A model generated the notes under the pieces. The model did not search any database. It was not told the DNA's origin and saw only the letters and a list, made by a program, of their open reading frames with translations. The position numbers and the translations under genes are program-made. Shown piece by piece: positions 1-64,000 of a stretch of DNA of 64,000 nucleotides; positions within the stretch are counted from its first letter, which is position 1, and the number at the start of each line of letters is the position of its first letter. This stretch comes from a virus (taxonomy: Duplodnaviria > Caudoviricetes), in the IMG/VR virus record IMGVR_UViG_3300028800_000092, positions 1,703 through 65,702 of that record; one strand, written 5' to 3'.

Positions 1-1089
1 ATCATCGGCAAGAGCGCCGAGTCAGGACGTGAAAAGTTCCAGAGCGCTTCAGTTGATCTAGTCTGGATTGACGAAGAGCCAGAAGTGGAGATATTCGACG
101 AGTGCTTTCAGAGAACAGCCGACTGCGCCGGAAAGATACTTCTTACTCTCACGCCTCTTACTGACATTGCGAGCGGCGTCAAAACGCCGTGGGTATTTGA
201 CCTGTATCAGGACTTCAAGGCTGGCAAGAAGGACCTTGAGTTTGTTCAGTTAAGTGTATTAGATAATCCATATATTCCTCCGGAAGAGAAGGACAGGCTC
301 AAAGAGAAATGGGCGGGGCACTTCGAAGAGAAAGCAAGACTGTACGGGGAGTTTGTTCAGAAGTCGGGGCTGGTTTATCCGATGTGGAAACCCAGCGTTC
401 ATATGATCGACCCGAGTCCGATACCCCGCCATGCTAAACGAATTGTATCTATTGACCCCGCCGCAACCGGAACTACAGCAGCCGTTGCTGCTGCGATCTA
501 CCCCAACGGGGATATCCATATATACGACGAATACTACGAACGAGACCTCGTCGTTAGCGAACACGCAAAGAACATGCTTACCCGGTTTGGCGACCGTAAG
601 ATTGATCTTTGGCTCATTGACCCCAAGTGGAGTTCACAGAGAAACGCCGATAACCACAAAAGTGGCCTCCAGCTCTATCGAGACGCCGGAATCCCCGTCC
701 GTCCCGCTGAAGTCGGACAAGACTACGGGATGAATGAAAGTAGGGAGTACTTGAATGCCACGAGCGCGAATGATACGCGGCATCCGAGAGTCTTTGTATT
801 CAAAACGTGCCAGAACTTTAAGTGGGAGATCGAGCACTATACCTGGGCGTTCTTTGAAAAGGGAGATCAAAAGGGACTCAGCAAAGACAAGCCAGTCAAG
901 AAGCACGACCACTTAATGAATGCTTTTCAATACCTCTGTGCCATGCAGCCCAGGGGACTACGTAACCAGGGCAAGGCCAGTATGGCCGATAAGATGCAAG
1001 AGGCTATGCGAAATAGCTATACGGTTCCGGGCCAAGGCGGGGACCGATTCCAGGACTTTAATAGAGGACAGACAACGTTTTTACGCTAA
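1..1089 (+). CDS. terL: Terminase large subunit, 5'-truncated by the window
   Basis: Frame is open from base 1 (IIGKSAESGREKFQSASVDLVWIDEEP, Walker B-like); coupling motif LTLTP; RNase H-like nuclease motifs SIDPA and HDHLMNA. Confidence 0.93.
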   Translation: MIGKSAESGREKFQSASVDLVWIDEEPEVEIFDECFQRTADCAGKILLTLTPLTDIASGVKTPWVFDLYQDFKAGKKDLEFVQLSVLDNPYIPPEEKDRLKEKWAGHFEEKARLYGEFVQKSGLVYPMWKPSVHMIDPSPIPRHAKRIVSIDPAATGTTAAVAAAIYPNGDIHIYDEYYERDLVVSEHAKNMLTRFGDRKIDLWLIDPKWSSQRNADNHKSGLQLYRDAGIPVRPAEVGQDYGMNESREYLNATSANDTRHPRVFVFKTCQNFKWEIEHYTWAFFEKGDQKGLSKDKPVKKHDHLMNAFQYLCAMQPRGLRNQGKASMADKMQEAMRNSYTVPGQGGDRFQDFNRGQTTFLR

Positions 1090-1304
1090 TGGATAAAAGC
1101 ACAGTAGAAGCATTACGCCAGTATCGCGAAGCAAAAGAGAAGTGGGACGAACAGAACCAAGGTAGTACCCAAGGACAAGGGGCTATCGGTGGTGGCTTTA
1201 TAGGCCAATGGCCTCCCCAGCAACCTTGTCCTAATTGTGGGCGCTGTCCGACCTACGGTCGTGGGGGCTATGCGCAGCCGTACTACGGACCTTATTACTA
1301 TTAA
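1089..1304 (+). CDS. Small hypothetical protein, G/Q/Y-rich with CPNCGRC
   Basis: TAATG-coupled to terL stop. Confidence 0.6.
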   Translation: MDKSTVEALRQYREAKEKWDEQNQGSTQGQGAIGGGFIGQWPPQQPCPNCGRCPTYGRGGYAQPYYGPYYY

Positions 1305-2105
1305 TTGTGTGAGGGCACAGTGGAACCAGTTAAGATAGAGGTACAGCTCGATGAGCTGCGTAAAAAGCACCTGTTCATTGCAACGCCGGCGTATAGTGGC
1401 GGGATGCACTGTTCATATGTACAGAGTTTATTGGACCTACAGCGAACGCTGTTAACATACGGTATTCCCCATACCATACAGTTCATGTTCAATGAGAGTT
1501 TAATCAGTAGGGCCCGTAATAAGTTGGCGGAGCTCTTCCTGAAGTCCGAGGCCACGCACCTTCTGTTCATTGATGCGGACATAGAGTTCGACCCGAATGA
1601 TGTGCTGCTACTTCTGCACTTCGACAAGGACCTAATCGGCGGGGCCTATCCACTTAAGACCATTAATTGGGAAGGCGTCAAGAAGGCTATCGCCAAGAAC
1701 CCGGACATTAGCGCCGCGGAGCTAGTGAACCAAGGCGCACAGTGGAGCACGCATCCATTTGAAGGCCGCATGACCATGCCGGCCGTGACGCCTATAGAGG
1801 TTCAGGAACTAGCCACCGGGTTCATGCTGATTTCCCGTAAGGTCTTCGAGACCCTGAAGCCGCATGTACCGACCTATACCCCGCCCTCGAACGATGCGCA
1901 TTACCCGAATCCGGCGCATGACTACTTCTTCGTAGGGGTATGCAACGACCGGTACGAGAGCGAGGACTACAGTTTCTGCCGTCGTTGGCGCGAACTTGAC
2001 GGTCAAGTATGGCTCTGCCCCTGGATTAAGCTGAACCACTTCGGTTCATATGGCTTCCGGGGCGATATGATTTCTCTAGCGAATAACCTGGGCGAGATTA
2101 GCTAG
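1305..2105 (+). CDS. GT-A fold (GT2-like) glycosyltransferase
   Basis: LFIATPAY, SLISRARN, THLLFIDAD (DxD), TGFMLI, SEDYSFC motifs; start may be GTG at 1320. Confidence 0.82.
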   Translation: MCEGTVEPVKIEVQLDELRKKHLFIATPAYSGGMHCSYVQSLLDLQRTLLTYGIPHTIQFMFNESLISRARNKLAELFLKSEATHLLFIDADIEFDPNDVLLLLHFDKDLIGGAYPLKTINWEGVKKAIAKNPDISAAELVNQGAQWSTHPFEGRMTMPAVTPIEVQELATGFMLISRKVFETLKPHVPTYTPPSNDAHYPNPAHDYFFVGVCNDRYESEDYSFCRRWRELDGQVWLCPWIKLNHFGSYGFRGDMISLANNLGEIS

Positions 2106-2145
2106 GAACCTGTAATACAAATAACAAGAAAGAAAGGTAAACACC

Positions 2146-2493
2146 TTGAGTATCAATGCTGTAAATATTACCTATACTACTAGCGCCCCGGTTGCCGGCG
2201 GCTCTACTATTCTCGCCTTCGGCGGGAGCTCGCTCCTGGAGTTCTCGTACGTAGGTACCGCTACAGTCACCGGTGACGGTTCGACCACTAGCGCAACTAT
2301 TAACTTGATTGATGGCACGAACGTGCTGCCCTGGGTTCCGACTGGCCTCATCCTCCAACGAACCGGCGGCAACGCTGCGAACTCCATTGTGAGCTACGTG
2401 AGTTCCGTGACCAACGCCGCCGCGACCGTGACCTTTAGCGCCGCGCCCGGTAACAACGCTTCAGTGAACTATCTCGTACTCGTGCTTAAGTAA
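2146..2493 (+). CDS. Putative minor virion beta-rich protein
   Basis: T/S/A/V/G-rich; AAGG-type RBS; late operon. Confidence 0.6.
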   Translation: MSINAVNITYTTSAPVAGGSTILAFGGSSLLEFSYVGTATVTGDGSTTSATINLIDGTNVLPWVPTGLILQRTGGNAANSIVSYVSSVTNAAATVTFSAAPGNNASVNYLVLVLK

Positions 2494-2512
2494 GAAGTAA
2501 GGGGGCAAACCT

Positions 2513-2716
2513 ATGGAGAACAGTTGTCATGGCGAGCATCGGCTCTTCGTCGCGGAAGTAATCGGCGTCGAGTCCGAAGGCAAGGTGACCGTAGTGCTGG
2601 TCTGTACAGCCTGTGGTAGAGTCCAGTTCACCGATCATCAGGTCGCCACTCCAGGTTCAAGTCTCAGGCTACTTAGACAAGAAAGAGAGATACCCAATGG
2701 CCCTCTTCAAGGGTGA
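2513..2716 (+). CDS. Small Zn-ribbon-like protein
   Basis: CHGEH ... CTACG. Confidence 0.55.
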   Translation: MENSCHGEHRLFVAEVIGVESEGKVTVVLVCTACGRVQFTDHQVATPGSSLRLLRQEREIPNGPLQG

Positions 2717-3365
2717 AGCACTACCTGAAGTAAAAGATATTTCATTTAGCAGGCGTACTGCGCCGACTGTCTCGAACCCGAACGCTATCGTTTGGCTCGA
2801 CCAGGTGCAGGGTTCCCTGCTCGGCGTAGTCGCCCAGACAAACGTAGCGCCGGAGCTCCTGTGCTACCAGAACACTACTCCAGTTAACTGTACAAATACC
2901 GCTAACGTGACTACATTAATGACCGCGCCTATTAACATTAATTTAGTTAATGCCGTAGGTAAGGTCCTGAAGGTTCATGCGGCGGGATACTACAATACCG
3001 GTACGCCGACTGGCGGTCCTACTGCGCTGACGTTTGTCGTGGCTATGGGCGGTACGAACGTACTTTCGTATACGACTGCGGCTACTACGAACTCAGCGAC
3101 TACGATGCCCTGGCAGATTAATGGAACTGTGGACGTTGTGAACAACGGTGTTAATGCTAATGTAGAAGCCCATGCGGCCTTGGCCATTACGCTCGGCACC
3201 AATGCGAACGCTGCCACGACTACGTACCTCGACAGCAATAACGCCGTCGTAGGAACCATTAACTTGCAGGCTAACGCAAATGTAGCGCTCATTGTCTCGC
3301 AGGCACATACGGACGCCACCACGTCCATTGTCCAGCGCATCATGACTGTAACGGTAGCAAACTAA
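2697..3365 (+). CDS. Putative virion structural protein
   Basis: T/N/A/V-rich beta-type sequence; ATG at 2697 preferred over 2613. Confidence 0.6.
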   Translation: MALFKGEALPEVKDISFSRRTAPTVSNPNAIVWLDQVQGSLLGVVAQTNVAPELLCYQNTTPVNCTNTANVTTLMTAPININLVNAVGKVLKVHAAGYYNTGTPTGGPTALTFVVAMGGTNVLSYTTAATTNSATTMPWQINGTVDVVNNGVNANVEAHAALAITLGTNANAATTTYLDSNNAVVGTINLQANANVALIVSQAHTDATTSIVQRIMTVTVAN

Positions 3366-3366
3366 T

Positions 3367-3648
3367 ATGAGCGACTACAAAATAATGAACCCCGGCAAGC
3401 CGGATGAAAACACTCCTGCGAACCCGTGCACTGAAGTTCCTGGAACCCAGTGGCGGGTCGGAACGGTAGAACCTGACCGTTCCGTGCAGGAGGTCTGTTT
3501 TCACGACGAGGGGCAGCACGATGAGATCACGACCATCGACTGCTCCCGGTACGGAAGCGATTATGAACCGAGGCCCCTGTTGCCTCGGCGAAGCGATATG
3601 CCCCCTGTGGGACCGTACCCTAGCCCCAGTCGTCCGGGAAGTAAGTAA
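3367..3648 (+). CDS. Hypothetical Pro-rich protein
   Basis: Fills operon gap, starts 1 nt after upstream stop. Confidence 0.55.
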   Translation: MSDYKIMNPGKPDENTPANPCTEVPGTQWRVGTVEPDRSVQEVCFHDEGQHDEITTIDCSRYGSDYEPRPLLPRRSDMPPVGPYPSPSRPGSK

Positions 3649-3657
3649 CAATGGAGG

Positions 3658-4029
3658 GTGACCATGATTGCAGGCGTGGCTCTGACCCTTCTGTTGACCG
3701 CGTTCGATGGGTACATAAGCTATAGGCGGATAAAGGCCTACGGGAAACTAGCGGAAGTTAATATGCTAGTCCGGCAGGTAATTACAGACTTCGGTCTGGC
3801 CGCGGGGCTCACAGTTGGAGCCCTATATAACTTATGTATCCTCGGAGCATTACTGTACTTTAAGCTCCCGAGCGCCATCTGGTTCTGGTGCGGAACCAAG
3901 TTCGGGCTCTGCTTGATGCAATTAAAGAGTATGCAAATGGAGTCATTTGTAGAGAGGGTGCTCGCTGCTGCAAAGCAGCGGCAAGCTAACAAGGTTACTG
4001 GCCCGATGGTGTCGCCCTCCACCCAGTAA
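3658..4029 (+). CDS. Membrane protein, about 3 TM segments
   Basis: Hydrophobic segments, D..S...I..G..E.N pattern reminiscent of DUF5658; GGAGG before start. Confidence 0.6.
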   Translation: MTMIAGVALTLLLTAFDGYISYRRIKAYGKLAEVNMLVRQVITDFGLAAGLTVGALYNLCILGALLYFKLPSAIWFWCGTKFGLCLMQLKSMQMESFVERVLAAAKQRQANKVTGPMVSPSTQ

Positions 4030-4081
4030 CTAGTCAGTGTAGTACACTAAGGCTAGTTACTAAGGGCCAGTACAAGTTCAT

Positions 4082-4375
4082 ATGGATACATTACAAGAAG
4101 TTCTAGGGAAAGTCGCCTCCGGCGAGACGCCGCTTTATTGCGCGAAGCACTTTTATACCCCGAGCCGGGTCTCTAACCCCACTAAAGGTTGTAGCGATTG
4201 TTGGCGGGTCTTCTATTGGACCCTATATGCCAAGACCCCCCCGGACGACCGCGAGGACTTCGTAGAGGGCATGGATATGGTAGTTCATAAAATGCTCGAA
4301 CATGAACGTACCGGGACCTGGGATTTCAAGCCCGAATTAAATATAGAAAGTATAGAGCTCGAAAATGGCAACTAG
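4082..4375 (+). CDS. Hypothetical protein with CxxH/CxxC
   Basis: CAKH ... CSDC. Confidence 0.55.
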   Translation: MDTLQEVLGKVASGETPLYCAKHFYTPSRVSNPTKGCSDCWRVFYWTLYAKTPPDDREDFVEGMDMVVHKMLEHERTGTWDFKPELNIESIELENGN

Positions 4376-4712
4376 TATCTTTAAATTAACCCCCAGCGCA
4401 CCCGTAAAGGCCCTCGACGCTGCTTCGGGTAATAGCGTACTTAGTAGTATTTTCACCTGCCCGAAGTCCGTAGCCGGTAGTCCGTATACAATTACATGGC
4501 AAATTACCGCCACGGGTTCTCCAATGTCCGTGAGCACTAGCCTATTGGCTAGTCTCGATGGCGTTAATTTCGAGGAAGTGGACTCCAGTACTACAGAGGA
4601 GATTCGAGTGCTTGCGGCCTTTCCGGCCGCGTTCTATCAGATTGAACTTGATTCGATTACCGGTGGGACGATGCCTACAGTTACCGTATGGCTTATGGTT
4701 ACAAATATTTAA
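4365..4712 (+). CDS. Putative virion beta-sandwich protein
   Basis: ASLDGVNF motif typical of small jelly-roll virion proteins. Confidence 0.55.
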   Translation: MATSIFKLTPSAPVKALDAASGNSVLSSIFTCPKSVAGSPYTITWQITATGSPMSVSTSLLASLDGVNFEEVDSSTTEEIRVLAAFPAAFYQIELDSITGGTMPTVTVWLMVTNI

Positions 4713-4727
4713 AGGAGATTACATTAA

Positions 4728-4952
4728 ATGTCTGGACTTCTCGGAGCAGTAAACGATCAGGTTGCGCTTTGTGGGACCGATTCAGGAGTAACTGTAGAGG
4801 CTGCAGCGGACCTACTTGGCTATGTGGCACAGAACTACGGGTCCGATGAGGCCCTAATTGGCAAGGCCGCGGACGTAAACACTAAGGTCAATACAGTAGA
4901 CCAGGACCTGGCGCTCTTGACCACTGATGTAGCGCTTCCCCCTAAGCCGTAA
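4728..4952 (+). CDS. Hypothetical protein
   Basis: AAGGAG RBS; precedes portal. Confidence 0.6.
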   Translation: MSGLLGAVNDQVALCGTDSGVTVEAAADLLGYVAQNYGSDEALIGKAADVNTKVNTVDQDLALLTTDVALPPKP

Positions 4953-4976
4953 ATGTAGTAGAGGGCACACTTTTAA

Positions 4977-7052
4977 ATGTTAGATCAAATGACAACTAAT
5001 GCCGGGAAGCCGTCGGGGATGACCCCTGACAACCCGGTACTGAATAAGGTCATCGACGCGCTGCGGCGTATGCGGTACTTTAGGCGTCAGTACGACCAGC
5101 GACGCGCGTACTTTTACCGGCAGTATCTGGGTCAACGCGACCAGCGGTACTTCCCGGATAATGTAACGCCTAGGGCAAATACGTTTGTTCCGTACCCGCT
5201 TAGTAACGTAGAGACTACGGTTTCTCGTGTTGATGACGCGTTCTTTTCGTTCGACCCCTGGTTCGAATGCAAGCCCCGCTCGGCTATGGACGACCCTGCC
5301 GCTGAGAACATGGGGCTCGTTTTGCATGATAGGTTAAAGAAGGCCGGCTTCAAGGGGATGTTCGAGGCGCTCGTACGTAACATTAATATATACGGCCACT
5401 CGGGGATGAAGGTAGACTGGGACTGGGACTACGACATTGTTACCTATGCGCAACCGCAGTTTGCGATAGGCCCTGACGGGCAGCCGCTAATGCAGCCGCA
5501 GATGACACCTCAAGGGCTACAGATGGCACCGGTGATTACGGGGTATCTGCCTGCCCAGAAGAAGGTGCCACGCAATCGGCCGAAGTTTATACCTATAGAT
5601 GTATATGATCTATTAATTGACCCTGACGGTGGTATCATCGCGCACTTGACAGAGAAGACCCTGGGGCAAATAATGCGCGAGCAGGAGAACAGTACCCAAG
5701 CGGCAATGGAGGACCCGAGCGGAGCCAAGCAACCGCTCTACCTAGACGAGGGCCTACAGCAGCTAGTTCAGAGAGTCCAGACGGCCGAGCCCAAGGACCC
5801 GATGAATGTAGTGATAAGGCTGGCTGAGGTCTGGGACGACTATGCGCAGACGCAGACGATCTTAACGTTCGGAGAAGACAGTGAAGCAATTTCGTGGAAG
5901 GACCTTCGCGCCAGTTATCGCGCGACCAGTTATTCCCCGTTCAAACGTAAGGTATACGCCGGGGAGGCTATCCTCCTTTATCACGGCCGTAATCCTTTCG
6001 CTCATGGACGAAACCCTATTCTCCACACTTCCTTTATAAAGATTCCAAATGAAATCTACGGCCTAGGAAACATTGAACTTATCTCCGACTTGACTGAAGC
6101 CTACAATAGCTTCACGAACATGATTTCGGATAACTGGAACCTGGGTATTAACCGGCGCTATGCGTACGACATGAGCATGGACATTGACCATGATTCATTG
6201 AATAACTTTAATACGCCGGGTGGCAAGGTCGCTGTGAACGGTGACCCGACCAAGACGATTTTCCCGTTGCCGTTCTTTACCCCGCAGGCGGGCGACTATA
6301 CGATACTTGAAGTCTACAAGGGCATGATTGAAATGACTTCGGGGATATCTGACTTCTATGCCAAGGGTATAGGGAGTCCAACCAATAACAAGACCAGTAC
6401 CGGCATTAGTTCAGTTATCAATGAAAGTAACTACAGGTTCAAGCTGTTCATTAGGAACCTGGAACTAGATGTCCTTCAGCCTCTCTTGGTCATGTGCGCT
6501 AGCATGATTCAGCAGTATGTGGCCGACCCGATAGAGGTTCAGATTACAGGGAACCAACCGGCGATTCCCAAGTTCACTCAGTTGAGTCCCGAGGACTTGA
6601 TTGGTACCTTTGAGTTCGAGCTCGTCGCCGCTAACTATGCAAGTAACAAGGTAGTGCGGCAGAGAACGCTCTTGGAGTTCGTCCAGCTCATGGGCCAGAG
6701 CCCCTACATTAACCAGTATGAGGGCATCAAGGAACTCGCGAAGGTATTCGAAATCCGGAACATTAATAGACTCCTGTACACGCAGGAGCAGGTCCAGCAA
6801 ATGCAACAGGCCCAGCAGGCCCAGCAAATCGAAATGATGATCTTTGAGCATATGCTGAACACCGAAGGTAAAGCGCGCTTGACTCAGAGCAAACCGATGC
6901 CGACTGGTGGGGGCCAAGGTAAAGGCGGCGGACCCAAGACGTACAAGGTTCAGCCGATATCTGGAGCTGGCCTTGAGGGACACATCCGTGAATTCGCACA
7001 AGCACACGGGGCCCGAGCAATGGGCCTCGATAAACTAGCAGATGAGGGCTAA
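4977..7052 (+). CDS. Portal protein (P22/N4-like podovirus type)
   Basis: 691 aa; YGLGNIELISDL, IEMTSGISD..KG, KTSTGIS motifs; Q-rich C-terminal segment; position before scaffold and capsid. Confidence 0.88.
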   Translation: MLDQMTTNAGKPSGMTPDNPVLNKVIDALRRMRYFRRQYDQRRAYFYRQYLGQRDQRYFPDNVTPRANTFVPYPLSNVETTVSRVDDAFFSFDPWFECKPRSAMDDPAAENMGLVLHDRLKKAGFKGMFEALVRNINIYGHSGMKVDWDWDYDIVTYAQPQFAIGPDGQPLMQPQMTPQGLQMAPVITGYLPAQKKVPRNRPKFIPIDVYDLLIDPDGGIIAHLTEKTLGQIMREQENSTQAAMEDPSGAKQPLYLDEGLQQLVQRVQTAEPKDPMNVVIRLAEVWDDYAQTQTILTFGEDSEAISWKDLRASYRATSYSPFKRKVYAGEAILLYHGRNPFAHGRNPILHTSFIKIPNEIYGLGNIELISDLTEAYNSFTNMISDNWNLGINRRYAYDMSMDIDHDSLNNFNTPGGKVAVNGDPTKTIFPLPFFTPQAGDYTILEVYKGMIEMTSGISDFYAKGIGSPTNNKTSTGISSVINESNYRFKLFIRNLELDVLQPLLVMCASMIQQYVADPIEVQITGNQPAIPKFTQLSPEDLIGTFEFELVAANYASNKVVRQRTLLEFVQLMGQSPYINQYEGIKELAKVFEIRNINRLLYTQEQVQQMQQAQQAQQIEMMIFEHMLNTEGKARLTQSKPMPTGGGQGKGGGPKTYKVQPISGAGLEGHIREFAQAHGARAMGLDKLADEG

Positions 7053-7397
7053 ATGAATAACGTGATTGAAGTTAGCGGTTCTCCGACTCCACTACCTGAA
7101 TTGACCCCGGACTTGAAGGACTCCCTTCGGAGCCTACAGTTTCATCCGGGATTTGTGTATCTCTTGACCCGGTTGCGCCTAGAGCGCGCACAACTTCGCA
7201 AATGCCTAGAGCAGGGGTATCAGCTAGAGCACGGGGCGCTACGTCATCTCCAGGCCGGGGTACATTATACCGGTTACATTGAGGACACTCTGCTGTCCCT
7301 GACCGCTACCCCCGCTCCTCCGAAGCGCGACGCTACACTGAATGAACTCGAACTCTTCAATAAGGTACGTGAAAACCTTGAACTCGTCGGAGCGTAA
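7053..7397 (+). CDS. Portal-adjacent small helical protein
   Basis: Abuts portal stop; HPGF..L and LQAG pattern common in this slot. Confidence 0.6.
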   Translation: MNNVIEVSGSPTPLPELTPDLKDSLRSLQFHPGFVYLLTRLRLERAQLRKCLEQGYQLEHGALRHLQAGVHYTGYIEDTLLSLTATPAPPKRDATLNELELFNKVRENLELVGA

Positions 7398-8019
7398 TTT
7401 AATATTCGTCGTCAGGCACGGCGAGACGGACCTTAATGCGAAGGGCGCTTTCCGCGGGAAGAGTAATGTCCCCCTGAACGCCAAGGGTCTTGAGCAAGCG
7501 CACGAAGTCGCCGAGAAGCTAGTCACGTTAGCGTCTCACGCCCCGTTCGCCGAGGCTATAGCCTCTGACCGCAAGCGGGCCACCGAGACGGCCGAGATCG
7601 TTTGTGAAGCTCTCGATATGCCGTACGACGTTACATCTAAGCTCCGCGCCTGGGATGTAGGAACCTTTTCCGGAAAGCCAAAGAATGCCGAAAACAGAAA
7701 ACTACTTCAGCAGTTCATTGACCATCCCGATAGACCCATCCCTATGGGAGAATCCCTTAATGCCTTTAAGGCTAGAGTCCGTCCAGTCATTAGAGAGAGC
7801 CTACGCACCGCAAGCCTGGCCGGCCAGCCCGTACTTATCATCGCCCACTCCAGTATCGTCCACGAAGTCGGAAGCATGTTTCACGGAGACGATGGAGCGG
7901 TTCTAGTTGAACCGGGCGGGATAGCCCTAGTTTTCCGAGGCCCTGACAACAAGGTCTCAGCGCGGGCTCTGTTCCGCGCGAAGCAGCCGACCCCTGATCG
8001 GGCCGACACCATTTCGTAA
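7342..8019 (+). CDS. Histidine phosphatase (phosphoglycerate mutase family)
   Basis: VRHGET, PLNAKGLEQA, SDRKRATETA, GES, IIAHS motifs; exact start uncertain. Confidence 0.9.
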   Translation: MNSNSSIRYVKTLNSSERNLIFVVRHGETDLNAKGAFRGKSNVPLNAKGLEQAHEVAEKLVTLASHAPFAEAIASDRKRATETAEIVCEALDMPYDVTSKLRAWDVGTFSGKPKNAENRKLLQQFIDHPDRPIPMGESLNAFKARVRPVIRESLRTASLAGQPVLIIAHSSIVHEVGSMFHGDDGAVLVEPGGIALVFRGPDNKVSARALFRAKQPTPDRADTIS

Positions 8020-8061
8020 CACCCCTACACAATAGGGTATTTCCACACAATGGAGCAATGA

Positions 8062-8931
8062 ATGCCACAACCATACGCAGGCGGCCAGGCACTAGATATG
8101 TCTGATGCCCCCGGTGGTGACTTCTCCCTCGATGATCTGTTTCCGCCCGAGGGACCTGACACTTCGCCACAAGCACAAGCGGAACCCGCAGCCCCTAGTC
8201 CTGAGCCACAAGCCCAGCCCGTTCCTGTAGAGGAGGAGTTCTTTCTTAAGACCCCCACCGGTACAGTGTACAAGACCAAGGAGGATGCAATTAAAGGTAT
8301 TGCACATAAGGATACCTTAATCGCCGAATACAACCGAAACAAACCTGTAGCCACTCCTACTCCGACCCCCGCAGGACCGATCAATTACGCTCAGGACCCT
8401 AACAAGTTCTGGGACGATATGGCCGACGCTCAGACTAAAGGAGACAAGCTCGCGTTCGCGCGGACCCTCCAGCAGTTCATGAGCGACAATTTTGCGCCTT
8501 ATGTACCCGCCGTACAATACGGTGTCGTACAGAAAGCGTTCGAAACTGTGTCCAACGAGCTTCCGGACTTCCGGACCTTCCATGCTTCAGAGGACTACAA
8601 GAACTCTGTCGAAGCATCCCCGGTCTTGAAGCAAGCCATTGAAATGGCGGAGAATAATGTACAGGCCTCTGGTCAATTACCGGAGCTGTACAAACTCGCC
8701 TACATGCTCAACCTCGGTCGTAAGTCGGCTGAAGTCGCGCGGACGGCCCAAGCGCCAGTTCGCGAACCCCAAGCCGTTAGACCCACTACTACTCCGGGCA
8801 CTATGTCCCGAGAACCTATAGCCAACGCAGGCGCACCCGACATCACCACAAGTGAAGGCCGAAAGGCGATCATCGAGCGCGCGAAGCAGGCTGGTCTCAT
8901 GGACCAGACCTGGAGTAAACTAGGTTTCTAA
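8062..8931 (+). CDS. Capsid scaffolding protein
   Basis: Acidic Pro-rich N-terminus, YKTKEDAIKG, helical core, directly before capsid. Confidence 0.7.
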   Translation: MPQPYAGGQALDMSDAPGGDFSLDDLFPPEGPDTSPQAQAEPAAPSPEPQAQPVPVEEEFFLKTPTGTVYKTKEDAIKGIAHKDTLIAEYNRNKPVATPTPTPAGPINYAQDPNKFWDDMADAQTKGDKLAFARTLQQFMSDNFAPYVPAVQYGVVQKAFETVSNELPDFRTFHASEDYKNSVEASPVLKQAIEMAENNVQASGQLPELYKLAYMLNLGRKSAEVARTAQAPVREPQAVRPTTTPGTMSREPIANAGAPDITTSEGRKAIIERAKQAGLMDQTWSKLGF

Positions 8932-8961
8932 ATGCTTGGTATCTCACTTAAAGGAACTGTA

Positions 8962-9975
8962 ATGTTCTCCAAATTTGTTGATTTGCTCATTACTGTCCTC
9001 GGGTGGGGTGCCGATGTTGTAACTGTGACGACTGGTTCCGCCGGTAACGCCGGTTCCACCGCCGCCGAACTGATTACGTATATGTCAGCTCGTCTGCTCG
9101 AAGTCGCTGAGTTCAACACCATCTTGGACCAGTTCGGTGATAAGCACCCGCTGCCGTCCAACTCTTCGAAGACTATCCGCTTTGTCCGTGAAGAGAAACT
9201 TACCGTGGCATCCACTCCGACGCAGTTGACCGAAGGCATTCCTCCGGACGCTGTAGGACTTACCCTCAACCAGTTCGAAGCTACGACCGAACAGTACGGC
9301 TCTGTTGTGCGCCTGTCTGATTTGGCCGAGATCACCGCTCGCCATAACATCATCGAACGTACGATTATGATTCTTGGCTTGCAGGCTGCGGAAACGTACG
9401 ATCAGATCGTGTTTAACGTTCTGAACGCCGCGACCACGAACTATTACCCGAATAACAAAGTGTCCGATGCGACCATCACGCCCGCAGACAAGGTCTCGTA
9501 CCTTGACCTGATTGAGCTGGATGCGAAGCTTCAGGGCAAAGGTGGACGGCCTTTTGAAGGTGGGGAGTATGTATTTGTGAACGCCCCGCAGGTGTTTGCT
9601 AGCTTGCTGGCGGACCCCGACTTTAAGACCAGTAACCAGTTCCGCGCGCCTGAGAAGATTTGGCGTGGCGAGGTTGGTACCCTGGGTGGCTTCCGTGTTA
9701 TTCGTACCAACAGCCCGGCGTTTGCCGCGACTGCGCAGGTCAGCCCTGCGGGTTCGGCCAGCAAGGTGTATAGCTCGTATGCTATTGCCCGCTTTGCCTA
9801 CCAGATCAGCGACTTGCAGAACCTGCGGGTTTATGTAGTTGCTCCTGGCGGTCAGATCGACCCCTTGCAGCAGAGCCGTAAGATCGGCTGGAAGTTCGCT
9901 TTCAAGTCGATTATCACTAACCAGGACTGGATTATCCGCGTTCGTAGCGCTGGTAACGACAGCACTGCCAACTAA
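8962..9975 (+). CDS. Major capsid protein (N4-gp56-like)
   Basis: QFGDKHPLP..SKTIRF, LTEG, QYG....SD, GEVGTLGG.R, DPLQQ...GWK motifs; AAGGA RBS. Confidence 0.9.
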   Translation: MFSKFVDLLITVLGWGADVVTVTTGSAGNAGSTAAELITYMSARLLEVAEFNTILDQFGDKHPLPSNSSKTIRFVREEKLTVASTPTQLTEGIPPDAVGLTLNQFEATTEQYGSVVRLSDLAEITARHNIIERTIMILGLQAAETYDQIVFNVLNAATTNYYPNNKVSDATITPADKVSYLDLIELDAKLQGKGGRPFEGGEYVFVNAPQVFASLLADPDFKTSNQFRAPEKIWRGEVGTLGGFRVIRTNSPAFAATAQVSPAGSASKVYSSYAIARFAYQISDLQNLRVYVVAPGGQIDPLQQSRKIGWKFAFKSIITNQDWIIRVRSAGNDSTAN

Positions 9976-9999
9976 TTCCCCTAAGAAAGGAGAATTCCT

Positions 10000-10209
10000 A
10001 TGCCTCATTCTTTTGAGCAGGACCGCGAAAGCCATCGCATCCATCACATGCACATCCCCCAGGGACATGCACACATGGATGAAAAGACCCAGAAAATGGG
10101 TCGAAGCCCGATGAGCGGTCAGTTGCCTATGGCCAACGGATTGGAAAATCCGACCACGGACGGCGCTCCTACTGGTGAAGGAACCCTTGGCGGGGGTTCC
10201 GGTTACTAA
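10000..10209 (+). CDS. Small His/Met/Gly-rich protein
   Basis: AAGGAG RBS after capsid. Confidence 0.6.
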   Translation: MPHSFEQDRESHRIHHMHIPQGHAHMDEKTQKMGRSPMSGQLPMANGLENPTTDGAPTGEGTLGGGSGY

Positions 10210-10220
10210 ACCTTAACCTT

Positions 10221-10243
10221 GGAGGGGGCTAGAAACCCCCTCC
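10221..10243 (+). terminator. Stem-loop after capsid genes (terminator or stabiliser)
   Basis: GGAGGGGG-CTAGAAA-CCCCCTCC; weak U-tract. Confidence 0.55.
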
Positions 10244-10263
10244 ATTAACTTACAGAGGATACC

Positions 10264-10656
10264 ATGCCAGTAGCAGAAGCTAAGACTTTGGAACAGAAGC
10301 AGTTCGATAAACGTAATGCTAAGACCGTTTGGCAGAGCGACAAGAAGGACTGGGAGTATGTAACCGTTCCGGCCCAGAACGCCTTGGGCGAGACCCATTC
10401 ACCTATTGTCATTAATGAACACGAGTTCGGCCCGAAGATTACACGGAACGAAAACGGAGAGGTCATTAAGATCGAGGACGGGAAGTACCTGGTTCCTCCG
10501 GAGGCCGCGATTACCATTCGCGAGCGCTGTCAGGTGTACGCGAAGGAATGCGTGCGCATCCTTCAGCCCAAGCGCGACTTTAAGTCCGAGCAGCTTGTGT
10601 CCCGGTTCGGAGCCGCTCGTGCCCAGGGCGTCAGTACCGAGGCTGTTGCAGAGTAA
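10264..10656 (+). CDS. Hypothetical post-capsid protein
   Basis: GAGG RBS; IVINEHEF...YLVP pattern. Confidence 0.65.
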   Translation: MPVAEAKTLEQKQFDKRNAKTVWQSDKKDWEYVTVPAQNALGETHSPIVINEHEFGPKITRNENGEVIKIEDGKYLVPPEAAITIRERCQVYAKECVRILQPKRDFKSEQLVSRFGAARAQGVSTEAVAE

Positions 10657-10660
10657 CTAA

Positions 10661-10846
10661 ATGGCTAACTTTATCCTACAAAACAAAGTCGCACTGGCGC
10701 TCGGGGGCTATGCCCTGTTTTCTATTATGGTAACCGCGTTACCTGAAAAGAAAGCGGACCTAGACATGTATACCTATTGGCGACAGGTAGGACAGGCCGT
10801 TGCTGGAGCTTTGAGCGCCAAGCTCGGGAGCAAGAATGTTCCGTAA
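10661..10846 (+). CDS. Small membrane protein (possible holin-like)
   Basis: One hydrophobic segment plus amphipathic C-terminus. Confidence 0.45.
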   Translation: MANFILQNKVALALGGYALFSIMVTALPEKKADLDMYTYWRQVGQAVAGALSAKLGSKNVP

Positions 10847-12905
10847 ATTACTGTTAACAATGGGGTTGCTGGGAGCGCTTGCGCTCCCTGGATTGGCCCA
10901 GACGAATATTCGAACCGGTGACGACGCACCGGTGCTGGACTCCGGTGGACATCCTGTGTCGAACGCGCTCCTCACGGTGTGCACGAACGATACCCCTGCC
11001 GGTCAGTGCGTCGGCCAGGCTAATGTCTCGAACCAGATTCAGTTGTACACGGGCCCGAGCGGGGGTACATGTAGTTCGCCCAATACAAATTGCCAGCCAA
11101 TCACTACGGACTTTAATGGAGACTGGCATACATATTTGCCCGCGGGCACGTACCAGAGATGTACTCAGGCCCGAGGGGTTCTGGCCTGTTTCAATGACTG
11201 GACCATCGGAGCCTCCGGAGGGGGCGGCGGCGGAGGTCTATGTCCGTCTGGTGCGGCTGGCGATGTCCAGTTCACGAACGGAACCGATTGCGTTGTGGAT
11301 ACCGGTATCTTTACCCACAATGGTACGACCCATACAACTAGTACCGCGACCCTAGATGCTAGCAACTCTATTAACGTATCGGGCTCGGTCGCTGGAGAGT
11401 ACGATCTTCAGGACGGTCCGGCCAATACGTTCCAGGGCTCTAACTGGATTGGGTTCATGGCACCTACGAGCGGGACCGGAGCGAGGTACATATTCCCCGG
11501 AACCGCGACAACTACAGGCTACGTACTGATTGCCGGGACCGTATCTGGTACCGACGTGCCGTTAACGTTTGTACCTGTGACTTCTTTGGCTGTAGCGATT
11601 TCGTGCGAAAACGTACCTACATTAATGGGCTGTAACGCGCCTAGTCCGGCGACTACGAACGACGTTACATATACGCTCTACCCGGCGACCGACGACTACG
11701 TCTTTAAGGTCCCGCCCCCGTACACGTATGGTTCAAGTATCCTTCGGCAGACCTGTGCGGTAACTAACCTCGGTTCGCCGCCGACTAGTAACTGTGTATG
11801 TACTTACGCCCTAGATACGATGGCGGGAACACTTACGCTTGGTTGCACCATTCCACATCTGTACCCTGGCGACTCGATTCTCGCTAGCTCCGGTATGGAG
11901 GGTGGCTTCGGGTACACTCCTTCGTACACGTACTCGGACTCGCAGGGATACACGTACACCGCCCTCGACAACGAAGGCGCGAGCGACGGAACCTCTGGTG
12001 CCAACGACGCCATTGCTATTAATGTAGCGGGCGACGTTTCAGATACCGTTCAGATTCAATATACTGGCGTAACCGCCGATCACTTCTCGGAACTAGACAT
12101 TATGGTTATCCGGGGAGTTACGGGCGTTGACTCGCATCACGGGGCTATAGCCAGTAGCGCTTCGGCGGCCTTTGGGGCCATAACCACGAGCCATACCCAA
12201 ACCGCCATCGTAGCCATGTCCTACGAAAACACCTTCGGGAACCCCGGATGCTCCTACGCCGCGGGAACCAATTTCCAAATGCTCGATCAGGACGCCGTGA
12301 CGAACGGCAGCTTTGGCAACGAGGCCATTGTTAAGACCACTACGGTCTCTGGGTTCACACCTACTATGACCCGTAATGGTTGTTCTGGAAATATTGACGC
12401 AGGCGTTGCGCTTGATGTAGCGCTCATATACACTGGCGTTAGCTCCGGTTCAGATATTCCCTGGCTCCAACGATTCAGGTACAGTACCCTTGTTACGGGC
12501 GGGGACTTTGACCCCCTCGGCGCGGGAGACCTGCTGTACTCTGCCGATGGCCAGCGGGTAACTACGCTCTCGCTTGGTACGGGACTCAGTGTCTCCGCCG
12601 GGCAGCTCGTAGCCTCCGGTAGCATTGTAGCTTCAGGTACCTCCACTATGGGTACCAGCGCGATATCCTCCGGGGCCTGCGCGACGACTGTAACCACTAC
12701 AGCGACAGGTGCCGCCACTACCAGCAAGATCGTCGCGACTCCGAGCGTGGACCCTCAGACTAAGACCGGGTACGCCGTAAGCGCGTCTGGTTCACTGTCT
12801 GTGTACGCCTATCCTACTAGTAACGCCGTGCACTTCGAGGTCTGTAACGGAACCGGAAGCACTATTACTCCCGCCGCAATTACATTTAACTGGGCGGTAC
12901 TTTAA
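10836..12905 (+). CDS. Tail-fibre-like, Cys-rich protein with Sec signal peptide
   Basis: MFRKLLLTMGLLGALALPGLA|Q leader; PSGAAGDVQF and AGDLLYS...TLSLGTGLS fibre-type motifs; 18 Cys by hand count. Confidence 0.7.
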   Translation: MFRKLLLTMGLLGALALPGLAQTNIRTGDDAPVLDSGGHPVSNALLTVCTNDTPAGQCVGQANVSNQIQLYTGPSGGTCSSPNTNCQPITTDFNGDWHTYLPAGTYQRCTQARGVLACFNDWTIGASGGGGGGGLCPSGAAGDVQFTNGTDCVVDTGIFTHNGTTHTTSTATLDASNSINVSGSVAGEYDLQDGPANTFQGSNWIGFMAPTSGTGARYIFPGTATTTGYVLIAGTVSGTDVPLTFVPVTSLAVAISCENVPTLMGCNAPSPATTNDVTYTLYPATDDYVFKVPPPYTYGSSILRQTCAVTNLGSPPTSNCVCTYALDTMAGTLTLGCTIPHLYPGDSILASSGMEGGFGYTPSYTYSDSQGYTYTALDNEGASDGTSGANDAIAINVAGDVSDTVQIQYTGVTADHFSELDIMVIRGVTGVDSHHGAIASSASAAFGAITTSHTQTAIVAMSYENTFGNPGCSYAAGTNFQMLDQDAVTNGSFGNEAIVKTTTVSGFTPTMTRNGCSGNIDAGVALDVALIYTGVSSGSDIPWLQRFRYSTLVTGGDFDPLGAGDLLYSADGQRVTTLSLGTGLSVSAGQLVASGSIVASGTSTMGTSAISSGACATTVTTTATGAATTSKIVATPSVDPQTKTGYAVSASGSLSVYAYPTSNAVHFEVCNGTGSTITPAAITFNWAVL

Positions 12906-13474
12906 TGAAGAAGTTCCTATATAGCCTCTTGTTCTGGGGCGCTTTGGCTCACGCGCAGCTTGTAATGCCTATCATGGGACCGGCCGCAGTACCTGTAGCT
13001 GGCGGCGGAACTTGTGGGCATACTAACATCGAACTGGGCAATAGCGGTTCCTTTTATGGAGCTAACTTTGCCATTGCTCTGGCCGCCTGTACGCCTACAC
13101 AAAACGAAACCGTTACAGATATTCAGGTATACATTAACTCTTGTGGCGGGTGTGGTGCTACGTGGAACGCGGCCATTTATGATTCTGATGGTGGCTCTGG
13201 CGCAGCGGGCAGTATGCTCTGTCAAGCCGTACCGTTAACAAGTGAAACGGCGGCTGCTTGGAACCCAATCGTTCCTGTAACTTGTCCGACGCTATCTAGC
13301 GGGCATACGTATTGGTTGGTTTTCAATACCGGGAGTGGCTCCGTAAACGCCGCTATGCAGAATAGTAGCGGAAATCAATGGTACAAGGCGCAGACGTGTT
13401 GTACGTTCTTGAACTTCTCTAGTCCAGATAACTTCACCGGAACAGGCTCTATTTACGTAGATGTAACACCTTAA
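12905..13474 (+). CDS. Secreted beta-sandwich protein (DUF4082-like)
   Basis: MKKFLYSLLFWGALAHA|Q leader; AAIYD, WN, TLSSGHTYWLV; 8 Cys. Confidence 0.65.
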   Translation: MKKFLYSLLFWGALAHAQLVMPIMGPAAVPVAGGGTCGHTNIELGNSGSFYGANFAIALAACTPTQNETVTDIQVYINSCGGCGATWNAAIYDSDGGSGAAGSMLCQAVPLTSETAAAWNPIVPVTCPTLSSGHTYWLVFNTGSGSVNAAMQNSSGNQWYKAQTCCTFLNFSSPDNFTGTGSIYVDVTP

Positions 13475-13517
13475 CCTCTGGCACGCGGCAGCAGTCCTAG
13501 GCCGTATAGGAGCATAC

Positions 13518-13841
13518 TTGGCTGATCTTTCTGGTTTGGTAGACCTGAATCGTACCGACACGGGGGCAACTATCGCAACCATTTCTGTTACCGACAATGG
13601 CGACGGAACAGCCACTGGGAGTATTGTGAGCGGAACGTTTTCCAATACGACCGTACCTATTCAAGCGCACTATCGAGGGTCCACGGATGGGATTAGCTAC
13701 TTGCCCGGCGACAGTAACATCGTCACCGAAGAGCTGCTTCCGCCTCCGGCGAATGTAGCGGTAGCGCTGTTGATTACCCCCAATCCGCAAGCAACTAATG
13801 GCAACCAGACGTATCTGGTTACTGTAACTCCCGCGAGCTAA
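13518..13841 (+). CDS. Small beta-rich tail-region protein
   Basis: AGGAG RBS, TTG start, T/S/V-rich. Confidence 0.55.
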   Translation: MADLSGLVDLNRTDTGATIATISVTDNGDGTATGSIVSGTFSNTTVPIQAHYRGSTDGISYLPGDSNIVTEELLPPPANVAVALLITPNPQATNGNQTYLVTVTPAS

Positions 13842-13846
13842 AACTC

Positions 13847-15052
13847 ATGCCCGTCATCTCAGGCCCAACGCCGATTAATACAACGACCGCTCAAGACATT
13901 ATTGACGGTTGTACGCAAGACGTACGTCAGGTTCTAAGCTCTGGGGACACCGGTTCCCAGAACATTGTGCTGGATTATATCAATCGTGTAGTGTTTCAAA
14001 TACTACGCAACAGCGCTTGGGACTTCATGATCTCCCCGACACAGAGTTTTATTACCCAGACTGGTGTCAACGATTACTGGATTGGCTACCAGGCTGGCAA
14101 CGTGCTAGGGAGCTTTGACACGGGCTTGGGCCTGAATGACGTGAGGGCCATCAAGGAAGACGAAGTATTTGACCGGACGAACTTCAATAAGTTGTTCAAG
14201 GTTCGCTCTAGCCCCTTAGCCGCTAGTCTAGAGTTCCCAGACGGTTCAGCTCGTCCCGGTCGCCCGAAGCAGTGGGCCTATGACCCGGTCGATGCGCCGT
14301 ATGTGTTGAAGATTTATCCGGCTCCAGATAACCAGAGTACGTATCAGCCGGTCCCCGATACGCCGATCTGTGTAGCGATTACGACTGCGGGGAGTCTGCC
14401 AGCGCGGTTCTACTACGTGAACGCCACATTCACGGACAGTTTTGGCAACGAGAGCTCTGCCAGTTTTGAGAACAAGGTATTCGTCCCGGCGAATATGCTA
14501 CTTACGGTTCAGCCGCCCCAGCCCCCGGCCTTTGCGGGCTCTCTCGAAACCACCATGTATCAAGGCGGTTCAAGTACGGGCGTTCGCTACGACCGGTATA
14601 ACATCTATGCCTCGACCACGAGCAGCAATGAAACGTTTCAGACGGGACCCATCTCGACCAACAGTTCCTGGACCGAGCCCACGAGCGGCATCACTACGAC
14701 CGGTCCTATCTTCCCTACTACCAATAACTTAGAGCCCGTGGACGGGTACCTAATTCAATTCAAGTATTACAGGGACAGGCTGCGCCTGACGACCTACGAT
14801 CAGGTTATTCAGGTCCCTGATGACTACCGTGACGTAGTCATCGCCGGCGTGAACGGTTACATCAACGAATACCTCCGCCGGCCTGCCGATGCCCAGCGCT
14901 GGATGCAACTGTTCCAGATGGGCCTTGTCACCATGCGCCGCGACCAGAACATGTATCCGAAGTACAACTTCATTCGTACCGACCCGGCGACCATTAACAC
15001 GAACTACCCGGCGGTTGAAGTCACCGACCCCAGCATCACGAGGACTAACTAA
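13847..15052 (+). CDS. Head-tail adaptor / tail tubular protein A-like, with inserted FN3-like domain
   Basis: LDYINR...WDF, GRP...KIYPAPD, QVPDDYRDVV adaptor pattern; insert YYVNATF...NESSAS...YNIY. Confidence 0.65.
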   Translation: MPVISGPTPINTTTAQDIIDGCTQDVRQVLSSGDTGSQNIVLDYINRVVFQILRNSAWDFMISPTQSFITQTGVNDYWIGYQAGNVLGSFDTGLGLNDVRAIKEDEVFDRTNFNKLFKVRSSPLAASLEFPDGSARPGRPKQWAYDPVDAPYVLKIYPAPDNQSTYQPVPDTPICVAITTAGSLPARFYYVNATFTDSFGNESSASFENKVFVPANMLLTVQPPQPPAFAGSLETTMYQGGSSTGVRYDRYNIYASTTSSNETFQTGPISTNSSWTEPTSGITTTGPIFPTTNNLEPVDGYLIQFKYYRDRLRLTTYDQVIQVPDDYRDVVIAGVNGYINEYLRRPADAQRWMQLFQMGLVTMRRDQNMYPKYNFIRTDPATINTNYPAVEVTDPSITRTN

Positions 15053-18000
15053 GTGTTTAAGAAACTACTACTTGCAGCCACGGCCCTGTTGGCCCTGAGC
15101 GCCCCGAGCTGGGCCACCACGTGCCTGAACGGTTCGAACGGAACCAACGGCTCCGGTGGCAGCGCTCCGGGTGTGCCATGTATCACGAGCGTGACGCCGT
15201 TCTATAGTGGCGACCCAACGGCCGTACAGGTGTGTGCGCAGACGAGTGGCTCTGCGGATTTTCTCGTAGAGTTCTACTACACGGTGAACAGCTATGATGC
15301 CCCGGACGCAAATAGGTTCTACTACGACCCGACTATGGCGACTAGTCACTGTGGTGTCGTGCGAGGTTTGTTGCCTGGAGCTAAGACGTACGCTGTAGGT
15401 GTAGCGTCCTGCGGCGGGGCCAGTCTCGGAGCAGGCACTCCACCCTTTACATGTAAGCGCACGGACCCGAATTACAGTACCAGTCCCTGGGGTAACGGGA
15501 ACTCGAACGGACTCACGTTCACGACTCCGACGCCTAGTGGCCCTACATTTTCCTGGAACTCCTGGTTCGCGCAGGGGCCCGAGAACATATATCAAGGCTC
15601 CTCTGGCCAAGCGGCCATTTCGAATCAATGGGTTAGCGGGTGTTCCTCTGGGGCCACGGGCTGTTCAAGTAGCCCGAACCCTGCATATATCTTTCTGTCT
15701 AATGCGACCCTCGACGGTCAGCCCTGTACACACGGACTACCGGTCGAGCCCTGCGGTACCACGGGCGCTAGCATTCAATTCGCTCAGAGCAACTCCGAGA
15801 ACCAGAGCGCGTCTACAGGTAACTACGATACACCTATTGCGTCCAGTGGTCCCTTTGCGGGGTACCCATTCTGTTCAAATAGTACTCAGGTCATGAACTG
15901 CTTCGGCGAGGGCGTGAACTTCATTAGAGTCGCGGTAGGTTCAAGTATGGCCCCTGGGGCGCACAGCCTGGTCGCTACGTTGCAGCCTACGAACTCTAGC
16001 CAAGGCACCGGCGGCTTTAATCCCCAGACCATTACATTTAACTTCACGGTGCTAGCAACGCCGACGTTCTCAGTGACCACGCCAGGTTCGTTCCCCTCTA
16101 TTACTGGGTTCTCGAATTACTGGAAGTACCTTGCGAGCGCGGGCGTAGTTGACGCCTTGCAGCTCATTAATGAAGAGCAGGCACTACCTGGCCAGTACGT
16201 TAACGACAACATGTCTAGCTCCCTGACCGTGGGCCCCTACGGACTCTGGAACTATGACGGTGCCAGAGTGGCCTTTGGCGTAGCCGACGAGCTCTCTTGT
16301 ACCGGTACCAACTGCGGGAACGTGGCCTTTCAAGCCAGTCATGGCTACAGCCTTGGCGATGAGATATGTTCAAATGGAGCAGGTGGTTGCGCCGGAGCCA
16401 CTACCTGCGAGCTAGTGACCACTACGGCCGGAACTAGTAGCTCCAGTGTTTCCTGTCCTGCTGTCGGTAACACAGTTACTAGCGGTACCGCTCACTTCAC
16501 GAACATCGGCAACGGGGCCTTTTGGCTCGGAGTCGCCGAACGTATCTATGACCAGTACAGCGACTGGCAACTGTTTCACGATCACTACACCACCGACGAG
16601 GAGTGGAACCGGTTCACCGACGGCGACTCTATGCACTGCTTTCGGACCGAGGTATCCTGCGGAGCTGCGTCCCCCGAGACCCGCGCTGTCGAGTTTCACC
16701 TCTATCCGTTCTTTAGTCCCTCCGGTGGCTGGGCCAATACCCCCCAGCGAATCATATGGAATTACGTTCAAACGGAACGCGACACGATGCGCGACCGGGA
16801 ATATGAAATCCCGGCTCTATATAACTATTGGGTCATGTCCGGAACGTATCCCGCCGACCGAGGGGTCGATGAACTTACACCTAGAATTGATTCTGAAATA
16901 GGTCAAATAGAAGAGGTTATTAACTACAATCCGCTTGACGGGCATCCATATAACCCCGCGTGCTGCATCGGGTCCCCGAGCTTTGATATGGGCCTGGTAG
17001 CAGAGTCCCTTATACATTTCTGGGAAGTTCAGAACTACGAACATGTAACCCCGGACGCTCGTATTCCTGTAGAGGTCAAGAAGCTAGCGGACTGGGCCTA
17101 CAGTAATGAATGGAACCTGACCGGTTCAGATTATAACTTCCCCTATACGCTCTGGCTATACCCTTACGGTTCCCAGATGTACAACTACGAACAGTCGAAC
17201 CTGGACATGCTTATGGGGCCTGTGTATACCTGGCTCTGGACGGTCTATGGCTCCTCTTGCACCCTGCCTACTTCAGGCGCTAGTTGTCTCACCGTGGGTG
17301 ACTTGATGTTCCAGAAGGCCTTCGCAAACACTTGTGGCTCTAGTTGTTCCAAAGAGTTTGTACAGATATATAAATGGACGGCCGATTATATCGGCTGGCG
17401 CAGCAACCGGTTCCCCGGAACGGACAGCTCCATTCTCCCGAGCCAGAATCCCTTTAAGGCCGCCGCCACGCCTATCGAACCGTACCCGCAGAGCCAGTAT
17501 GCTAGTAACGTAAATGTAGCAAACGTTACAGGCACTACCGCTCAAATCACCTGGTACAACACTCAAGCCGTTACAAACACGAAAGTAGCGCTCTGCACAT
17601 CGCACTTGGACGGGACCTGCGGTTCGCCTATATTAACCACCTGCGGCGCTAACTCACACGTTTCAGGTTCAGACAACCTCTTCCTAAATCAATGCACCGC
17701 CACAGGACTAAACCCGAGCACCGGATATTACCTCGCCGTAGGTGGCACCAACGCCAACGGTACCGCAATGTCCAGCTACGATATCCTATATGGCGGAGGC
17801 AGCGGACAATGCTACGATAGCTCCGGGTGCAGCAATAGCTTTTGTAACTCCGACCCGCACGAATATGCAGTGTGCACTGGGACTAGCGGGGCCTTGTCTA
17901 TTACGACCGCTAGCCTGCCTGCGGGCCAGAACGGCGTTGCCTACAGTCAAACGATCTCAGCCTCTGGCGGAACTCCGCCGTACACCTGGTGCGTCGTTGA

Positions 18001-18535
18001 GAGCCCAAGTCTATGTGACCTAGGCGGTCCGGGTTCTGCACTACCTCCAGGCTTGCGACTAACGGTCTCTTGTTGTAGTACGGCTACGTTAGCTGGTACC
18101 CCGACCACGAATGGAACCTACGCATTCACTATACGTGTAGTTGATAATGTAGGTGCAATGGCTACGCATCCGTATTCTATAACGATCTCGAATCCAGCCA
18201 TTGGCATCACGAGCCCGCTCTTTATCCCTGCGGGGCAGGTCGGTGTCACGTACGGGCCTGTCACGTTTCGCGCGACTGGGGGAACCGGGACCGGTTACAT
18301 GTATACATGTACCGCTTCCTGTATTACGGGCTTGACCTTGAACAGTAGCACCGGCGTTCTCACGGGCCGGCCTACGGCCCCTGGGACCTATAGCCCTGTG
18401 ATTCATGTAGTGGACTCTGGTTCAAATAGCGCGGACCATACATATAACAATGTAGTTATAGCCCCTCCCATTAACCACTTCCGGTTCACGCAGAGTGGTG
18501 GAGGGCGTGTGTCAGGGGGAGCGGTGATTCACTAA
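15053..18535 (+). CDS. Large secreted Cys-rich multidomain protein with FN3-like and putative Ig (He_PIG-like) domains
   Basis: MFKKLLLAATALLALSAPSWA|T leader; LSITTASLP.G...AYSQTISASGGTPPYTW and GLTLNSSTGVLTG.PT..GTY Ig motifs; 40 Cys by hand count. Confidence 0.75.
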   Translation: MFKKLLLAATALLALSAPSWATTCLNGSNGTNGSGGSAPGVPCITSVTPFYSGDPTAVQVCAQTSGSADFLVEFYYTVNSYDAPDANRFYYDPTMATSHCGVVRGLLPGAKTYAVGVASCGGASLGAGTPPFTCKRTDPNYSTSPWGNGNSNGLTFTTPTPSGPTFSWNSWFAQGPENIYQGSSGQAAISNQWVSGCSSGATGCSSSPNPAYIFLSNATLDGQPCTHGLPVEPCGTTGASIQFAQSNSENQSASTGNYDTPIASSGPFAGYPFCSNSTQVMNCFGEGVNFIRVAVGSSMAPGAHSLVATLQPTNSSQGTGGFNPQTITFNFTVLATPTFSVTTPGSFPSITGFSNYWKYLASAGVVDALQLINEEQALPGQYVNDNMSSSLTVGPYGLWNYDGARVAFGVADELSCTGTNCGNVAFQASHGYSLGDEICSNGAGGCAGATTCELVTTTAGTSSSSVSCPAVGNTVTSGTAHFTNIGNGAFWLGVAERIYDQYSDWQLFHDHYTTDEEWNRFTDGDSMHCFRTEVSCGAASPETRAVEFHLYPFFSPSGGWANTPQRIIWNYVQTERDTMRDREYEIPALYNYWVMSGTYPADRGVDELTPRIDSEIGQIEEVINYNPLDGHPYNPACCIGSPSFDMGLVAESLIHFWEVQNYEHVTPDARIPVEVKKLADWAYSNEWNLTGSDYNFPYTLWLYPYGSQMYNYEQSNLDMLMGPVYTWLWTVYGSSCTLPTSGASCLTVGDLMFQKAFANTCGSSCSKEFVQIYKWTADYIGWRSNRFPGTDSSILPSQNPFKAAATPIEPYPQSQYASNVNVANVTGTTAQITWYNTQAVTNTKVALCTSHLDGTCGSPILTTCGANSHVSGSDNLFLNQCTATGLNPSTGYYLAVGGTNANGTAMSSYDILYGGGSGQCYDSSGCSNSFCNSDPHEYAVCTGTSGALSITTASLPAGQNGVAYSQTISASGGTPPYTWCVVESPSLCDLGGPGSALPPGLRLTVSCCSTATLAGTPTTNGTYAFTIRVVDNVGAMATHPYSITISNPAIGITSPLFIPAGQVGVTYGPVTFRATGGTGTGYMYTCTASCITGLTLNSSTGVLTGRPTAPGTYSPVIHVVDSGSNSADHTYNNVVIAPPINHFRFTQSGGGRVSGGAVIH

Positions 18536-20610
18536 TGGCCTGGTACGATACCCCAATTCGCCCGTACGACCCGGTCATTGAATACGACCGGGACACGGGG
18601 AGCATTCGATACTATAGGGACAACTTCTCCGGTAACGGGCAGAACTCGTTCGTCCAAGCCCCCGCGCAGCCACAGGACATCTTCGAAGCCCTCGTGAACT
18701 GTATGCCAATTATGCGGGGCACCCTAGACAAGCGCCGTGGGTACACGTACATTAATACATTGCCCGCCGCAGCTCAGCACAGCTTCGAGTACCAAAGCGA
18801 CTCGCTATTCGTGCGACGGCTGCTCTGGTCTCAGCAGGATGACGGAAGCGCCGGGGTGAACATAACCGCGACCAACGAAGACGGTTCTACGTTCATTTCA
18901 AATCTATTTGCCCTTGGGGCCTATAGTTCTATGCTATACACTCCTCCCCATTGCGTCTGTTCCCGCGACTACGAATACATTAACATTCCGGTTGCCCGCG
19001 GAAACACTAGCAACCCGAACGTGTGCTTGAAATGGAACGGCCACAGCTTCACGGATATCTCGAACTGGGGCATGGCGGCTCCGCCTGACGCAGCCGGAAT
19101 CACTAGTACCTCTAGCTCCGGAGCCATTACATTAATTTATGGCCGGAACTATTTTATTACATACAACAACAGTTTCACGGGGCACTACTCGGACCTGAGC
19201 CCGGTCTCGGCGAGCACGGGGCCATTGACCGCAAAGGAAGTGGTACTTGATTTGTCCGGGGATTCTACACCAGCCGACTCCCAGGTCACGGACTTGATTA
19301 TCCTTGCGACAGCGGACGGGGGCGACGAGACGTTACTGTACTTCGTTGCCTCCGTACCGAAGGGCACTACTACATATACCGACAATACCGACGAGCCTAC
19401 GTTACTCGCGAACCCTGTCTATCAAGAGACAGACTCCTTTGGGAACAATTTCGGTGTGGCGGACAATACCCCGCCCCCTCAATTAACGGGTAGCCTTACG
19501 GTTACCTACCCATTGGTTCATAATGGTCGTCTGTTCCTGGCCGGGAACCAAAGTATCTTCTTCAGTAAGGCGCTCGCGGACTTGACTACAAGTACCGGCG
19601 TCATCGCTGGAAAATGGGAAGAGTCCTGGCCCGCTTCGTATGTAATGACCGTGTCAAGCGAGGCCGAGTTCATTACGGGGCTCCTCTCTGACGGCGTGAG
19701 CCTGTACATCGGTACGAATCAGCATATACGCCGGGTGACAGGCGACGGTCCTACGGGTACCAACCCCTTCGTTCTCCCGCAGGTCATCTTCAATAACGTA
19801 GGCGTCGTGAACCAGGAAGTCTGGCAGAAGGTTTACCAACAGGGACAACCTGTAGGCTGTATGTGGCTGACGCCGAATCTACGTGTTATTGGTTCAGACT
19901 TCAGTACATATAGGGACCTGGGCACGCCCGTACAGGACATCTTAAACACCATCAATACCGCCGTGTTCACGGACGCTACCCCCGGCGTTTGCTTCGCTGG
20001 CTACTTCGGCGACGAGAGCTATGACATTTACTTGCTAGCGGTTCCGACCGGAGACAGTACCGTAGCCAATACGGTATTAATGTATGACCTTCGGAATAAC
20101 CAGTGGCACACCTGGTCCCTAGCGAACGGCGTCGAGGTCCCCACTACGTTCCTATACAACCTGGCCCAGAATGGAACTACGAACTGGTACTTTAACACGA
20201 GCGACCATAGCCTATACCGCTTTGACGAAACTACACAGTTCGACCGGAACTTGACCGCGAATCCTATTCCTGTCGCCGCTACCGTAGTCTCCGCCTGGAT
20301 GCACATGGGTATGCCCGTGGACCGCAAGTGGTTAAACGAAATAGAGGTCCTTAGCGCGGACCCGAACTTAAAGGTCACTGTAGACGGCGCTAGTACTACA
20401 GATGACTTTAACTTTCCCTTTCTATTGAAAGGGAACAGTCCATTAATTTTGAGTCCCTTCGGAACCTACAAGGTCTTCCTTGCGGTTACAGAAGCGCCCG
20501 CGAAATTCAGGTACTACCGTTTCACGTTCTTCTCCGAGACTGTTGACCTATTAAACACTAGCTTCCTCGGTGGCTACAATATTGAAGCCATACCGATTCA
20601 TAAACTCTAA
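18535..20610 (+). CDS. Tail nozzle / stabilisation protein (P22 gp10 or tubular B-like)
   Basis: NCMP..G.L.KR.G start, HNGRLFLAG, VLMYD....QW propeller-type motifs; size and position. Confidence 0.72.
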   Translation: MAWYDTPIRPYDPVIEYDRDTGSIRYYRDNFSGNGQNSFVQAPAQPQDIFEALVNCMPIMRGTLDKRRGYTYINTLPAAAQHSFEYQSDSLFVRRLLWSQQDDGSAGVNITATNEDGSTFISNLFALGAYSSMLYTPPHCVCSRDYEYINIPVARGNTSNPNVCLKWNGHSFTDISNWGMAAPPDAAGITSTSSSGAITLIYGRNYFITYNNSFTGHYSDLSPVSASTGPLTAKEVVLDLSGDSTPADSQVTDLIILATADGGDETLLYFVASVPKGTTTYTDNTDEPTLLANPVYQETDSFGNNFGVADNTPPPQLTGSLTVTYPLVHNGRLFLAGNQSIFFSKALADLTTSTGVIAGKWEESWPASYVMTVSSEAEFITGLLSDGVSLYIGTNQHIRRVTGDGPTGTNPFVLPQVIFNNVGVVNQEVWQKVYQQGQPVGCMWLTPNLRVIGSDFSTYRDLGTPVQDILNTINTAVFTDATPGVCFAGYFGDESYDIYLLAVPTGDSTVANTVLMYDLRNNQWHTWSLANGVEVPTTFLYNLAQNGTTNWYFNTSDHSLYRFDETTQFDRNLTANPIPVAATVVSAWMHMGMPVDRKWLNEIEVLSADPNLKVTVDGASTTDDFNFPFLLKGNSPLILSPFGTYKVFLAVTEAPAKFRYYRFTFFSETVDLLNTSFLGGYNIEAIPIHKL

Positions 20611-21140
20611 TGCCTCTTTCAATTCCAGCCGACGGTGACGCTAATGGAATGCTTAGTACGCTTCGGACCACGCTTGAGCGTTGGGCCCGAAGGTCTGAAG
20701 CACGTATTGGCTTGGCGGAAACCCGCAACAAGGGGCAGCAAACACAGCTTGAAGGTCTAATCAATCCCGTTCGACAACTGGGCGCTTCGGCAATAGCCTC
20801 GGGTGTTCAGAGTTACTGTAACGGAACGCCCGCAGATGCGGGGTTCTATACGCTCCCGTCCGGGCTCATAGTTCAATGGGGGTCCTACGTTTCCGGCGGT
20901 TCACAGACCGGTAACGGCGACGAGATACCTTTTCCTACCGCGTACCTACACGCCGTGCTCTCCATTCAAGTAACTGAATCCCACGCTGGAACCAATTGGC
21001 CCTTGGGGGCTCCGGCTATCCATGCTGCAAGTTTTAGCTCCACCCCGCTTACGTCTTGGTTACATTACTGCGATACTTGGGACGCCGGTACCTGGACGCC
21101 TGCGGGTAATTCATACTCCTGGATTTCCCTTGGATTCTAA
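20610..21140 (+). CDS. Short tail fibre/needle protein with gp53-like C-terminal domain
   Basis: N-terminal coiled coil; GFYTLPSGLIVQWG, FPTAY, WISLG. Confidence 0.72.
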   Translation: MPLSIPADGDANGMLSTLRTTLERWARRSEARIGLAETRNKGQQTQLEGLINPVRQLGASAIASGVQSYCNGTPADAGFYTLPSGLIVQWGSYVSGGSQTGNGDEIPFPTAYLHAVLSIQVTESHAGTNWPLGAPAIHAASFSSTPLTSWLHYCDTWDAGTWTPAGNSYSWISLGF

Positions 21141-21388
21141 TGATTATCAATGAACTACTAAATAGCCCCGTAAGCTACGGCCTTGTTGCCGGATTGATCT
21201 TGTATATTTACAAGCGCTTTCGCAGTGCCGACATACAAAGCGTTTTTATTCACGACGTGGCAACTAACCATTTGCCGCATATTCAAAGTGCACTGGAGCT
21301 TATCGCCAAAGCAATTGGTGTTGAGCTACCAGCTTCGCCGCCTATTCGGTTCATTTCAACGAAGGACTTCACAGATAAAGAGGGATAA
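21140..21388 (+). CDS. Small single-TM protein
   Basis: N-terminal TM; NHLPHIQ motif. Confidence 0.55.
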   Translation: MIINELLNSPVSYGLVAGLILYIYKRFRSADIQSVFIHDVATNHLPHIQSALELIAKAIGVELPASPPIRFISTKDFTDKEG

Positions 21389-21391
21389 GCA

Positions 21392-21751
21392 ATGCATACA
21401 ATTAGACTCGCTACAACGGAAGAAGTAGAAGCGCTCAAGGACCATTCGGATTTACAGTTCGCGCAGGCAGTGTATAGCTTCGGTTCAGGTAGGGCGACGT
21501 ATAGGTTAGCCCCGGAGGTAGACCCCGTAGACTACGGGTCCCTTAGCAACTCCGAGAAGCGGGCATTTATGACCCTACTTGAAGGCCACATGCGGCTCTC
21601 GGGGCTACAAGCATACTACTTTAACGTTCCAGCTAATGAAGAGTTCGCGCAGTATAGGAAAGTAGTTGAAACATGGGGGGCGCAGAAAGTTTCGTTGGAG
21701 CCGGAATTCCGGTACAAGAAGAGCCTTAATGTCAACCAAACAGCAGACTAA
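21392..21751 (+). CDS. Hypothetical protein, possibly degenerate GNAT fold
   Basis: IRLATTEE start; slot before ejection proteins. Confidence 0.5.
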   Translation: MHTIRLATTEEVEALKDHSDLQFAQAVYSFGSGRATYRLAPEVDPVDYGSLSNSEKRAFMTLLEGHMRLSGLQAYYFNVPANEEFAQYRKVVETWGAQKVSLEPEFRYKKSLNVNQTAD

Positions 21752-22397
21752 TAGCACTGAGAGTAATCAACTGCAGTTCAATCCCCAGTCTCTGGGGACC
21801 TATGGTTCCTTGCAAGGGAACATAGGCAATACGTTGAACCAGTTCATGCAGAACCCGCTTACGAGTTCGTTCTTTAATCAGCGCGTGGGGATGGGGAATA
21901 AGCAGATTTCCCAGATGCAGGCGGGGAATATGCAAAGTTTCCTGCAGAACTTTAAGAACCAGGGGTTCACCGGTGCAGCGCCTAGCGCGTTTCTACAGAG
22001 TAACTTGGCCAATATGGCCCGTGGCACCAGCGCTCTGAAGAGCAATAACTTCATGAGCCAGCTCTTTAATGCGAATCAGATGCAGCTCGGAGCGACAGGT
22101 CTGGCGCAGAGCTATCAGCCACTGTTCACGGGGAGTAATAGTCAAGGCCAGAGTACACAGATGACTAGCGGTACAGGTACTTGGCTGCCACAGTTGCTGG
22201 GGAGTCTTGGCGGGGCTGCGTTGGGCGGATTGACTGGGGGCCTGTTTGGCGGCGGCTCTAGTAGCGGTGGCTTTCAACCTAGTGATATAAATAGCCTCCC
22301 TACGAATCAATCTGGTATGGCCGGAACCGTACCTGGTATGTTCTCTTCCGTAGGCCCCAGCCCTACCATGAACCCCTTTATATTCGGACAAGGATAA
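21729..22397 (+). CDS. Ejection/DNA-pilot protein
   Basis: Q/N/S/G-rich, glycine-zipper LGSLGGAALGGLTGG. Confidence 0.65.
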   Translation: MSTKQQTNSTESNQLQFNPQSLGTYGSLQGNIGNTLNQFMQNPLTSSFFNQRVGMGNKQISQMQAGNMQSFLQNFKNQGFTGAAPSAFLQSNLANMARGTSALKSNNFMSQLFNANQMQLGATGLAQSYQPLFTGSNSQGQSTQMTSGTGTWLPQLLGSLGGAALGGLTGGLFGGGSSSGGFQPSDINSLPTNQSGMAGTVPGMFSSVGPSPTMNPFIFGQG

Positions 22398-22400
22398 CGT

Positions 22401-23828
22401 ATGGCCGGTGAAATGTACAATGCAGGTCTGGGCGGGTTGCCATTCGGTGGTATGTTAATGGACCCGCAACAGGCTATTCAGATACCGCAATCTCGACAGC
22501 TATCTGCACGGAGCCTACAGGGTATGCGCGAGTTCTCGCTCTCGCAGCGGCTGGCCCACCCCTTTGGCATGTTTCAAAGAGGGGGCGGAGTGCCTCGTGG
22601 AGCCTACGGTCGTGGCATGGGTCCGATGGACCTGTCCACTGGCGTGGACCCCAGCACCATGAACGTGCAGATGTTGAATAATCTGTTGGGGCAGTACGGC
22701 CAGAGCCTACCTGAGAACCCCCGACAGAACGCGTTTCTGCCTGACACGGGTTTCTTCGGGAACCATCCGCGGCTTGCGGGGGCCCTCGAAGGCGCGGTGT
22801 TCGGCGGAGCTAATACCGGCCCAGCGTCTACCGTTGGCGAGGGGATTAGCAACGCGCTACGTGGTATGCTTTCAGGTAATGCGGAACGTTCACGGGTTAT
22901 TAACCAACAGTTCACAGCCCCGTTCGCTATGGCTCAACAGGTACAGAACTTGCGGCGCGGGCTTCATGAAGATGAGGCTACAGTGCAGCGGGCACGGCTT
23001 GAAGGTGCACAGGCGGATTACTACGGCAATAAGGAAAGTATCGAACGGGACCGTATCACGTCGCAAGAGACCATCGCCGCTAATAAGGCGCAAGCTGCTG
23101 CTGCTGCTGCACAAGGCCGTTACTTCATGCAGCAGAGTAAGATGGACGACGGGCACGCTTCTGTCTTCCGTGAACTTGGCTATGACCCGTTCCCGACTGA
23201 TGCGAACGGTAGCATTACAAGTCCGCCCAAGGAACAGTGGGCCGCCGTCAACCAACTTATTCAGGACCGGAACGTAGGTAAGGCGAGCGCCGGAGCCAGA
23301 GTCTCGGCTGCCGCCGCGGGTGACCGCCAACAGGCTAACTTCGACCACTCCGACGAAGCGAAGGCCCTTGACGGTTCGTACCTAAAGGCCACTACTCCTC
23401 TCGATGAACGTATTTCGGCCCTAGAGTCCGCGGGTATGCCCCACTCTATCAAGGACGCCAAGGACCCCCGGAACTGGGATACATATAACACTAAAATATA
23501 CGGCGATGCCCGTGGCAAGTGGGAACAGCAGAACGGCGTCTCGAACCCGCAGCCTATGCCCGGACGGACTCCTAAACGTGGCTCTCCGCGTTCCTCGGCC
23601 CCTCCCAAAAAGGGCTCTGCCGCTGACGCGGTGAACAACTTTTTGAATAGTAACGCCCCTCAGCAAGCGGCTCCGGCTGGTTCTCCCACATCCCAAATGT
23701 ACATGCAACCGAACCAAATCCCGCAGCAAGCCATGCCGTTTGGCTTCGTTCCGGGTATGCTGGCGAACTTTATCGCCGCGGGAGGGAACGCTCCGTCGTT
23801 CATTTCCCCTAACATGACCAAGCCGTAA
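22401..23828 (+). CDS. Internal virion (ejection) protein
   Basis: G/A/Q-rich helical; position between pilot and giant protein. Confidence 0.6.
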   Translation: MAGEMYNAGLGGLPFGGMLMDPQQAIQIPQSRQLSARSLQGMREFSLSQRLAHPFGMFQRGGGVPRGAYGRGMGPMDLSTGVDPSTMNVQMLNNLLGQYGQSLPENPRQNAFLPDTGFFGNHPRLAGALEGAVFGGANTGPASTVGEGISNALRGMLSGNAERSRVINQQFTAPFAMAQQVQNLRRGLHEDEATVQRARLEGAQADYYGNKESIERDRITSQETIAANKAQAAAAAAQGRYFMQQSKMDDGHASVFRELGYDPFPTDANGSITSPPKEQWAAVNQLIQDRNVGKASAGARVSAAAAGDRQQANFDHSDEAKALDGSYLKATTPLDERISALESAGMPHSIKDAKDPRNWDTYNTKIYGDARGKWEQQNGVSNPQPMPGRTPKRGSPRSSAPPKKGSAADAVNNFLNSNAPQQAAPAGSPTSQMYMQPNQIPQQAMPFGFVPGMLANFIAAGGNAPSFISPNMTKP

Positions 23829-23837
23829 CGAGGTTCG

Positions 23838-26800
23838 ATGGCTATTACTCCGCCGCAGTTCCCGAATGATACGGACCCCAATGAGGTAATGAGCCTCTGG
23901 GACCAGATTTCCAAGCACCAGAAGTTTACCTCTCTGGGGCCGCAGGAGCAGTCTGCCTTCAGGCAGCAGTTCTTTCGACAGAACGTTCTAGGTAACAACG
24001 CGTTTAAGCAGTACGGCCGCGAGAAGCCCCAAGACATGGAGAATTTTTCGCGAGCCTTTTTTGCGCCCGAAACGCAAGCTATCGCCAAGATGGCAGGGCG
24101 CGCACAGGCTGTACAGGACCTGTACCCGCAGACGTTCGCAGAGCACTTTACGAAGTCGCCGATTCCTATGGCGCTAAATGCCGCGGGACTCCCGACCTCT
24201 ATGGATATCCCTGAAGAGCACTACATTGCCAGGGGTGTCGCGCACGTAGCGGAAAATTTATTGACGCCGGTTAACACGGCATTAGGTGCTGCCACTGCTG
24301 GAGCGGGCGGCGTTCTAGGCGAAGGCGGGACCCTATTCGGTCAGAGCGTAAAGGGTCTAGGCCTTAGCGCTCGCGCTGTTCGTGGTGTACAAGCTGCGGC
24401 TAGCACGGGCTTCGCGGCCCAGATGGGCGAAGGGACCATTGAGAGCGCGGAGCAAATCAAGGCACTACATAGACTCGCTAGTCAGGCGGAAGCCGCTGGC
24501 GACCATGAAGCTGCGGGGCATTATCGTAACCTTCGTAACCAAGCCATCGTAGAGGGCACGGCGAACCTGGGCATGTTCGCAGCCTCTGCGAAGCACGGGT
24601 ACACGGAGGGCAAGAGCGCGTATCTGGACAACCCGACGTTTGAGGAGGCTCAGAAGCTCCGGAACCTAGGGTACGCGGACCCGAACAACTTCTCCGTGAA
24701 TGACGCCGCTCGGGCTATCAAGGGACGCTTTGTGACCCCTTATGCCCCAGCTCCTGCGGAGTACCCTGAACCGACCAAGGCCCAGAAGGCTACGGACCAG
24801 CTAGGAACTCTGTCTCAGATCGAGACGGCCCTGAACCAGGTCACAGGCACCGGTACCATGAAGCGCGTTGAGCTGCGCAAGATGGAGAAGCTCCTAGGAC
24901 TAGATGAACTCAAGTACCATAACTTAACCGACGACCAGCAGCAGGCGCTCCAGAGCATCGAGCCCGGCGCTCGTACGGACTTGATGTTCAACATGTTCGT
25001 GCGCGACAGGATTGGTGAACGGCTCAAGGGGCTCCGCGACGAGGCCATTAAGCGTGCTACGCCTGAGACCCCGACGCCTAGCCCGGCTGGAACCATTCAC
25101 GCTACTCAGCTAGAAGATGTGGCCCAGACCGTAGGTAAGGGCGCTGCTGTAGACCTCCTGAAGAAGGCGGTCAAAGACCGTACGGACTTGGCTCCTGACC
25201 AGCAGGCGGAGCTGTACATTCGTGCGCTGGCTACGTATATCCTGACTCCCGAGGGCGAAGGCGCTAGCCCCCTCGACGCAGCTACTAAATTAATCAATGA
25301 AAAGTCACAGATCAACCCTCAAGATACCAAGACCGAAGCCGGTACTCCACCCGTCGGAGCGGCCACGGCGGCTCCCCAACAGCCTCTTGCACAGGGGCCG
25401 GAAAAAGTAAACACGCCTGTAACCACGGACCTGAATCCGGCGGATGAGCTCGCGGCCAAGAAGGCTATCTCGGACGCTATACGTGCGAACGCGTCCCTGA
25501 CTGGCCCCCAGCGTATGTCGCTGGCTAAGCAGTACATTAACCGGTACCGGGACCTGGTTCACTCTGGTCACGAGAACCCGCTCGGAGAAGTTATGCGCCA
25601 CCTGAACCCGAAAGAGTTCGGGATGCCGGCATTGAACTTCCGGTCTAAGGCCGAGGAGCTAGCGCGTAACGAACCGCGGATACCTGAGAAAGCGTCCGGG
25701 GACCAGATGCTGCGGAGCTTAGTGAATGCGGGCGTGAGCCCCGAGGAAATTAAATGGACCGGCCTCGATACCTTCCTACGTGAAAAGGGGAAGACTTCAA
25801 AGAGCGAGGTCGCGGAGTACCTAGCCAATAATCGAGTTACTATAGAGGAGATTAGCAAAAGCGAGACTAACGCTCAAACCCCGTTGGCACAAGAATACGC
25901 GCGACATAGGGAGCGAGCCGGAGCATTAGCAGCGCACTTATATACCGCTATAAACGACATAGACCAGCAAATTAACCACGAGGAGTACGGACCGGCACAC
26001 GCTGCTAAGTGGCGTTTGCGTATAGAAAACCATATGGAGTTCCGAGAGCCGGACTCTGACTTCGCGTCTCTCACAGAGCTTCCACGAAACGTTGCTCCGC
26101 GCTCGTTAACTTTGCATAAGTTATTGCTAGAAGTCGCTGATGCCCAAAAAGAACTAAAGGAACACGACGCTTGGATACAAGCCAATGCCGGCGATGTATT
26201 TACCGATTTGCCTACCTACGAACAATACACCCTCCCCGGCGGAAGTAACTATAGGGAAGTGTTGTTTCAGAGACCTATGTCCGAAGCTGCGGTGCGAGTG
26301 GACTCGGCCAATAGAGCTGGACGGCCCGGTGCGCCCGAAGACATTGACGAATGGAAGGGTGTCTACCGTGGCCCCCACTTCAACGAGCTCAACGTGCTTG
26401 CGCATGTACGCCTGAAGGACCGGGTTACCCCTGACGGGAAGAAGGTATTGTTTGTAGAGGAAGTGCAGAGTGATTGGCACCAACACGGGAAAGGTTCCGG
26501 ATATGCTGTACCCGGAGCTTTAGACGCCGCTACAGAAGAGCTTCACTCTAAACGGAACGAAATTGCAAAACATTGGAATGGCGCAAAACAATATATCTCT
26601 GAGCTTCCCGATTTACTTCGTACGGCTTTAGAGCGAATTACGGGCACGCAATTTAGGCCTGAGAGTGGCTTTGAGCCCGCTCGTACACGTACGGCTTTAG
26701 GACTATTAGAACACCCTTCAGAATTGCGCGCAACAGCTTACCATAAAAAGATAGGGAGTCTAGATCATATATCCGATACGGACATGGCCCATTTTGCGGA

Positions 26801-29800
26801 CGGTCTTCGTTCTTATGTAGAGCGCGCAAATGATGCAACTGATCTCGAACAAGAATTAGAAAGCAAATTTTATAGGTTACAAGGTGCTCCGCCTGACGCC
26901 CCCTTCAAGTCCAACTGGCACGAACTCGTAATGCGGCGGGTACTCCAAATGGCCACCGAAGGCGGGTACGATAAAGTTGCGTGGACTACAGGAGAGCAAC
27001 AGGCTGCACGTTACGGTGAACATATACAGGGCGAAGCCCATGGATTCCTATATGATACAGTAATCCCCCAGTACTTAAATAAGTTTGGGAAACGGTTTGG
27101 GGCACGCGTAGGCACTACCGATATTGAAACCCGACCCGGTGTAATGGCTCCCAAGCCTGAGGGCGGCTTTGCCTATGAAGGCAATGAAACCGCTAAGGTG
27201 CACTCCCTCGACATCACTCCCGAACTCCGTGCTGCCCCACAGGTCAAGCGCCCTTACACCTTCGGTATGCCCTCCCGCGAAACTCGCTTCGAGCAGCACC
27301 GGGAGATAAGCCAGGTCCTCGAACGTGCCGCCCAGAAGTCCGTCGAAACCTCCGGCATGGACCTTCACTACGAGGGCTCTATGGACGGCCTCACTTACTA
27401 TACAGACCCCGTCACTGGCTCTACGCTTGCCCAAGAGCACCGCGAGGCTGCGTCTGGCCCCGAGTCCGTTCGGGCGCATGTACTAGAGAGCCGCGCCAAG
27501 TTCGAACGCTACGCGGCCGCCAAGGCCAAGGGGGCGTCAGCGATGCCGGAACGTTGGATTGATCGCATCCCCGGCACCCTTCGCCCCATCCTAAAGCGTA
27601 TGCCGGGTCTCACGAACGCCCTGTTCGATATGACCCCGGACCGCGCCATTCGTATCCTCGCGGCGAACGTGAACCCGGCCCTCCGTGACGCTATGCTCGT
27701 TGCCAAGACGGACCTCTTCGCTGGCACCTATGACTCTATGCGCGAGCTCGGTCTCTATAAGCCTATGAACGAAACGAGCCGGGCGGCTATCAAGGTTCGC
27801 GCTCGTGGGAAACTAGAGCGCTGGCTACTGAACAATGAACTCACAATGGACCAAGTGGCTGCCCACGAGTTTGGGCACCGGCTATTTGATAAGTATGGCC
27901 CAACCCTACGTAGCGGATTGAACCTCTACAAGTTCTACCCCAAGGCCGTTGATGAAGTAGTTAAATTATACGGTGACCGTTGGGACGGGCTCACAGAGTA
28001 TGAACGCCAGCACGAACGGTTCGCGAACGCCTTCGCACATTACTATATGGGACTAGAGGGGGATTCCGCCGGTTTCGCCCGTGCTCTCAACAACTTACCG
28101 ACCTCTGTACGTGCAACAGCTATGGCCCTTGAAGGCCAGGGTTCTATGTTCGAGTCCCCGCACGGAGCCTACAGGCTCTCAGACCTTCAGTACCGTAGCG
28201 CTATCGGTATCCCCAACATGGGTATGCCGCCCCGGAACCCCATCGCCTCCCTCGGCCGGGCCCTGTCTGACGAAGAAGTCGCGAAGGTAACCGGCCGCAA
28301 GTACACCGGCGAGCTCCGTCGTGACAAGGTCGCCCTTGATTACCAGCTCCGCGGCTGGATTAAGAAGTTCTCCGGCTACGGTCTCAACGACTATCTGAAC
28401 TTCATGGATATAGCTGATGACCGAACGGGACAAACGTCCCTAGCGGCTATGGCCCCCGAAGACCGTAACATCGTCTCCCAGCTCCGAGACATGGTCAAGG
28501 AACGCCGGGATATCATTGAACAGCAGGGCTATGCAGACACTACGAACTGGGTCAATGAATACTGGCCACGCCTGTTCAAGGGCCAAACAGGTAACACCGC
28601 GCTCGCCCGTATCATGGGAACCCGAGCTCCCCTCGCTGGCTCCAAGCGCTTCATGAAAGCGACCTCGCATCCGACTGCCCGCGAAGCGGTTCTCAACGGT
28701 GCCGAGCCGATCACGTACAACCCCGTCGAGCACATGCTCGCTACGCTGTACGAGATGGACAAGTACATTAAAGCGAATGAATGGAAGCTGGAGCTCAAGG
28801 ACAAGGGAGTCACGGAGTGGTATAAAGGTTCCACCCCTGGCCGACACCAAGGCGTCCCCGCCGACTGGGTCCGAATCAATGACTCTATATTCAACCCGTG
28901 GCGCAAGACGGCGTCAGGGGAGCTCGCTCCCGCAGGCGCTTGGTACGCCCACAAGGACGCGGCCAAGATCATTAACAACTACCTGGCCCCCGGCCTCCGG
29001 GGCAACCGGGTCTTCGACGCCGTCCGGGAATACGGTAACACGTTGAATCAAGCCCAGTTAGCCTGGTCCGGATTCCACTTGGCGTTCGAGGCCATCAACA
29101 CTTCAATGAACGACCTAGCGCTTGGAATGGACAAGACGTTCCATTTATCCGGTGGCCAGACCCTCGATGGCCTCAAGCTCATGGGCCGGGCCTTTATACC
29201 TCTGGCCTCCTTTGCCCACCAGTACCGGCTCGGCGACCTCATCAAGTCCGAGTACCGTGACGCGGGCTCGAACCCGCACTTAACTAACTTAACGAACTGG
29301 CTCTCCGAAGCGGGCGGTGCTGTCGAGCAGGACCCCTTCTGGCGTCAGGACGGCATCAAGCAAATGAAGCGGGCTTGGAAGGACGCTAACTTCTCTACAG
29401 GCAAGGGCGTAGCTAGCTACGCGAGCCTGTTCCCCAAGGCCTTCAAGGCATTCAATGAAGGCTCCAGCTACCTAGTCATGGACCATATCGTCCCGCGCCT
29501 CAAGGCCGGTGCCTTCGCTGATCTCGCTAGCGCGAAGCTACGTGATCTAGATGCCCGTGGTATCACGGACCGGACCTACATTGCCCAAGAGATGGACAAG
29601 GTCTGGGACTCTATTGATAACCGCATGGGACAGCTTGTCTATGACAACCTGCACTGGAACCGGACCGTCAAGGACCTGGCGATGCTCTCTGTTCGTAGCG
29701 TCGGCTGGAACATCGGTACGTTCCGGGAGGCTGTGGGCACTACAGGTAACCCCGGCGCACTTCTTGACACGTTACAGTTCCTCCGCGGTAAGGGGGCCTT

Positions 29801-30677
29801 TACCCCGAAGATGGCCTACATGGTCGCGCTACCGATCATCGCCGGTTACTACGGTGCCATGTATCAAACGCTCCGTACCGGCCAGTGGCCCCAAAAGCCC
29901 CTTGACTACTTCTACCCCCAGACCGGTGAAGCCGCTGTCGGTGGTAAGCCAGAACGCGTCGCAGTCCCCAGCTACATGAAAGACGTGTTCAGCTATGAGC
30001 ACAGTGTCACTGGCACCCTCGTGAACAAGCTGCACCCGGCTATCCAGCAAATGTACCAACTCTGGACAAACAAGGACTTCTACGGGACCGAGATCGTGCA
30101 TCCTGGCGATTCCTTCTTCGATAAACGTATGGCACAAGTCAAGTATCTTGGGCGGCAGTTGGCCCCTGGCTCCCTGGCGTTCGAGAACTACCAGCGACGT
30201 AAGGAGGCCACGGGCTCCGCCTTCGAAGGCGGCTTCGAGTCATTCATGGGAATCACCCCGGCCCCTGCCTACGTGGGTTCGACGCCCGCCGAGGACCTCG
30301 CCTACCAGCTCACATATCACAGTAACGTACAGACCCCGGCGCAAGCCGAGCACTACCACAACGTGGATAAGATCAGGAACCTATATGCTACCGGTAAGCT
30401 AAAGGATGAAGAGCTCGACTCGGCCCTGGAGAAAGGCCTCATCACAGGCAAGGACCTGAACCGAATCGTGGAGGAGTCCAACGAGTCTCCATTAGTCCGC
30501 CACTTCAAGAGCCCAACCATCACCCTCCCCGATGCCCTGAACATCTATCGCATCTCCAACGAGCAGGAGCGCGTAGAGCTCCAGCCCTACATGTACAAGA
30601 AACTAAACTCTTTAGAAAAGTACCCCGAGCCACAGCAGGAGGAACTAGAGAAAGAGTTCGAGGAGCTAGTTAAATGA
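23838..30677 (+). CDS. Giant ejection / polyvalent protein (2279 aa)
   Basis: YTLPGG.NYRE...AHVR..DR...LFVEEVQSDWHQ...APF...GYDKVAW module; zincin-like AAHEFGH...E.FA; helical C-terminal region. Confidence 0.8.
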   Translation: MAITPPQFPNDTDPNEVMSLWDQISKHQKFTSLGPQEQSAFRQQFFRQNVLGNNAFKQYGREKPQDMENFSRAFFAPETQAIAKMAGRAQAVQDLYPQTFAEHFTKSPIPMALNAAGLPTSMDIPEEHYIARGVAHVAENLLTPVNTALGAATAGAGGVLGEGGTLFGQSVKGLGLSARAVRGVQAAASTGFAAQMGEGTIESAEQIKALHRLASQAEAAGDHEAAGHYRNLRNQAIVEGTANLGMFAASAKHGYTEGKSAYLDNPTFEEAQKLRNLGYADPNNFSVNDAARAIKGRFVTPYAPAPAEYPEPTKAQKATDQLGTLSQIETALNQVTGTGTMKRVELRKMEKLLGLDELKYHNLTDDQQQALQSIEPGARTDLMFNMFVRDRIGERLKGLRDEAIKRATPETPTPSPAGTIHATQLEDVAQTVGKGAAVDLLKKAVKDRTDLAPDQQAELYIRALATYILTPEGEGASPLDAATKLINEKSQINPQDTKTEAGTPPVGAATAAPQQPLAQGPEKVNTPVTTDLNPADELAAKKAISDAIRANASLTGPQRMSLAKQYINRYRDLVHSGHENPLGEVMRHLNPKEFGMPALNFRSKAEELARNEPRIPEKASGDQMLRSLVNAGVSPEEIKWTGLDTFLREKGKTSKSEVAEYLANNRVTIEEISKSETNAQTPLAQEYARHRERAGALAAHLYTAINDIDQQINHEEYGPAHAAKWRLRIENHMEFREPDSDFASLTELPRNVAPRSLTLHKLLLEVADAQKELKEHDAWIQANAGDVFTDLPTYEQYTLPGGSNYREVLFQRPMSEAAVRVDSANRAGRPGAPEDIDEWKGVYRGPHFNELNVLAHVRLKDRVTPDGKKVLFVEEVQSDWHQHGKGSGYAVPGALDAATEELHSKRNEIAKHWNGAKQYISELPDLLRTALERITGTQFRPESGFEPARTRTALGLLEHPSELRATAYHKKIGSLDHISDTDMAHFADGLRSYVERANDATDLEQELESKFYRLQGAPPDAPFKSNWHELVMRRVLQMATEGGYDKVAWTTGEQQAARYGEHIQGEAHGFLYDTVIPQYLNKFGKRFGARVGTTDIETRPGVMAPKPEGGFAYEGNETAKVHSLDITPELRAAPQVKRPYTFGMPSRETRFEQHREISQVLERAAQKSVETSGMDLHYEGSMDGLTYYTDPVTGSTLAQEHREAASGPESVRAHVLESRAKFERYAAAKAKGASAMPERWIDRIPGTLRPILKRMPGLTNALFDMTPDRAIRILAANVNPALRDAMLVAKTDLFAGTYDSMRELGLYKPMNETSRAAIKVRARGKLERWLLNNELTMDQVAAHEFGHRLFDKYGPTLRSGLNLYKFYPKAVDEVVKLYGDRWDGLTEYERQHERFANAFAHYYMGLEGDSAGFARALNNLPTSVRATAMALEGQGSMFESPHGAYRLSDLQYRSAIGIPNMGMPPRNPIASLGRALSDEEVAKVTGRKYTGELRRDKVALDYQLRGWIKKFSGYGLNDYLNFMDIADDRTGQTSLAAMAPEDRNIVSQLRDMVKERRDIIEQQGYADTTNWVNEYWPRLFKGQTGNTALARIMGTRAPLAGSKRFMKATSHPTAREAVLNGAEPITYNPVEHMLATLYEMDKYIKANEWKLELKDKGVTEWYKGSTPGRHQGVPADWVRINDSIFNPWRKTASGELAPAGAWYAHKDAAKIINNYLAPGLRGNRVFDAVREYGNTLNQAQLAWSGFHLAFEAINTSMNDLALGMDKTFHLSGGQTLDGLKLMGRAFIPLASFAHQYRLGDLIKSEYRDAGSNPHLTNLTNWLSEAGGAVEQDPFWRQDGIKQMKRAWKDANFSTGKGVASYASLFPKAFKAFNEGSSYLVMDHIVPRLKAGAFADLASAKLRDLDARGITDRTYIAQEMDKVWDSIDNRMGQLVYDNLHWNRTVKDLAMLSVRSVGWNIGTFREAVGTTGNPGALLDTLQFLRGKGAFTPKMAYMVALPIIAGYYGAMYQTLRTGQWPQKPLDYFYPQTGEAAVGGKPERVAVPSYMKDVFSYEHSVTGTLVNKLHPAIQQMYQLWTNKDFYGTEIVHPGDSFFDKRMAQVKYLGRQLAPGSLAFENYQRRKEATGSAFEGGFESFMGITPAPAYVGSTPAEDLAYQLTYHSNVQTPAQAEHYHNVDKIRNLYATGKLKDEELDSALEKGLITGKDLNRIVEESNESPLVRHFKSPTITLPDALNIYRISNEQERVELQPYMYKKLNSLEKYPEPQQEELEKEFEELVK

Positions 30678-31387
30678 AACACCGCGACACTGTCATATAC
30701 AAATACCGCAAGTCCTTCGAGGACTATACACATAATACCGCCACCGTCCGGACCTACAGACTCTACTGTGCCTGCCTAGCGCGGTTCTTCGCGCTGTTCT
30801 GGTTCCGGGCAGAGCCGGACCACGTCACTAGTTTCGACGTGAAGGACTACATCATTCGCCGTCAGCGCCAAGGTCGAGCCAACAGTACCATTAACTATGA
30901 GCTCTCCGTGCTCAGATGCTTCTGGAACTGGTTAATGGAGCACGACGTGGCGAGCGCTAACCCGTTTGCTAGTGTCATACTTGACACAGTGCCTACAAAC
31001 CACACCCCTGTCACGGAGGATACATATAGAGCTATACTTGAATCCTGCGAGTTACCTGTAGAGCGGCTCCTCATTACCTTAATGGCCGCGACGCCATTGA
31101 ACGGGACCGAGCTGTCCGCTCTTGACTGGAGCGATATAGACCTACAGTCTAGCACTATATTAGTCCGAGACAAGTACATCCCCCTACGCCCGCAGGAGGT
31201 TACATTCCTCCGTGAATTCAAATCCTTCGGTCGCGTGTTCGCGGAGTATGCGAACAATCAACGTATGCTACTGGCCAAGTTCCGGCGCATTACGCAGCGC
31301 GCCGGATTCATAGGCGTAACCCAGAAGGCCCTCAAGGATGGTTACGTACGTATGTTATTCCGAGCGGGAGAGACCGTAACCGTCTAA
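30674..31387 (+). CDS. Tyrosine-recombinase-like protein, catalytic residues degenerate
   Basis: Core-binding domain (T...Y...L..F; STINYELSVLRCFWNWL...NP); TPLNGTELSALDWSDIDL lacks catalytic R; no HxxR or terminal Tyr. Confidence 0.75.
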   Translation: MKHRDTVIYKYRKSFEDYTHNTATVRTYRLYCACLARFFALFWFRAEPDHVTSFDVKDYIIRRQRQGRANSTINYELSVLRCFWNWLMEHDVASANPFASVILDTVPTNHTPVTEDTYRAILESCELPVERLLITLMAATPLNGTELSALDWSDIDLQSSTILVRDKYIPLRPQEVTFLREFKSFGRVFAEYANNQRMLLAKFRRITQRAGFIGVTQKALKDGYVRMLFRAGETVTV

Positions 31388-31405
31388 GTGAACCCCAGAA
31401 ACACG

Positions 31406-31436
31406 AAAGCCCTACCGTGATTGGTAGGGCTTTTTT
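31406..31436 (+). terminator. Intrinsic terminator at convergence of the two transcription arms, probably bidirectional
   Basis: AAAGCCCTACC-GTGATT-GGTAGGGCTTTTTT. Confidence 0.85.
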
Positions 31437-31455
31437 GTGCGTTCAGGTTGGCTAT

Positions 31456-31962
31456 TTATTTGGCTATATGCGCTAGCACCTTAGCTCGCATATACTCTAA
31501 TCCTACATCGTCTCCTGTTATAGAGAGATTAGGATTCGCGGCGCGTCTAAATGTACTGTCCAACGCCCGCGCTTCATCTTCGGTTTGTACTCGAAGTTCT
31601 TGTGTATAGGGTGCAACACGCTCAATAAATACATTATATGTAGAGAACTCGTGCTCTAGTTCGAATATAACTTTGTTGAGCGCCCAAGAGTAGTCTTTAC
31701 CACAACCGTAGATTAGACCAGCGGCAAGGGGTTGGTCTGCTATAGCATAATCAACCTTGCCCTCCAATCGCTTAATCCAATCATAGTGCAACCCGGTCAA
31801 GAGCACCTGATTATCTAGGCTTCGTCCGTCGTAGATAAAGTGCCGAGCCGGTTCCCCTACAAGTTCCACAGAGTGCCCAAGGCGCTTTAGGTGGTAGTAC
31901 AGAAATGCAGCCGCGGTAGATTTACCTGCCCCCGGTCCGCCAAAGAATTGAAACAGTAACAC
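31456..31962 (-). CDS. P-loop kinase (NadR/AAA_28-like)
   Basis: GGPGAGKST, VELVGE.AR, IADQPL, R.QTEDEA. Confidence 0.8.
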   Translation of the reverse strand: MLLFQFFGGPGAGKSTAAAFLYYHLKRLGHSVELVGEPARHFIYDGRSLDNQVLLTGLHYDWIKRLEGKVDYAIADQPLAAGLIYGCGKDYSWALNKVIFELEHEFSTYNVFIERVAPYTQELRVQTEDEARALDSTFRRAANPNLSITGDDVGLEYMRAKVLAHIAK

Positions 31963-32207
31963 TAATATACGTCTCCGTTTTCCTTGATCTTAGTGTCCTC
32001 GTACGGAGCCACTATGCGCCGGTAGAGCTCTAGCTTACAGCACTCTAAGGCACCAATGGCATCGGCGAAGGTACGATACCTAGGTTGTGGTCCAAGGTAA
32101 CTTAGCACAACTTGTGTAAGACAATAGTTAAGCGCCCCCGGATTACCCGGCTCTAGGTTATCAGATATCTCTAGTGTCTTACGTTCTTCCTTCGTTATGT
32201 ACGGCAT
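31962..32207 (-). CDS. Conserved phage protein (DUF6899-like)
   Basis: MPYI...GALNY...GALECCKLELYRR..APYED.KI.ENGDV. Confidence 0.75.
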   Translation of the reverse strand: MPYITKEERKTLEISDNLEPGNPGALNYCLTQVVLSYLGPQPRYRTFADAIGALECCKLELYRRIVAPYEDTKIKENGDVY

Positions 32208-32574
32208 CTTTCACCCTATCGTCCATCTCCGGATGCGTTCTAGTAAACTCCATTAACGTGAAGCAGCCCCAAGCGGCGTGGCACAAATGGGTCAAGCCGG
32301 ACTCGGGGTCCAGGTCCTCCCCTCTCCAAAAGGCCCACAGGTGCCGCATGATCGCTGCGAAGATACGACCCCACTTGAATCCGCCCCGCCAGTTGTTGTC
32401 TGCATACTTCTGTGCCCCGAAGGTGTATACTTGAGCTAGCTGACTGAGCGGCCACTCAGGTACAAGATCGTACCTGAGTTTTCCGGTGTCGTGCTTAATT
32501 CCCGAGGGGGTACAAGTAGTGTCGCCAGAGGATTGCAAGGGCGTCTTCTGTAGTTTCACAGTAATGGGACACAC
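32179..32574 (-). CDS. dATP/dGTP diphosphohydrolase domain (DUF5664-like)
   Basis: GIKHDTGKLRYDLVP, GAQKY...NW..G, RHL..F..GED.DPESGL.HL.HA; true start probably downstream of 32574. Confidence 0.85.
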   Translation of the reverse strand: MCPITVKLQKTPLQSSGDTTCTPSGIKHDTGKLRYDLVPEWPLSQLAQVYTFGAQKYADNNWRGGFKWGRIFAAIMRHLWAFWRGEDLDPESGLTHLCHAAWGCFTLMEFTRTHPEMDDRVKDAVHNEGRT

Positions 32575-32959
32575 ACTCCTTTACAAAGGGATGGTTACGC
32601 ATAAGCAAATTGTCGCTACTGGCCACGGCAACTACAGGCGTATGCTTCTCCCACGCCCACGCTAGTTCCATAATTGTTCCGGTTAAGGGCCGCTCGGAGC
32701 CGAAACGCTCTAGGTGTACAAGTATCACATCCGCGGCACTAACGTCCGCGTAGTCGCGTTGAATGATATCGCGACTAGTCAACGCCGGGTCCGTGATACC
32801 CCCGTCCTTACTGGTCTTGGCAAGGTTCTCTTTGCCGCGCATGGGTGAGAGTACCGTAGCTCGGGCTGACAGAACCGGCGCTACCTGCTCCCGCCACTTC
32901 AACGACTCCGGGTGCTCGGTACTAATGAGTCCCGCTAAATAAATACAAGGTTTACCCAC
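32495..32959 (-). CDS. Nucleoside 2-deoxyribosyltransferase / nucleotide hydrolase-like
   Basis: IYLAG, WR, SPMR, RD..DV..ADV, GT.MEL.WA; GTG start after GGAGG. Confidence 0.8.
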   Translation of the reverse strand: MGKPCIYLAGLISTEHPESLKWREQVAPVLSARATVLSPMRGKENLAKTSKDGGITDPALTSRDIIQRDYADVSAADVILVHLERFGSERPLTGTIMELAWAWEKHTPVVAVASSDNLLMRNHPFVKECVSHYCETTEDALAILWRHYLYPLGN

Positions 32960-33749
32960 CGTATACTTTCCCTCCGTAACTACACTTCCCGCCGATACAT
33001 ATAACGGGATATACATTAAACGTACCGTCGCCACGGAACTCTACCACTCCAAATCCATTCAACCACGCTGTAGGCTTATTGCGAAGGTAGCCGGGGTTCA
33101 CGTTCCCAAGGATTGGCATACACCAGCTCTGCCACTTTTGCGTCTCATCATGCGGCAGCACCTTTGTGAAGCTCTGCGGACTATGAACGTGTCCGTACAC
33201 TACATTCGCGCAGTAGCTCTCGACGGCCTTCTTACTATGCATTACCCCTGCTTGATTGCCGATTCCAGTAAGTGTCTCGCCGTGGATAAATGTAAGGAAG
33301 CCTTTCTTAAAAGACTTACCGCACGGGACGAACTGCCATCCTCGCTCACTAAGTTCCAACGAGCCTGGGCTATCAGAATATAGGCTCGGGCCACGTTGAA
33401 TTCCATCGAGTTCCGGTTGTTCTTCGACAAGCTGTTGCTCCCAGTTGTCGTGATTGCCCTCAATCCAAACTTTCGTGATATCGCCCAATAGGCCATCCAA
33501 CGGGTCAAGCACCTTCTTAACAAACTGTTCCTCTTCCTTCTTGTAGGCTCCCTTGTCCCGGAGCATCGGTTTCCCGCGAGTATGGTGGCTGATGCAGTCA
33601 TTACTGAACTGGTCCCCACCGAATATGAACCCATCGACATCGTTCTGTTCAATGAACGACAGGAGCGCTTTATATGTACTCCAGTCCGTATGCGGAAAGT
33701 GCATATCGTAACAGAGGACGTACGTTTCTTGCTTCTGCTTATTTGGCAT
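32952..33749 (-). CDS. Calcineurin-like metallophosphoesterase
   Basis: DMHFP, GGD, EGNHD, HG, GHVH. Confidence 0.85.
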   Translation of the reverse strand: MPNKQKQETYVLCYDMHFPHTDWSTYKALLSFIEQNDVDGFIFGGDQFSNDCISHHTRGKPMLRDKGAYKKEEEQFVKKVLDPLDGLLGDITKVWIEGNHDNWEQQLVEEQPELDGIQRGPSLYSDSPGSLELSERGWQFVPCGKSFKKGFLTFIHGETLTGIGNQAGVMHSKKAVESYCANVVYGHVHSPQSFTKVLPHDETQKWQSWCMPILGNVNPGYLRNKPTAWLNGFGVVEFRGDGTFNVYPVICIGGKCSYGGKVYGG

Positions 33750-33751
33750 AG

Positions 33752-34915
33752 TTATCGACCAACTCGTTGATACATACCTGAAACGAGTTTAATTTCCTTT
33801 GACATAAGTAGTGACGTTAATGCCCTCTCGACCTCTTGGGCGGGAGCGAAGTTCCGCAGCGCCCGGTGAATTGTGACGGGGTTCGTAGGTTGGTTTCCCA
33901 CGGCTTCAAATACTTTAGCTAGCAACTTGCCCGCCGGGCTAAATGGAACTACTACTTCCTGGAGCCTACGGGAACTATAGTTATATAGTTCAATCGCGCA
34001 CTCGATGTCCTCTTTAGTAATCGAGTTCCGCAACGACGAGATCGCCAGAAGCATCGAGAGCCGTAAGACGAATTCCCCCGCCCTGGCTGAGAACGGACTT
34101 AAGGCACCAGTTAAAGGCATCTGCGTCTGATACCATATTGAATACGCGTCCCGTGCCGTGGGGTTGTGATACCCCATCGGGCCATGATGTAAGTCGGAAG
34201 CTAGCAGGAACGTCCGCTTCACTTCATCGCGTTGTTTCTCTATCTCTATCCATTCTTTTGCACTCAATGCGGTCTTAGGGTCCGCTACCCTTTGCCGTTT
34301 GTGGTCCTCTTTGACAATAAGGAAACGTGCCAAGAAACCACCAGTCGCAGCGCTGTCAGGTAGCTGATCTTGGAGCCATTCAACGGTGCTACCACCAGTG
34401 ACAGCCACACTAGGGTTCTTAACGATAATAATGTCAGAGCTCCTAGTACGGCGTTCAACAGTAGGCTCATAATCAAGCAACTGTGTAACATACGGAATCA
34501 TTCCTTCCATGTACTTGCTGCGGGAAAAGAAGTTCGCCAGTTCGCTGGCAAAGATCATCGCGTGCGGGTCCACTGAAAGATCGTCATGCAGCTTCTCCGG
34601 CGTCGCTGCTCCGTTCACGAACTGCGGCTTGAGCTCTACAGGTAGGGAGTCCAGGAGCGGCTTCCCTATCTTGAGAATGGACGTAGACTTGCCAATACCA
34701 CTAGGTCCAATAAGAAGAAGATTAACCATTGGGAAAAGGGTATGCGCGTCTTGGTCAAACCATACCTTACGACCGAGAGCAGCACCCAACATAGACATGC
34801 TGCTAAACAACATGTACGCGTTTGGCGGTTCTGCGGTCGGGAACGCCTCGACCCACTTTCGGAATAAAGACTCTCTAGGAACTTTTTTTACGATTCCCAG
34901 GTCTGGGTTTAGCAT
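33752..34915 (-). CDS. DUF3987-like P-loop ATPase, probable replicative helicase
   Basis: LIGPSGIGKST, TPEKL, FASEL, GGFLARF; winged-helix-like C-terminus. Confidence 0.75.
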   Translation of the reverse strand: MLNPDLGIVKKVPRESLFRKWVEAFPTAEPPNAYMLFSSMSMLGAALGRKVWFDQDAHTLFPMVNLLLIGPSGIGKSTSILKIGKPLLDSLPVELKPQFVNGAATPEKLHDDLSVDPHAMIFASELANFFSRSKYMEGMIPYVTQLLDYEPTVERRTRSSDIIIVKNPSVAVTGGSTVEWLQDQLPDSAATGGFLARFLIVKEDHKRQRVADPKTALSAKEWIEIEKQRDEVKRTFLLASDLHHGPMGYHNPTARDAYSIWYQTQMPLTGALSPFSARAGEFVLRLSMLLAISSLRNSITKEDIECAIELYNYSSRRLQEVVVPFSPAGKLLAKVFEAVGNQPTNPVTIHRALRNFAPAQEVERALTSLLMSKEIKLVSGMYQRVGR

Positions 34916-34992
34916 TACTCTCCAAGATGGCCTTTTGGAGACGGCGCAACCGTCTCCAATCGGCCTGACTTAGTATCTCAAACGGTTCGAGC

Positions 34993-35307
34993 TTAGTTAA
35001 TAAGCACGTCGGGGGGGGCACTGGCATCAGCCTTCTGGGTCTCTAGGCTCTTCTTCGCGGCGCTCCGGGCTTCATTGAAGCGAACCGCTTCGGCCATTCT
35101 CATGTCGGCGTTCGTAGCGAGTTCCTCTACATGAAACCGTTCCGTTACATGAAACAGCCCCTTCTCGCCCTGTACTGGTCGGCGGACCAGAACGGTCAGG
35201 CCCGACAGGTCCGGGAATTCCGAGGTCTCTTTCGTGTCATCGACCCGGAGCACTACGACTGGCTCCTCTGTAGTTCGAATGAAAACAAGATCAGTTGCTT
35301 TAATCAC
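34993..35307 (-). CDS. Hypothetical protein
   Basis: RBS-like AGAGGG; small beta domain plus helix. Confidence 0.55.
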   Translation of the reverse strand: MIKATDLVFIRTTEEPVVVLRVDDTKETSEFPDLSGLTVLVRRPVQGEKGLFHVTERFHVEELATNADMRMAEAVRFNEARSAAKKSLETQKADASAPPDVLIN

Positions 35308-35442
35308 TATTTCCCTCTCTTAGGTTCATGGCATCGGCACTTACACAGCGGTTCAATAACCGTAAGCGACCGACTGTTATAGTTAAGTATACGTCCGTCA
35401 CATAGTTCACAGTGCCCGTCTTCACACGGGCGGCTAATTTCT

Positions 35443-37920
35443 CTACTTACCATACTCTTCACATTCCCCCCAACTAGGCCCAACCTTGATGCCGATGGGG
35501 ATACTAAATCCCCCAAGCTGCGGCCACGCTTGCTCCATGACTGTCTTGACTGTATGAATCAAGTCGTCCTCGATCTCCGGAGGATATTCAAATAGCAAGC
35601 TATCGTGAACTTGAAGCAATAGTTCCGCCGGCCTCGGTAGTGGGATAACAACCTGGGCGACCCTCTGCGCAAGCTCCAGAGGCCACGCTATTCTCTCGTA
35701 CATCAGGGCTATCATAGCCCTGAAGATTATATCCGCGGCGGTTGACTGCGGCAGAAACGACAGACTCTCCGTGAAGTATGAGGATGTGTAGAACCACCGC
35801 TTCCGCCCAAAGGGGGTCGTTAATACACTGTCTCTCTTTGCGCGCTCGGCGCACGAGTTCTGCCAAGTGATCGTTGCTCGGATGGCGCTTTTCCATTTGT
35901 CGTGAAGTTCCTTAGTTTCCTTTAGATCAAGGTCATTGATAAGGGCGATTTTCTTTGAGCCCTCGCCGTAGTTCGTTCCGTGAACAATGCGCTTCGCTTT
36001 AATGTAAGGGGACTCGTTGTCACTAGATTTCTCTACTTCGTCGTAGGGGACTCCCATGAAGAGGCTAGCCGCATACTTATGCTCACTGAACTTAGGGTCT
36101 CGTACGAAACGTTCAAGACGCTCGTGATCTCCTGCAAAGTAGGCGGTAAGTCGGTTTTCAATTTGAGAGTAATCGACTTCAAGTATTTTCCATCCGGCAT
36201 GGGACGGCACGTAAATGAATCGAGTTGACTCTGGGATATTCTGGAGATTAGGGTCCGAAGAACTGAGTCGTCCAGATGCGGTCCCGTGTACATTAAAGTG
36301 AGGATACATTCGTTTAACATGTACCATCTCCTCTTTGCAAAATGTGGTTACAAGTTCATCCCACCGGTTGAGCTGCTTAAGTGCCAAGATGCCACGATTC
36401 TTGGAACGGCGGAACAACTTATCAAGCGCCACTTTACCTGTAGTGATCGCGTTGTCTTTCTTAACATCATACTGTACCTCAAGTCCAAGTTGCCACGGTT
36501 CATCTGTTCCATATAGGAACTTCTGTTTCTTTTGACTAGAGCGCCAAGGAACTACAGTTTCCTCAGCGGGCTTCATAATGAACTTGAGTGGCTTCCCCGT
36601 CTTAGGCGAAAGCGTTCCGGGAGGCGCAGGTTCGCGCTTGTTAACCGGAACGGTATGCGTTCGCATCTCAGGAGGCAGGTACTCCTCCTCTTTCGCCATT
36701 GACAGCTTGAGCTCGCCGCGAACCTTTTCGATATTCTTAGCGTCTACCGCGAAGCCCCGCTTGTGCATACTGAGACAGATACGGGCCAGCGGGACCTGAG
36801 TAAATTTATATAGTTCTTCCAGTTGGAATTGACGGACCAGTGGCAAAAGTTGCTTGAAACTCTGGAACGTAACGTCAACGTCGCGGGCACAGTAGACTTC
36901 CTCGCTCTCACCCTTCTTGAACTTCCAGCGACCCTTGCTAGTGAACTGGCTCCCAAGGAACTCTAGGTCATGAGGGAACGTCGGGAAACATAGATGCTGA
37001 AGCAGCATCGTGTCCCAGACCTGCGCCGCAGGGTTTACCTTAACTTCATTGTCCGCAAGAACTGGGATATCAAACTGGAGTACATTGTGCCCGATGACTG
37101 AAGTGGCATCTCGAAATATCCTCTTGAGCTCCGGGATGTAGGCTCCAGTAAACGGAACAACAAGTACGTGGTACGGCCGGTCAGATATACCGACCATCTT
37201 CACTTTCCCGGTCCAGCCCCAAGTCTCAATATCAAAACAGAACTCGGTGGCCTTGAAGTTCCGGACGGTCTCTAGTTCCGGGAACGGGTCATAGTATTCG
37301 GGCGGAGCGACTAACCCTTTACGTAAATCATTGACTACACAGGGTATTAGCTCTTGGTCCCTGGCGATGTAGGCCGGATGCAATGTAGGTATTGCAATAG
37401 ACTTTTCCCCGAGTTCAGGTACGCTAACGGGGCTTCCCCGCCATGCAAAGATACCTTCAGGTCTTTCCGCGACGAACTCAAGAGCTTTGTCCCCAATAAG
37501 ATCAATTCGAGTCCAAGGAAAGCTATGCAGGACCGGATGAACGTGGGCCTTGAGGCAGTGCTGGACACTCTTTAGTCCGTCCTCTTTTGAAATATATGCG
37601 CGGGCGTCCGGGTCTGTAGGGAAATCATTGTCCGGTGGACGACACTGAATAACGTTACAGAGGGATACGTCGTCCATTCGTGCGCCCGCTTTGCTATAAA
37701 AGGTCCTAAGCCAATTACCGGAACCGCCCACGAAGGGCTCTCCGAGTAAGCTCTCTGTTTCACCTGGTGCTTCCCCTATCCCGAGTCGCTTAGTCCCCCG
37801 CATCTTCGGGGGGACAAAGTTATTGTTCGGGAACTTATCGCGCATCGGGCAGCCCGAACACGCGGAGACCTCTCCTACTTTCTTAGGAGAGGAAATTGAA
37901 ACTGAAGGTTCCGTCGGCAT
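35443..37920 (-). CDS. polA: Family A DNA polymerase with N-terminal family-4 uracil-DNA glycosylase domain and 3'-5' exonuclease
   Basis: UDG: CSGCP, GEAPG, CRPP, HPAY; Exo: FDIET, GHN..FD, YCARD; Pol: SGRLSSSDPNLQNIP, DYSQIE, KRIVHGTNYG, QVHDS. Confidence 0.93.
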   Translation of the reverse strand: MPTEPSVSISSPKKVGEVSACSGCPMRDKFPNNNFVPPKMRGTKRLGIGEAPGETESLLGEPFVGGSGNWLRTFYSKAGARMDDVSLCNVIQCRPPDNDFPTDPDARAYISKEDGLKSVQHCLKAHVHPVLHSFPWTRIDLIGDKALEFVAERPEGIFAWRGSPVSVPELGEKSIAIPTLHPAYIARDQELIPCVVNDLRKGLVAPPEYYDPFPELETVRNFKATEFCFDIETWGWTGKVKMVGISDRPYHVLVVPFTGAYIPELKRIFRDATSVIGHNVLQFDIPVLADNEVKVNPAAQVWDTMLLQHLCFPTFPHDLEFLGSQFTSKGRWKFKKGESEEVYCARDVDVTFQSFKQLLPLVRQFQLEELYKFTQVPLARICLSMHKRGFAVDAKNIEKVRGELKLSMAKEEEYLPPEMRTHTVPVNKREPAPPGTLSPKTGKPLKFIMKPAEETVVPWRSSQKKQKFLYGTDEPWQLGLEVQYDVKKDNAITTGKVALDKLFRRSKNRGILALKQLNRWDELVTTFCKEEMVHVKRMYPHFNVHGTASGRLSSSDPNLQNIPESTRFIYVPSHAGWKILEVDYSQIENRLTAYFAGDHERLERFVRDPKFSEHKYAASLFMGVPYDEVEKSSDNESPYIKAKRIVHGTNYGEGSKKIALINDLDLKETKELHDKWKSAIRATITWQNSCAERAKRDSVLTTPFGRKRWFYTSSYFTESLSFLPQSTAADIIFRAMIALMYERIAWPLELAQRVAQVVIPLPRPAELLLQVHDSLLFEYPPEIEDDLIHTVKTVMEQAWPQLGGFSIPIGIKVGPSWGECEEYGK

Positions 37921-38085
37921 TAGTCCTTAAGCGGGAGCGCAAGCACTCCGGGCAGTACGGGTTCATGATCTTGTGCCAAGTGGACGGGGACATTTGCGTA
38001 TTCGCCTTCATTACTTCAAGTGTCCTCGGTGTGTAATAAACAGTATCAGTGCGGTCAGTAATAGAAACCCCCAGATCGTGTCCAA

Positions 38086-38226
38086 CTATTTGGACTTCTT
38101 CGCGTGCTCAGGAAGTTTCTTGCCCTTGCTGGCCGCGTCCCATTCGCTTACATTAACACCTTGTTTCTCTAGCTCTTTTTTATGCGCATGAAAATAGCCC
38201 GCTTGAGCCTTGGATTTATATGGCAT
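38086..38226 (-). CDS. Small basic phage protein (46 aa, not in ORF track)
   Basis: Hand translation MPYKSKAQAGYFHAHKKELEKQGVNVSEWDAASKGKKLPEHAKKSK; AAGGA RBS. Confidence 0.65.
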   Translation of the reverse strand: MPYKSKAQAGYFHAHKKELEKQGVNVSEWDAASKGKKLPEHAKKSK

Positions 38227-38230
38227 ACAT

Positions 38231-38548
38231 TTATTCCTTTAAGAACGGCACTAGCTCCGGGTTATCTCGTAGCGTCTGCAACAGCACCGGACTCATAATG
38301 GTAATGAACTCTTCATCTGTGCCCTGCTCTAGCATCCCCGGATAGGTGCAGGCATGTAGAATCTCGTGCATTAATATCTCCGGGAGCAGGCTCTTTGAAA
38401 GCCGGGAGATTATCCAAATCTGCTGTAGGTCGGGGTCATAGAGGCCCAGACACGGCTCGCCCTTTTCATCAAGAGGCATAGCCTTCTTCGGCTTCCGAAG
38501 CACGGCGACTTCGTGCGCACCTACTTTAATTGTCTTGGGAATTGGCAT
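38231..38548 (-). CDS. Small zincin-like HExxH protein
   Basis: CLGLYD....IWI, LMHEILHA, DEEFI. Confidence 0.7.
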   Translation of the reverse strand: MPIPKTIKVGAHEVAVLRKPKKAMPLDEKGEPCLGLYDPDLQQIWIISRLSKSLLPEILMHEILHACTYPGMLEQGTDEEFITIMSPVLLQTLRDNPELVPFLKE

Positions 38549-38729
38549 TACCTAATCCATTCCATTGTGTGACAATGTTTACAAGCACAATAGCCACAAT
38601 CTAACTCATACCAAACATGTAAATCTAGTGCACACAATAGTTTACGCCAATAGCTCATAGAAAATTTGCCCCGATATTATGAACCCCTCGGAGCCGGGGG
38701 AGACACCTTGTGTAAGGTGTTAATTCATA

Positions 38730-38821
38730 TAACTTGTGCACCCTACAGAGGCGATTACCGATCTGAACACAAGTTAGCAGCTTCGGGTCGTTCGTGCCTT
38801 GTACACGACTCTGTAGGGCGC
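38730..38821 (-). ncRNA. Pseudoknot-capable structured element downstream of SSB
   Basis: Interleaved helices 38730-38738/38768-38776 and 38738-38750/38809-38821. Confidence 0.4.
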
Positions 38822-38830
38822 TTCTTTCTC

Positions 38831-39274
38831 TTAGGCAGCCGGAGCTACGCTAAAGAGGTTCATATTGGCCCGAGGATTCGGGTACTCGTCCGTCGGCTTG
38901 CTATGGCTCACAGTCGCTCGGAAGTGTGCACCAGCAGCCCGGTTCAGGTACTCGACCGGGTCCTCGCCTGCATTAATGTCAATGCCCAGAGCCATTTCCA
39001 AGCGCTTGAGCGCCTTGGGGCTCCAGTCATTGGGCTCGCCCTTACGGTTCAAGGAACTCGGGTCCGGATACCGGAAGAACAGCTTGCGTCCAGTGAAGTC
39101 GCCCTCGGTAACAATAGTCGCGTTCGCTTCAATGTTCCCAGGATACAGTTCACTGTACTTCGCACCGTTCAGGCTAAACGTATATTCAGCCGCGGGTACG
39201 ATCTCAGGCTGCGTATTGATATCCGAAAAGTTAATAGTCGTCCAAGTGTTGGTCATAATTTCAGTTGCTGGCAT
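38831..39274 (-). CDS. Single-stranded DNA-binding protein (DUF669-like OB fold)
   Basis: VPAAEY, EGDFTGRKLF pattern; next to Sak4/Cas4-like genes. Confidence 0.65.
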   Translation of the reverse strand: MPATEIMTNTWTTINFSDINTQPEIVPAAEYTFSLNGAKYSELYPGNIEANATIVTEGDFTGRKLFFRYPDPSSLNRKGEPNDWSPKALKRLEMALGIDINAGEDPVEYLNRAAGAHFRATVSHSKPTDEYPNPRANMNLFSVAPAA

Positions 39275-39287
39275 TTGCCCCTTTTCT

Positions 39288-39342
39288 ATTGAATTAGTCT
39301 CTAATTGGCGTTGGTTTCTGACGAAGGCTAGGAGTTTATTTT
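39288..39342 (-). promoter_or_regulatory. Putative phage ECF-sigma promoter, copy 1
   Basis: Minus strand AAAATAAA-N11-CGTCAGAAACC-N11-GAGACTAATTCAAT; same boxes and spacing at 42782-42836. Confidence 0.75.
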
Positions 39343-39365
39343 CAGGCTACGGAGCACCTAGCGCT

Positions 39366-39559
39366 CTCCGGCCCTGCGATCAGAACTGTAGTCGCCTCCA
39401 GAGGAGACACAATAAGGTGGGTTATTAGAGTTATCCAAAGTCCCGCCTGCAGGAATCGTGCCAGAGGGGCACGTCCAGTTGCCTTTCCAAGTTGGCGGCT
39501 CTGTTCTGAGCTGTAAGGTGTCGAGTTAATCACCCCCTCTCGGGAGCGGAGGCTCGGAG
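39366..39559 (-). ncRNA. Multibranched structured intergenic RNA candidate
   Basis: Nested CTCCG/CGGAG, GCCTCC/GGAGGC, GACAC/GTGTC, GAGA tetraloop, four inner hairpins. Confidence 0.45.
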
Positions 39560-39865
39560 TTACTTCTTCGGTGCCGGGCTAGGGTCCTTAGCGAGTGGTT
39601 GGTCAGCGCCGCAGGCCCAATTGGAACCAACGTAGCCGAGTGTGAACCCGTCGCCGCAGTAGGACTTCTGTAGTTGAACGAACTGCGCCTGTAGCTTATC
39701 GCTCTGTTCCTGTAGCTTAACGGCCTTAAGTTCCATTTGGGTTAGGAGCAGCTTCTGCGCGTCCGTTAACTGTGGGGCCTTGGGGGCTACGGGACTCTTG
39801 GCCTGTCCATGTAGGGCCAAGGCTGCGAGCAGGATTGCGGGTAGGACTGTTGCTTTAATGTTCAT
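39560..39865 (-). CDS. Small exported coiled-coil protein
   Basis: MNIKATVLPAILLAALALHG|Q leader; two Cys near C-terminus. Confidence 0.65.
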   Translation of the reverse strand: MNIKATVLPAILLAALALHGQAKSPVAPKAPQLTDAQKLLLTQMELKAVKLQEQSDKLQAQFVQLQKSYCGDGFTLGYVGSNWACGADQPLAKDPSPAPKK

Positions 39866-40053
39866 AGCTTACAGAGCCGCAGTAGTAACAGCAATTGTCA
39901 TAAGCATTGAATCTTGCGCTTGCTGCAACTCTCGTTCTTCTCTCTCTTGTTTAGACTTGCGTTCTTTTTCAACGCGTGTGTGTTCGCTGTGTTCGTGGCT
40001 ATCAGTAGACATACTTAACGTAGGTTCCTGTCTTCTTTGTGAATGAACGCTTC

Positions 40054-40890
40054 TTACGCGGGGTTACTGACTTCTTTTCCTTTGAGACTGTCAATGTATC
40101 CTTTCCGAATCTTGTTTAGCAAGTCCATGAATGTACCCTTGCCGGTCGCGGGGTCGAAGATTTCCTCTTGTTCAAGGAGCGGCTTTAAGGTTACGTTATT
40201 CCGACATTTAGCTACCGTGCCCTTGCCATCGGACTGCGTAATGAAGTACCGCTCCGTATATCGACTCTTTGCATCGTTCTTATCTCGAAGCATAGGCCGA
40301 GTACGCAAGCGAAGCACAATATCGAACATAGCAGTAGAGCCAAGGAACATTTGCCCCGGCAGATCAGGCCCGATGATAAGCTCCGCCTGTCCGTTCTCTG
40401 GGTCTGGCTTGTCATACCTCTCCGTTGCTGTAACTATAATATGCTTGTCAGGGTTGCAGTCGATAAGTCTACCGAGGGTTCGCCGGGTGATTTCACCCAT
40501 AACACCGTAATCGTCAAGCTCGGGGACACCCTTCCTACGTTTCTCAGAGTCGCCCTGCTTTCGCGGAATAGCCAGAGCGAAATCTTTAATGAAACTCTTA
40601 ACCATCGCAGAAAGAGAGTCAAGGACAAGCGTTTCTTTGTCCTTGAATATACCCCCGCCAGCGAAGGCTTCAAAGTCCGATAAACTCGTAGGAGTGACAT
40701 AATCATATCCTGCATCGGCGATACTTAGTAGTCCGTTTCCGTGACCAGTTTCACAAGCGGCGAAGCCGGGGTTGGGGGCGGTGCCGGCCCAGGTGGTCTT
40801 GCCGCATCCGGGGAGGCTATAGACTAGAACCTTTAGCTTTAGCTTCTCCGGTTCAATGAGGGTCTTAGTGTTTTGAATCTGTAGGCTCAA
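40054..40890 (-). CDS. Sak4-like AAA_24 ATPase (ssDNA annealing)
   Basis: VLVYSLPGCGKTT, TLVLDSLS, DYG, FDIV. Confidence 0.85.
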   Translation of the reverse strand: MSLQIQNTKTLIEPEKLKLKVLVYSLPGCGKTTWAGTAPNPGFAACETGHGNGLLSIADAGYDYVTPTSLSDFEAFAGGGIFKDKETLVLDSLSAMVKSFIKDFALAIPRKQGDSEKRRKGVPELDDYGVMGEITRRTLGRLIDCNPDKHIIVTATERYDKPDPENGQAELIIGPDLPGQMFLGSTAMFDIVLRLRTRPMLRDKNDAKSRYTERYFITQSDGKGTVAKCRNNVTLKPLLEQEEIFDPATGKGTFMDLLNKIRKGYIDSLKGKEVSNPA

Positions 40891-41098
40891 TATCCTCTTC
40901 CTTTTTAGGGGCTAGTCGCTCTAGGGCAAAGTGTGCATTCGTAACTAGAGCTATTGCGTGCATGACCGCATCGTTGCAATCCTTGCCACTGTACTGTAAA
41001 GCATCCGTAGTCGCGTAAATCCCTGGCTTGCAATTCTTAATTAAGAATTGGTTAGCAATTACCGCAACAGCCGTTTGATCTACTGGTACCGGTTTCAA
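40865..41098 (-). CDS. Hypothetical protein
   Basis: Overlap-coupled in operon. Confidence 0.5.
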   Translation of the reverse strand: MKPVPVDQTAVAVIANQFLIKNCKPGIYATTDALQYSGKDCNDAVMHAIALVTNAHFALERLAPKKEEDIEPTDSKH

Positions 41099-41286
41099 GC
41101 GCAGTCGTCCTCTTCTTCTTCCTCTTCAATGACCTCAGTGGACACTACTTCCCTGTCCATGATGTTCCCTTCCTCGCCGTCGTCGAGCCACTCTTCGGCT
41201 ATAGACTCGGCGGCTTCGGGGCTTGTGGCGTCTACAGAGTACGCGTGGGTTACGCATTCAGTTACTTCTACGATGTAGGATTTCAT
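41095..41286 (-). CDS. Small acidic protein
   Basis: V.A.S.E.A motif; poly-Glu tail. Confidence 0.65.
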   Translation of the reverse strand: MKSYIVEVTECVTHAYSVDATSPEAAESIAEEWLDDGEEGNIMDREVVSTEVIEEEEEEDDCA

Positions 41287-41553
41287 TTAGGACTCCCGTG
41301 GGAAATAGCGATACTTCATTACAGTTAACCAGCAGCTAGTTTCAATGATACCGATAACGAACGGTAACTGAAACCCGAAGGAAAGGAATAGGTATCCAAA
41401 GAACGTGATACATGCAGAGGTAAAGAGCCAGATAGAACCAGTCGGAATACCTTTAGCGTTCCCATTTCGGATGGCTTGATAGGCCATCGGGAGACAAGCC
41501 GCTCCAAAGAGGGAGCCTCCAATTAGGCCAAGGGCGTCTAGTAGTTGTTTCAT
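41287..41553 (-). CDS. SemiSWEET/PQ-loop-like 3-TM protein
   Basis: LGLIGG.LF....LPMAYQAIR.G.AKGI pattern, three TM segments. Confidence 0.65.
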   Translation of the reverse strand: MKQLLDALGLIGGSLFGAACLPMAYQAIRNGNAKGIPTGSIWLFTSACITFFGYLFLSFGFQLPFVIGIIETSCWLTVMKYRYFPRES

Positions 41554-41673
41554 ATGTGTCCGTCTTGTTCCATACGTGCAGCACACGCTTCAAGGTAATT
41601 GCGAATTGTGTCGCCTTGATAGTCGCGTTCATACCTAAAGTTCCGTGCGAGCGCTAAGATTACTTCGGCTATT

Positions 41674-42486
41674 TTACGTCGGGAGGTACGGGGTGACGGG
41701 TTCAAAGTATTTGTCTCTCACAATCGGCTCTAACTGAACTATCTGACATTCACCTACTACATGCGCCGCATAAGCTTCACATCTCCATCCCCCATTGTGA
41801 CAATTCTTCGTGAACCTGGGGTACATTCCCTGTAGGCTCTCTAGCTCTGTGATCTTGTCTGCGATGTATATGATATCCCGAATCGCATTAGCTTGCTGAG
41901 CCTTCGTGCGTTGTAGGCTATCGCGTCGAAAGGACGGGGGCAGGCGACCAGCAGGGGAACGCCTAGTAAGTACGTCAAGGGTAATACTATCGAAAGGTTC
42001 ACCGTAGATTTGCTCTGCGGCCCATTGATATAGGCCGACTTGGGCTTTAGCTGCCCAGACTTCAGGTAAGTTAGCTCTACTTGTGCGAGACTCGGTCTTA
42101 TGGTCCATCAGGCCTAGGCGGCCCGATTCGTTATCTCTATAGATAACGTCCATCTTTCCGATCAGGATGTGCGGGCTAGACGGGAGGGGCACCTCAAAGT
42201 ACCTCTCTACATCAACTACAGCAAACGGCTCTACAGGGTACTGCGCCTTGTAGGCTTCAAAGAGTTCTTGGGCTTCGGCTTCTACTAGAGGGTCACCCAG
42301 GGAGATATCTTCCCCGAGAACACCCGGTTCTCGTAAGGCGAAATGACCCTCTAGTAACTTGTGAATCCTTGTTCCAAACTCCAGCGCGCCCCCGGCACCC
42401 TTTCGAGTCCAGCCGTTGATGTAGCGTTCCTGATACAATGCAGGACAGCTAGTGAAGGCCTCCGCTGCTGAGTTATCTATCTTCAA
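41674..42486 (-). CDS. Cas4/RecB-like PD-(D/E)xK exonuclease
   Basis: SCP, FGTRIH..LE, VE, GKMD, DHKT, Q..LY, C....CE. Confidence 0.85.
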   Translation of the reverse strand: MKIDNSAAEAFTSCPALYQERYINGWTRKGAGGALEFGTRIHKLLEGHFALREPGVLGEDISLGDPLVEAEAQELFEAYKAQYPVEPFAVVDVERYFEVPLPSSPHILIGKMDVIYRDNESGRLGLMDHKTESRTSRANLPEVWAAKAQVGLYQWAAEQIYGEPFDSITLDVLTRRSPAGRLPPSFRRDSLQRTKAQQANAIRDIIYIADKITELESLQGMYPRFTKNCHNGGWRCEAYAAHVVGECQIVQLEPIVRDKYFEPVTPYLPT

Positions 42487-42490
42487 CTAA

Positions 42491-42742
42491 CTAAAGAGCT
42501 TCCACGCTTTGAATACACCCTACAGGTATCGCCAGCGGGCACAACACCGCATCGTCGTCGAGGCTACTTGACACCACGACCTTCTCGGCATCCACATGAG
42601 CAAGGTAACCTATAGTGGTTACATGCCCCACGTCGGCACGTTTGGCCTGTAGGCTAGCGTAGTGCCAGCCACTCTGGAACTTACTGTCTACCCAAGTCAC
42701 CTTTACGGGGGTCTTGAGTGGTATTTCCTTTGTTATCATCAT
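42491..42742 (-). CDS. Conserved small phage protein
   Basis: V.VTWVDS...GW, TIGYL, IP.GCI. Confidence 0.65.
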   Translation of the reverse strand: MMITKEIPLKTPVKVTWVDSKFQSGWHYASLQAKRADVGHVTTIGYLAHVDAEKVVVSSSLDDDAVLCPLAIPVGCIQSVEAL

Positions 42743-42781
42743 CTTTGAACTTCGGCTCTGGTGGCCGATTTACGCGGCATC

Positions 42782-42836
42782 ATTGAATTAGTCTCCCGCT
42801 AGGCGCGGTTTCTGACGCGGCGCGAAAATTTATTTT
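42782..42836 (-). promoter_or_regulatory. Putative phage ECF-sigma promoter, copy 2
   Basis: Identical boxes and spacing to 39288-39342; intergenic, upstream of recombination genes. Confidence 0.75.
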
Positions 42837-42862
42837 TCGGCACCGTGAACGTAAAACTTACG

Positions 42863-43405
42863 CTAATTGGCATCTTCCAGTAAATTCAACATAATACGGG
42901 CCTTGTACTTATCTGGATGCGCCACAAATTTGTCGAAGTTCACTGGGCGATAGGCGGTGTACTCCACAGCAAAGAGGCGATGAAAAGCTTTTGCCTTGTA
43001 ATACGGATGCACCTCTCGTGTGAAGTTATGTAAGTGCCCATGAATGTTAATGTTACAGCCGTCCGCCAGACTCGTACTCGGTTCGTGTGTGAGCCAACAG
43101 TTACGATACTTGAGCGCTTGGCACGCGAACGAGAACCCCTGGTCCATCCACCAGTCTGGCCCGTGCATACGGTCGTGATTCCCTAGTACGAGAATCTTTC
43201 GGCCCGGAAGCTCGGCGAGAATGTCCTTTACTTTCCGTCGGTTACCGATAGCTACATCACCTAGGTGAAGAACTAGGTCCTCTGGCTTCACTATCTCTTG
43301 CCAACGCTTGATAAGCAAGTCCGTAAAGTTCCCAGGGCGCTTGCAGTACGTAGCGATCTTATCGTGGTTAAAATGCGTGTCAGAGATCAACCAAGTGACT
43401 TTCAT
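42863..43405 (-). CDS. Metallophosphoesterase
   Basis: SDTHFNH, LGD, GNHD, THEP, HGHLH. Confidence 0.88.
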   Translation of the reverse strand: MKVTWLISDTHFNHDKIATYCKRPGNFTDLLIKRWQEIVKPEDLVLHLGDVAIGNRRKVKDILAELPGRKILVLGNHDRMHGPDWWMDQGFSFACQALKYRNCWLTHEPSTSLADGCNINIHGHLHNFTREVHPYYKAKAFHRLFAVEYTAYRPVNFDKFVAHPDKYKARIMLNLLEDAN

Positions 43406-43782
43406 TTCTTAAGCACCCAAACCTGCTCGGCCCACATACGTTCAAGTTCTACTTCGTCCCCACGGTCAATGGCATCCATGACAGCCTCTTCAGCCTCTAC
43501 TAGGGCCTTGGGCAGCGGGTCCCGTGTCATTCGCCTACGTCTATCAAACATAAGGAGTAACTGGTCCCCGAGAGCGGATTCAGGCTTTCGTTCGGCCTTG
43601 GGCTGGCTACGCCTTATATGATACAGACGTAGCGCTTCGGCCTCGACAAGAGCCTCTACGGCCTTCTGAGGCTCCGGGCCGAGCATCTCTAGAGCGAAGG
43701 CGGACAATTCTACGACGATCATAATAGCTTCCGGTACAGGCGTGCCATCCCCCAAGCGAACTGCACCCATGGAACGGGCCAC
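43402..43782 (-). CDS. Hypothetical protein
   Basis: Overlaps start of the phosphoesterase gene. Confidence 0.5.
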   Translation of the reverse strand: MARSMGAVRLGDGTPVPEAIMIVVELSAFALEMLGPEPQKAVEALVEAEALRLYHIRRSQPKAERKPESALGDQLLLMFDRRRRMTRDPLPKALVEAEEAVMDAIDRGDEVELERMWAEQVWVLKK

Positions 43783-43853
43783 GGGCCTTGCTTCGCTATA
43801 GCCTGGTTACGGGTGGCCCATAGGAAACAGAAGAAGTTACACAACGTGTGCAT

Positions 43854-44021
43854 TTAAGGGTTCCAATCTCCGCGTTCGATTTTATCAAGGGCATGACCAA
43901 CAAGTAACACGAAACCCCCGACCATAAAGAACATCCCTGCGGCCGCGATCTTGTTCCCATACGCGGCGTAATTGAACAACCAGCCCGCAACGCCTGCGAT
44001 TCCGGCAAAGACCCATTTCAT
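43854..44021 (-). CDS. 55-aa two-TM membrane peptide (not in ORF track)
   Basis: Hand translation MKWVFAGIAGVAGWLFNYAAYGNKIAAAGMFFMVGGFVLLVGHALDKIERGDWNP; AAGGAG upstream. Confidence 0.55.
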   Translation of the reverse strand: MKWVFAGIAGVAGWLFNYAAYGNKIAAAGMFFMVGGFVLLVGHALDKIERGDWNP

Positions 44022-44022
44022 G

Positions 44023-44177
44023 GTGTCACAATTCTCCTTGTAAGTTATTGATTCTTGGTGTCATGACTTTTCACCAATATGTACAGGGTGGGGGGGGGGG
44101 GAGTGGGTGTCTTACACATATACAGCGTGACAAAGGTGACACCTGTTTTCATGGAGTTACGGGCGAAATTGTGACAC
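44023..44177. repeat. Inverted-arm element with TGTCA boxes, IHF-like site and central G-tract (origin-like)
   Basis: GTGTCACAATT 44023-33 / AATTGTGACAC 44167-77; G12 at 44090-44101; related arm at 63916-64000. Confidence 0.7.
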
Positions 44178-44430
44178 GGCCCTTTAACCGCCGTAGTCCA
44201 GCGTCCGGCCACCCCGAAAATATGCCTCTTGGGCTTCGCAGATTCCGTTGTAGATAAGTTCGTAAAGCTCGTCAACAGAGAGGTCCACGCTGTAAAAAAC
44301 CCCCACGGCATCCGTAGCGATACGCCGCGCAATAGTATCTGCGGAACTACTCACGCCCTCACCGCCCCCAGGTGCGCATCGGGCACGGTAGGCTTCGGAC
44401 GCACCACTGGCGCACAATCACACGGCGTCT

Positions 44431-44757
44431 CTATGTCGTAGAACTGATGGCACTTGGAGCAGACTTCGAGTCGTCCTTTCCAATTAACGGGAATTCCAGC
44501 AGTGATTCGCATGGTTGTGGGCGGTCCCCTCCTCGGGACTTGGGCTTGTGGCCGATGTGGTAATGGAGTCCGTACGGACACTTGTAGACCTGTAGGGGCC
44601 TAGTGGGCCGAGTGTCATGCTCGGCTGTGGCCTTGAGGATAGTCTCCGCGTGGGACAATGTAGAGTACTGGCGCTTACGGAAGCAGCAGGTTCGAAAGTG
44701 CCAATACTTGTGTTTGGGGGAGATCATATACCTGCACCGGACTCGTTTAGGAGACAC
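44431..44757 (-). CDS. Small basic Cys/His protein
   Basis: C.RK..YST...A ... VYKCPYG.HYHI. Confidence 0.55.
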   Translation of the reverse strand: MSPKRVRCRYMISPKHKYWHFRTCCFRKRQYSTLSHAETILKATAEHDTRPTRPLQVYKCPYGLHYHIGHKPKSRGGDRPQPCESLLEFPLIGKDDSKSAPSAISSTT

Positions 44758-44884
44758 TCGGCATAGCCGGCGTCGTGGCCTTGACAGTACCCGTCGTCAA
44801 AAATCGCTTGGACTAACGCCTTTATTTCCTCAGCGGACCTACGAGTAAGTATCGCTTCAGCAATAGCGTTCCATGCCTCTTTGT

Positions 44885-45703
44885 TCACATCAACACCTTC
44901 CACGCTTCACGAAAGTCTACATCAACCGGAAACTGAACGCTCTTGACACCTACACCTAGAACCCGCTCCGAAACCCGCTTCGCATTAACGTCGTCCCCGA
45001 AGTACTCGAATATACGGCGGAGACGCATGTAGCCTGGCCGGAGACCAAGGGCATCAAGGGCCGCTTGTGGGTCAACAGCGCAGAGCTTGGCACCTGTGAG
45101 GCATAGGAACGTAGTCTTGGGATGAAAGAGCCAAGAGGCCATTGTACGATACTCAGTACGAAAAGGGGGCTGCGGTAGGTAGCCCCCTGCTCCTGGTACA
45201 CGTACATCTCCAAACCTCCCATACCCGTGCATCTCGCCCCGACGGTGCTCAGACTCTTCGCGGGGGAGAATATCCAGCGTCTCTAGACACTTAGTGAACT
45301 TGTCAAGCGCCTTGACACGGAGGTTATGTTGCGTGGAAAACACACGCATGTCATCGTGTTCATAGGGCGTCAAGTCCAGATGCACATGCCCCCCGATGGG
45401 CATTTGGCGGTACATGCGATTTGGGTTAATTAACGCTCGTGCTTGCCATTTAGGGAGAGCTCCCGCTCGTAGCTTTCCGATACCCTCCGCTTGAAGCGGC
45501 TCCGAGAGAATAATGCGCTTGAGTCGTAATGTCAACGTCCGGGTGTCCTTACTCGGCTCCGGGTGCAGCTCAGCCACATCCCCTCCGTGGTCAATGCCTA
45601 TAGGGCCATCGTGGTCCATTGGCAAGACCAGTAGCGCTCCCGCCTTATCGTAGGCCACGAACTCCGGGTCACAACCGACTAGAAATTTATTTAACAGCGC
45701 CAA
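44885..45703 (-). CDS. phiEco32-like COOH-NH2 ligase type 2, paralog 1
   Basis: GCDPEF, GID, ELHPEP, GGHVHL, YGRFGDVR, EYRT. Confidence 0.85.
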   Translation of the reverse strand: MALLNKFLVGCDPEFVAYDKAGALLVLPMDHDGPIGIDHGGDVAELHPEPSKDTRTLTLRLKRIILSEPLQAEGIGKLRAGALPKWQARALINPNRMYRQMPIGGHVHLDLTPYEHDDMRVFSTQHNLRVKALDKFTKCLETLDILPREESEHRRGEMHGYGRFGDVRVPGAGGYLPQPPFRTEYRTMASWLFHPKTTFLCLTGAKLCAVDPQAALDALGLRPGYMRLRRIFEYFGDDVNAKRVSERVLGVGVKSVQFPVDVDFREAWKVLM

Positions 45704-46205
45704 GTAATTCCCTCACTTTCGAGCGCATACGCGATAACCGCTGGTACACGGTGTCTATATTAATCCCGAGCCTCTCTGCGATGTCCTGCGCCGTATAGCC
45801 ACAGACAACGGAGTCGAACAGGTCCCGGTCATAGTCCGAGAGCTGTTTACGTATGTCGTCCGTCAAGAGCCCGAGTTCAAGTTCATTCCAGTTCAAGGCC
45901 GGAGCATCTACTTCAAGCTGATCGGTAACGGAGTCCTGTTGCTCTCGGTACGCGTCACGGACCTTGTTCATAACGAGCGCATGGTACCAAGTGCGGAACT
46001 TGCTCAGACCCGTCCAGGCTATAGGGTGCAGGAGTACATATACCGCGCAATTGTTCGCAATGTCCTGTGTCTTCTCGTAGCCGAGGCTCGAATAACATAG
46101 GTTCTTTGCGTAGACCCGGAGTTCAGATACGAGCCGCCGTTCAATGTCCGGTGTACGTTCATCGCGCCAGGCTATAAAGAGGGCGTCCTCTAATTGTTCG
46201 GGCAC
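45687..46205 (-). CDS. ECF-type RNA polymerase sigma factor
   Basis: Region 2 SKFRTW...VMNKVRDAYR; region 4 GYTAQDIAERLGINIDTVYQRLSR. Confidence 0.85.
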   Translation of the reverse strand: MPEQLEDALFIAWRDERTPDIERRLVSELRVYAKNLCYSSLGYEKTQDIANNCAVYVLLHPIAWTGLSKFRTWYHALVMNKVRDAYREQQDSVTDQLEVDAPALNWNELELGLLTDDIRKQLSDYDRDLFDSVVCGYTAQDIAERLGINIDTVYQRLSRMRSKVRELLGAVK

Positions 46206-46667
46206 TTATGTCTCCTCTTCATATAGCATAGTGAGTATTGGCTCGTCCTCTTCGGCTGTAGAGACTACGTCTTCATTGAGTTCGTAGTCTTCAAGGTCAA
46301 GGTCGATCTCCCCGCGTGCGAGGCACATACAACAAATGTTTTCATATGAATCGCTAGCGCAAGAGAGACATATATCCTTGCCGCAAACAGGGCACTTTAG
46401 CTCTGCATGGTGCTCGCAGCCGGGAGTGCTACAGAAGGCCTTGTCGCCTTTAACAATGACTTTAGCGTCAAGGATAAGGGCGTCTTGCTCCGCTTCGAGA
46501 CACTCCGGGCAAGCGAATTGGGTCAAGGGCATATCGTCACGGGCGATTTCTGTAGGAGTAATAACGGTTCCGTGATACCCGCAGTGAAACTTTTTGGTCC
46601 GAGGGTGATACTCTACGAACTCGGTGCCAGGGAGGATTATAGAGGGTTTTACGGGAAAGTAGGTCAT
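46206..46667 (-). CDS. Multi-Cys zinc-finger protein with acidic tail
   Basis: Several CxxC/CxxH pairs. Confidence 0.65.
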   Translation of the reverse strand: MTYFPVKPSIILPGTEFVEYHPRTKKFHCGYHGTVITPTEIARDDMPLTQFACPECLEAEQDALILDAKVIVKGDKAFCSTPGCEHHAELKCPVCGKDICLSCASDSYENICCMCLARGEIDLDLEDYELNEDVVSTAEEDEPILTMLYEEET

Positions 46668-47263
46668 TATAGACCATCCTCGTCACCGGGGTTATTCCAA
46701 GGCCAATTGTTAGGAGCGGGGGCCGGGTCATATTGAACGGCGAAGTCTGCGAGGCCTTGTGCCTGCGCTTGATATGGCACAAAAGGCGGCTCTGGTGCGT
46801 TTCCTTGAGCCATATTACCCGCGTTATAAAGGACCCTTCGAGCCCGTTCTACTTGTGCCGCCACATTCCTATCTCTTTGAGGGCGATAAGCAAGGGGAGG
46901 ATAGTCCCCGGCTATGACTCTACGTACGAGGGGCATGTTCAATTTCAAGTGTGCGTGCTTCGGTTTCTTGTGCGCTCCACGTAGAACGCCAAGTGCACTT
47001 CGCTTCGCTAGGTATCGGCTACGGTTCCTATGGGTCCCACGGGGCTCTATATAAATAGAGAGCCGGGCGGGGCCGTTTAAGCGCATTTGCTCCGCGTACG
47101 TCTTACAGGCTTTGAACGTGGATACGATACGTTCCTTCATGGTAGCGCCATTGCTGGCAGCTATACCGTAGTCTAGCCGAAATTGCTTGAGCCGGGTCTT
47201 GGCGAAGGAGCCAAGATAGATTTGACCGTTAAGGTATTCGAGAACGTATCGTGTTTTGGTCAT
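46667..47263 (-). CDS. Hypothetical basic protein
   Basis: Coupled to both neighbours. Confidence 0.55.
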   Translation of the reverse strand: MTKTRYVLEYLNGQIYLGSFAKTRLKQFRLDYGIAASNGATMKERIVSTFKACKTYAEQMRLNGPARLSIYIEPRGTHRNRSRYLAKRSALGVLRGAHKKPKHAHLKLNMPLVRRVIAGDYPPLAYRPQRDRNVAAQVERARRVLYNAGNMAQGNAPEPPFVPYQAQAQGLADFAVQYDPAPAPNNWPWNNPGDEDGL

Positions 47264-47566
47264 TTATTTGATTCCAGCGGCCCTCTCGCGTGGGGCGGGT
47301 TGGTTGCGCTCTGGATGATGCCAGCAGGGCTTAACGTCGTCGCAGTTCTTGTCGAGGTAATCCTTGAAGCAGGGGTTGCAAAGCACCACTGTTCCTGTAT
47401 TAGTAGTTTCGCCCCCACAATGACGACAGTGGTTCATTGGTGGGGCGGGTTGGGGGCTAGGAAGGGCCCGCCCATTGCCATCTACATCGTTTCCGTCCAC
47501 ATCCTTGTATGCCACTACTGTCCCTTCCCCTCTCCGTTCCTCTTTGGATACCCGTTTCTTACCCAC
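47264..47566 (-). CDS. Small Zn-binding protein
   Basis: CRHC ... CNPC; start uncertain. Confidence 0.5.
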   Translation of the reverse strand: MGKKRVSKEERRGEGTVVAYKDVDGNDVDGNGRALPSPQPAPPMNHCRHCGGETTNTGTVVLCNPCFKDYLDKNCDDVKPCWHHPERNQPAPRERAAGIK

Positions 47567-48258
47567 TTCGCTATGCTATCAGCAAGTCCCGTAAGCCCTT
47601 GTCTAGGACCTTCAACACCTGGAGCGGTGTTGACCTCAAGGACGTAATAAGCTCCATCAAATCCTTGAAGGATATCTGCTGCCCCGAAATCGAGTCCAAG
47701 CGCATCCACTGCCTTAGCACCGATTGCACGTAGGGCCTCCGGAGTTCCCGGAGCAATGTCAAAGGCGAAGCCGTTGTCGTAATTGGCACCAACTCGCTTG
47801 CCAAGTTGTTCGGGATGCTTAAGGACTTTTTCATAGACTGCCTTTACCGTTCTCCTGAACGCCCAGACACGATACTCTCGCTGACGTGGAATGTACTGCG
47901 TGAAGAAATCTGACTGACGTTGACGCGCAGGCCATTCCACGTCTTTGCCCAGTATAGGTACAATGTCTTTTCCCCCGACATGGTGAAACTTCCTTCCCAA
48001 GAGCGGGAACTTAAGATTCTCTCCAGTCCTTGAGAAAGGAGGGACGCTAATTCCTTTTTCTCGCAGTCGCTCAAGTTGCGCATACTTGTTTAGCTCTCCT
48101 GCCCGTGCGTTTAGGCACGGGAGCTGACTGTGAATACGTACGCCATAGGAAACTACGGCATCTTCTTGGCCATCGCGGGCCAGTTTGAGGCCACGTTCAA
48201 TGAGAAGGTCACGGAGTAAACGGCCTGTGGGGCCAGCGGCAGCGGTGAATTTAATCAT
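47515..48258 (-). CDS. ATP-grasp peptide ligase (RimK/YheC-like, phiEco32 type)
   Basis: NKY....L...G..VP, TQYI....EYRV, ALGLDFGAADI, YVLEVNTAPG. Confidence 0.9.
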   Translation of the reverse strand: MIKFTAAAGPTGRLLRDLLIERGLKLARDGQEDAVVSYGVRIHSQLPCLNARAGELNKYAQLERLREKGISVPPFSRTGENLKFPLLGRKFHHVGGKDIVPILGKDVEWPARQRQSDFFTQYIPRQREYRVWAFRRTVKAVYEKVLKHPEQLGKRVGANYDNGFAFDIAPGTPEALRAIGAKAVDALGLDFGAADILQGFDGAYYVLEVNTAPGVEGPRQGLTGLADSIAKWVRNGYPKRNGEGKGQ

Positions 48259-48409
48259 AGATATCTGGATATGCCTCTTCTACATCTTCCAACGCCCGTA
48301 GGACAGGAGTGTCAATGTAGTTACAGTTGTCGTTAAGGGCGCTTGCGAGTGTCTTAAGTAACCGAAAGGCTTTAGTGTATCGACCCTCTGCTTCAGCCAT
48401 AAAGTTCTT

Positions 48410-48595
48410 TCAGTGTAGCTTTACCCACTGTTGCGCACGTTTCCAAACGCACGTTCGGTCATATACAATGGTGTCCGGCTCATCGCTCCCTTTCCCACAA
48501 CATTCACAGTGGTATTCGTACCCAAGAGCAAAGTCGTTGTGACTAATGGGGTGACAAACAGCTAGATCAGAAACTATGTTTGCTGCTTCGTTCAT
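48410..48595 (-). CDS. Small Cys-containing protein
   Basis: Overlap-coupled to amidotransferase stop. Confidence 0.4.
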   Translation of the reverse strand: MNEAANIVSDLAVCHPISHNDFALGYEYHCECCGKGSDEPDTIVYDRTCVWKRAQQWVKLH

Positions 48596-49590
48596 GCCCG
48601 TGCTTCCACGTGGCTAGTTTTAATGATTCCCTCTGGTTGAACTCCGAGCGGCTCTCCACAATGTGGACACTCCAGTTCATAAGTCTCGAACTCTTTCATG
48701 GCATCGGGGATACGAACTGCCCGCTTGCACTTAGAGTTCAGGCAGAGCAGATGCTCAGGTAGTGCCTCCGTCTTCCACTTCTCACGGCCACGGCGGTAAA
48801 TGTTATGCTGGTCATATATCGGCGCAGTGAAATGTGTATTGAACTCTAGGGCCTCATGCCACTCAAGCCCATTGTCTCCAATGATATGCGCCGAGTGATT
48901 CGTCATGGTACTGAAGCCGACGTTCGGGATGTTCGGTTGGAACAGCATCTCATGCCATTTATACACAGGCCGTAGCGTTTGATGCAGGAACTGTTTCGTA
49001 CTCGCGAAGCAGAACAGGTCAAGTTCTGGCACGGAGGCCCAGACCATAGGGTTCCCAGACCGGGCGAGTAGCAACTTACCGGGCTGCTCGACAGACAGAG
49101 CGGCGATGGCCCCGGAGCCCTTTAGCTTCCGAAGTTGCGCAATACCGTCCTTGGAGAGGGTACTGTCGTCAAGGAGCGCACGGATGATATCTGAATCCAC
49201 GGCCCCTTCACGTTCCAGTTTCAGTTCCCGGAACAGGATATAGTCGTTTTCGATCTTCCCATTGTGTACAACTACAGTTTTCCCCGTGAACAACGGATGG
49301 TTGTTACGGTTGTCCTCCGGGTCGCCTTGGGTAGCAGCTCGGGCATGGAGTAGCACTGTCTGCGCCTGCTCCAAGTGGTCCGCCAGGAACTCATCGAAGC
49401 GCTTTTGAATGACAAGCTGCCACGCAGGCATGGGCTCTTTCATTACATATATTTCCCCGTTCGGGTACTGGAGAGCTATGCCGGCTGCGTTAGTACCACG
49501 CTTCTGAAGCCCACAGAGCATGGTCTTTACATGAGTTGGAGTGATCGGAGGGGCCTCTCCGAAACGTCGAAAACCACCGATGCCACACAT
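48592..49590 (-). CDS. Class II (Ntn) glutamine amidotransferase with C-terminal Zn ribbon
   Basis: MCGIGG, RG..AAG, HARAATQG, NNHP, HNG.I.N, VDS; C-terminal C....C / CPHC. Confidence 0.9.
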   Translation of the reverse strand: MCGIGGFRRFGEAPPITPTHVKTMLCGLQKRGTNAAGIALQYPNGEIYVMKEPMPAWQLVIQKRFDEFLADHLEQAQTVLLHARAATQGDPEDNRNNHPLFTGKTVVVHNGKIENDYILFRELKLEREGAVDSDIIRALLDDSTLSKDGIAQLRKLKGSGAIAALSVEQPGKLLLARSGNPMVWASVPELDLFCFASTKQFLHQTLRPVYKWHEMLFQPNIPNVGFSTMTNHSAHIIGDNGLEWHEALEFNTHFTAPIYDQHNIYRRGREKWKTEALPEHLLCLNSKCKRAVRIPDAMKEFETYELECPHCGEPLGVQPEGIIKTSHVEARA

Positions 49591-49741
49591 TACTTTGAAC
49601 GCTCCTTAACCTTTGCCATGTAGGCAGAGTAGTTTTCATGGACAGCCTTTTTATATACACGCTTTGCCGACTTACGGTTACGCATGTAGTACACGGCCTC
49701 CGTGACTTCGTCCCATACGACTACCAACCACTTAGCGTTCT

Positions 49742-49933
49742 TCATATTTGCCACCAACGCTTTCTGAGCGGGACCTTGACTACAGCCTTAGATTTCGCTT
49801 GCATGGCCTTTCCGTATCCGTCCGTGAACTCTATTACCGTTGAAATGGTAACCTTTGTACCGGGCTTTACCGATACGTCCGCCATGATTTCATTATGTAA
49901 AGCGGCCGAACCCAATACTTCATTAAGTGTCAC
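49742..49933 (-). CDS. Hypothetical protein
   Basis: Overlap-coupled to ligase 2. Confidence 0.45.
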   Translation of the reverse strand: MTLNEVLGSAALHNEIMADVSVKPGTKVTISTVIEFTDGYGKAMQAKSKAVVKVPLRKRWWQI

Positions 49934-51444
49934 GCAAAAATCTCCTCTCGACCTACATACGTATGCTTACACGCTACGGCCTCTTGCTTCATCTTCCCGA
50001 GCGCCGCTTGCCACTCTTTGTACGACTCCAGTTTCACGTCCTTGATCTTCCAGACCGGGAACATGCCACTACCGATCATTAACTCTATGACCTGTTTATG
50101 GTTTCCCTGATTGTTAACCGCAATCCCGTTCCAATCCCCGCCTACATATATAGAGTCCTTCGGGACCCGCTCGCGCCAATCTTGCGGCAGGAGATTCGCC
50201 CACTGACGACCTATGGCTATTAGATACGGGTCCTCTAAATGCTTCCCTGTTACATGAAACCCGCCACCATACGTGCACAGGTCACAGACGATTTCACCTA
50301 TGCCCTTGATACCACGGGTCTCTACAGTGTCAAGTAAAGATACATAGCCCTTCGGGAGTTCCGTAGGTGTCCAAGTAGCGGGGCGAAGCGCACCTACAGC
50401 TAAAGGTGCTCCGTGAGCCAAGTGCTCCCATAGCTCCGTTAACGTATCTTTATGGCCAGTAATGGCCCCCGGAACCACTGTAACCTGTGGTGCGTGCGGC
50501 CGCTTCCCGTCCATGCCCCATCGAGGCCGAAAGTCGCCCCCTATATGCTTCGGCATCCCTAGGCGTTGAAGGGCACCATATGCCAGCAAGGCATCATCGT
50601 CTAACCCTCGGTAATACCTGAGTAGGTTAGTAACATGGGTGCAACCTTCAACGCCACGAGCATGGTAGAATAACTCCGGGTCATACACCGCGATCTTAGA
50701 CAGAACTAGGTGTAAATACGCTATCCACGGGCTATCCAACCAACTTGGGAACGTGCGATATTCGTAACCGTAGGGTTGGGGACGAACGTCCCCAGGGCGA
50801 CCGTACCTTTGATTATGGGCATCTCCAGCCCTGCGCATGTCCATTTCATGGGCCGGGTACATACCGCTCTTTTCAAGGGATTCCGCTAAGCTATCAAGGC
50901 CCTTGACTTCATTGTTGTACATGACCTTGTTCCGACGGCCTAGGTGAACATGACCGCCAAGGCCATCTTCTTGCAAGTACGGCCCGCAGACCCAATTATA
51001 TGCGTTTGTCTCTGGGACTGTAGCCGACATCCAGCGGAACGTGTCAAGGATACTGGCCAAGACGGCGAGAGAGTTCTTGTTCGGAGCGGGGCGAATCTCT
51101 ACGAGTCGTCCATTGTTGTCGGCTCCATAGGCACGCCCAGCCTTCATTTTGAAGAGGTTCGCGTCTATACGGCGACCGTTCAGAAGCTCTGTGAATATGA
51201 ACTCCGGGTCCGCGCCAAGCATAAAGTGGTTGATGAGTCGGGGGATAGCCCGGTATTCCTGTAACTTAGGCTCTCGGTAGAACCGCCCCAGCCAAGAGCG
51301 AACTTCACTGTCTGTGACTTGCCAACCGAGGGGGTACAGTTTCTGTAGGTCTCGAAAGTCCTTGATTCCATTGAGAACGATGTCCCGGTAGAACCCGCGC
51401 TTGCGTTCTGAGTTCACAGTACCAATGCCTCCGCCTCGACCCAT
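49930..51444 (-). CDS. phiEco32-like COOH-NH2 ligase type 2, paralog 2 (extended termini)
   Basis: LGADPEF, GAD, EIRPAP, LGGHVHLG, YGRPGDVR.QPYGYEYRTFPSWL. Confidence 0.88.
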   Translation of the reverse strand: MGRGGGIGTVNSERKRGFYRDIVLNGIKDFRDLQKLYPLGWQVTDSEVRSWLGRFYREPKLQEYRAIPRLINHFMLGADPEFIFTELLNGRRIDANLFKMKAGRAYGADNNGRLVEIRPAPNKNSLAVLASILDTFRWMSATVPETNAYNWVCGPYLQEDGLGGHVHLGRRNKVMYNNEVKGLDSLAESLEKSGMYPAHEMDMRRAGDAHNQRYGRPGDVRPQPYGYEYRTFPSWLDSPWIAYLHLVLSKIAVYDPELFYHARGVEGCTHVTNLLRYYRGLDDDALLAYGALQRLGMPKHIGGDFRPRWGMDGKRPHAPQVTVVPGAITGHKDTLTELWEHLAHGAPLAVGALRPATWTPTELPKGYVSLLDTVETRGIKGIGEIVCDLCTYGGGFHVTGKHLEDPYLIAIGRQWANLLPQDWRERVPKDSIYVGGDWNGIAVNNQGNHKQVIELMIGSGMFPVWKIKDVKLESYKEWQAALGKMKQEAVACKHTYVGREEIFA

Positions 51445-51929
51445 TTCTTGTACGGCAGCACGTGCTCGGCCATTTTGACCTTCTCAAGCCCAGAGTACAC
51501 AAAATGCTTCTTTCCCTTGAGTGTCACATGCTTTAGGTAATGCTTTACATTTAACCAGCGCCACGGGTCAAGTAAGCTCCCGTAGGCATAGTAGTACCGG
51601 AGCGCGTTCGTATCTGCGTAGCCACGGAAGTTTATAGCGTAGGCCTTTGGAAGTATGGCAAAGAACTCCCGAAGCATATTCTTCCGGTCAATTTCCTTGA
51701 CAAGGACACTCCGAACCGTATTATCCTCTGTCCAAGCGTGCCGGATTTTCTTGAACACTGTAGCGTTCGGCTTGCCAAAGTAGAGCCAAGCCTTCTTTTT
51801 TCCTTGATACGTAATTGCTACCAGCACCCGAGTCGGGTACTTCCCTGCAAAGGGCGCTACTTTCACTGGGTGCTCGCCCGGCAGTCGCATGGGGAGCTTG
51901 TTCGCGCCAACCAACGTGTACTTTCTCAC
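51414..51929 (-). CDS. Basic aromatic-rich hypothetical protein
   Basis: Overlap-coupled in operon. Confidence 0.55.
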   Translation of the reverse strand: MRKYTLVGANKLPMRLPGEHPVKVAPFAGKYPTRVLVAITYQGKKKAWLYFGKPNATVFKKIRHAWTEDNTVRSVLVKEIDRKNMLREFFAILPKAYAINFRGYADTNALRYYYAYGSLLDPWRWLNVKHYLKHVTLKGKKHFVYSGLEKVKMAEHVLPYKKWVEAEALVL

Positions 51930-52567
51930 CTGAAATCCCTCTCTGTAAACGAAGCACGCATAACTATGCGCTCTTCCTTTGGACCGATAATGAAATCAAG
52001 GTCCTTGTAGCTCGCTTCAATAGCGAACTTCCACGTCCATTCACAGTTCTCTGAACCGCAGAGCGGCAACCCCCACTTATGCTTCGCGGTCACTACATGA
52101 CACACAATGCAGCGTCGGAGCTTCGATAGCTCCTTGTACGCTAACTGTAACCGTCGTGCGCAAGAACGATCTGCGAACGTGCTTCCGAGCGCTTCGAGCT
52201 TGTGTATCCGTCGCTGCTCGGGACTGTAAACAGTTTGTAAACAGAACCTACAAACTGCGATAGTACCTTGTGGATTTGGGCTTCCTTGCCAATAGCTGTA
52301 TTCGGTGGCCGCTAAATTACCTGCCGGTACGCCCCTCTGAAAGTAGGCGGGAAGTGTCTGGGGAAGCAGGGGTTGTTCCAATGAACGATTGTACCGCATC
52401 CACTCCCGATTCTGTCGGTAGCGGTCAGATATCGGAACCAGTCCCGTCATCATGATTGGGGGCTTAGGCTCAGCCCAGAGCACTAGCTTGTCACGCCTGT
52501 TGCCCGCGGGCTGCCAAATATTGGCTAGGAACCAACCGGGGGGAGTTACATATACAGGCTCAGGCAC
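51926..52567 (-). CDS. Cys-rich hypothetical protein
   Basis: CRFC, CIVC, CGSENC. Confidence 0.55.
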   Translation of the reverse strand: MPEPVYVTPPGWFLANIWQPAGNRRDKLVLWAEPKPPIMMTGLVPISDRYRQNREWMRYNRSLEQPLLPQTLPAYFQRGVPAGNLAATEYSYWQGSPNPQGTIAVCRFCLQTVYSPEQRRIHKLEALGSTFADRSCARRLQLAYKELSKLRRCIVCHVVTAKHKWGLPLCGSENCEWTWKFAIEASYKDLDFIIGPKEERIVMRASFTERDFR

Positions 52568-52718
52568 GTCGTTCCCTCATTATCTGTACGAGATATCGAC
52601 GGTTATCATAGGCAAGGGGTACCGAGTCAAAAGCACCCTCAGCTTGTTTGAGAGTGTCGAACCACTCTACAATATGCTCAGAGCCGTTGTCTGTGATGAC
52701 CGCCCAGTTCTCGTCCAT
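52560..52718 (-). CDS. 52-aa protein (not in ORF track)
   Basis: Hand translation MDENWAVITDNGSEHIVEWFDTLKQAEGAFDSVPLAYDNRRYLVQIMRERRA; AGGAAGGAG RBS. Confidence 0.65.
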   Translation of the reverse strand: MDENWAVITDNGSEHIVEWFDTLKQAEGAFDSVPLAYDNRRYLVQIMRERRA

Positions 52719-52740
52719 ACATTTACTCCTTCCTTTCAAA

Positions 52741-53050
52741 TGGAAATCCCTCTATCCGGGGCCTATGTGAGCACCCCGGATATGCACATCTCTGTGAAAC
52801 GCTAGAGCCAACCTGAACATGTCGGATAGCGTAGGGTGAGTGGCAGGATATTTTAACGGACAAATGACAAGTGGTTACACAGAAACCTGTGGGCCTAGAC
52901 ACAAGCCCCCGTGCAGCATAGTCATCCCTGCCCCCTCGCAGTTAGGTCTACGAATAGACGCCCTGCTTGGCCGGACGCCGATACTTTGGCGTCAATGTGT
53001 GTACTGAACCCAGTTGATGTTGTCGAACGTCGGCTAAGGACGCAAACTTA
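52741..53050 (-). ncRNA. Structured non-coding RNA region
   Basis: TATCCGGGG/CCCCGGATA, GTCTA-TTCG-TAGAC, GACGCC/GGCGTC, GGCAGG/CCTGCC, ACGCTA/TAGCGT helices; no credible ORF. Confidence 0.5.
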
Positions 53051-53093
53051 CGTTTACACCCGTTGCACGCTACCTTCTTGGCCTTCTGCGCCA

Positions 53094-53420
53094 TTACGTG
53101 GCCTTCTTGACGCCGACGCCCCAGAGGGTGATTTCATATTCGGCCTCGCCCTTGGTCTTGTCAGCGTGCTGTCCGGGCATGGTGCAGAGTGGCACAAAGC
53201 CCCGCTGCTCCAGTTCCCTGATAGCCAATGTTTGGTACGGCACAGTTGTGGCAAAGACAGGCAGCTTCTCTTTCGTGAACGCACTCGTACGTTCCTTAAT
53301 CGAAAGCGCCATGTCATATGCCTGTTTGCGTGTTACCCCGTCCTTGGCGACGGCGGGCTCAGACAAATTCCCCATAATGAGCGCGCCACAACAGAACGGG
53401 AAGAGGGACATATTTGGCAT
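53094..53420 (-). CDS. FPxCC-motif protein, paralog A (GNAT-like by inference)
   Basis: FPFCCG...ATT...Q..A...L...GF..L......H.......ITLWG. Confidence 0.6.
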   Translation of the reverse strand: MPNMSLFPFCCGALIMGNLSEPAVAKDGVTRKQAYDMALSIKERTSAFTKEKLPVFATTVPYQTLAIRELEQRGFVPLCTMPGQHADKTKGEAEYEITLWGVGVKKAT

Positions 53421-53733
53421 ACGTGTACTCCTTCCTTGAATTGATTTCTCTCCAGTTTTAAGCGACCACGTTGTCACTTGCGCTGAGCGCACAGTTCGTA
53501 CCTGTACCAGTAACCGAAGGTATCTCTCCTCCGCGATTCCGGTTTCTAGCTCTGCCCTCGTAGGCTATGCGAGAACTTTCAATTACACTTGGTTGAGTGT
53601 GCTAGAGTTTTCTGGAGAGAATTGCATAGGAGACACCCAGAGCAGTTGAATCCAAACACGGCGAGTTTTGCCGCTTGCTGCGATCCTTAGGGTGTCTCCC
53701 GATAATATAGACCATCGCTGGAACCCGACTTCA

Positions 53734-53805
53734 AGCACGATGACGGATTTGAACCGCCGACCTTTACCCTAACGAGTAATGCTCTGCCATCTGAGCTAAT
53801 CTGCC
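53734..53805 (-). tRNA. Degenerate tRNA (6-nt anticodon loop, bulged acceptor stem, no CCA)
   Basis: TAGCTCAGATGGCAGAGC D arm and GGCGG-TTCAAAT-CCGTC T arm intact; isotype not assignable. Confidence 0.7.
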
Positions 53806-53959
53806 GTCCATCAGTTATGCCTTCAATGAATTCCCGATACTCTAGGAACTCTCCAGCGTTCCAGCAATGGCCCTCGTGGCCTACCTTCTCCGAATGGATG
53901 CATGTACTTGGATAAGAAATACAGTCTTCCGTATACGGTACTCGGCTTGGCCTTGAGCT

Positions 53960-54190
53960 TTACGAATCGAACTTAACTTCGCAGGTCAGCCTGTTTTCGA
54001 CTACAATTTCGCCGACTTTCTTTACGAGTACGTAAGTGCGCTCGAAGTCGTCCCCCTGATCCCGATAGTCGTCCGTAGCCGCTTGTTTGGCCCTCTCCAA
54101 GGTGGTGCGCTCACCGTTTCCGACAAGTTCGTCGTTGCTCTCGTCAATCACGTAAAACGGCCCTGTTACTGTTGTCTTTGCTATTGCCAT
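53960..54190 (-). CDS. Small hypothetical protein
   Basis: Purine-rich RBS; TTLERAK..A...YVLVKKV. Confidence 0.65.
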   Translation of the reverse strand: MAIAKTTVTGPFYVIDESNDELVGNGERTTLERAKQAATDDYRDQGDDFERTYVLVKKVGEIVVENRLTCEVKFDS

Positions 54191-54237
54191 AACTGTAACC
54201 CTCTCTTTTTCTCTGCGTTACTGGCGCAGCCCAGAAC

Positions 54238-54299
54238 TGGTGGAGACTAGCGAGAGCGACTCGCAGAGGCTCACGTTCGCACGCACCCTATTCGTCCCC
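54238..54299 (-). ncRNA. 62-nt RNA with Ala-type acceptor stem and encoded CCA
   Basis: GGGGAC...GTCTCC-ACCA (G3:U70, A73 equivalent); GCGAG/CTCGC arm; GCGA tetraloop hairpin. Confidence 0.6.
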
Positions 54300-54305
54300 A
54301 AACTT

Positions 54306-54435
54306 CCCCCACCCTAGGACTTGCACCTAGGCACTCTCATTGTATGTACAGCAAGAGGCCGCTCTCAACGCCAGAGGGCGATGGGCTGGTTACCAATTAC
54401 TATCCATGAGCGGTTTTCTACGTAGCCTAGTGGGG
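54306..54435 (-). ncRNA. 130-nt tRNA-like RNA with branched domain in place of the anticodon arm
   Basis: 7-bp CCCCACT/GGTGGGG stacked on CTAGG-TGCAAGT-CCTAG; CCGCTC/GAGCGG encloses two hairpins. Confidence 0.6.
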
Positions 54436-54987
54436 TTTTTACTACACCTCACAAAGCGAGGTTAGCGCTTCTCCAAGCAAGAATGTACACAATTAGTAGG
54501 GCCGCCCCGAGAGCTACTCCTGCCATTGCGTCTGCTCGTAGGCCCGATGCGCCCGACTCGGATGGTACAGTGTCGCCAAGCGCCCCATGACCTGTAGCAT
54601 AGAGGCTGCACTAAATGGTACATCAGCGGCCTCTCGAATCAATCTGTCCTCTGCTGCCATCTCTGGCGTCAGTTCCTGTTCTCTCATGAAGTAACTCCTT
54701 AACTTGTTTCTCAAGGAGCGTGACCCGCTACTCAAGTTGTCTAGCTGTTTGACCTGCAACAGCCGCAGCCCATTCGGCTCGCCGTACCTTCTTACGCGCG
54801 TTCCAATCCGTTGCCATAAATGAATCCCCTCCGTTCCACCCATCGCAAAGCGTGTCCGATTCAACCGTATCACGTAAAGTTAGTCCATCCCGGCCACGGT
54901 ACGTAGTTAAACGGGATTCCCGTAAAAGCAATCACCCCTAGAGGCACCGTGCTTCCAAGACTTTCTATCTCTACATGCTACAACGAA

Positions 54988-55203
54988 TTACAGGAACAAC
55001 CAAACGCCCTCTTTCAAGATCGCCCTGGCCCATAGGGCCACAAGCCACTCCTGTAATCCTAGTCGAATGTGTTTCGCTTCGTTAGATGAAACGGAGGGAA
55101 ACTTATTGAAAATTAACTGTAAGTGCGCCAGTGCCGGAGTTCTCTTGAAGCAACCGTAACCGAACCGGTTGCTCAGGCTGCGTTCCTCCGCCGTAAATTT
55201 CAA
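54988..55203 (-). CDS. Hypothetical protein
   Basis: Overlap-coupled to upstream gene. Confidence 0.45.
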   Translation of the reverse strand: MKFTAEERSLSNRFGYGCFKRTPALAHLQLIFNKFPSVSSNEAKHIRLGLQEWLVALWARAILKEGVWLFL

Positions 55204-55685
55204 TTTTCACGTTTCTCTCCTAATCTTGATACGTCCCCCGGAATCCAACGCCCTTCTTCATAACTCCAGTGCCCTTGCGGGCCTCTCTGGGGGTACTCTT
55301 GAAATGTTGTCCAAGCCTCGTCATCCCAACCCTTACGTGCAGTTACGTTCTTCGCCTTGGAACCAACCTTCCGTGCTTCCTGCGTCTGCGCTATGAAGCA
55401 CTCTTTCCTCCCGCAATAGCGTACATTGCTCTTGAAGAAGAACGCTGGACGGCCGCAATGTGTACACGCGGCCAGTACTACGAAGCCCCGCCCCAAGCAC
55501 AACGGACAACAGTCATCTTGTCCCTGTAGCTTCGAATTCACGCGCCCACCGTCTACACATATCGGACAAGGGGCGGTTTCGGGGGCATATATTGCTATAA
55601 CCCCCTTCTTGCCCTTCTTTGTCTTGCTCTTTATGAACCGTAGAGCACGAATCCGAGCACTCCGAAGCACGTATGGCTCTCGCAT
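55200..55685 (-). CDS. Zn-finger protein with DnaJ-like CxxCxGxG repeats
   Basis: CPICVDGG, CPLCLGRG, CTHC; TAATG-coupled to ligase 3. Confidence 0.6.
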   Translation of the reverse strand: MREPYVLRSARIRALRFIKSKTKKGKKGVIAIYAPETAPCPICVDGGRVNSKLQGQDDCCPLCLGRGFVVLAACTHCGRPAFFFKSNVRYCGRKECFIAQTQEARKVGSKAKNVTARKGWDDEAWTTFQEYPQRGPQGHWSYEEGRWIPGDVSRLGEKREN

Positions 55686-57001
55686 TACGGTTTCATGACC
55701 TCCGTGCCACGAACCATCCAATGGTTACTACCGTTCACAGGCTGTAAGTTTTTCTCCGGGTCTGCGAAGGCCTTGGCCGGGATACCCTCGAACATGGCTT
55801 GTAGGGCAGCCTGTCGAGCGATCTTGGACCTCTCAGATGTTCCATTGTTCGGGAACATCCAAAGTAACAGCCCCTCAATCATCGGCATATTGCGCCCAAG
55901 TATACTGTGCGCCATGCTCACGTTCGCCGTGTTGATGGTCTCTTCGACTTCCATGTCTGTGGTTAGCCACGAGTCAAAGTACCCCTGCAAGTACATGTAC
56001 AGACTCGCTCTCGCGAGGTCTAGTGTCAAGTATCCCACAGTCGAATTCAAACACCACTGATTCGAGAGCACACGATACTCAAGGCCGTAGCTAGTCTTTC
56101 TATATTCCCCGGCCTTCCCATACAGTGTCCTGCGCTTTGGGTTGTCCACATGCTGAAACATGCCCACGGACATGATACCGAGTATCGCGTCCACGGCCTT
56201 CACTATGTCTGCCGCGTTGCTGTCTGTGATTCCCTTGTGCCCGAAGTGAATATGGCCCCCTGCGGGCCTCATGTTAATGGAATACGGGTCAATGACCGGC
56301 TCCCATTCATGTCCGTAGGCGTTCAGGCTCGGCTTGCAACCGAACTGTACGTATTCCTGCGGGTACTTGATAAGCTGCTCGGTCGGCACTTCAATGACCG
56401 ATCTACTTGAAAGCCGTGCCTGTGGCCGGAGCTTTCGGACTTCACGGAGCGTTCCTAGAAGCGCCTGCTCGATGCCATAGACTACGACATCCAAGCACAT
56501 AGCTGTGTCTTTGAACCGCGCTTCTGCCTGTAGGCCGTCCCAGTACGCAGACGAATGTAGCATCGCAGGAGTCAAGCTCCCGTCCCGAAGGGTAGCCGAC
56601 AGCTCTATAGGTGCTTCCTTACTCGGTAGCACAGTCCATGCGGGAATTATAGTCCCGCCCTCTTCAAGGAAGAACTCGGGGTCAGAGCCAATCGTTACAC
56701 TTTCGTGTTGAAGGAGCAACGCCAGATTCTTAGTCCGTAGCGTATCCTTCTCTGTCTCTGTAAGCTCCCGAACATCCCGCTCATTGGTATCGAGTGGCTT
56801 ATGGTACCGTGACCCTTTGCTGGAAGGGGGCACAATGCCCCCGCCAGTCCAAGGAAACACCAGCCCATTCGGTATCTGAACGAACTGCCGGTAATCTGTC
56901 CCACGGGGGCTCGCGTGACACTGCGTCGCGCACATGCCCATGTAGTCCAGGTGCTCTACGAGCGGTTCGCTCGCTTCCTTGAGCATCCAAGCTCTGTTCA
57001 C
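55685..57001 (-). CDS. phiEco32-like COOH-NH2 ligase type 2, paralog 3
   Basis: IGSDPEFF, DGLQAE, FGC.PS.NAY, R.AGGHIHFG, RR.LYGKAGEYR...YG.EYRVLSN.W. Confidence 0.9.
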   Translation of the reverse strand: MNRAWMLKEASEPLVEHLDYMGMCATQCHASPRGTDYRQFVQIPNGLVFPWTGGGIVPPSSKGSRYHKPLDTNERDVRELTETEKDTLRTKNLALLLQHESVTIGSDPEFFLEEGGTIIPAWTVLPSKEAPIELSATLRDGSLTPAMLHSSAYWDGLQAEARFKDTAMCLDVVVYGIEQALLGTLREVRKLRPQARLSSRSVIEVPTEQLIKYPQEYVQFGCKPSLNAYGHEWEPVIDPYSINMRPAGGHIHFGHKGITDSNAADIVKAVDAILGIMSVGMFQHVDNPKRRTLYGKAGEYRKTSYGLEYRVLSNQWCLNSTVGYLTLDLARASLYMYLQGYFDSWLTTDMEVEETINTANVSMAHSILGRNMPMIEGLLLWMFPNNGTSERSKIARQAALQAMFEGIPAKAFADPEKNLQPVNGSNHWMVRGTEVMKP

Positions 57002-57459
57002 TTTTTCACCGCTTTCTTGCCTACTTTTACGTGAACTTCCGGTTCAACTCGAAAGCCCCAAAGTGTACAATTGTAGTCCCCGTGACACGTCTGGAACGTG
57101 GCCAGTTTAATCCAGCCGGTCTTTGCGAGGGCTTCGGCTACATTTTCCTGCATGTCCGTAGTCACCGCAAGGCTCGCTACGGCATTAGCCCACAGGTATC
57201 CCTGCGTATCCTTGGCATCTTCGCCCCGAGCCGCTTGGAACTTCTGAAGTGAGTCAAGGATACTCTCATCCGCGGTGAACTTGTTCTGCATATTGGGCTT
57301 CACAACCCATCTGTCCCCGCGTGCTTGCGCGGCTTCATAGGCTTTCATGGCACGCTTGTAGCCCTCTTCGTCCACTTCGTAGTGCCCGTCGACTCCCCAA
57401 AAGCCACTCAGAATACTAATCGAACAACAACTCGGAAACTGCTGTAACTGCCAAGCCAA
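56998..57459 (-). CDS. FPxCC-motif protein, paralog B (GNAT-like by inference)
   Basis: FPSCCS...AVTT..Q..V...L...GW..L......H....CTLWG; AAGGAG RBS. Confidence 0.6.
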   Translation of the reverse strand: MAWQLQQFPSCCSISILSGFWGVDGHYEVDEEGYKRAMKAYEAAQARGDRWVVKPNMQNKFTADESILDSLQKFQAARGEDAKDTQGYLWANAVASLAVTTDMQENVAEALAKTGWIKLATFQTCHGDYNCTLWGFRVEPEVHVKVGKKAVKK

Positions 57460-57460
57460 G

Positions 57461-57748
57461 TTAAACTCCTTCCGCGATGGCCCTATTGTGTTCCTCTAGA
57501 GCCTCATCTTCGCGCTCGCGGAGTATTAGTGCAGTCAATCGGAGCCAATTCTGGTACCGATTTCGCGTAGCGTCGAGTTCGGAGCGGAGCTTATTGAATT
57601 GAAAGCCGTCGATTTTGCGCTCAATGAGCATTAGGCGTAGCAGATGTTCGATTTGGCTTATGAGAGCGTCCTTCTCCTCGAAGGTTGCACGGGAGATAGG
57701 GCGGAACTTGGGGCCGCTTCGCTGGCGGTCAACAAGGGTGCTTATCAT
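57461..57748 (-). CDS. Hypothetical helical protein
   Basis: Operon coupling. Confidence 0.5.
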   Translation of the reverse strand: MISTLVDRQRSGPKFRPISRATFEEKDALISQIEHLLRLMLIERKIDGFQFNKLRSELDATRNRYQNWLRLTALILREREDEALEEHNRAIAEGV

Positions 57749-58014
57749 AAGAACCCCTTGTCAACGTCTATCATGAAGGCGGCAATTCCAATAGACCCCG
57801 CTGGCACATATCGGCCTTGGACGCCTTCGTACATATAGGGTGCGGTTGCCTGTGGGCAACATAGTGGGTCTACACACACTAAGACAGGGAGCTTGTCATC
57901 TACTCCCGATAGCGCGGCCTTTAACTCTCCAACTGTCAACCCGTTCCAGCGTTTCACGTGACTAACCTCCGTACCCAATAAATGGCCTTGGGTACCCAAT
58001 AGTATCGAAGCCAA
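57745..58014 (-). CDS. Hypothetical protein
   Basis: LTVGELKAAL..VDD.LPV common phage motif; start uncertain. Confidence 0.55.
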   Translation of the reverse strand: MASILLGTQGHLLGTEVSHVKRWNGLTVGELKAALSGVDDKLPVLVCVDPLCCPQATAPYMYEGVQGRYVPAGSIGIAAFMIDVDKGFL

Positions 58015-58027
58015 ATGAAGCGGGTTT

Positions 58028-58237
58028 TCATAGAACTCCAGCCTTCAAGTCCGCTGCCGCCATGTGCAAGTTTTCCCAGCCCGCCTCGATCATGCGGTCA
58101 GTTATGTGCGTAGCATAGTAGCTATCTCGCACGGCGTTAATGTTCTTCTCTGTAACAGGGACGCCCGCTTCTTCGGGCGCGAGCTTGATATCCTCTTTCG
58201 TCCAGTACGTTTCCCCGAACTTCTCGTCCTTTGTCAC
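58028..58237 (-). CDS. Conserved-type small phage protein
   Basis: W..EDI...G...T..N...DRMIE.GW. Confidence 0.6.
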   Translation of the reverse strand: MTKDEKFGETYWTKEDIKLAPEEAGVPVTEKNINAVRDSYYATHITDRMIEAGWENLHMAAADLKAGVL

Positions 58238-58613
58238 TCGCCGCCCCCGTTCAGGTATGCTACATACTCGGCCACGTACTCCCGTACCAGGCCGAGCCGC
58301 GTCGCAATACCGTTCAGGCTCTCGTCCTCATGGTACAGAACTTGAATGGCCCTCTTCTGTTCGTCTGTCAAGTAGTTCATGAATCCTCCTGTTAAGCAAA
58401 CTAGTAGCTACACACACATATATTGTGTAGCTAGTGGCTTACTTGTGAAAGAGTGCCCACACATTAAGGCAAACGCAGGCCCCCATAAGGGCCGCGAACG
58501 TGTACGCGTGAGTACGTAAGAACCACACCCCAAGTACGCTACAGTATACTAGCGCACCAGCCGCTATTACTTTCGCAAGGGTCATACTCTTTTACTCCTT
58601 TCCTTTCAATACG

Positions 58614-58645
58614 AAAAGCCCCACGACCCTTTCGGGAGGTGGGGC
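58614..58645 (-). terminator. Intrinsic terminator
   Basis: Minus strand GCCCCAC..CCC-GAAA-GGG..GTGGGGC-TTTT. Confidence 0.7.
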
Positions 58646-58693
58646 ATCTCTACTGCTACGGCTGTCGATCTGGCCGGTGTCGCTATGTGTTAA

Positions 58694-58930
58694 CTACTCC
58701 TGCTCGATCTGTTCCTGCTCACCCTCCGGCAGAGCCTTCTGCTCTTCCGTAGCCAGGCTCGGTTCGTCCTGTTCCGGCTGTGCCGCTTCCGTCGCCAGAG
58801 CGGGCTGTTCCTCTTCGATGCGGCCCTCATTGATAGCAAGCGCTTCGTTGTGGGCTTCCGCTACATCCGTGACAACTCCCTCAGTAGCGGGAGCGGCGTC
58901 AGCGGCGTTCACGTTCGTTTCGTCGTTCAT
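58694..58930 (-). CDS. Highly acidic, probably disordered protein
   Basis: E/D/A/Q-rich; GAGG RBS; followed by terminator. Confidence 0.7.
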   Translation of the reverse strand: MNDETNVNAADAAPATEGVVTDVAEAHNEALAINEGRIEEEQPALATEAAQPEQDEPSLATEEQKALPEGEQEQIEQE

Positions 58931-58998
58931 TTGGTATTTCCTCTCTGTTTGTTGAATTTGACCTATGTGGCGCATAGGGGCTCTTCGGAGGTGAAAGG

Positions 58999-59178
58999 TT
59001 AAACCTTCTCTACGTCGTACTTCGGACGGACGCGAGAGGTGATCTTGGCGACGTAGCCACCGGACTTGGCGGTTTTCTTCTCAGCAGCCTTCTTGCTCTT
59101 GTGGAGTCTTGATCTGCTAATGTAATGCTCGCCGTCGTCGTCTTTTTCCAGAACAAGCGATACAAACAGTTTCTTCAA
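58999..59178 (-). CDS. 59-aa basic protein (not in ORF track)
   Basis: TTG start after GGGAGG; MKKLFVSLVLEKDDDGEHYISRSRLHKSKKAAEKKTAKSGGYVAKITSRVRPKYDVEKV. Confidence 0.6.
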   Translation of the reverse strand: MKKLFVSLVLEKDDDGEHYISRSRLHKSKKAAEKKTAKSGGYVAKITSRVRPKYDVEKV

Positions 59179-59200
59179 CTGTAACCTCCCTTCTCAAGAA

Positions 59201-59272
59201 TGGTGGAGGATTCGCAGACATATTCGCTTAGGTTGGTGTTTGGTTACCGTTCTTTAACCGGGGCAGTCCCCC
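59201..59272 (-). ncRNA. Second candidate RNA with Ala-type acceptor stem and encoded CCA (72 nt)
   Basis: GGGGGA...TCCTCC-ACCA; inner GGTTA/TAACC hairpin; T-arm poor. Confidence 0.4.
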
Positions 59273-59759
59273 ACGACCACGGTAATGCTTCCAATGGGCT
59301 TGATATGAAACAGCCCGCTAGATTCACATGCCCTCTCCCACTCCGTACCCTTCACGTGGTCTTGGACACCGCGATTCAGGTACGCCAGAGACGTGGTAGT
59401 AACAAGAGCATGGAACCTAGCGCGGTGTTCCGCAACTACTTCGAGTTTTCCCTATAATGAACTACAAATCGCGCCACTTTCTAGTGGCTCCCTACTGACC
59501 AGGCGGATTGTTCATAGAGAGGCTCCTTATGCAAGGCTAAAGTTTAAGAGGGGGCCACCCAACAGGAGTGAAAAGCGGCCCCCGGCGCGGCACCGTAAAA
59601 GCTCTACACAAACAGGGCCGCGAACTTACAAATAATGCAACTCTTTGTACCCGCACCTCTTGCAGGCACGCATCTGACCCAACCTGAAGGTTTTGCTGTC
59701 CTCCCACTTAGTCCAGTTATGCCCGAACCAAGCGCAGAGCCACAGCAACAGGGAAACTT

Positions 59760-59945
59760 TCATTGAACTGGCCCTACAGGCAAATGCTCGTAGTCCAGCA
59801 CGCGCTTCAGGACAATAGCGGCCGCGTCACCAGTAATCGGGAGAAATCCCCTCCCCTTAGTGAAGAACTGCACGCTACTGTTCCTTGGATTGGCGCTTGG
59901 TCGGAACTGCAACCGAACGCCCTTGGGAAGATCGTACTGTTTCAT
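59760..59945 (-). CDS. Hypothetical protein
   Basis: GGAGG before MKQYDLP. Confidence 0.55.
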   Translation of the reverse strand: MKQYDLPKGVRLQFRPSANPRNSSVQFFTKGRGFLPITGDAAAIVLKRVLDYEHLPVGPVQ

Positions 59946-60406
59946 GTAGCCTCCGAGCAGGGGACTCAAGTAGTCCCACTGCCGTCTTACTTCTTTTGGT
60001 CATAGGTAAGTACTCTAACCCCTGCCCAAAACTCCGGGCCTAACATGGACAGGGGCTACAACACTTACGAGACGAACTCGCTCTTTCCGTCCCAGCCCTG
60101 AATGGCGCGCTTGAAGCCCGCCTTCTCTTCGTCCGAGCACGACACCCACAGCGTAGCCAGTTCCGGCATAGTTACGGGGTTCGCAGGAGTCCCGAAGAAC
60201 TGCTGCAATGCGTGCAACTCACTTCCTTGCATGTTGTTACCTCCCTATTTCTACAGCCTGCGTCTTTTCCAGCTCCTGCTGCATCCAAATGCAGTCCTCT
60301 ACAGTTACCCGCTGCCGAATCGCAAACAACCACTCGGCTTCGCATTGGTTACTACAAAACACGCACAACTCCGGTATCTCCCGTACGCACCACAGACAGT
60401 GCATAG

Positions 60407-60625
60407 CTACGCCGCCTTCCGGTAATGCGGAGCCTGTGCCAGTACCGCGAACTCCCCGGTACATACATGGCTATTCACACAGACGGTTCGTACCCGGACG
60501 TTGCCCCGGAGTGTAACGAGTCTCCAGAGTCCCCCGCAGGTACTCCCGTCCACATTCTTCTGGCGACACTGCTTCTTAGCCAGTCGCCAAACCGTCCGTA
60601 TCTGAGTTTTCTTTGTTGCTGCCAT
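60407..60625 (-). CDS. Small basic Cys protein
   Basis: AGGAGG RBS. Confidence 0.5.
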   Translation of the reverse strand: MAATKKTQIRTVWRLAKKQCRQKNVDGSTCGGLWRLVTLRGNVRVRTVCVNSHVCTGEFAVLAQAPHYRKAA

Positions 60626-61070
60626 TGCTGGCCTCCTGTTTCTCGAACGTAATCACATACACCGAATCCGGTAACTTCTCCAGTAACGGTTTCACATCCT
60701 TCCAATCTAGTTTCCCGTTCCCTACTCCGGGCCGCGGCAGAATCCAAATTAGTCTCGGATTCGCCTCTATGAACCTTTGTAATTCCTGAACGGAGCGAGC
60801 TATTAGCTCCAAGTCCGCTCTCTCGAACCACTGATGCTTCACAGGGAACATTAACACACCTACAAACAACCACTCTACATGATTCCCGCGATGCATAAGC
60901 CTGTCGCCGAGCTTAGCGGCGATTCCCGGAAAGCGCTGTGTAGCCTCTAAAGCATTCCCACGGCCCATTACACCCTCACCATTGGCTTTAACTGTGCCAT
61001 TGGTAGTTAGACAAATAACGGTGTTATGATACCCGTGAAAGTCCCAGAGGTTTCCAGTAATTTCCTTCAT
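60576..61070 (-). CDS. Macro domain protein (ADP-ribose binding/hydrolase)
   Basis: GNLW, TTNG...GVMGRG.A...RFP, FPVK..W, LPRPG.GNG.L.W..V. Confidence 0.85.
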   Translation of the reverse strand: MKEITGNLWDFHGYHNTVICLTTNGTVKANGEGVMGRGNALEATQRFPGIAAKLGDRLMHRGNHVEWLFVGVLMFPVKHQWFERADLELIARSVQELQRFIEANPRLIWILPRPGVGNGKLDWKDVKPLLEKLPDSVYVITFEKQEASNGSNKENSDTDGLATG

Positions 61071-61447
61071 ATATGTTCTCTAATAGCCCTAACTTACAGG
61101 CCACTCACGACTTGCGGATTCAGGCGCATAGCCGTCGTGTGAAACTGTACTGGCTAGGGCTATTACAAAATAGGAAACGGTGCCCCCAAAGGCGAAGCAC
61201 CGTGCCCTTCTGTACGTGATAGGGGCACTCCCCAAGTAGGCAGCACGTGACCCCTACAGGACATAAGGAAGTGCCCTGAACGGATTGGACAATAGTGCCC
61301 CTGACCTTGCACTTGCCCAGTTACGTGACTGTTCTAGAGTTAACGTAGGCTATTTGGGGAGGAACTCGTGAAGGGGCGTAGCTGCGGAACGTGGTCTAAT
61401 TGACATTGCCTTGCGTCCAAATCGGCTTATGCTACGCCCTAGTTGAA

Positions 61448-61780
61448 CTACGCCGCAATCCCTTCCGACGGAATCACGGACATCGTATCGACGCTGCCTA
61501 GGTACATGGCATGAATCTCACCTTCCGTCATCCAGTGAACCATGCCCGTGTGAATGTGCTCTGCCAGCCAGTTCATGTACTTGACCAGCTCGCCCTTGGT
61601 ACTCTGCGGTTTCATCGGCTTGCCGTCGAAGGTAGCTGGCCGATTCGGTGTAGCATCCACTTGCAGGATTCGCAGCAATAGGCTACGAACCTTCTTGAAC
61701 TTCGCTACGTCGTGCTCCTGTAGGCTCTCGACCAGAGTGCCTTCCAGTTGCCGTTGTGCAGATTGCATACCTGCTTCCAT
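61448..61780 (-). CDS. Hypothetical early protein
   Basis: AGGAG RBS. Confidence 0.6.
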   Translation of the reverse strand: MEAGMQSAQRQLEGTLVESLQEHDVAKFKKVRSLLLRILQVDATPNRPATFDGKPMKPQSTKGELVKYMNWLAEHIHTGMVHWMTEGEIHAMYLGSVDTMSVIPSEGIAA

Positions 61781-61955
61781 AGGCTTCTCCTGTTGCTCTG
61801 AATACGGCTTACCTATTGCTAGGCTCTCGGATTGCCGCTAGACCCCCGGTCTAGGCTTAACGTCCTTAGGCATCGTAGTCTGAATTGCTAAGGAATAACT
61901 ATTCCCACATAACAGACTAATCACTGGGGAGACTTGCTCCCCAGTCAATAGCGTG

Positions 61956-62147
61956 CTACCTGAGCATATGCCCAACGGGCTTCAATTCCCGCATCCCACA
62001 AGGCGTCCCAAGGAACGGGGCCAACAACGCCCCTTGAAATATCCGTACTGCTGTGGCCTTTGGGAAAGCCTGCCCTTCCACTAGGCGCTTCCACGTCCCA
62101 TTTTCTTGCTTCTCGAATAGACCATAAAGTTGCTTACGTTGTTTCAT
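61956..62147 (-). CDS. Hypothetical early protein
   Basis: AGGAG RBS. Confidence 0.55.
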   Translation of the reverse strand: MKQRKQLYGLFEKQENGTWKRLVEGQAFPKATAVRIFQGALLAPFLGTPCGMRELKPVGHMLR

Positions 62148-62468
62148 GGTATAGGTCTCCTGTTACCTATAGGGCCTGTGTCCATTTTCGGACACTCTCG
62201 AAACCCGCAAAACGCGGGTTCAACCTGTGCGCCAGATGCGCCGCAATTGCGCCACGATTCGATTCTAGCGCGTTTCGACTCGCCCGACGTGGTTTGGCGC
62301 GTCGTCGTGTTTTCCACAGGCCAAAATCGCCTCCGTAGCACGATTTCGATAGGCATGGCACAAAGGTGGTGTTTTGTAGGCCAAAAAACAGGGAGCACGC
62401 GGTTAACGTGCTCCCATTTCGTCGAAGTAAATCAGTAGCAGGGTGGATTGCTCCACCCTGCTAGTGTC

Positions 62469-62897
62469 TTACTTCAATAGCGCCAAAAGCGCCTTGACAA
62501 CCGCGGCCTTATCGTCACTCTGTGTCGCGTTACCCGGTGTCGCCGTCGGCATCTTCGTGCGGTTTGTCTTGCGGCTTAGCTTCACGCCGTCATCGTTGGC
62601 GTTAATGAACGCCCACAAGGGTTCCCAATTGTCCCGAAGTTTCTCCCATTGCTCAACGTACAGCGAGACAGGGAAACGTCCCAAGCCACTCAGCGAGATA
62701 CAGCCTTTCTCGCTGATACTGAAACCAACCGCGCCACTCTTCGGCTGCGCCTTTGACTGCGCCTCCAATTCAACCAACCGCGCCTGCAATTCGGCATACG
62801 TCGGCTGACCCGGTTTCAAGTCGGCAGAGACTGCAACCGTACCCGCGGCGGGGACAAGGGGGGACTTTGGGGCGTTGACTGTGCTATTCGTTTCCAT
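62469..62897 (-). CDS. Early protein with SEKG..S..GLGRFPVSLY.EQW motif
   Basis: AAGGA RBS; motif recalled from small bacterial/phage proteins; function not assigned. Confidence 0.65.
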   Translation of the reverse strand: METNSTVNAPKSPLVPAAGTVAVSADLKPGQPTYAELQARLVELEAQSKAQPKSGAVGFSISEKGCISLSGLGRFPVSLYVEQWEKLRDNWEPLWAFINANDDGVKLSRKTNRTKMPTATPGNATQSDDKAAVVKALLALLK

Positions 62898-63836
62898 GAT
62901 TAAATCCTTTCATTTGTGCCACTTAGCGACTGGCACGGTCGCAATTACGATACTCGCTTCCGAGTATCGGGAGTTAGTTGCTCCAATAACGGCACAGGCG
63001 AGTGTTTCCACACAAGGGGCAAGCCCCCTTTCCCTGTGCCGTTAATGCAACAGTCTAACTCGCAGTGTCGGATTTCGCCTAGTTGATCTTACCCCCGGAC
63101 TATCCCAGAGGTCGCTTCACTTGCGTCAGCTAGTCCGCATCCTGCACGTACCCCTAGCTCAAAGGGGTACTCCTCTCGTTCGCAGTAATCGTCTGGGAGG
63201 TTTCGGTCCCATTAACGGTGTTACCGTCTAGCAGCCTACCCGACTGTGAGCCATTTCCGGGTTCGTCGGGTTCCTGCGAACGTGTTGGCTGCCGTGACCA
63301 AGTGCAAGCGGCACGCCAAACGCAACTTGTTGAAAACAAACGACTTCACCTTCGTGGGGGTGCGTCAAAAATTCATACCACGAACGTGGCGAAATCGGGC
63401 CTAAGTGCCGCATAATCAGCGACTTGGCGCGCTTTACCCGCCCTGTAAAGTTTACCGTACCACCAAAGTGGGGTGCGCTGGGACACCGCCTATAGCCACG
63501 TATCTGGCAGGGTATGCCCATCAAGTACCAACTACGTGTCCTCCCAAGTCCTTCCCTGTCAATACCTTAGCGGCTATATCGTACCACGGTATAGTCACTC
63601 GTGCTGCGAGCTATAGCACTCCGAGCGCCTATATGCCTATAGCTAAGTCTATATTATTCATATACCTAAGGTTTCTACTACCGTCAATGGGTATGGGCAT
63701 GGTTCATGGACTCATCTCCCCGGACTCTACATGTAAATTACGAAATTCATGTAAACCCTTCATTTCATTGACACTAGTGCTCATGGCACTAGCTCTCCAA
63801 GCTATAGATATATAAGGACTTACAGGTAGACATTTA

Positions 63837-63899
63837 GGGTCCCATCTGGCTCTGGTACCGTTTTGAGCGTGGGTCCCATCTACCTGTAGGGTCCCATTT
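63837..63899 (+). repeat. Three GGGTCCCAT(C/T)T direct repeats
   Basis: Copies at 63837, 63871, 63889. Confidence 0.8.
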
Positions 63900-63915
63900 G
63901 CCCCTGTTTACATGG

Positions 63916-64000
63916 GTGTCATTTTTTCGCCTGTAAGTTATTGAAAAATGGATGTCACTTTGTCACTCTATATCCTGTACTATACAGGGGGGGGGGGGGG
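63916..64000. repeat. Second copy (one arm plus G-tract) of the 44023-44177 element, cut by the window edge
   Basis: GTGTCA...GTAAGTTATTGA...TGTCACTTTGTCAC...TACAGGGG. Confidence 0.7.

What the first reader, a model, noticed from the sequence alone, without database searches (positions are those of the whole stretch)
53712..53870. Non-decoding tRNA nested inside a larger stem-closed RNA
Seen: the degenerate tRNA (intact D and T arms, 6-nt anticodon loop, bulged acceptor) lies within a 13-bp helix CCATTGCTGGAAC/GTTCCAGCGATGG whose single U:G pair works only on the minus strand, together with a GAGTTCC/GGAATTC hairpin. Known: bacterial Y RNAs join a terminal stem to a tRNA-like domain, but no Ro protein gene is visible here. 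Inference: about 160-nt tRNA-elbow mimic rather than a decaying tRNA, perhaps a decoy for anticodon nucleases.
Basis: partly seen in the sequence, partly recalled or inferred. Interest (0 to 1): 0.7.

Follow-up and report, generated by a model that had tools for sequence, protein, structure and literature searches.

The report
Orphan tRNA-like RNA in phage
A soil-phage genome carries one tRNA-derived sequence that can no longer read codons and sits inside a long closing stem; it is real rather than an assembly error, but it has no relatives, so its function is inferred only.

Summary
On the minus strand, 53804-53734 is a tRNA homologue (Rfam RF00005, 37.7 bits against a cut-off of 29; ARAGORN calls nothing). 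The D arm, T arm and tertiary-core letters are canonical. The acceptor has one bulge and the anticodon arm has a 4- or 6-nt loop. A 16 bp + 3 bp helix (53873-53854 / 53727-53709) and an 8-bp hairpin enclose it. Only the minus strand folds well (z -4.2 against +0.3).

Contigs from three rhizosphere runs reproduce the sequence with no indels, so the defects are not assembly errors.

The window is a 65.7-kb phiEco32/SU10-like podophage with no close relatives: the best homologue of a neighbouring protein is about 40% identical. Distant syntenic phages have no tRNA at this site. A covariance model of the whole element matched nothing but itself. Pattern scans of viral, genome and metagenome collections gave 0 hits.

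There is no Ro60 gene and no Y-RNA motif.

Best reading (about 0.4): a tRNA-derived, non-decoding module kept as an RNA-processing or stability element in a polycistronic transcript. A neutrally decaying tRNA (about 0.3) and a tRNA-mimic decoy (about 0.12) stay open. There are no covariation or expression data. Interest is moderate to low.

The parts
53734..53804 (-). tRNA-like core. The acceptor has 6 bp plus a bulged G53738. The D arm is 4 bp with an 8-nt loop. The anticodon arm is 6 bp plus a GUUA loop, or 5 bp plus a 6-nt loop. The variable loop is 5 nt. The T arm is 5 bp with loop UUCAAAU. The discriminator is U and no CCA is encoded.
   Evidence: Rfam RF00005 37.7 bits with alignment. 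On its own it folds as a cloverleaf, -20.1 kcal/mol. ARAGORN calls nothing.
53858..53873 (-). 5' arm of the outer closing helix (16 nt).
   Evidence: Pair probabilities are 0.72-1.0.
53709..53724 (-). 3' arm of the outer closing helix (16 nt). The 3 G:U pairs form only on the minus strand.
53854..53856 (-). 3-bp extension of the closing helix, pairing with 53725-53727 after the bulged G53857.
   Evidence: pair probability about 0.81.
53828..53851 (-). 8-bp hairpin with an 8-nt loop, lying between the closing helix and the tRNA-like core.
   Evidence: pair probability 0.91-1.0.
53805..53827 (-). Leader or linker. In the minimum-energy fold it pairs with the 3' strands of the T and acceptor stems and the trailer, competing with the cloverleaf.
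53628..53700 (-). Second stem-closed structure directly downstream. It has an 11-bp closing helix and an inner terminator-like hairpin (53674-53658).
   Evidence: I7; z -4.15.
53870..53883 (-). 14-nt motif overlapping the 5' edge of the closing helix. It recurs with 2 mismatches at 53567-53554.
   Evidence: (D1).
53960..54190 (-). Upstream gene o76 (76 aa, no known family), co-oriented with the element.
   Evidence: Codon-model score +0.27, similar to held-out real genes.
53094..53492 (-). Downstream gene o132 (132 aa, no known family), co-oriented with the element.
   Evidence: Codon-model score +0.17.

Best explanation
This is a tRNA-derived sequence that no longer decodes. I propose it is kept as a structured module of the phage's minus-strand early or middle transcript.

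Shown:
- It descends from a class-I elongator tRNA.
- Its D arm, T arm, variable loop and tertiary-core letters are all canonical.
- Its acceptor has a bulge and its anticodon arm is a closed hairpin with a 4- or 6-nt loop, so it cannot read a codon.
- It lies in a 467-nt gap between two co-oriented likely genes.
- A 19-bp closing helix plus a side hairpin encloses it.

Inferred mechanism: the element is transcribed as part of a polycistronic RNA and acts as processing or stability punctuation. The intact acceptor/T-arm stack and elbow would attract the host's tRNA-processing enzymes, RNase P at the 5' side of G53804 and the 3' trimming enzymes. The roughly two-turn closing duplex would be either an RNase III-type target or a clamp that keeps the new ends base-paired and protected. 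The upstream and downstream messages would then be separated and stabilised without a tRNA being made.
For: - tRNA ancestry. Rfam gives 37.7 bits with only one defective pair in the alignment. The 71-nt core alone folds as a cloverleaf.
- Where the defects lie. Both changes hit only what decoding and charging need. Read directly from the sequence, these are all canonical: U8, A14, G15, G18, G19, A21, G46, C48, G53, U54, U55, C56, A58, C61, the D stem (4 bp) and the T stem (5 bp).
- The anticodon arm is remodelled rather than merely broken. It forms a stable 6-bp hairpin with pair probability 0.9-1.0.
- The closing helix is unusual. There are 6 such helices on the minus strand against 0.93 +/- 0.89 in shuffles. 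None of 214 phage tRNAs has a flank-to-flank helix of 16 bp. In 30 of the 32 tRNA hits in related phages the range is 7-13 bp. Its G:U pairs and the fold z-scores are strand-specific, -4.2 against +0.3, and the favoured strand is the coding strand of this half of the genome.
- The sequence is real. Three runs' contigs show 0 differences and 0 gaps.
- The flanking ORFs score as coding and the ORF overlapping the element does not.
- The closing helix is not an intrinsic terminator. It has no U tract, whereas the phage's clear terminators do.
- From recall, not from any call: RNase P cuts tRNA-like structures in phage and cellular non-tRNA transcripts, RNase III needs about two helical turns, and long flanking stems enclose rRNA and T7 mRNA processing sites.
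Against: - No conservation. The element is a singleton.
  - Pattern scans gave 0 hits.
  - The whole-element covariance model matched only itself over its full length, in 53 sources and in 47 related records.
  - None of the 11 loci searched with Rfam, which include the syntenic relatives, has a tRNA in the corresponding interval.
  - Selection on the structure therefore cannot be shown.
- No expression or end-mapping data.
- In the thermodynamic ensemble of the 165-nt RNA the acceptor and T stems have probability 0.002-0.005. The cloverleaf-containing fold is 3.8 kcal/mol above the minimum.
- The acceptor has 6 bp plus a bulge. [quoted passage not shown]
- This part of the genome has 11 stretches of at least 200 nt without an ORF of 60 aa or more, so non-coding space is not rare here.
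- Some equally long helices lie inside coding sequence (56320-56162, 42357-42282), so a long stem alone does not prove an RNA function.
Confidence: 0.4

Rival explanations
1. It is a neutrally decaying tRNA pseudogene. The phage once carried a working tRNA, two recent 1-nt deletions killed it, and the closing helix is unrelated or chance.
For: Phages of this loose group gain and lose tRNAs freely. Of 30 related records, 17 have tRNA matches of varied type and position, and 11 of 50 loci have ARAGORN tRNAs. The score is low for a tRNA, 37.7 bits against 45-69 for most hits in relatives. There is no conservation anywhere. The region is hypervariable, with small ORFs that have no homologues in any of 50 related loci. 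The same phage carries a second apparently degraded gene, a truncated integrase-like ORF.
Against: Apart from the two deletions there is not one disruptive substitution in 20 remaining pairs or in the tertiary-core letters (and the sequence). The closing helix is an outlier against shuffles. None of 214 phage tRNA flanks reaches 16 bp. The anticodon arm closes into a stable hairpin rather than an opened loop.
Confidence: 0.3
2. It is a tRNA-mimic non-coding RNA of about 165 nt. It would act as a decoy or sponge for a host tRNA-targeting defence nuclease or another tRNA-binding protein, with Y-RNA-like architecture (terminal stem plus tRNA-like domain).
For: The terminal stem plus tRNA-like domain resembles D. 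radiodurans Yrn1. As described in PMC4201824 (passages), Yrn1 has an anticodon-like arm with a 5-bp stem and a 6-nt loop. The elbow is intact (sequence). Phage tRNAs are reported to counter tRNA-cleaving defences (PMC10264068, PMC11464382 and PMC11555353; search listing and abstract starts only).
Against: There is no Ro60, RtcB, RNA ligase or CCA-enzyme gene in the phage. There is no GNCGAAN0-1G or GGUCCGA motif and no Rfam family other than tRNA. A nuclease that reads the anticodon loop would meet a 4- or 6-nt loop of unrelated shape. There is no own promoter and no clear end for a discrete RNA. The element is a singleton.
Confidence: 0.12
3. It is a remnant of an attP-type site or a captured host tRNA gene. 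Only the 3' half, which would rebuild a host tRNA after integration, stayed intact while the 5' half decayed.
For: Both defects lie in the 5' acceptor strand and the anticodon loop. Everything from the 3' anticodon stem to the 3' end is canonical. The phage has a tyrosine-recombinase-like ORF at 30674-31387 (PF13495 31.5 bits; PHROG 1 integrase E 5e-23).
Against: The recombinase-like ORF lies 22 kb away. It is only 237 aa and matches only positions 4-82 of the 172-position catalytic-domain profile. The 24-nt T-arm plus acceptor 3' segment has 0 exact matches in one genome for each of 185,579 species. A 21-nt version has 0 matches in IMG/VR. An attP needs no D arm and no closing helix. The genome layout is that of lytic phiEco32/SU10-like phages.
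Confidence: 0.08
4. It is a working tRNA with unusual decoding, for example frameshifting through a non-standard anticodon loop.
For: The Rfam score is above the gathering threshold. A 4-bp stem with an 8-nt loop can also be drawn from the sequence.
Against: ARAGORN rejects it. No register places U33 before and a purine 37 after a triplet with a 5-bp stem (sequence). The acceptor is bulged. The 6-bp hairpin is strongly favoured.
Confidence: 0.03
5. It is an assembly or sequencing artefact, with spurious indels in a normal tRNA gene.
For: The window ends in a run of 14 G, which may be a read artefact at the contig end.
Against: Logan contigs of X1 (53742-53929), X2 (53347-53766) and X3 (53616-53881, the whole element) agree with 0 differences and 0 gaps. 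One of these runs may be the source sample. Long ORFs such as the 2279-aa one are unbroken, so indel errors are rare in this contig.
Confidence: 0.02

Closest known systems
Phage-encoded tRNAs and pseudo-tRNAs
   Same: Clear tRNA ancestry (RF00005 above threshold), co-oriented with phage genes, in a phage group where tRNA content varies from genome to genome.
   Different: It cannot decode, because the anticodon loop has 4 or 6 nt and the acceptor is bulged. It is the only tRNA-like sequence in the genome. A 19-bp helix plus a hairpin encloses it, and 0 of 214 phage tRNAs examined have a flank helix that long.
Bacterial Y RNAs (YrlA; D. radiodurans Yrn1)
   Same: A terminal stem formed by the two ends plus a tRNA-like domain with D and T arms. 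Yrn1 is described with a 5-bp anticodon-like stem and a 6-nt loop (PMC4201824, passages).
   Different: There is no Ro60 gene within 4 kb or anywhere in the phage, no GNCGAAN0-1G motif and no Rfam match other than tRNA. In YrlA the RNA ends leave through the anticodon position, whereas here they leave through the acceptor.
RNase III processing stalks (rRNA operons, T7 early mRNA sites) - recalled, not tested
   Same: A duplex of about two helical turns formed by sequences that flank a structured RNA inside a polycistronic transcript.
   Different: No cleavage data. The host and its RNase III are unknown. No internal-loop signature was compared.
tRNA-like RNase P substrates outside tRNA genes (precursor of P1/P7 C4 RNA, T4 stable RNAs, mascRNA, MHV68 TMERs) - recalled, not tested
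   Same: A tRNA-shaped module that recruits tRNA-processing enzymes to cut or mature another RNA rather than to make a decoding tRNA.
   Different: Those cases have experimental cleavage data and conserved relatives. This one has neither, and its acceptor is 6 bp plus a bulge.

Membership tests
tRNA (Rfam RF00005) | Covariance-model score at or above the gathering score | tested here: met
   37.7 bits against 29, full model 1-71.
tRNA (functional, decoding) | 7-nt anticodon loop with U33 and a purine at 37 | tested here: not met
   The loop region is one letter short in the cmscan alignment. It folds as 6 bp plus a 4-nt loop. ARAGORN finds 0 genes.
tRNA (functional, decoding) | Continuous 7-bp acceptor stem | tested here: not met
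   6 pairs plus one bulged G on the 3' strand.
tRNA (functional, decoding) | Conserved D-loop, T-loop and tertiary-core nucleotides | tested here: met
   Read from the sequence against the Rfam consensus line.
Bacterial Y RNA (YrlA type) | Encoded within about 4 kb of a Ro60 (TROVE) gene on the same strand (criterion in PMC4201824) | tested here: not met
   0 TROVE matches at E<=1 in the whole 65.7-kb record. The control search found it in 2 of 14 genomes.
Bacterial Y RNA (YrlA type) | GNCGAAN0-1G motif near the 5' end (PMC4201824) | tested here: not met
   Absent from the 165-nt element and from the 467-nt intergenic region. GGUCCGA is absent too.
Bacterial Y RNA (YrlA type) | tRNA-like D and T stem-loops | tested here: met
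Bacterial Y RNA (any Rfam model) | Match to a curated covariance model | tested here: not met
   At E<=10 over 801 nt, only tRNA and one chance hit (14.2 bits) were found.
RNase III substrate | Double-stranded stem of about two helical turns (recalled criterion) | tested here: inconclusive
   16 + 3 bp with one bulge is predicted, with pair probability 0.7-1.0. Cleavage cannot be tested with these tools.
RNase P substrate (tRNA-like) | Acceptor/T-arm stack with a 7-bp acceptor stem (PMC4201824 passage) | tested here: inconclusive
   The T arm and elbow letters are intact. The acceptor is 6 bp plus a bulge. The cloverleaf fold is 3.8 kcal/mol above the minimum in context.
attP carrying a tRNA 3' segment | Exact identity of the 3' segment to a host tRNA gene | tested here: not met
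   0 exact matches for the 24-nt segment in genome contigs and for a 21-nt segment in viral contigs. The host may simply be unrepresented.
attP carrying a tRNA 3' segment | Adjacent, intact integrase gene | tested here: not met
   The only recombinase-like ORF lies 22 kb away. It is 237 aa, and the catalytic-domain match is below cut-off and covers profile positions 4-82 of 172.

The most novel reading that the evidence does not exclude
The 165-nt element is a free-standing phage non-coding RNA. It would be a Yrn1-like tRNA mimic whose terminal stem and intact elbow let it capture a host tRNA-binding factor during infection. The factor could be a tRNA-targeting defence nuclease, Ro60 or an exonuclease complex, or a tRNA-modifying or processing enzyme. 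That would make it a new class of RNA-based counter-defence, independent of decoding.
Probability: 0.1. Interest if true: 0.75.

Novelty: new variant of a known kind. Interest (0 to 1): 0.36.

Why it matters
Phage tRNAs have recently been reported to work as counter-defence tools rather than codon supplements (search listings and abstract starts only). If a tRNA-derived RNA keeps the elbow and loses decoding, phages would also be using the tRNA shape itself. The use could be as a processing signal in polycistronic RNA, or as a decoy.

As it stands, this is one orphan example in an uncultivated rhizosphere phage, with no conservation or expression data. Its present value is as a well-defined candidate for simple in-vitro tests, not as an established new class.

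Tried and rejected
**Close relatives**
- Single-protein scans of IMG/VR with the 438-aa ligase and the DNA polymerase found none.
- blastn of the 1-kb region against 50,697 phage records gave no match.
- tblastn of the ligase and the polymerase found only hits below 60% identity, 306 and 307 records.
- In the 5.8-billion-cluster protein search, listed non-self homologues are 31-43% identical.

**Exact-pattern scans for the element or its tRNA core**
- All gave 0 hits: viral, genome contigs and metagenome contigs.

**T-arm scan**
- The 83 extracted tRNAs are mostly Thr (26) and Met (24). In 22 ARAGORN made no call.
- None is close over the whole length, so the ancestral isotype stays undetermined.

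**Other searches**
- Rfam on two named 65-kb phages with the ligase (MW202615.1, OQ508958.1) found no tRNA-like hit.
- RNAduplex of the flanks was uninformative, because long interior loops inflate the energies. I replaced it with the longest contiguous helix.
- My first cloverleaf energy had the side hairpin mis-registered by one base. It was corrected.
- The sliding-window energy scan used a 20-nt grid that did not align with the element. The exact 165-nt window (-68.2) lies 2.4 sd below the window mean of -48.0 +/- 8.5, and I did not compute its rank.
- The 14-nt motif TAGGCCACGAGGGC has only one other copy with 2 or fewer mismatches in an intergenic region. It is not a genome-wide promoter-like motif.
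- The 648-nt gap at 43783-44430 is not unusually structured (z +2.0).

**Sequencing runs**
- No RNA holder was listed.
- Parts of the laid stretch lack contig cover in some runs.

Full report
**Context**

The window is bases 1703-65702 of a 65,702-base IMG/VR virus record that CheckV rates 100% complete. Its genes point to a phiEco32/SU10-like podophage layout:
- an SU10-type portal and a capsid protein on the plus strand;
- on the minus strand, a family-A DNA polymerase fused to a UDG domain, DUF3987, AAA_24 and a PD-(D/E)XK nuclease;
- an ORF with sigma-70 region 4;
- three phiEco32-type COOH-NH2 ligase paralogues and a class-II glutamine amidotransferase.

All genes from about 31.4 kb to the right end lie on the minus strand. 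Runs that hold the sequence are labelled rhizosphere metagenomes.

**The observation**

- Rfam places a full-length tRNA match on the minus strand at 53804-53734. It scores 37.7 bits against a gathering score of 29, with E 2.5e-4 for the window and 3.1e-6 for 801 nt.
- ARAGORN calls no tRNA in the whole window.
- In the cmscan alignment, the only defective pair is a deletion in the 5' acceptor strand, which leaves G53738 bulged. The anticodon loop region is one letter short.
- Read against the consensus, the D stem and loop, variable loop, T stem and loop, and the letters that build the tRNA core and elbow are all canonical.
- On its own the 71-nt core folds as a cloverleaf whose anticodon arm is 6 bp plus a GUUA tetraloop (-20.1 kcal/mol).

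On the RNA it extends to 16 bp (53873-53858 / 53724-53709, three G:U pairs), then 3 more pairs after a bulged G. The 8-bp hairpin 53851-53828 lies inside it.

The minus strand folds to -69.9 kcal/mol (z -4.21; 0 of 200 shuffles as good). The plus strand folds to -36.0 (z +0.32; 117 of 200).

**Is it more than chance?**

- Helices of at least 13 bp (at most one G:U, loop up to 200 nt) number 6 on the minus strand and 2 on the plus strand. Thirty dinucleotide shuffles of the minus strand give 0.93 +/- 0.89, maximum 3.
- At the looser threshold of 11 bp the excess is small: 26 against 14.3 +/- 3.5.
- ARAGORN found 278 tRNAs in all fetched loci. Of these, 214 were distinct and had full 100-nt flanks, and the rest were dropped as duplicates or for short flanks. 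Their longest contiguous flank-to-flank helix is 6-13 bp in 213 and 15 bp in one. Here it is 16 bp.
- For 30 of the 32 Rfam tRNA hits in related records, the range is 7-13 bp. The other two hits had no locus.

**Is the sequence real?**

- Logan contigs from three runs cover the element without any difference or gap. X1 covers 53742-53929, X2 covers 53347-53766 and X3 covers 53616-53881, which is the whole element.
- Across the 3.6 kb laid, only two single-letter differences and no indels were listed.
- One of these runs may be the sample the record was assembled from, so the runs are not fully independent.
- Long ORFs, including one of 2279 aa, are unbroken.
- The two 1-nt defects are therefore not assembly errors.

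**Surroundings**

- The element lies in a 467-nt gap (53959-53493) between two co-oriented ORFs with no known family, o76 and o132.
- Both flanking ORFs score as coding under a codon model trained on the phage's long genes (+0.27 and +0.17; held-out real genes score 0.21-0.33). The 51-aa ORF that overlaps the element does not (-0.03).
- The whole gap is more structured than its shuffles (z -3.49).
- Directly downstream is a second stem-closed structure, 53700-53628 (z -4.15), with an inner terminator-like hairpin.
- No sigma-70-like promoter was found just upstream of the element. The nearest on that strand is at 54368-54339.
- The closing helix has no U tract, whereas the phage's clear intrinsic terminators do, for example within 62300-62560.

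**A complication**

In the 165-nt context the minimum-energy fold (-68.2) is not the cloverleaf. The leader 53826-53805 pairs with the 3' strands of the T and acceptor stems. The best fold that contains the cloverleaf is -64.4. In the ensemble the acceptor and T stems have probabilities of 0.002-0.005, while the closing helix, the side hairpin and the anticodon hairpin are near 1. The energy model does not include tertiary contacts, so a gap of 3.8 kcal/mol does not exclude the cloverleaf. It still counts against it.

**Relatives**

None is close.
- Single-protein scans of IMG/VR with the neighbouring 438-aa ligase and with the polymerase confirmed no relative.
- The 1-kb region has no blastn match among 50,697 phage records.
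- The ligase's listed non-self homologues among 5.8 billion protein clusters are 31-43% identical.
- An alignment of 30 ligase homologues recovered 50 IMG/VR loci.
  - A conserved gene order appears in a subset: ligase, o173, a variable interval, o213, second ligase, amidotransferase.
  - The small ORFs around the element have no homologue in any of the 50 loci.
- Rfam on 11 loci, including the syntenic ones, found three ordinary tRNAs. All lie upstream of the ligase and none lies in the corresponding interval.
- A covariance model of the whole element was searched over 53 sources (688,834 bases) and over 47 whole related records. It matched only itself over its full length. Every other hit covered only the tRNA part, model positions 51-139.
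- Exact-pattern scans of viral, genome and metagenome collections gave no hit for the element's distinctive parts.
- The T arm alone is common in phage tRNAs of several isotypes, so the ancestral isotype cannot be named.

**Comparison with known kinds**

*Y RNAs.* I read passages of PMC4201824. YrlA-type RNAs were accepted there when they lay within about 4 kb of a Ro60 gene on the same strand. They share a GNCGAAN0-1G motif near the 5' end and have near-invariant D and T stem-loops. D. radiodurans Yrn1 is modelled with a 5-bp anticodon-like stem and a 6-nt loop.
- Here the D and T arms are present and the overall shape resembles Yrn1.
- The phage has no TROVE gene and no RtcB.
- The motif is absent, and no Rfam family other than tRNA matches.
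- It is therefore not a member of that family, though it could work in a similar way.

*attP remnant.* I considered this reading after finding a tyrosine-recombinase-like ORF at 30674-31387.
- In its favour, both defects lie 5' of the anticodon.
- Against it, the ORF is 22 kb away and only 237 aa. It matches only the first half of the catalytic-domain profile.
- The element's 3' segment matches no genome of 185,579 species.

**Verdict**

The element is a real, tRNA-derived, non-decoding sequence embedded in a strand-specific closing helix.
- My preferred reading (about 0.4) is that it serves as processing or stability punctuation in a polycistronic phage transcript. It would work through host tRNA-processing enzymes and possibly RNase III. 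The enzyme behaviour is recalled knowledge, not tested here.
- A recently inactivated tRNA gene with no remaining role (about 0.3) cannot be excluded, because there is no conservation or expression evidence.
- The finding is a new variant of a known kind, phage tRNA-derived elements, and is of moderate to low interest until a relative or an RNA experiment turns up.

Noticed in passing
window 30674-31387 (+): A 237-aa tyrosine-recombinase-like ORF sits at the end of the structural module (PF13495 31.5 bits; PHROG 1 integrase E 5e-23). The catalytic-domain match is below cut-off and covers only profile positions 4-82 of 172. It looks like a truncated or repurposed integrase in an otherwise lytic-type genome. 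The nearest phage hits are 24-33% identical.
   Followed up: partly
window 44885-45703, 49930-51444, 55685-57001 (-) and 48592-49590 (-): Three paralogous phiEco32-type COOH-NH2 ligases and a class-II glutamine amidotransferase are spread over 12 kb. The gene order is partly conserved in distant IMG/VR phages.
   Followed up: partly
window 61165-61081, 38821-38738 (-): Two other intergenic stem-closed structures lie on the coding strand. Each has a 13-bp closing helix around 58-59 nt with inner hairpins (z -5.1 and -3.9). They may be further processing or stability elements.
   Followed up: partly
window 42282-42357: A perfect inverted repeat of 13-15 bp, on both strands, encloses 46-48 nt inside the PD-(D/E)XK nuclease ORF.
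   Followed up: no
window 62300-62560 and 62900-63105 (-): These are the most stable local folds of the window (z -6.9 for 62300-62560). One is a long hairpin followed by a classic GC-rich stem with a U tract, an intrinsic terminator.
   Followed up: partly
window 44090-44101 and 63987-64000 (+): There are two G homopolymers, 12 and 14 letters long. The second is the last 14 bases of the record and may be a read artefact. The first lies in a 648-nt gap between genes.
   Followed up: no
window 53870-53883 and 53554-53567 (-): A 14-nt direct repeat (2 mismatches) occurs in the same intergenic region. One copy overlaps the 5' edge of the closing helix and the other lies upstream of a GGAGGAG stretch.
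   Followed up: partly
L059 (G023:C1:21417-21490) and L057 (G024:C1:35070-35141): Two tRNAs in distantly related phages are flanked by perfect 11-bp complementary stretches. In L059 they lie 32 nt upstream and 14 nt downstream of the tRNA. These are weaker echoes of a closing stem around a tRNA.
   Followed up: no
window 35443-37920 (-): The family-A DNA polymerase carries an N-terminal uracil-DNA-glycosylase-superfamily domain and a 3'-5' exonuclease domain in one 825-aa ORF.
   Followed up: no
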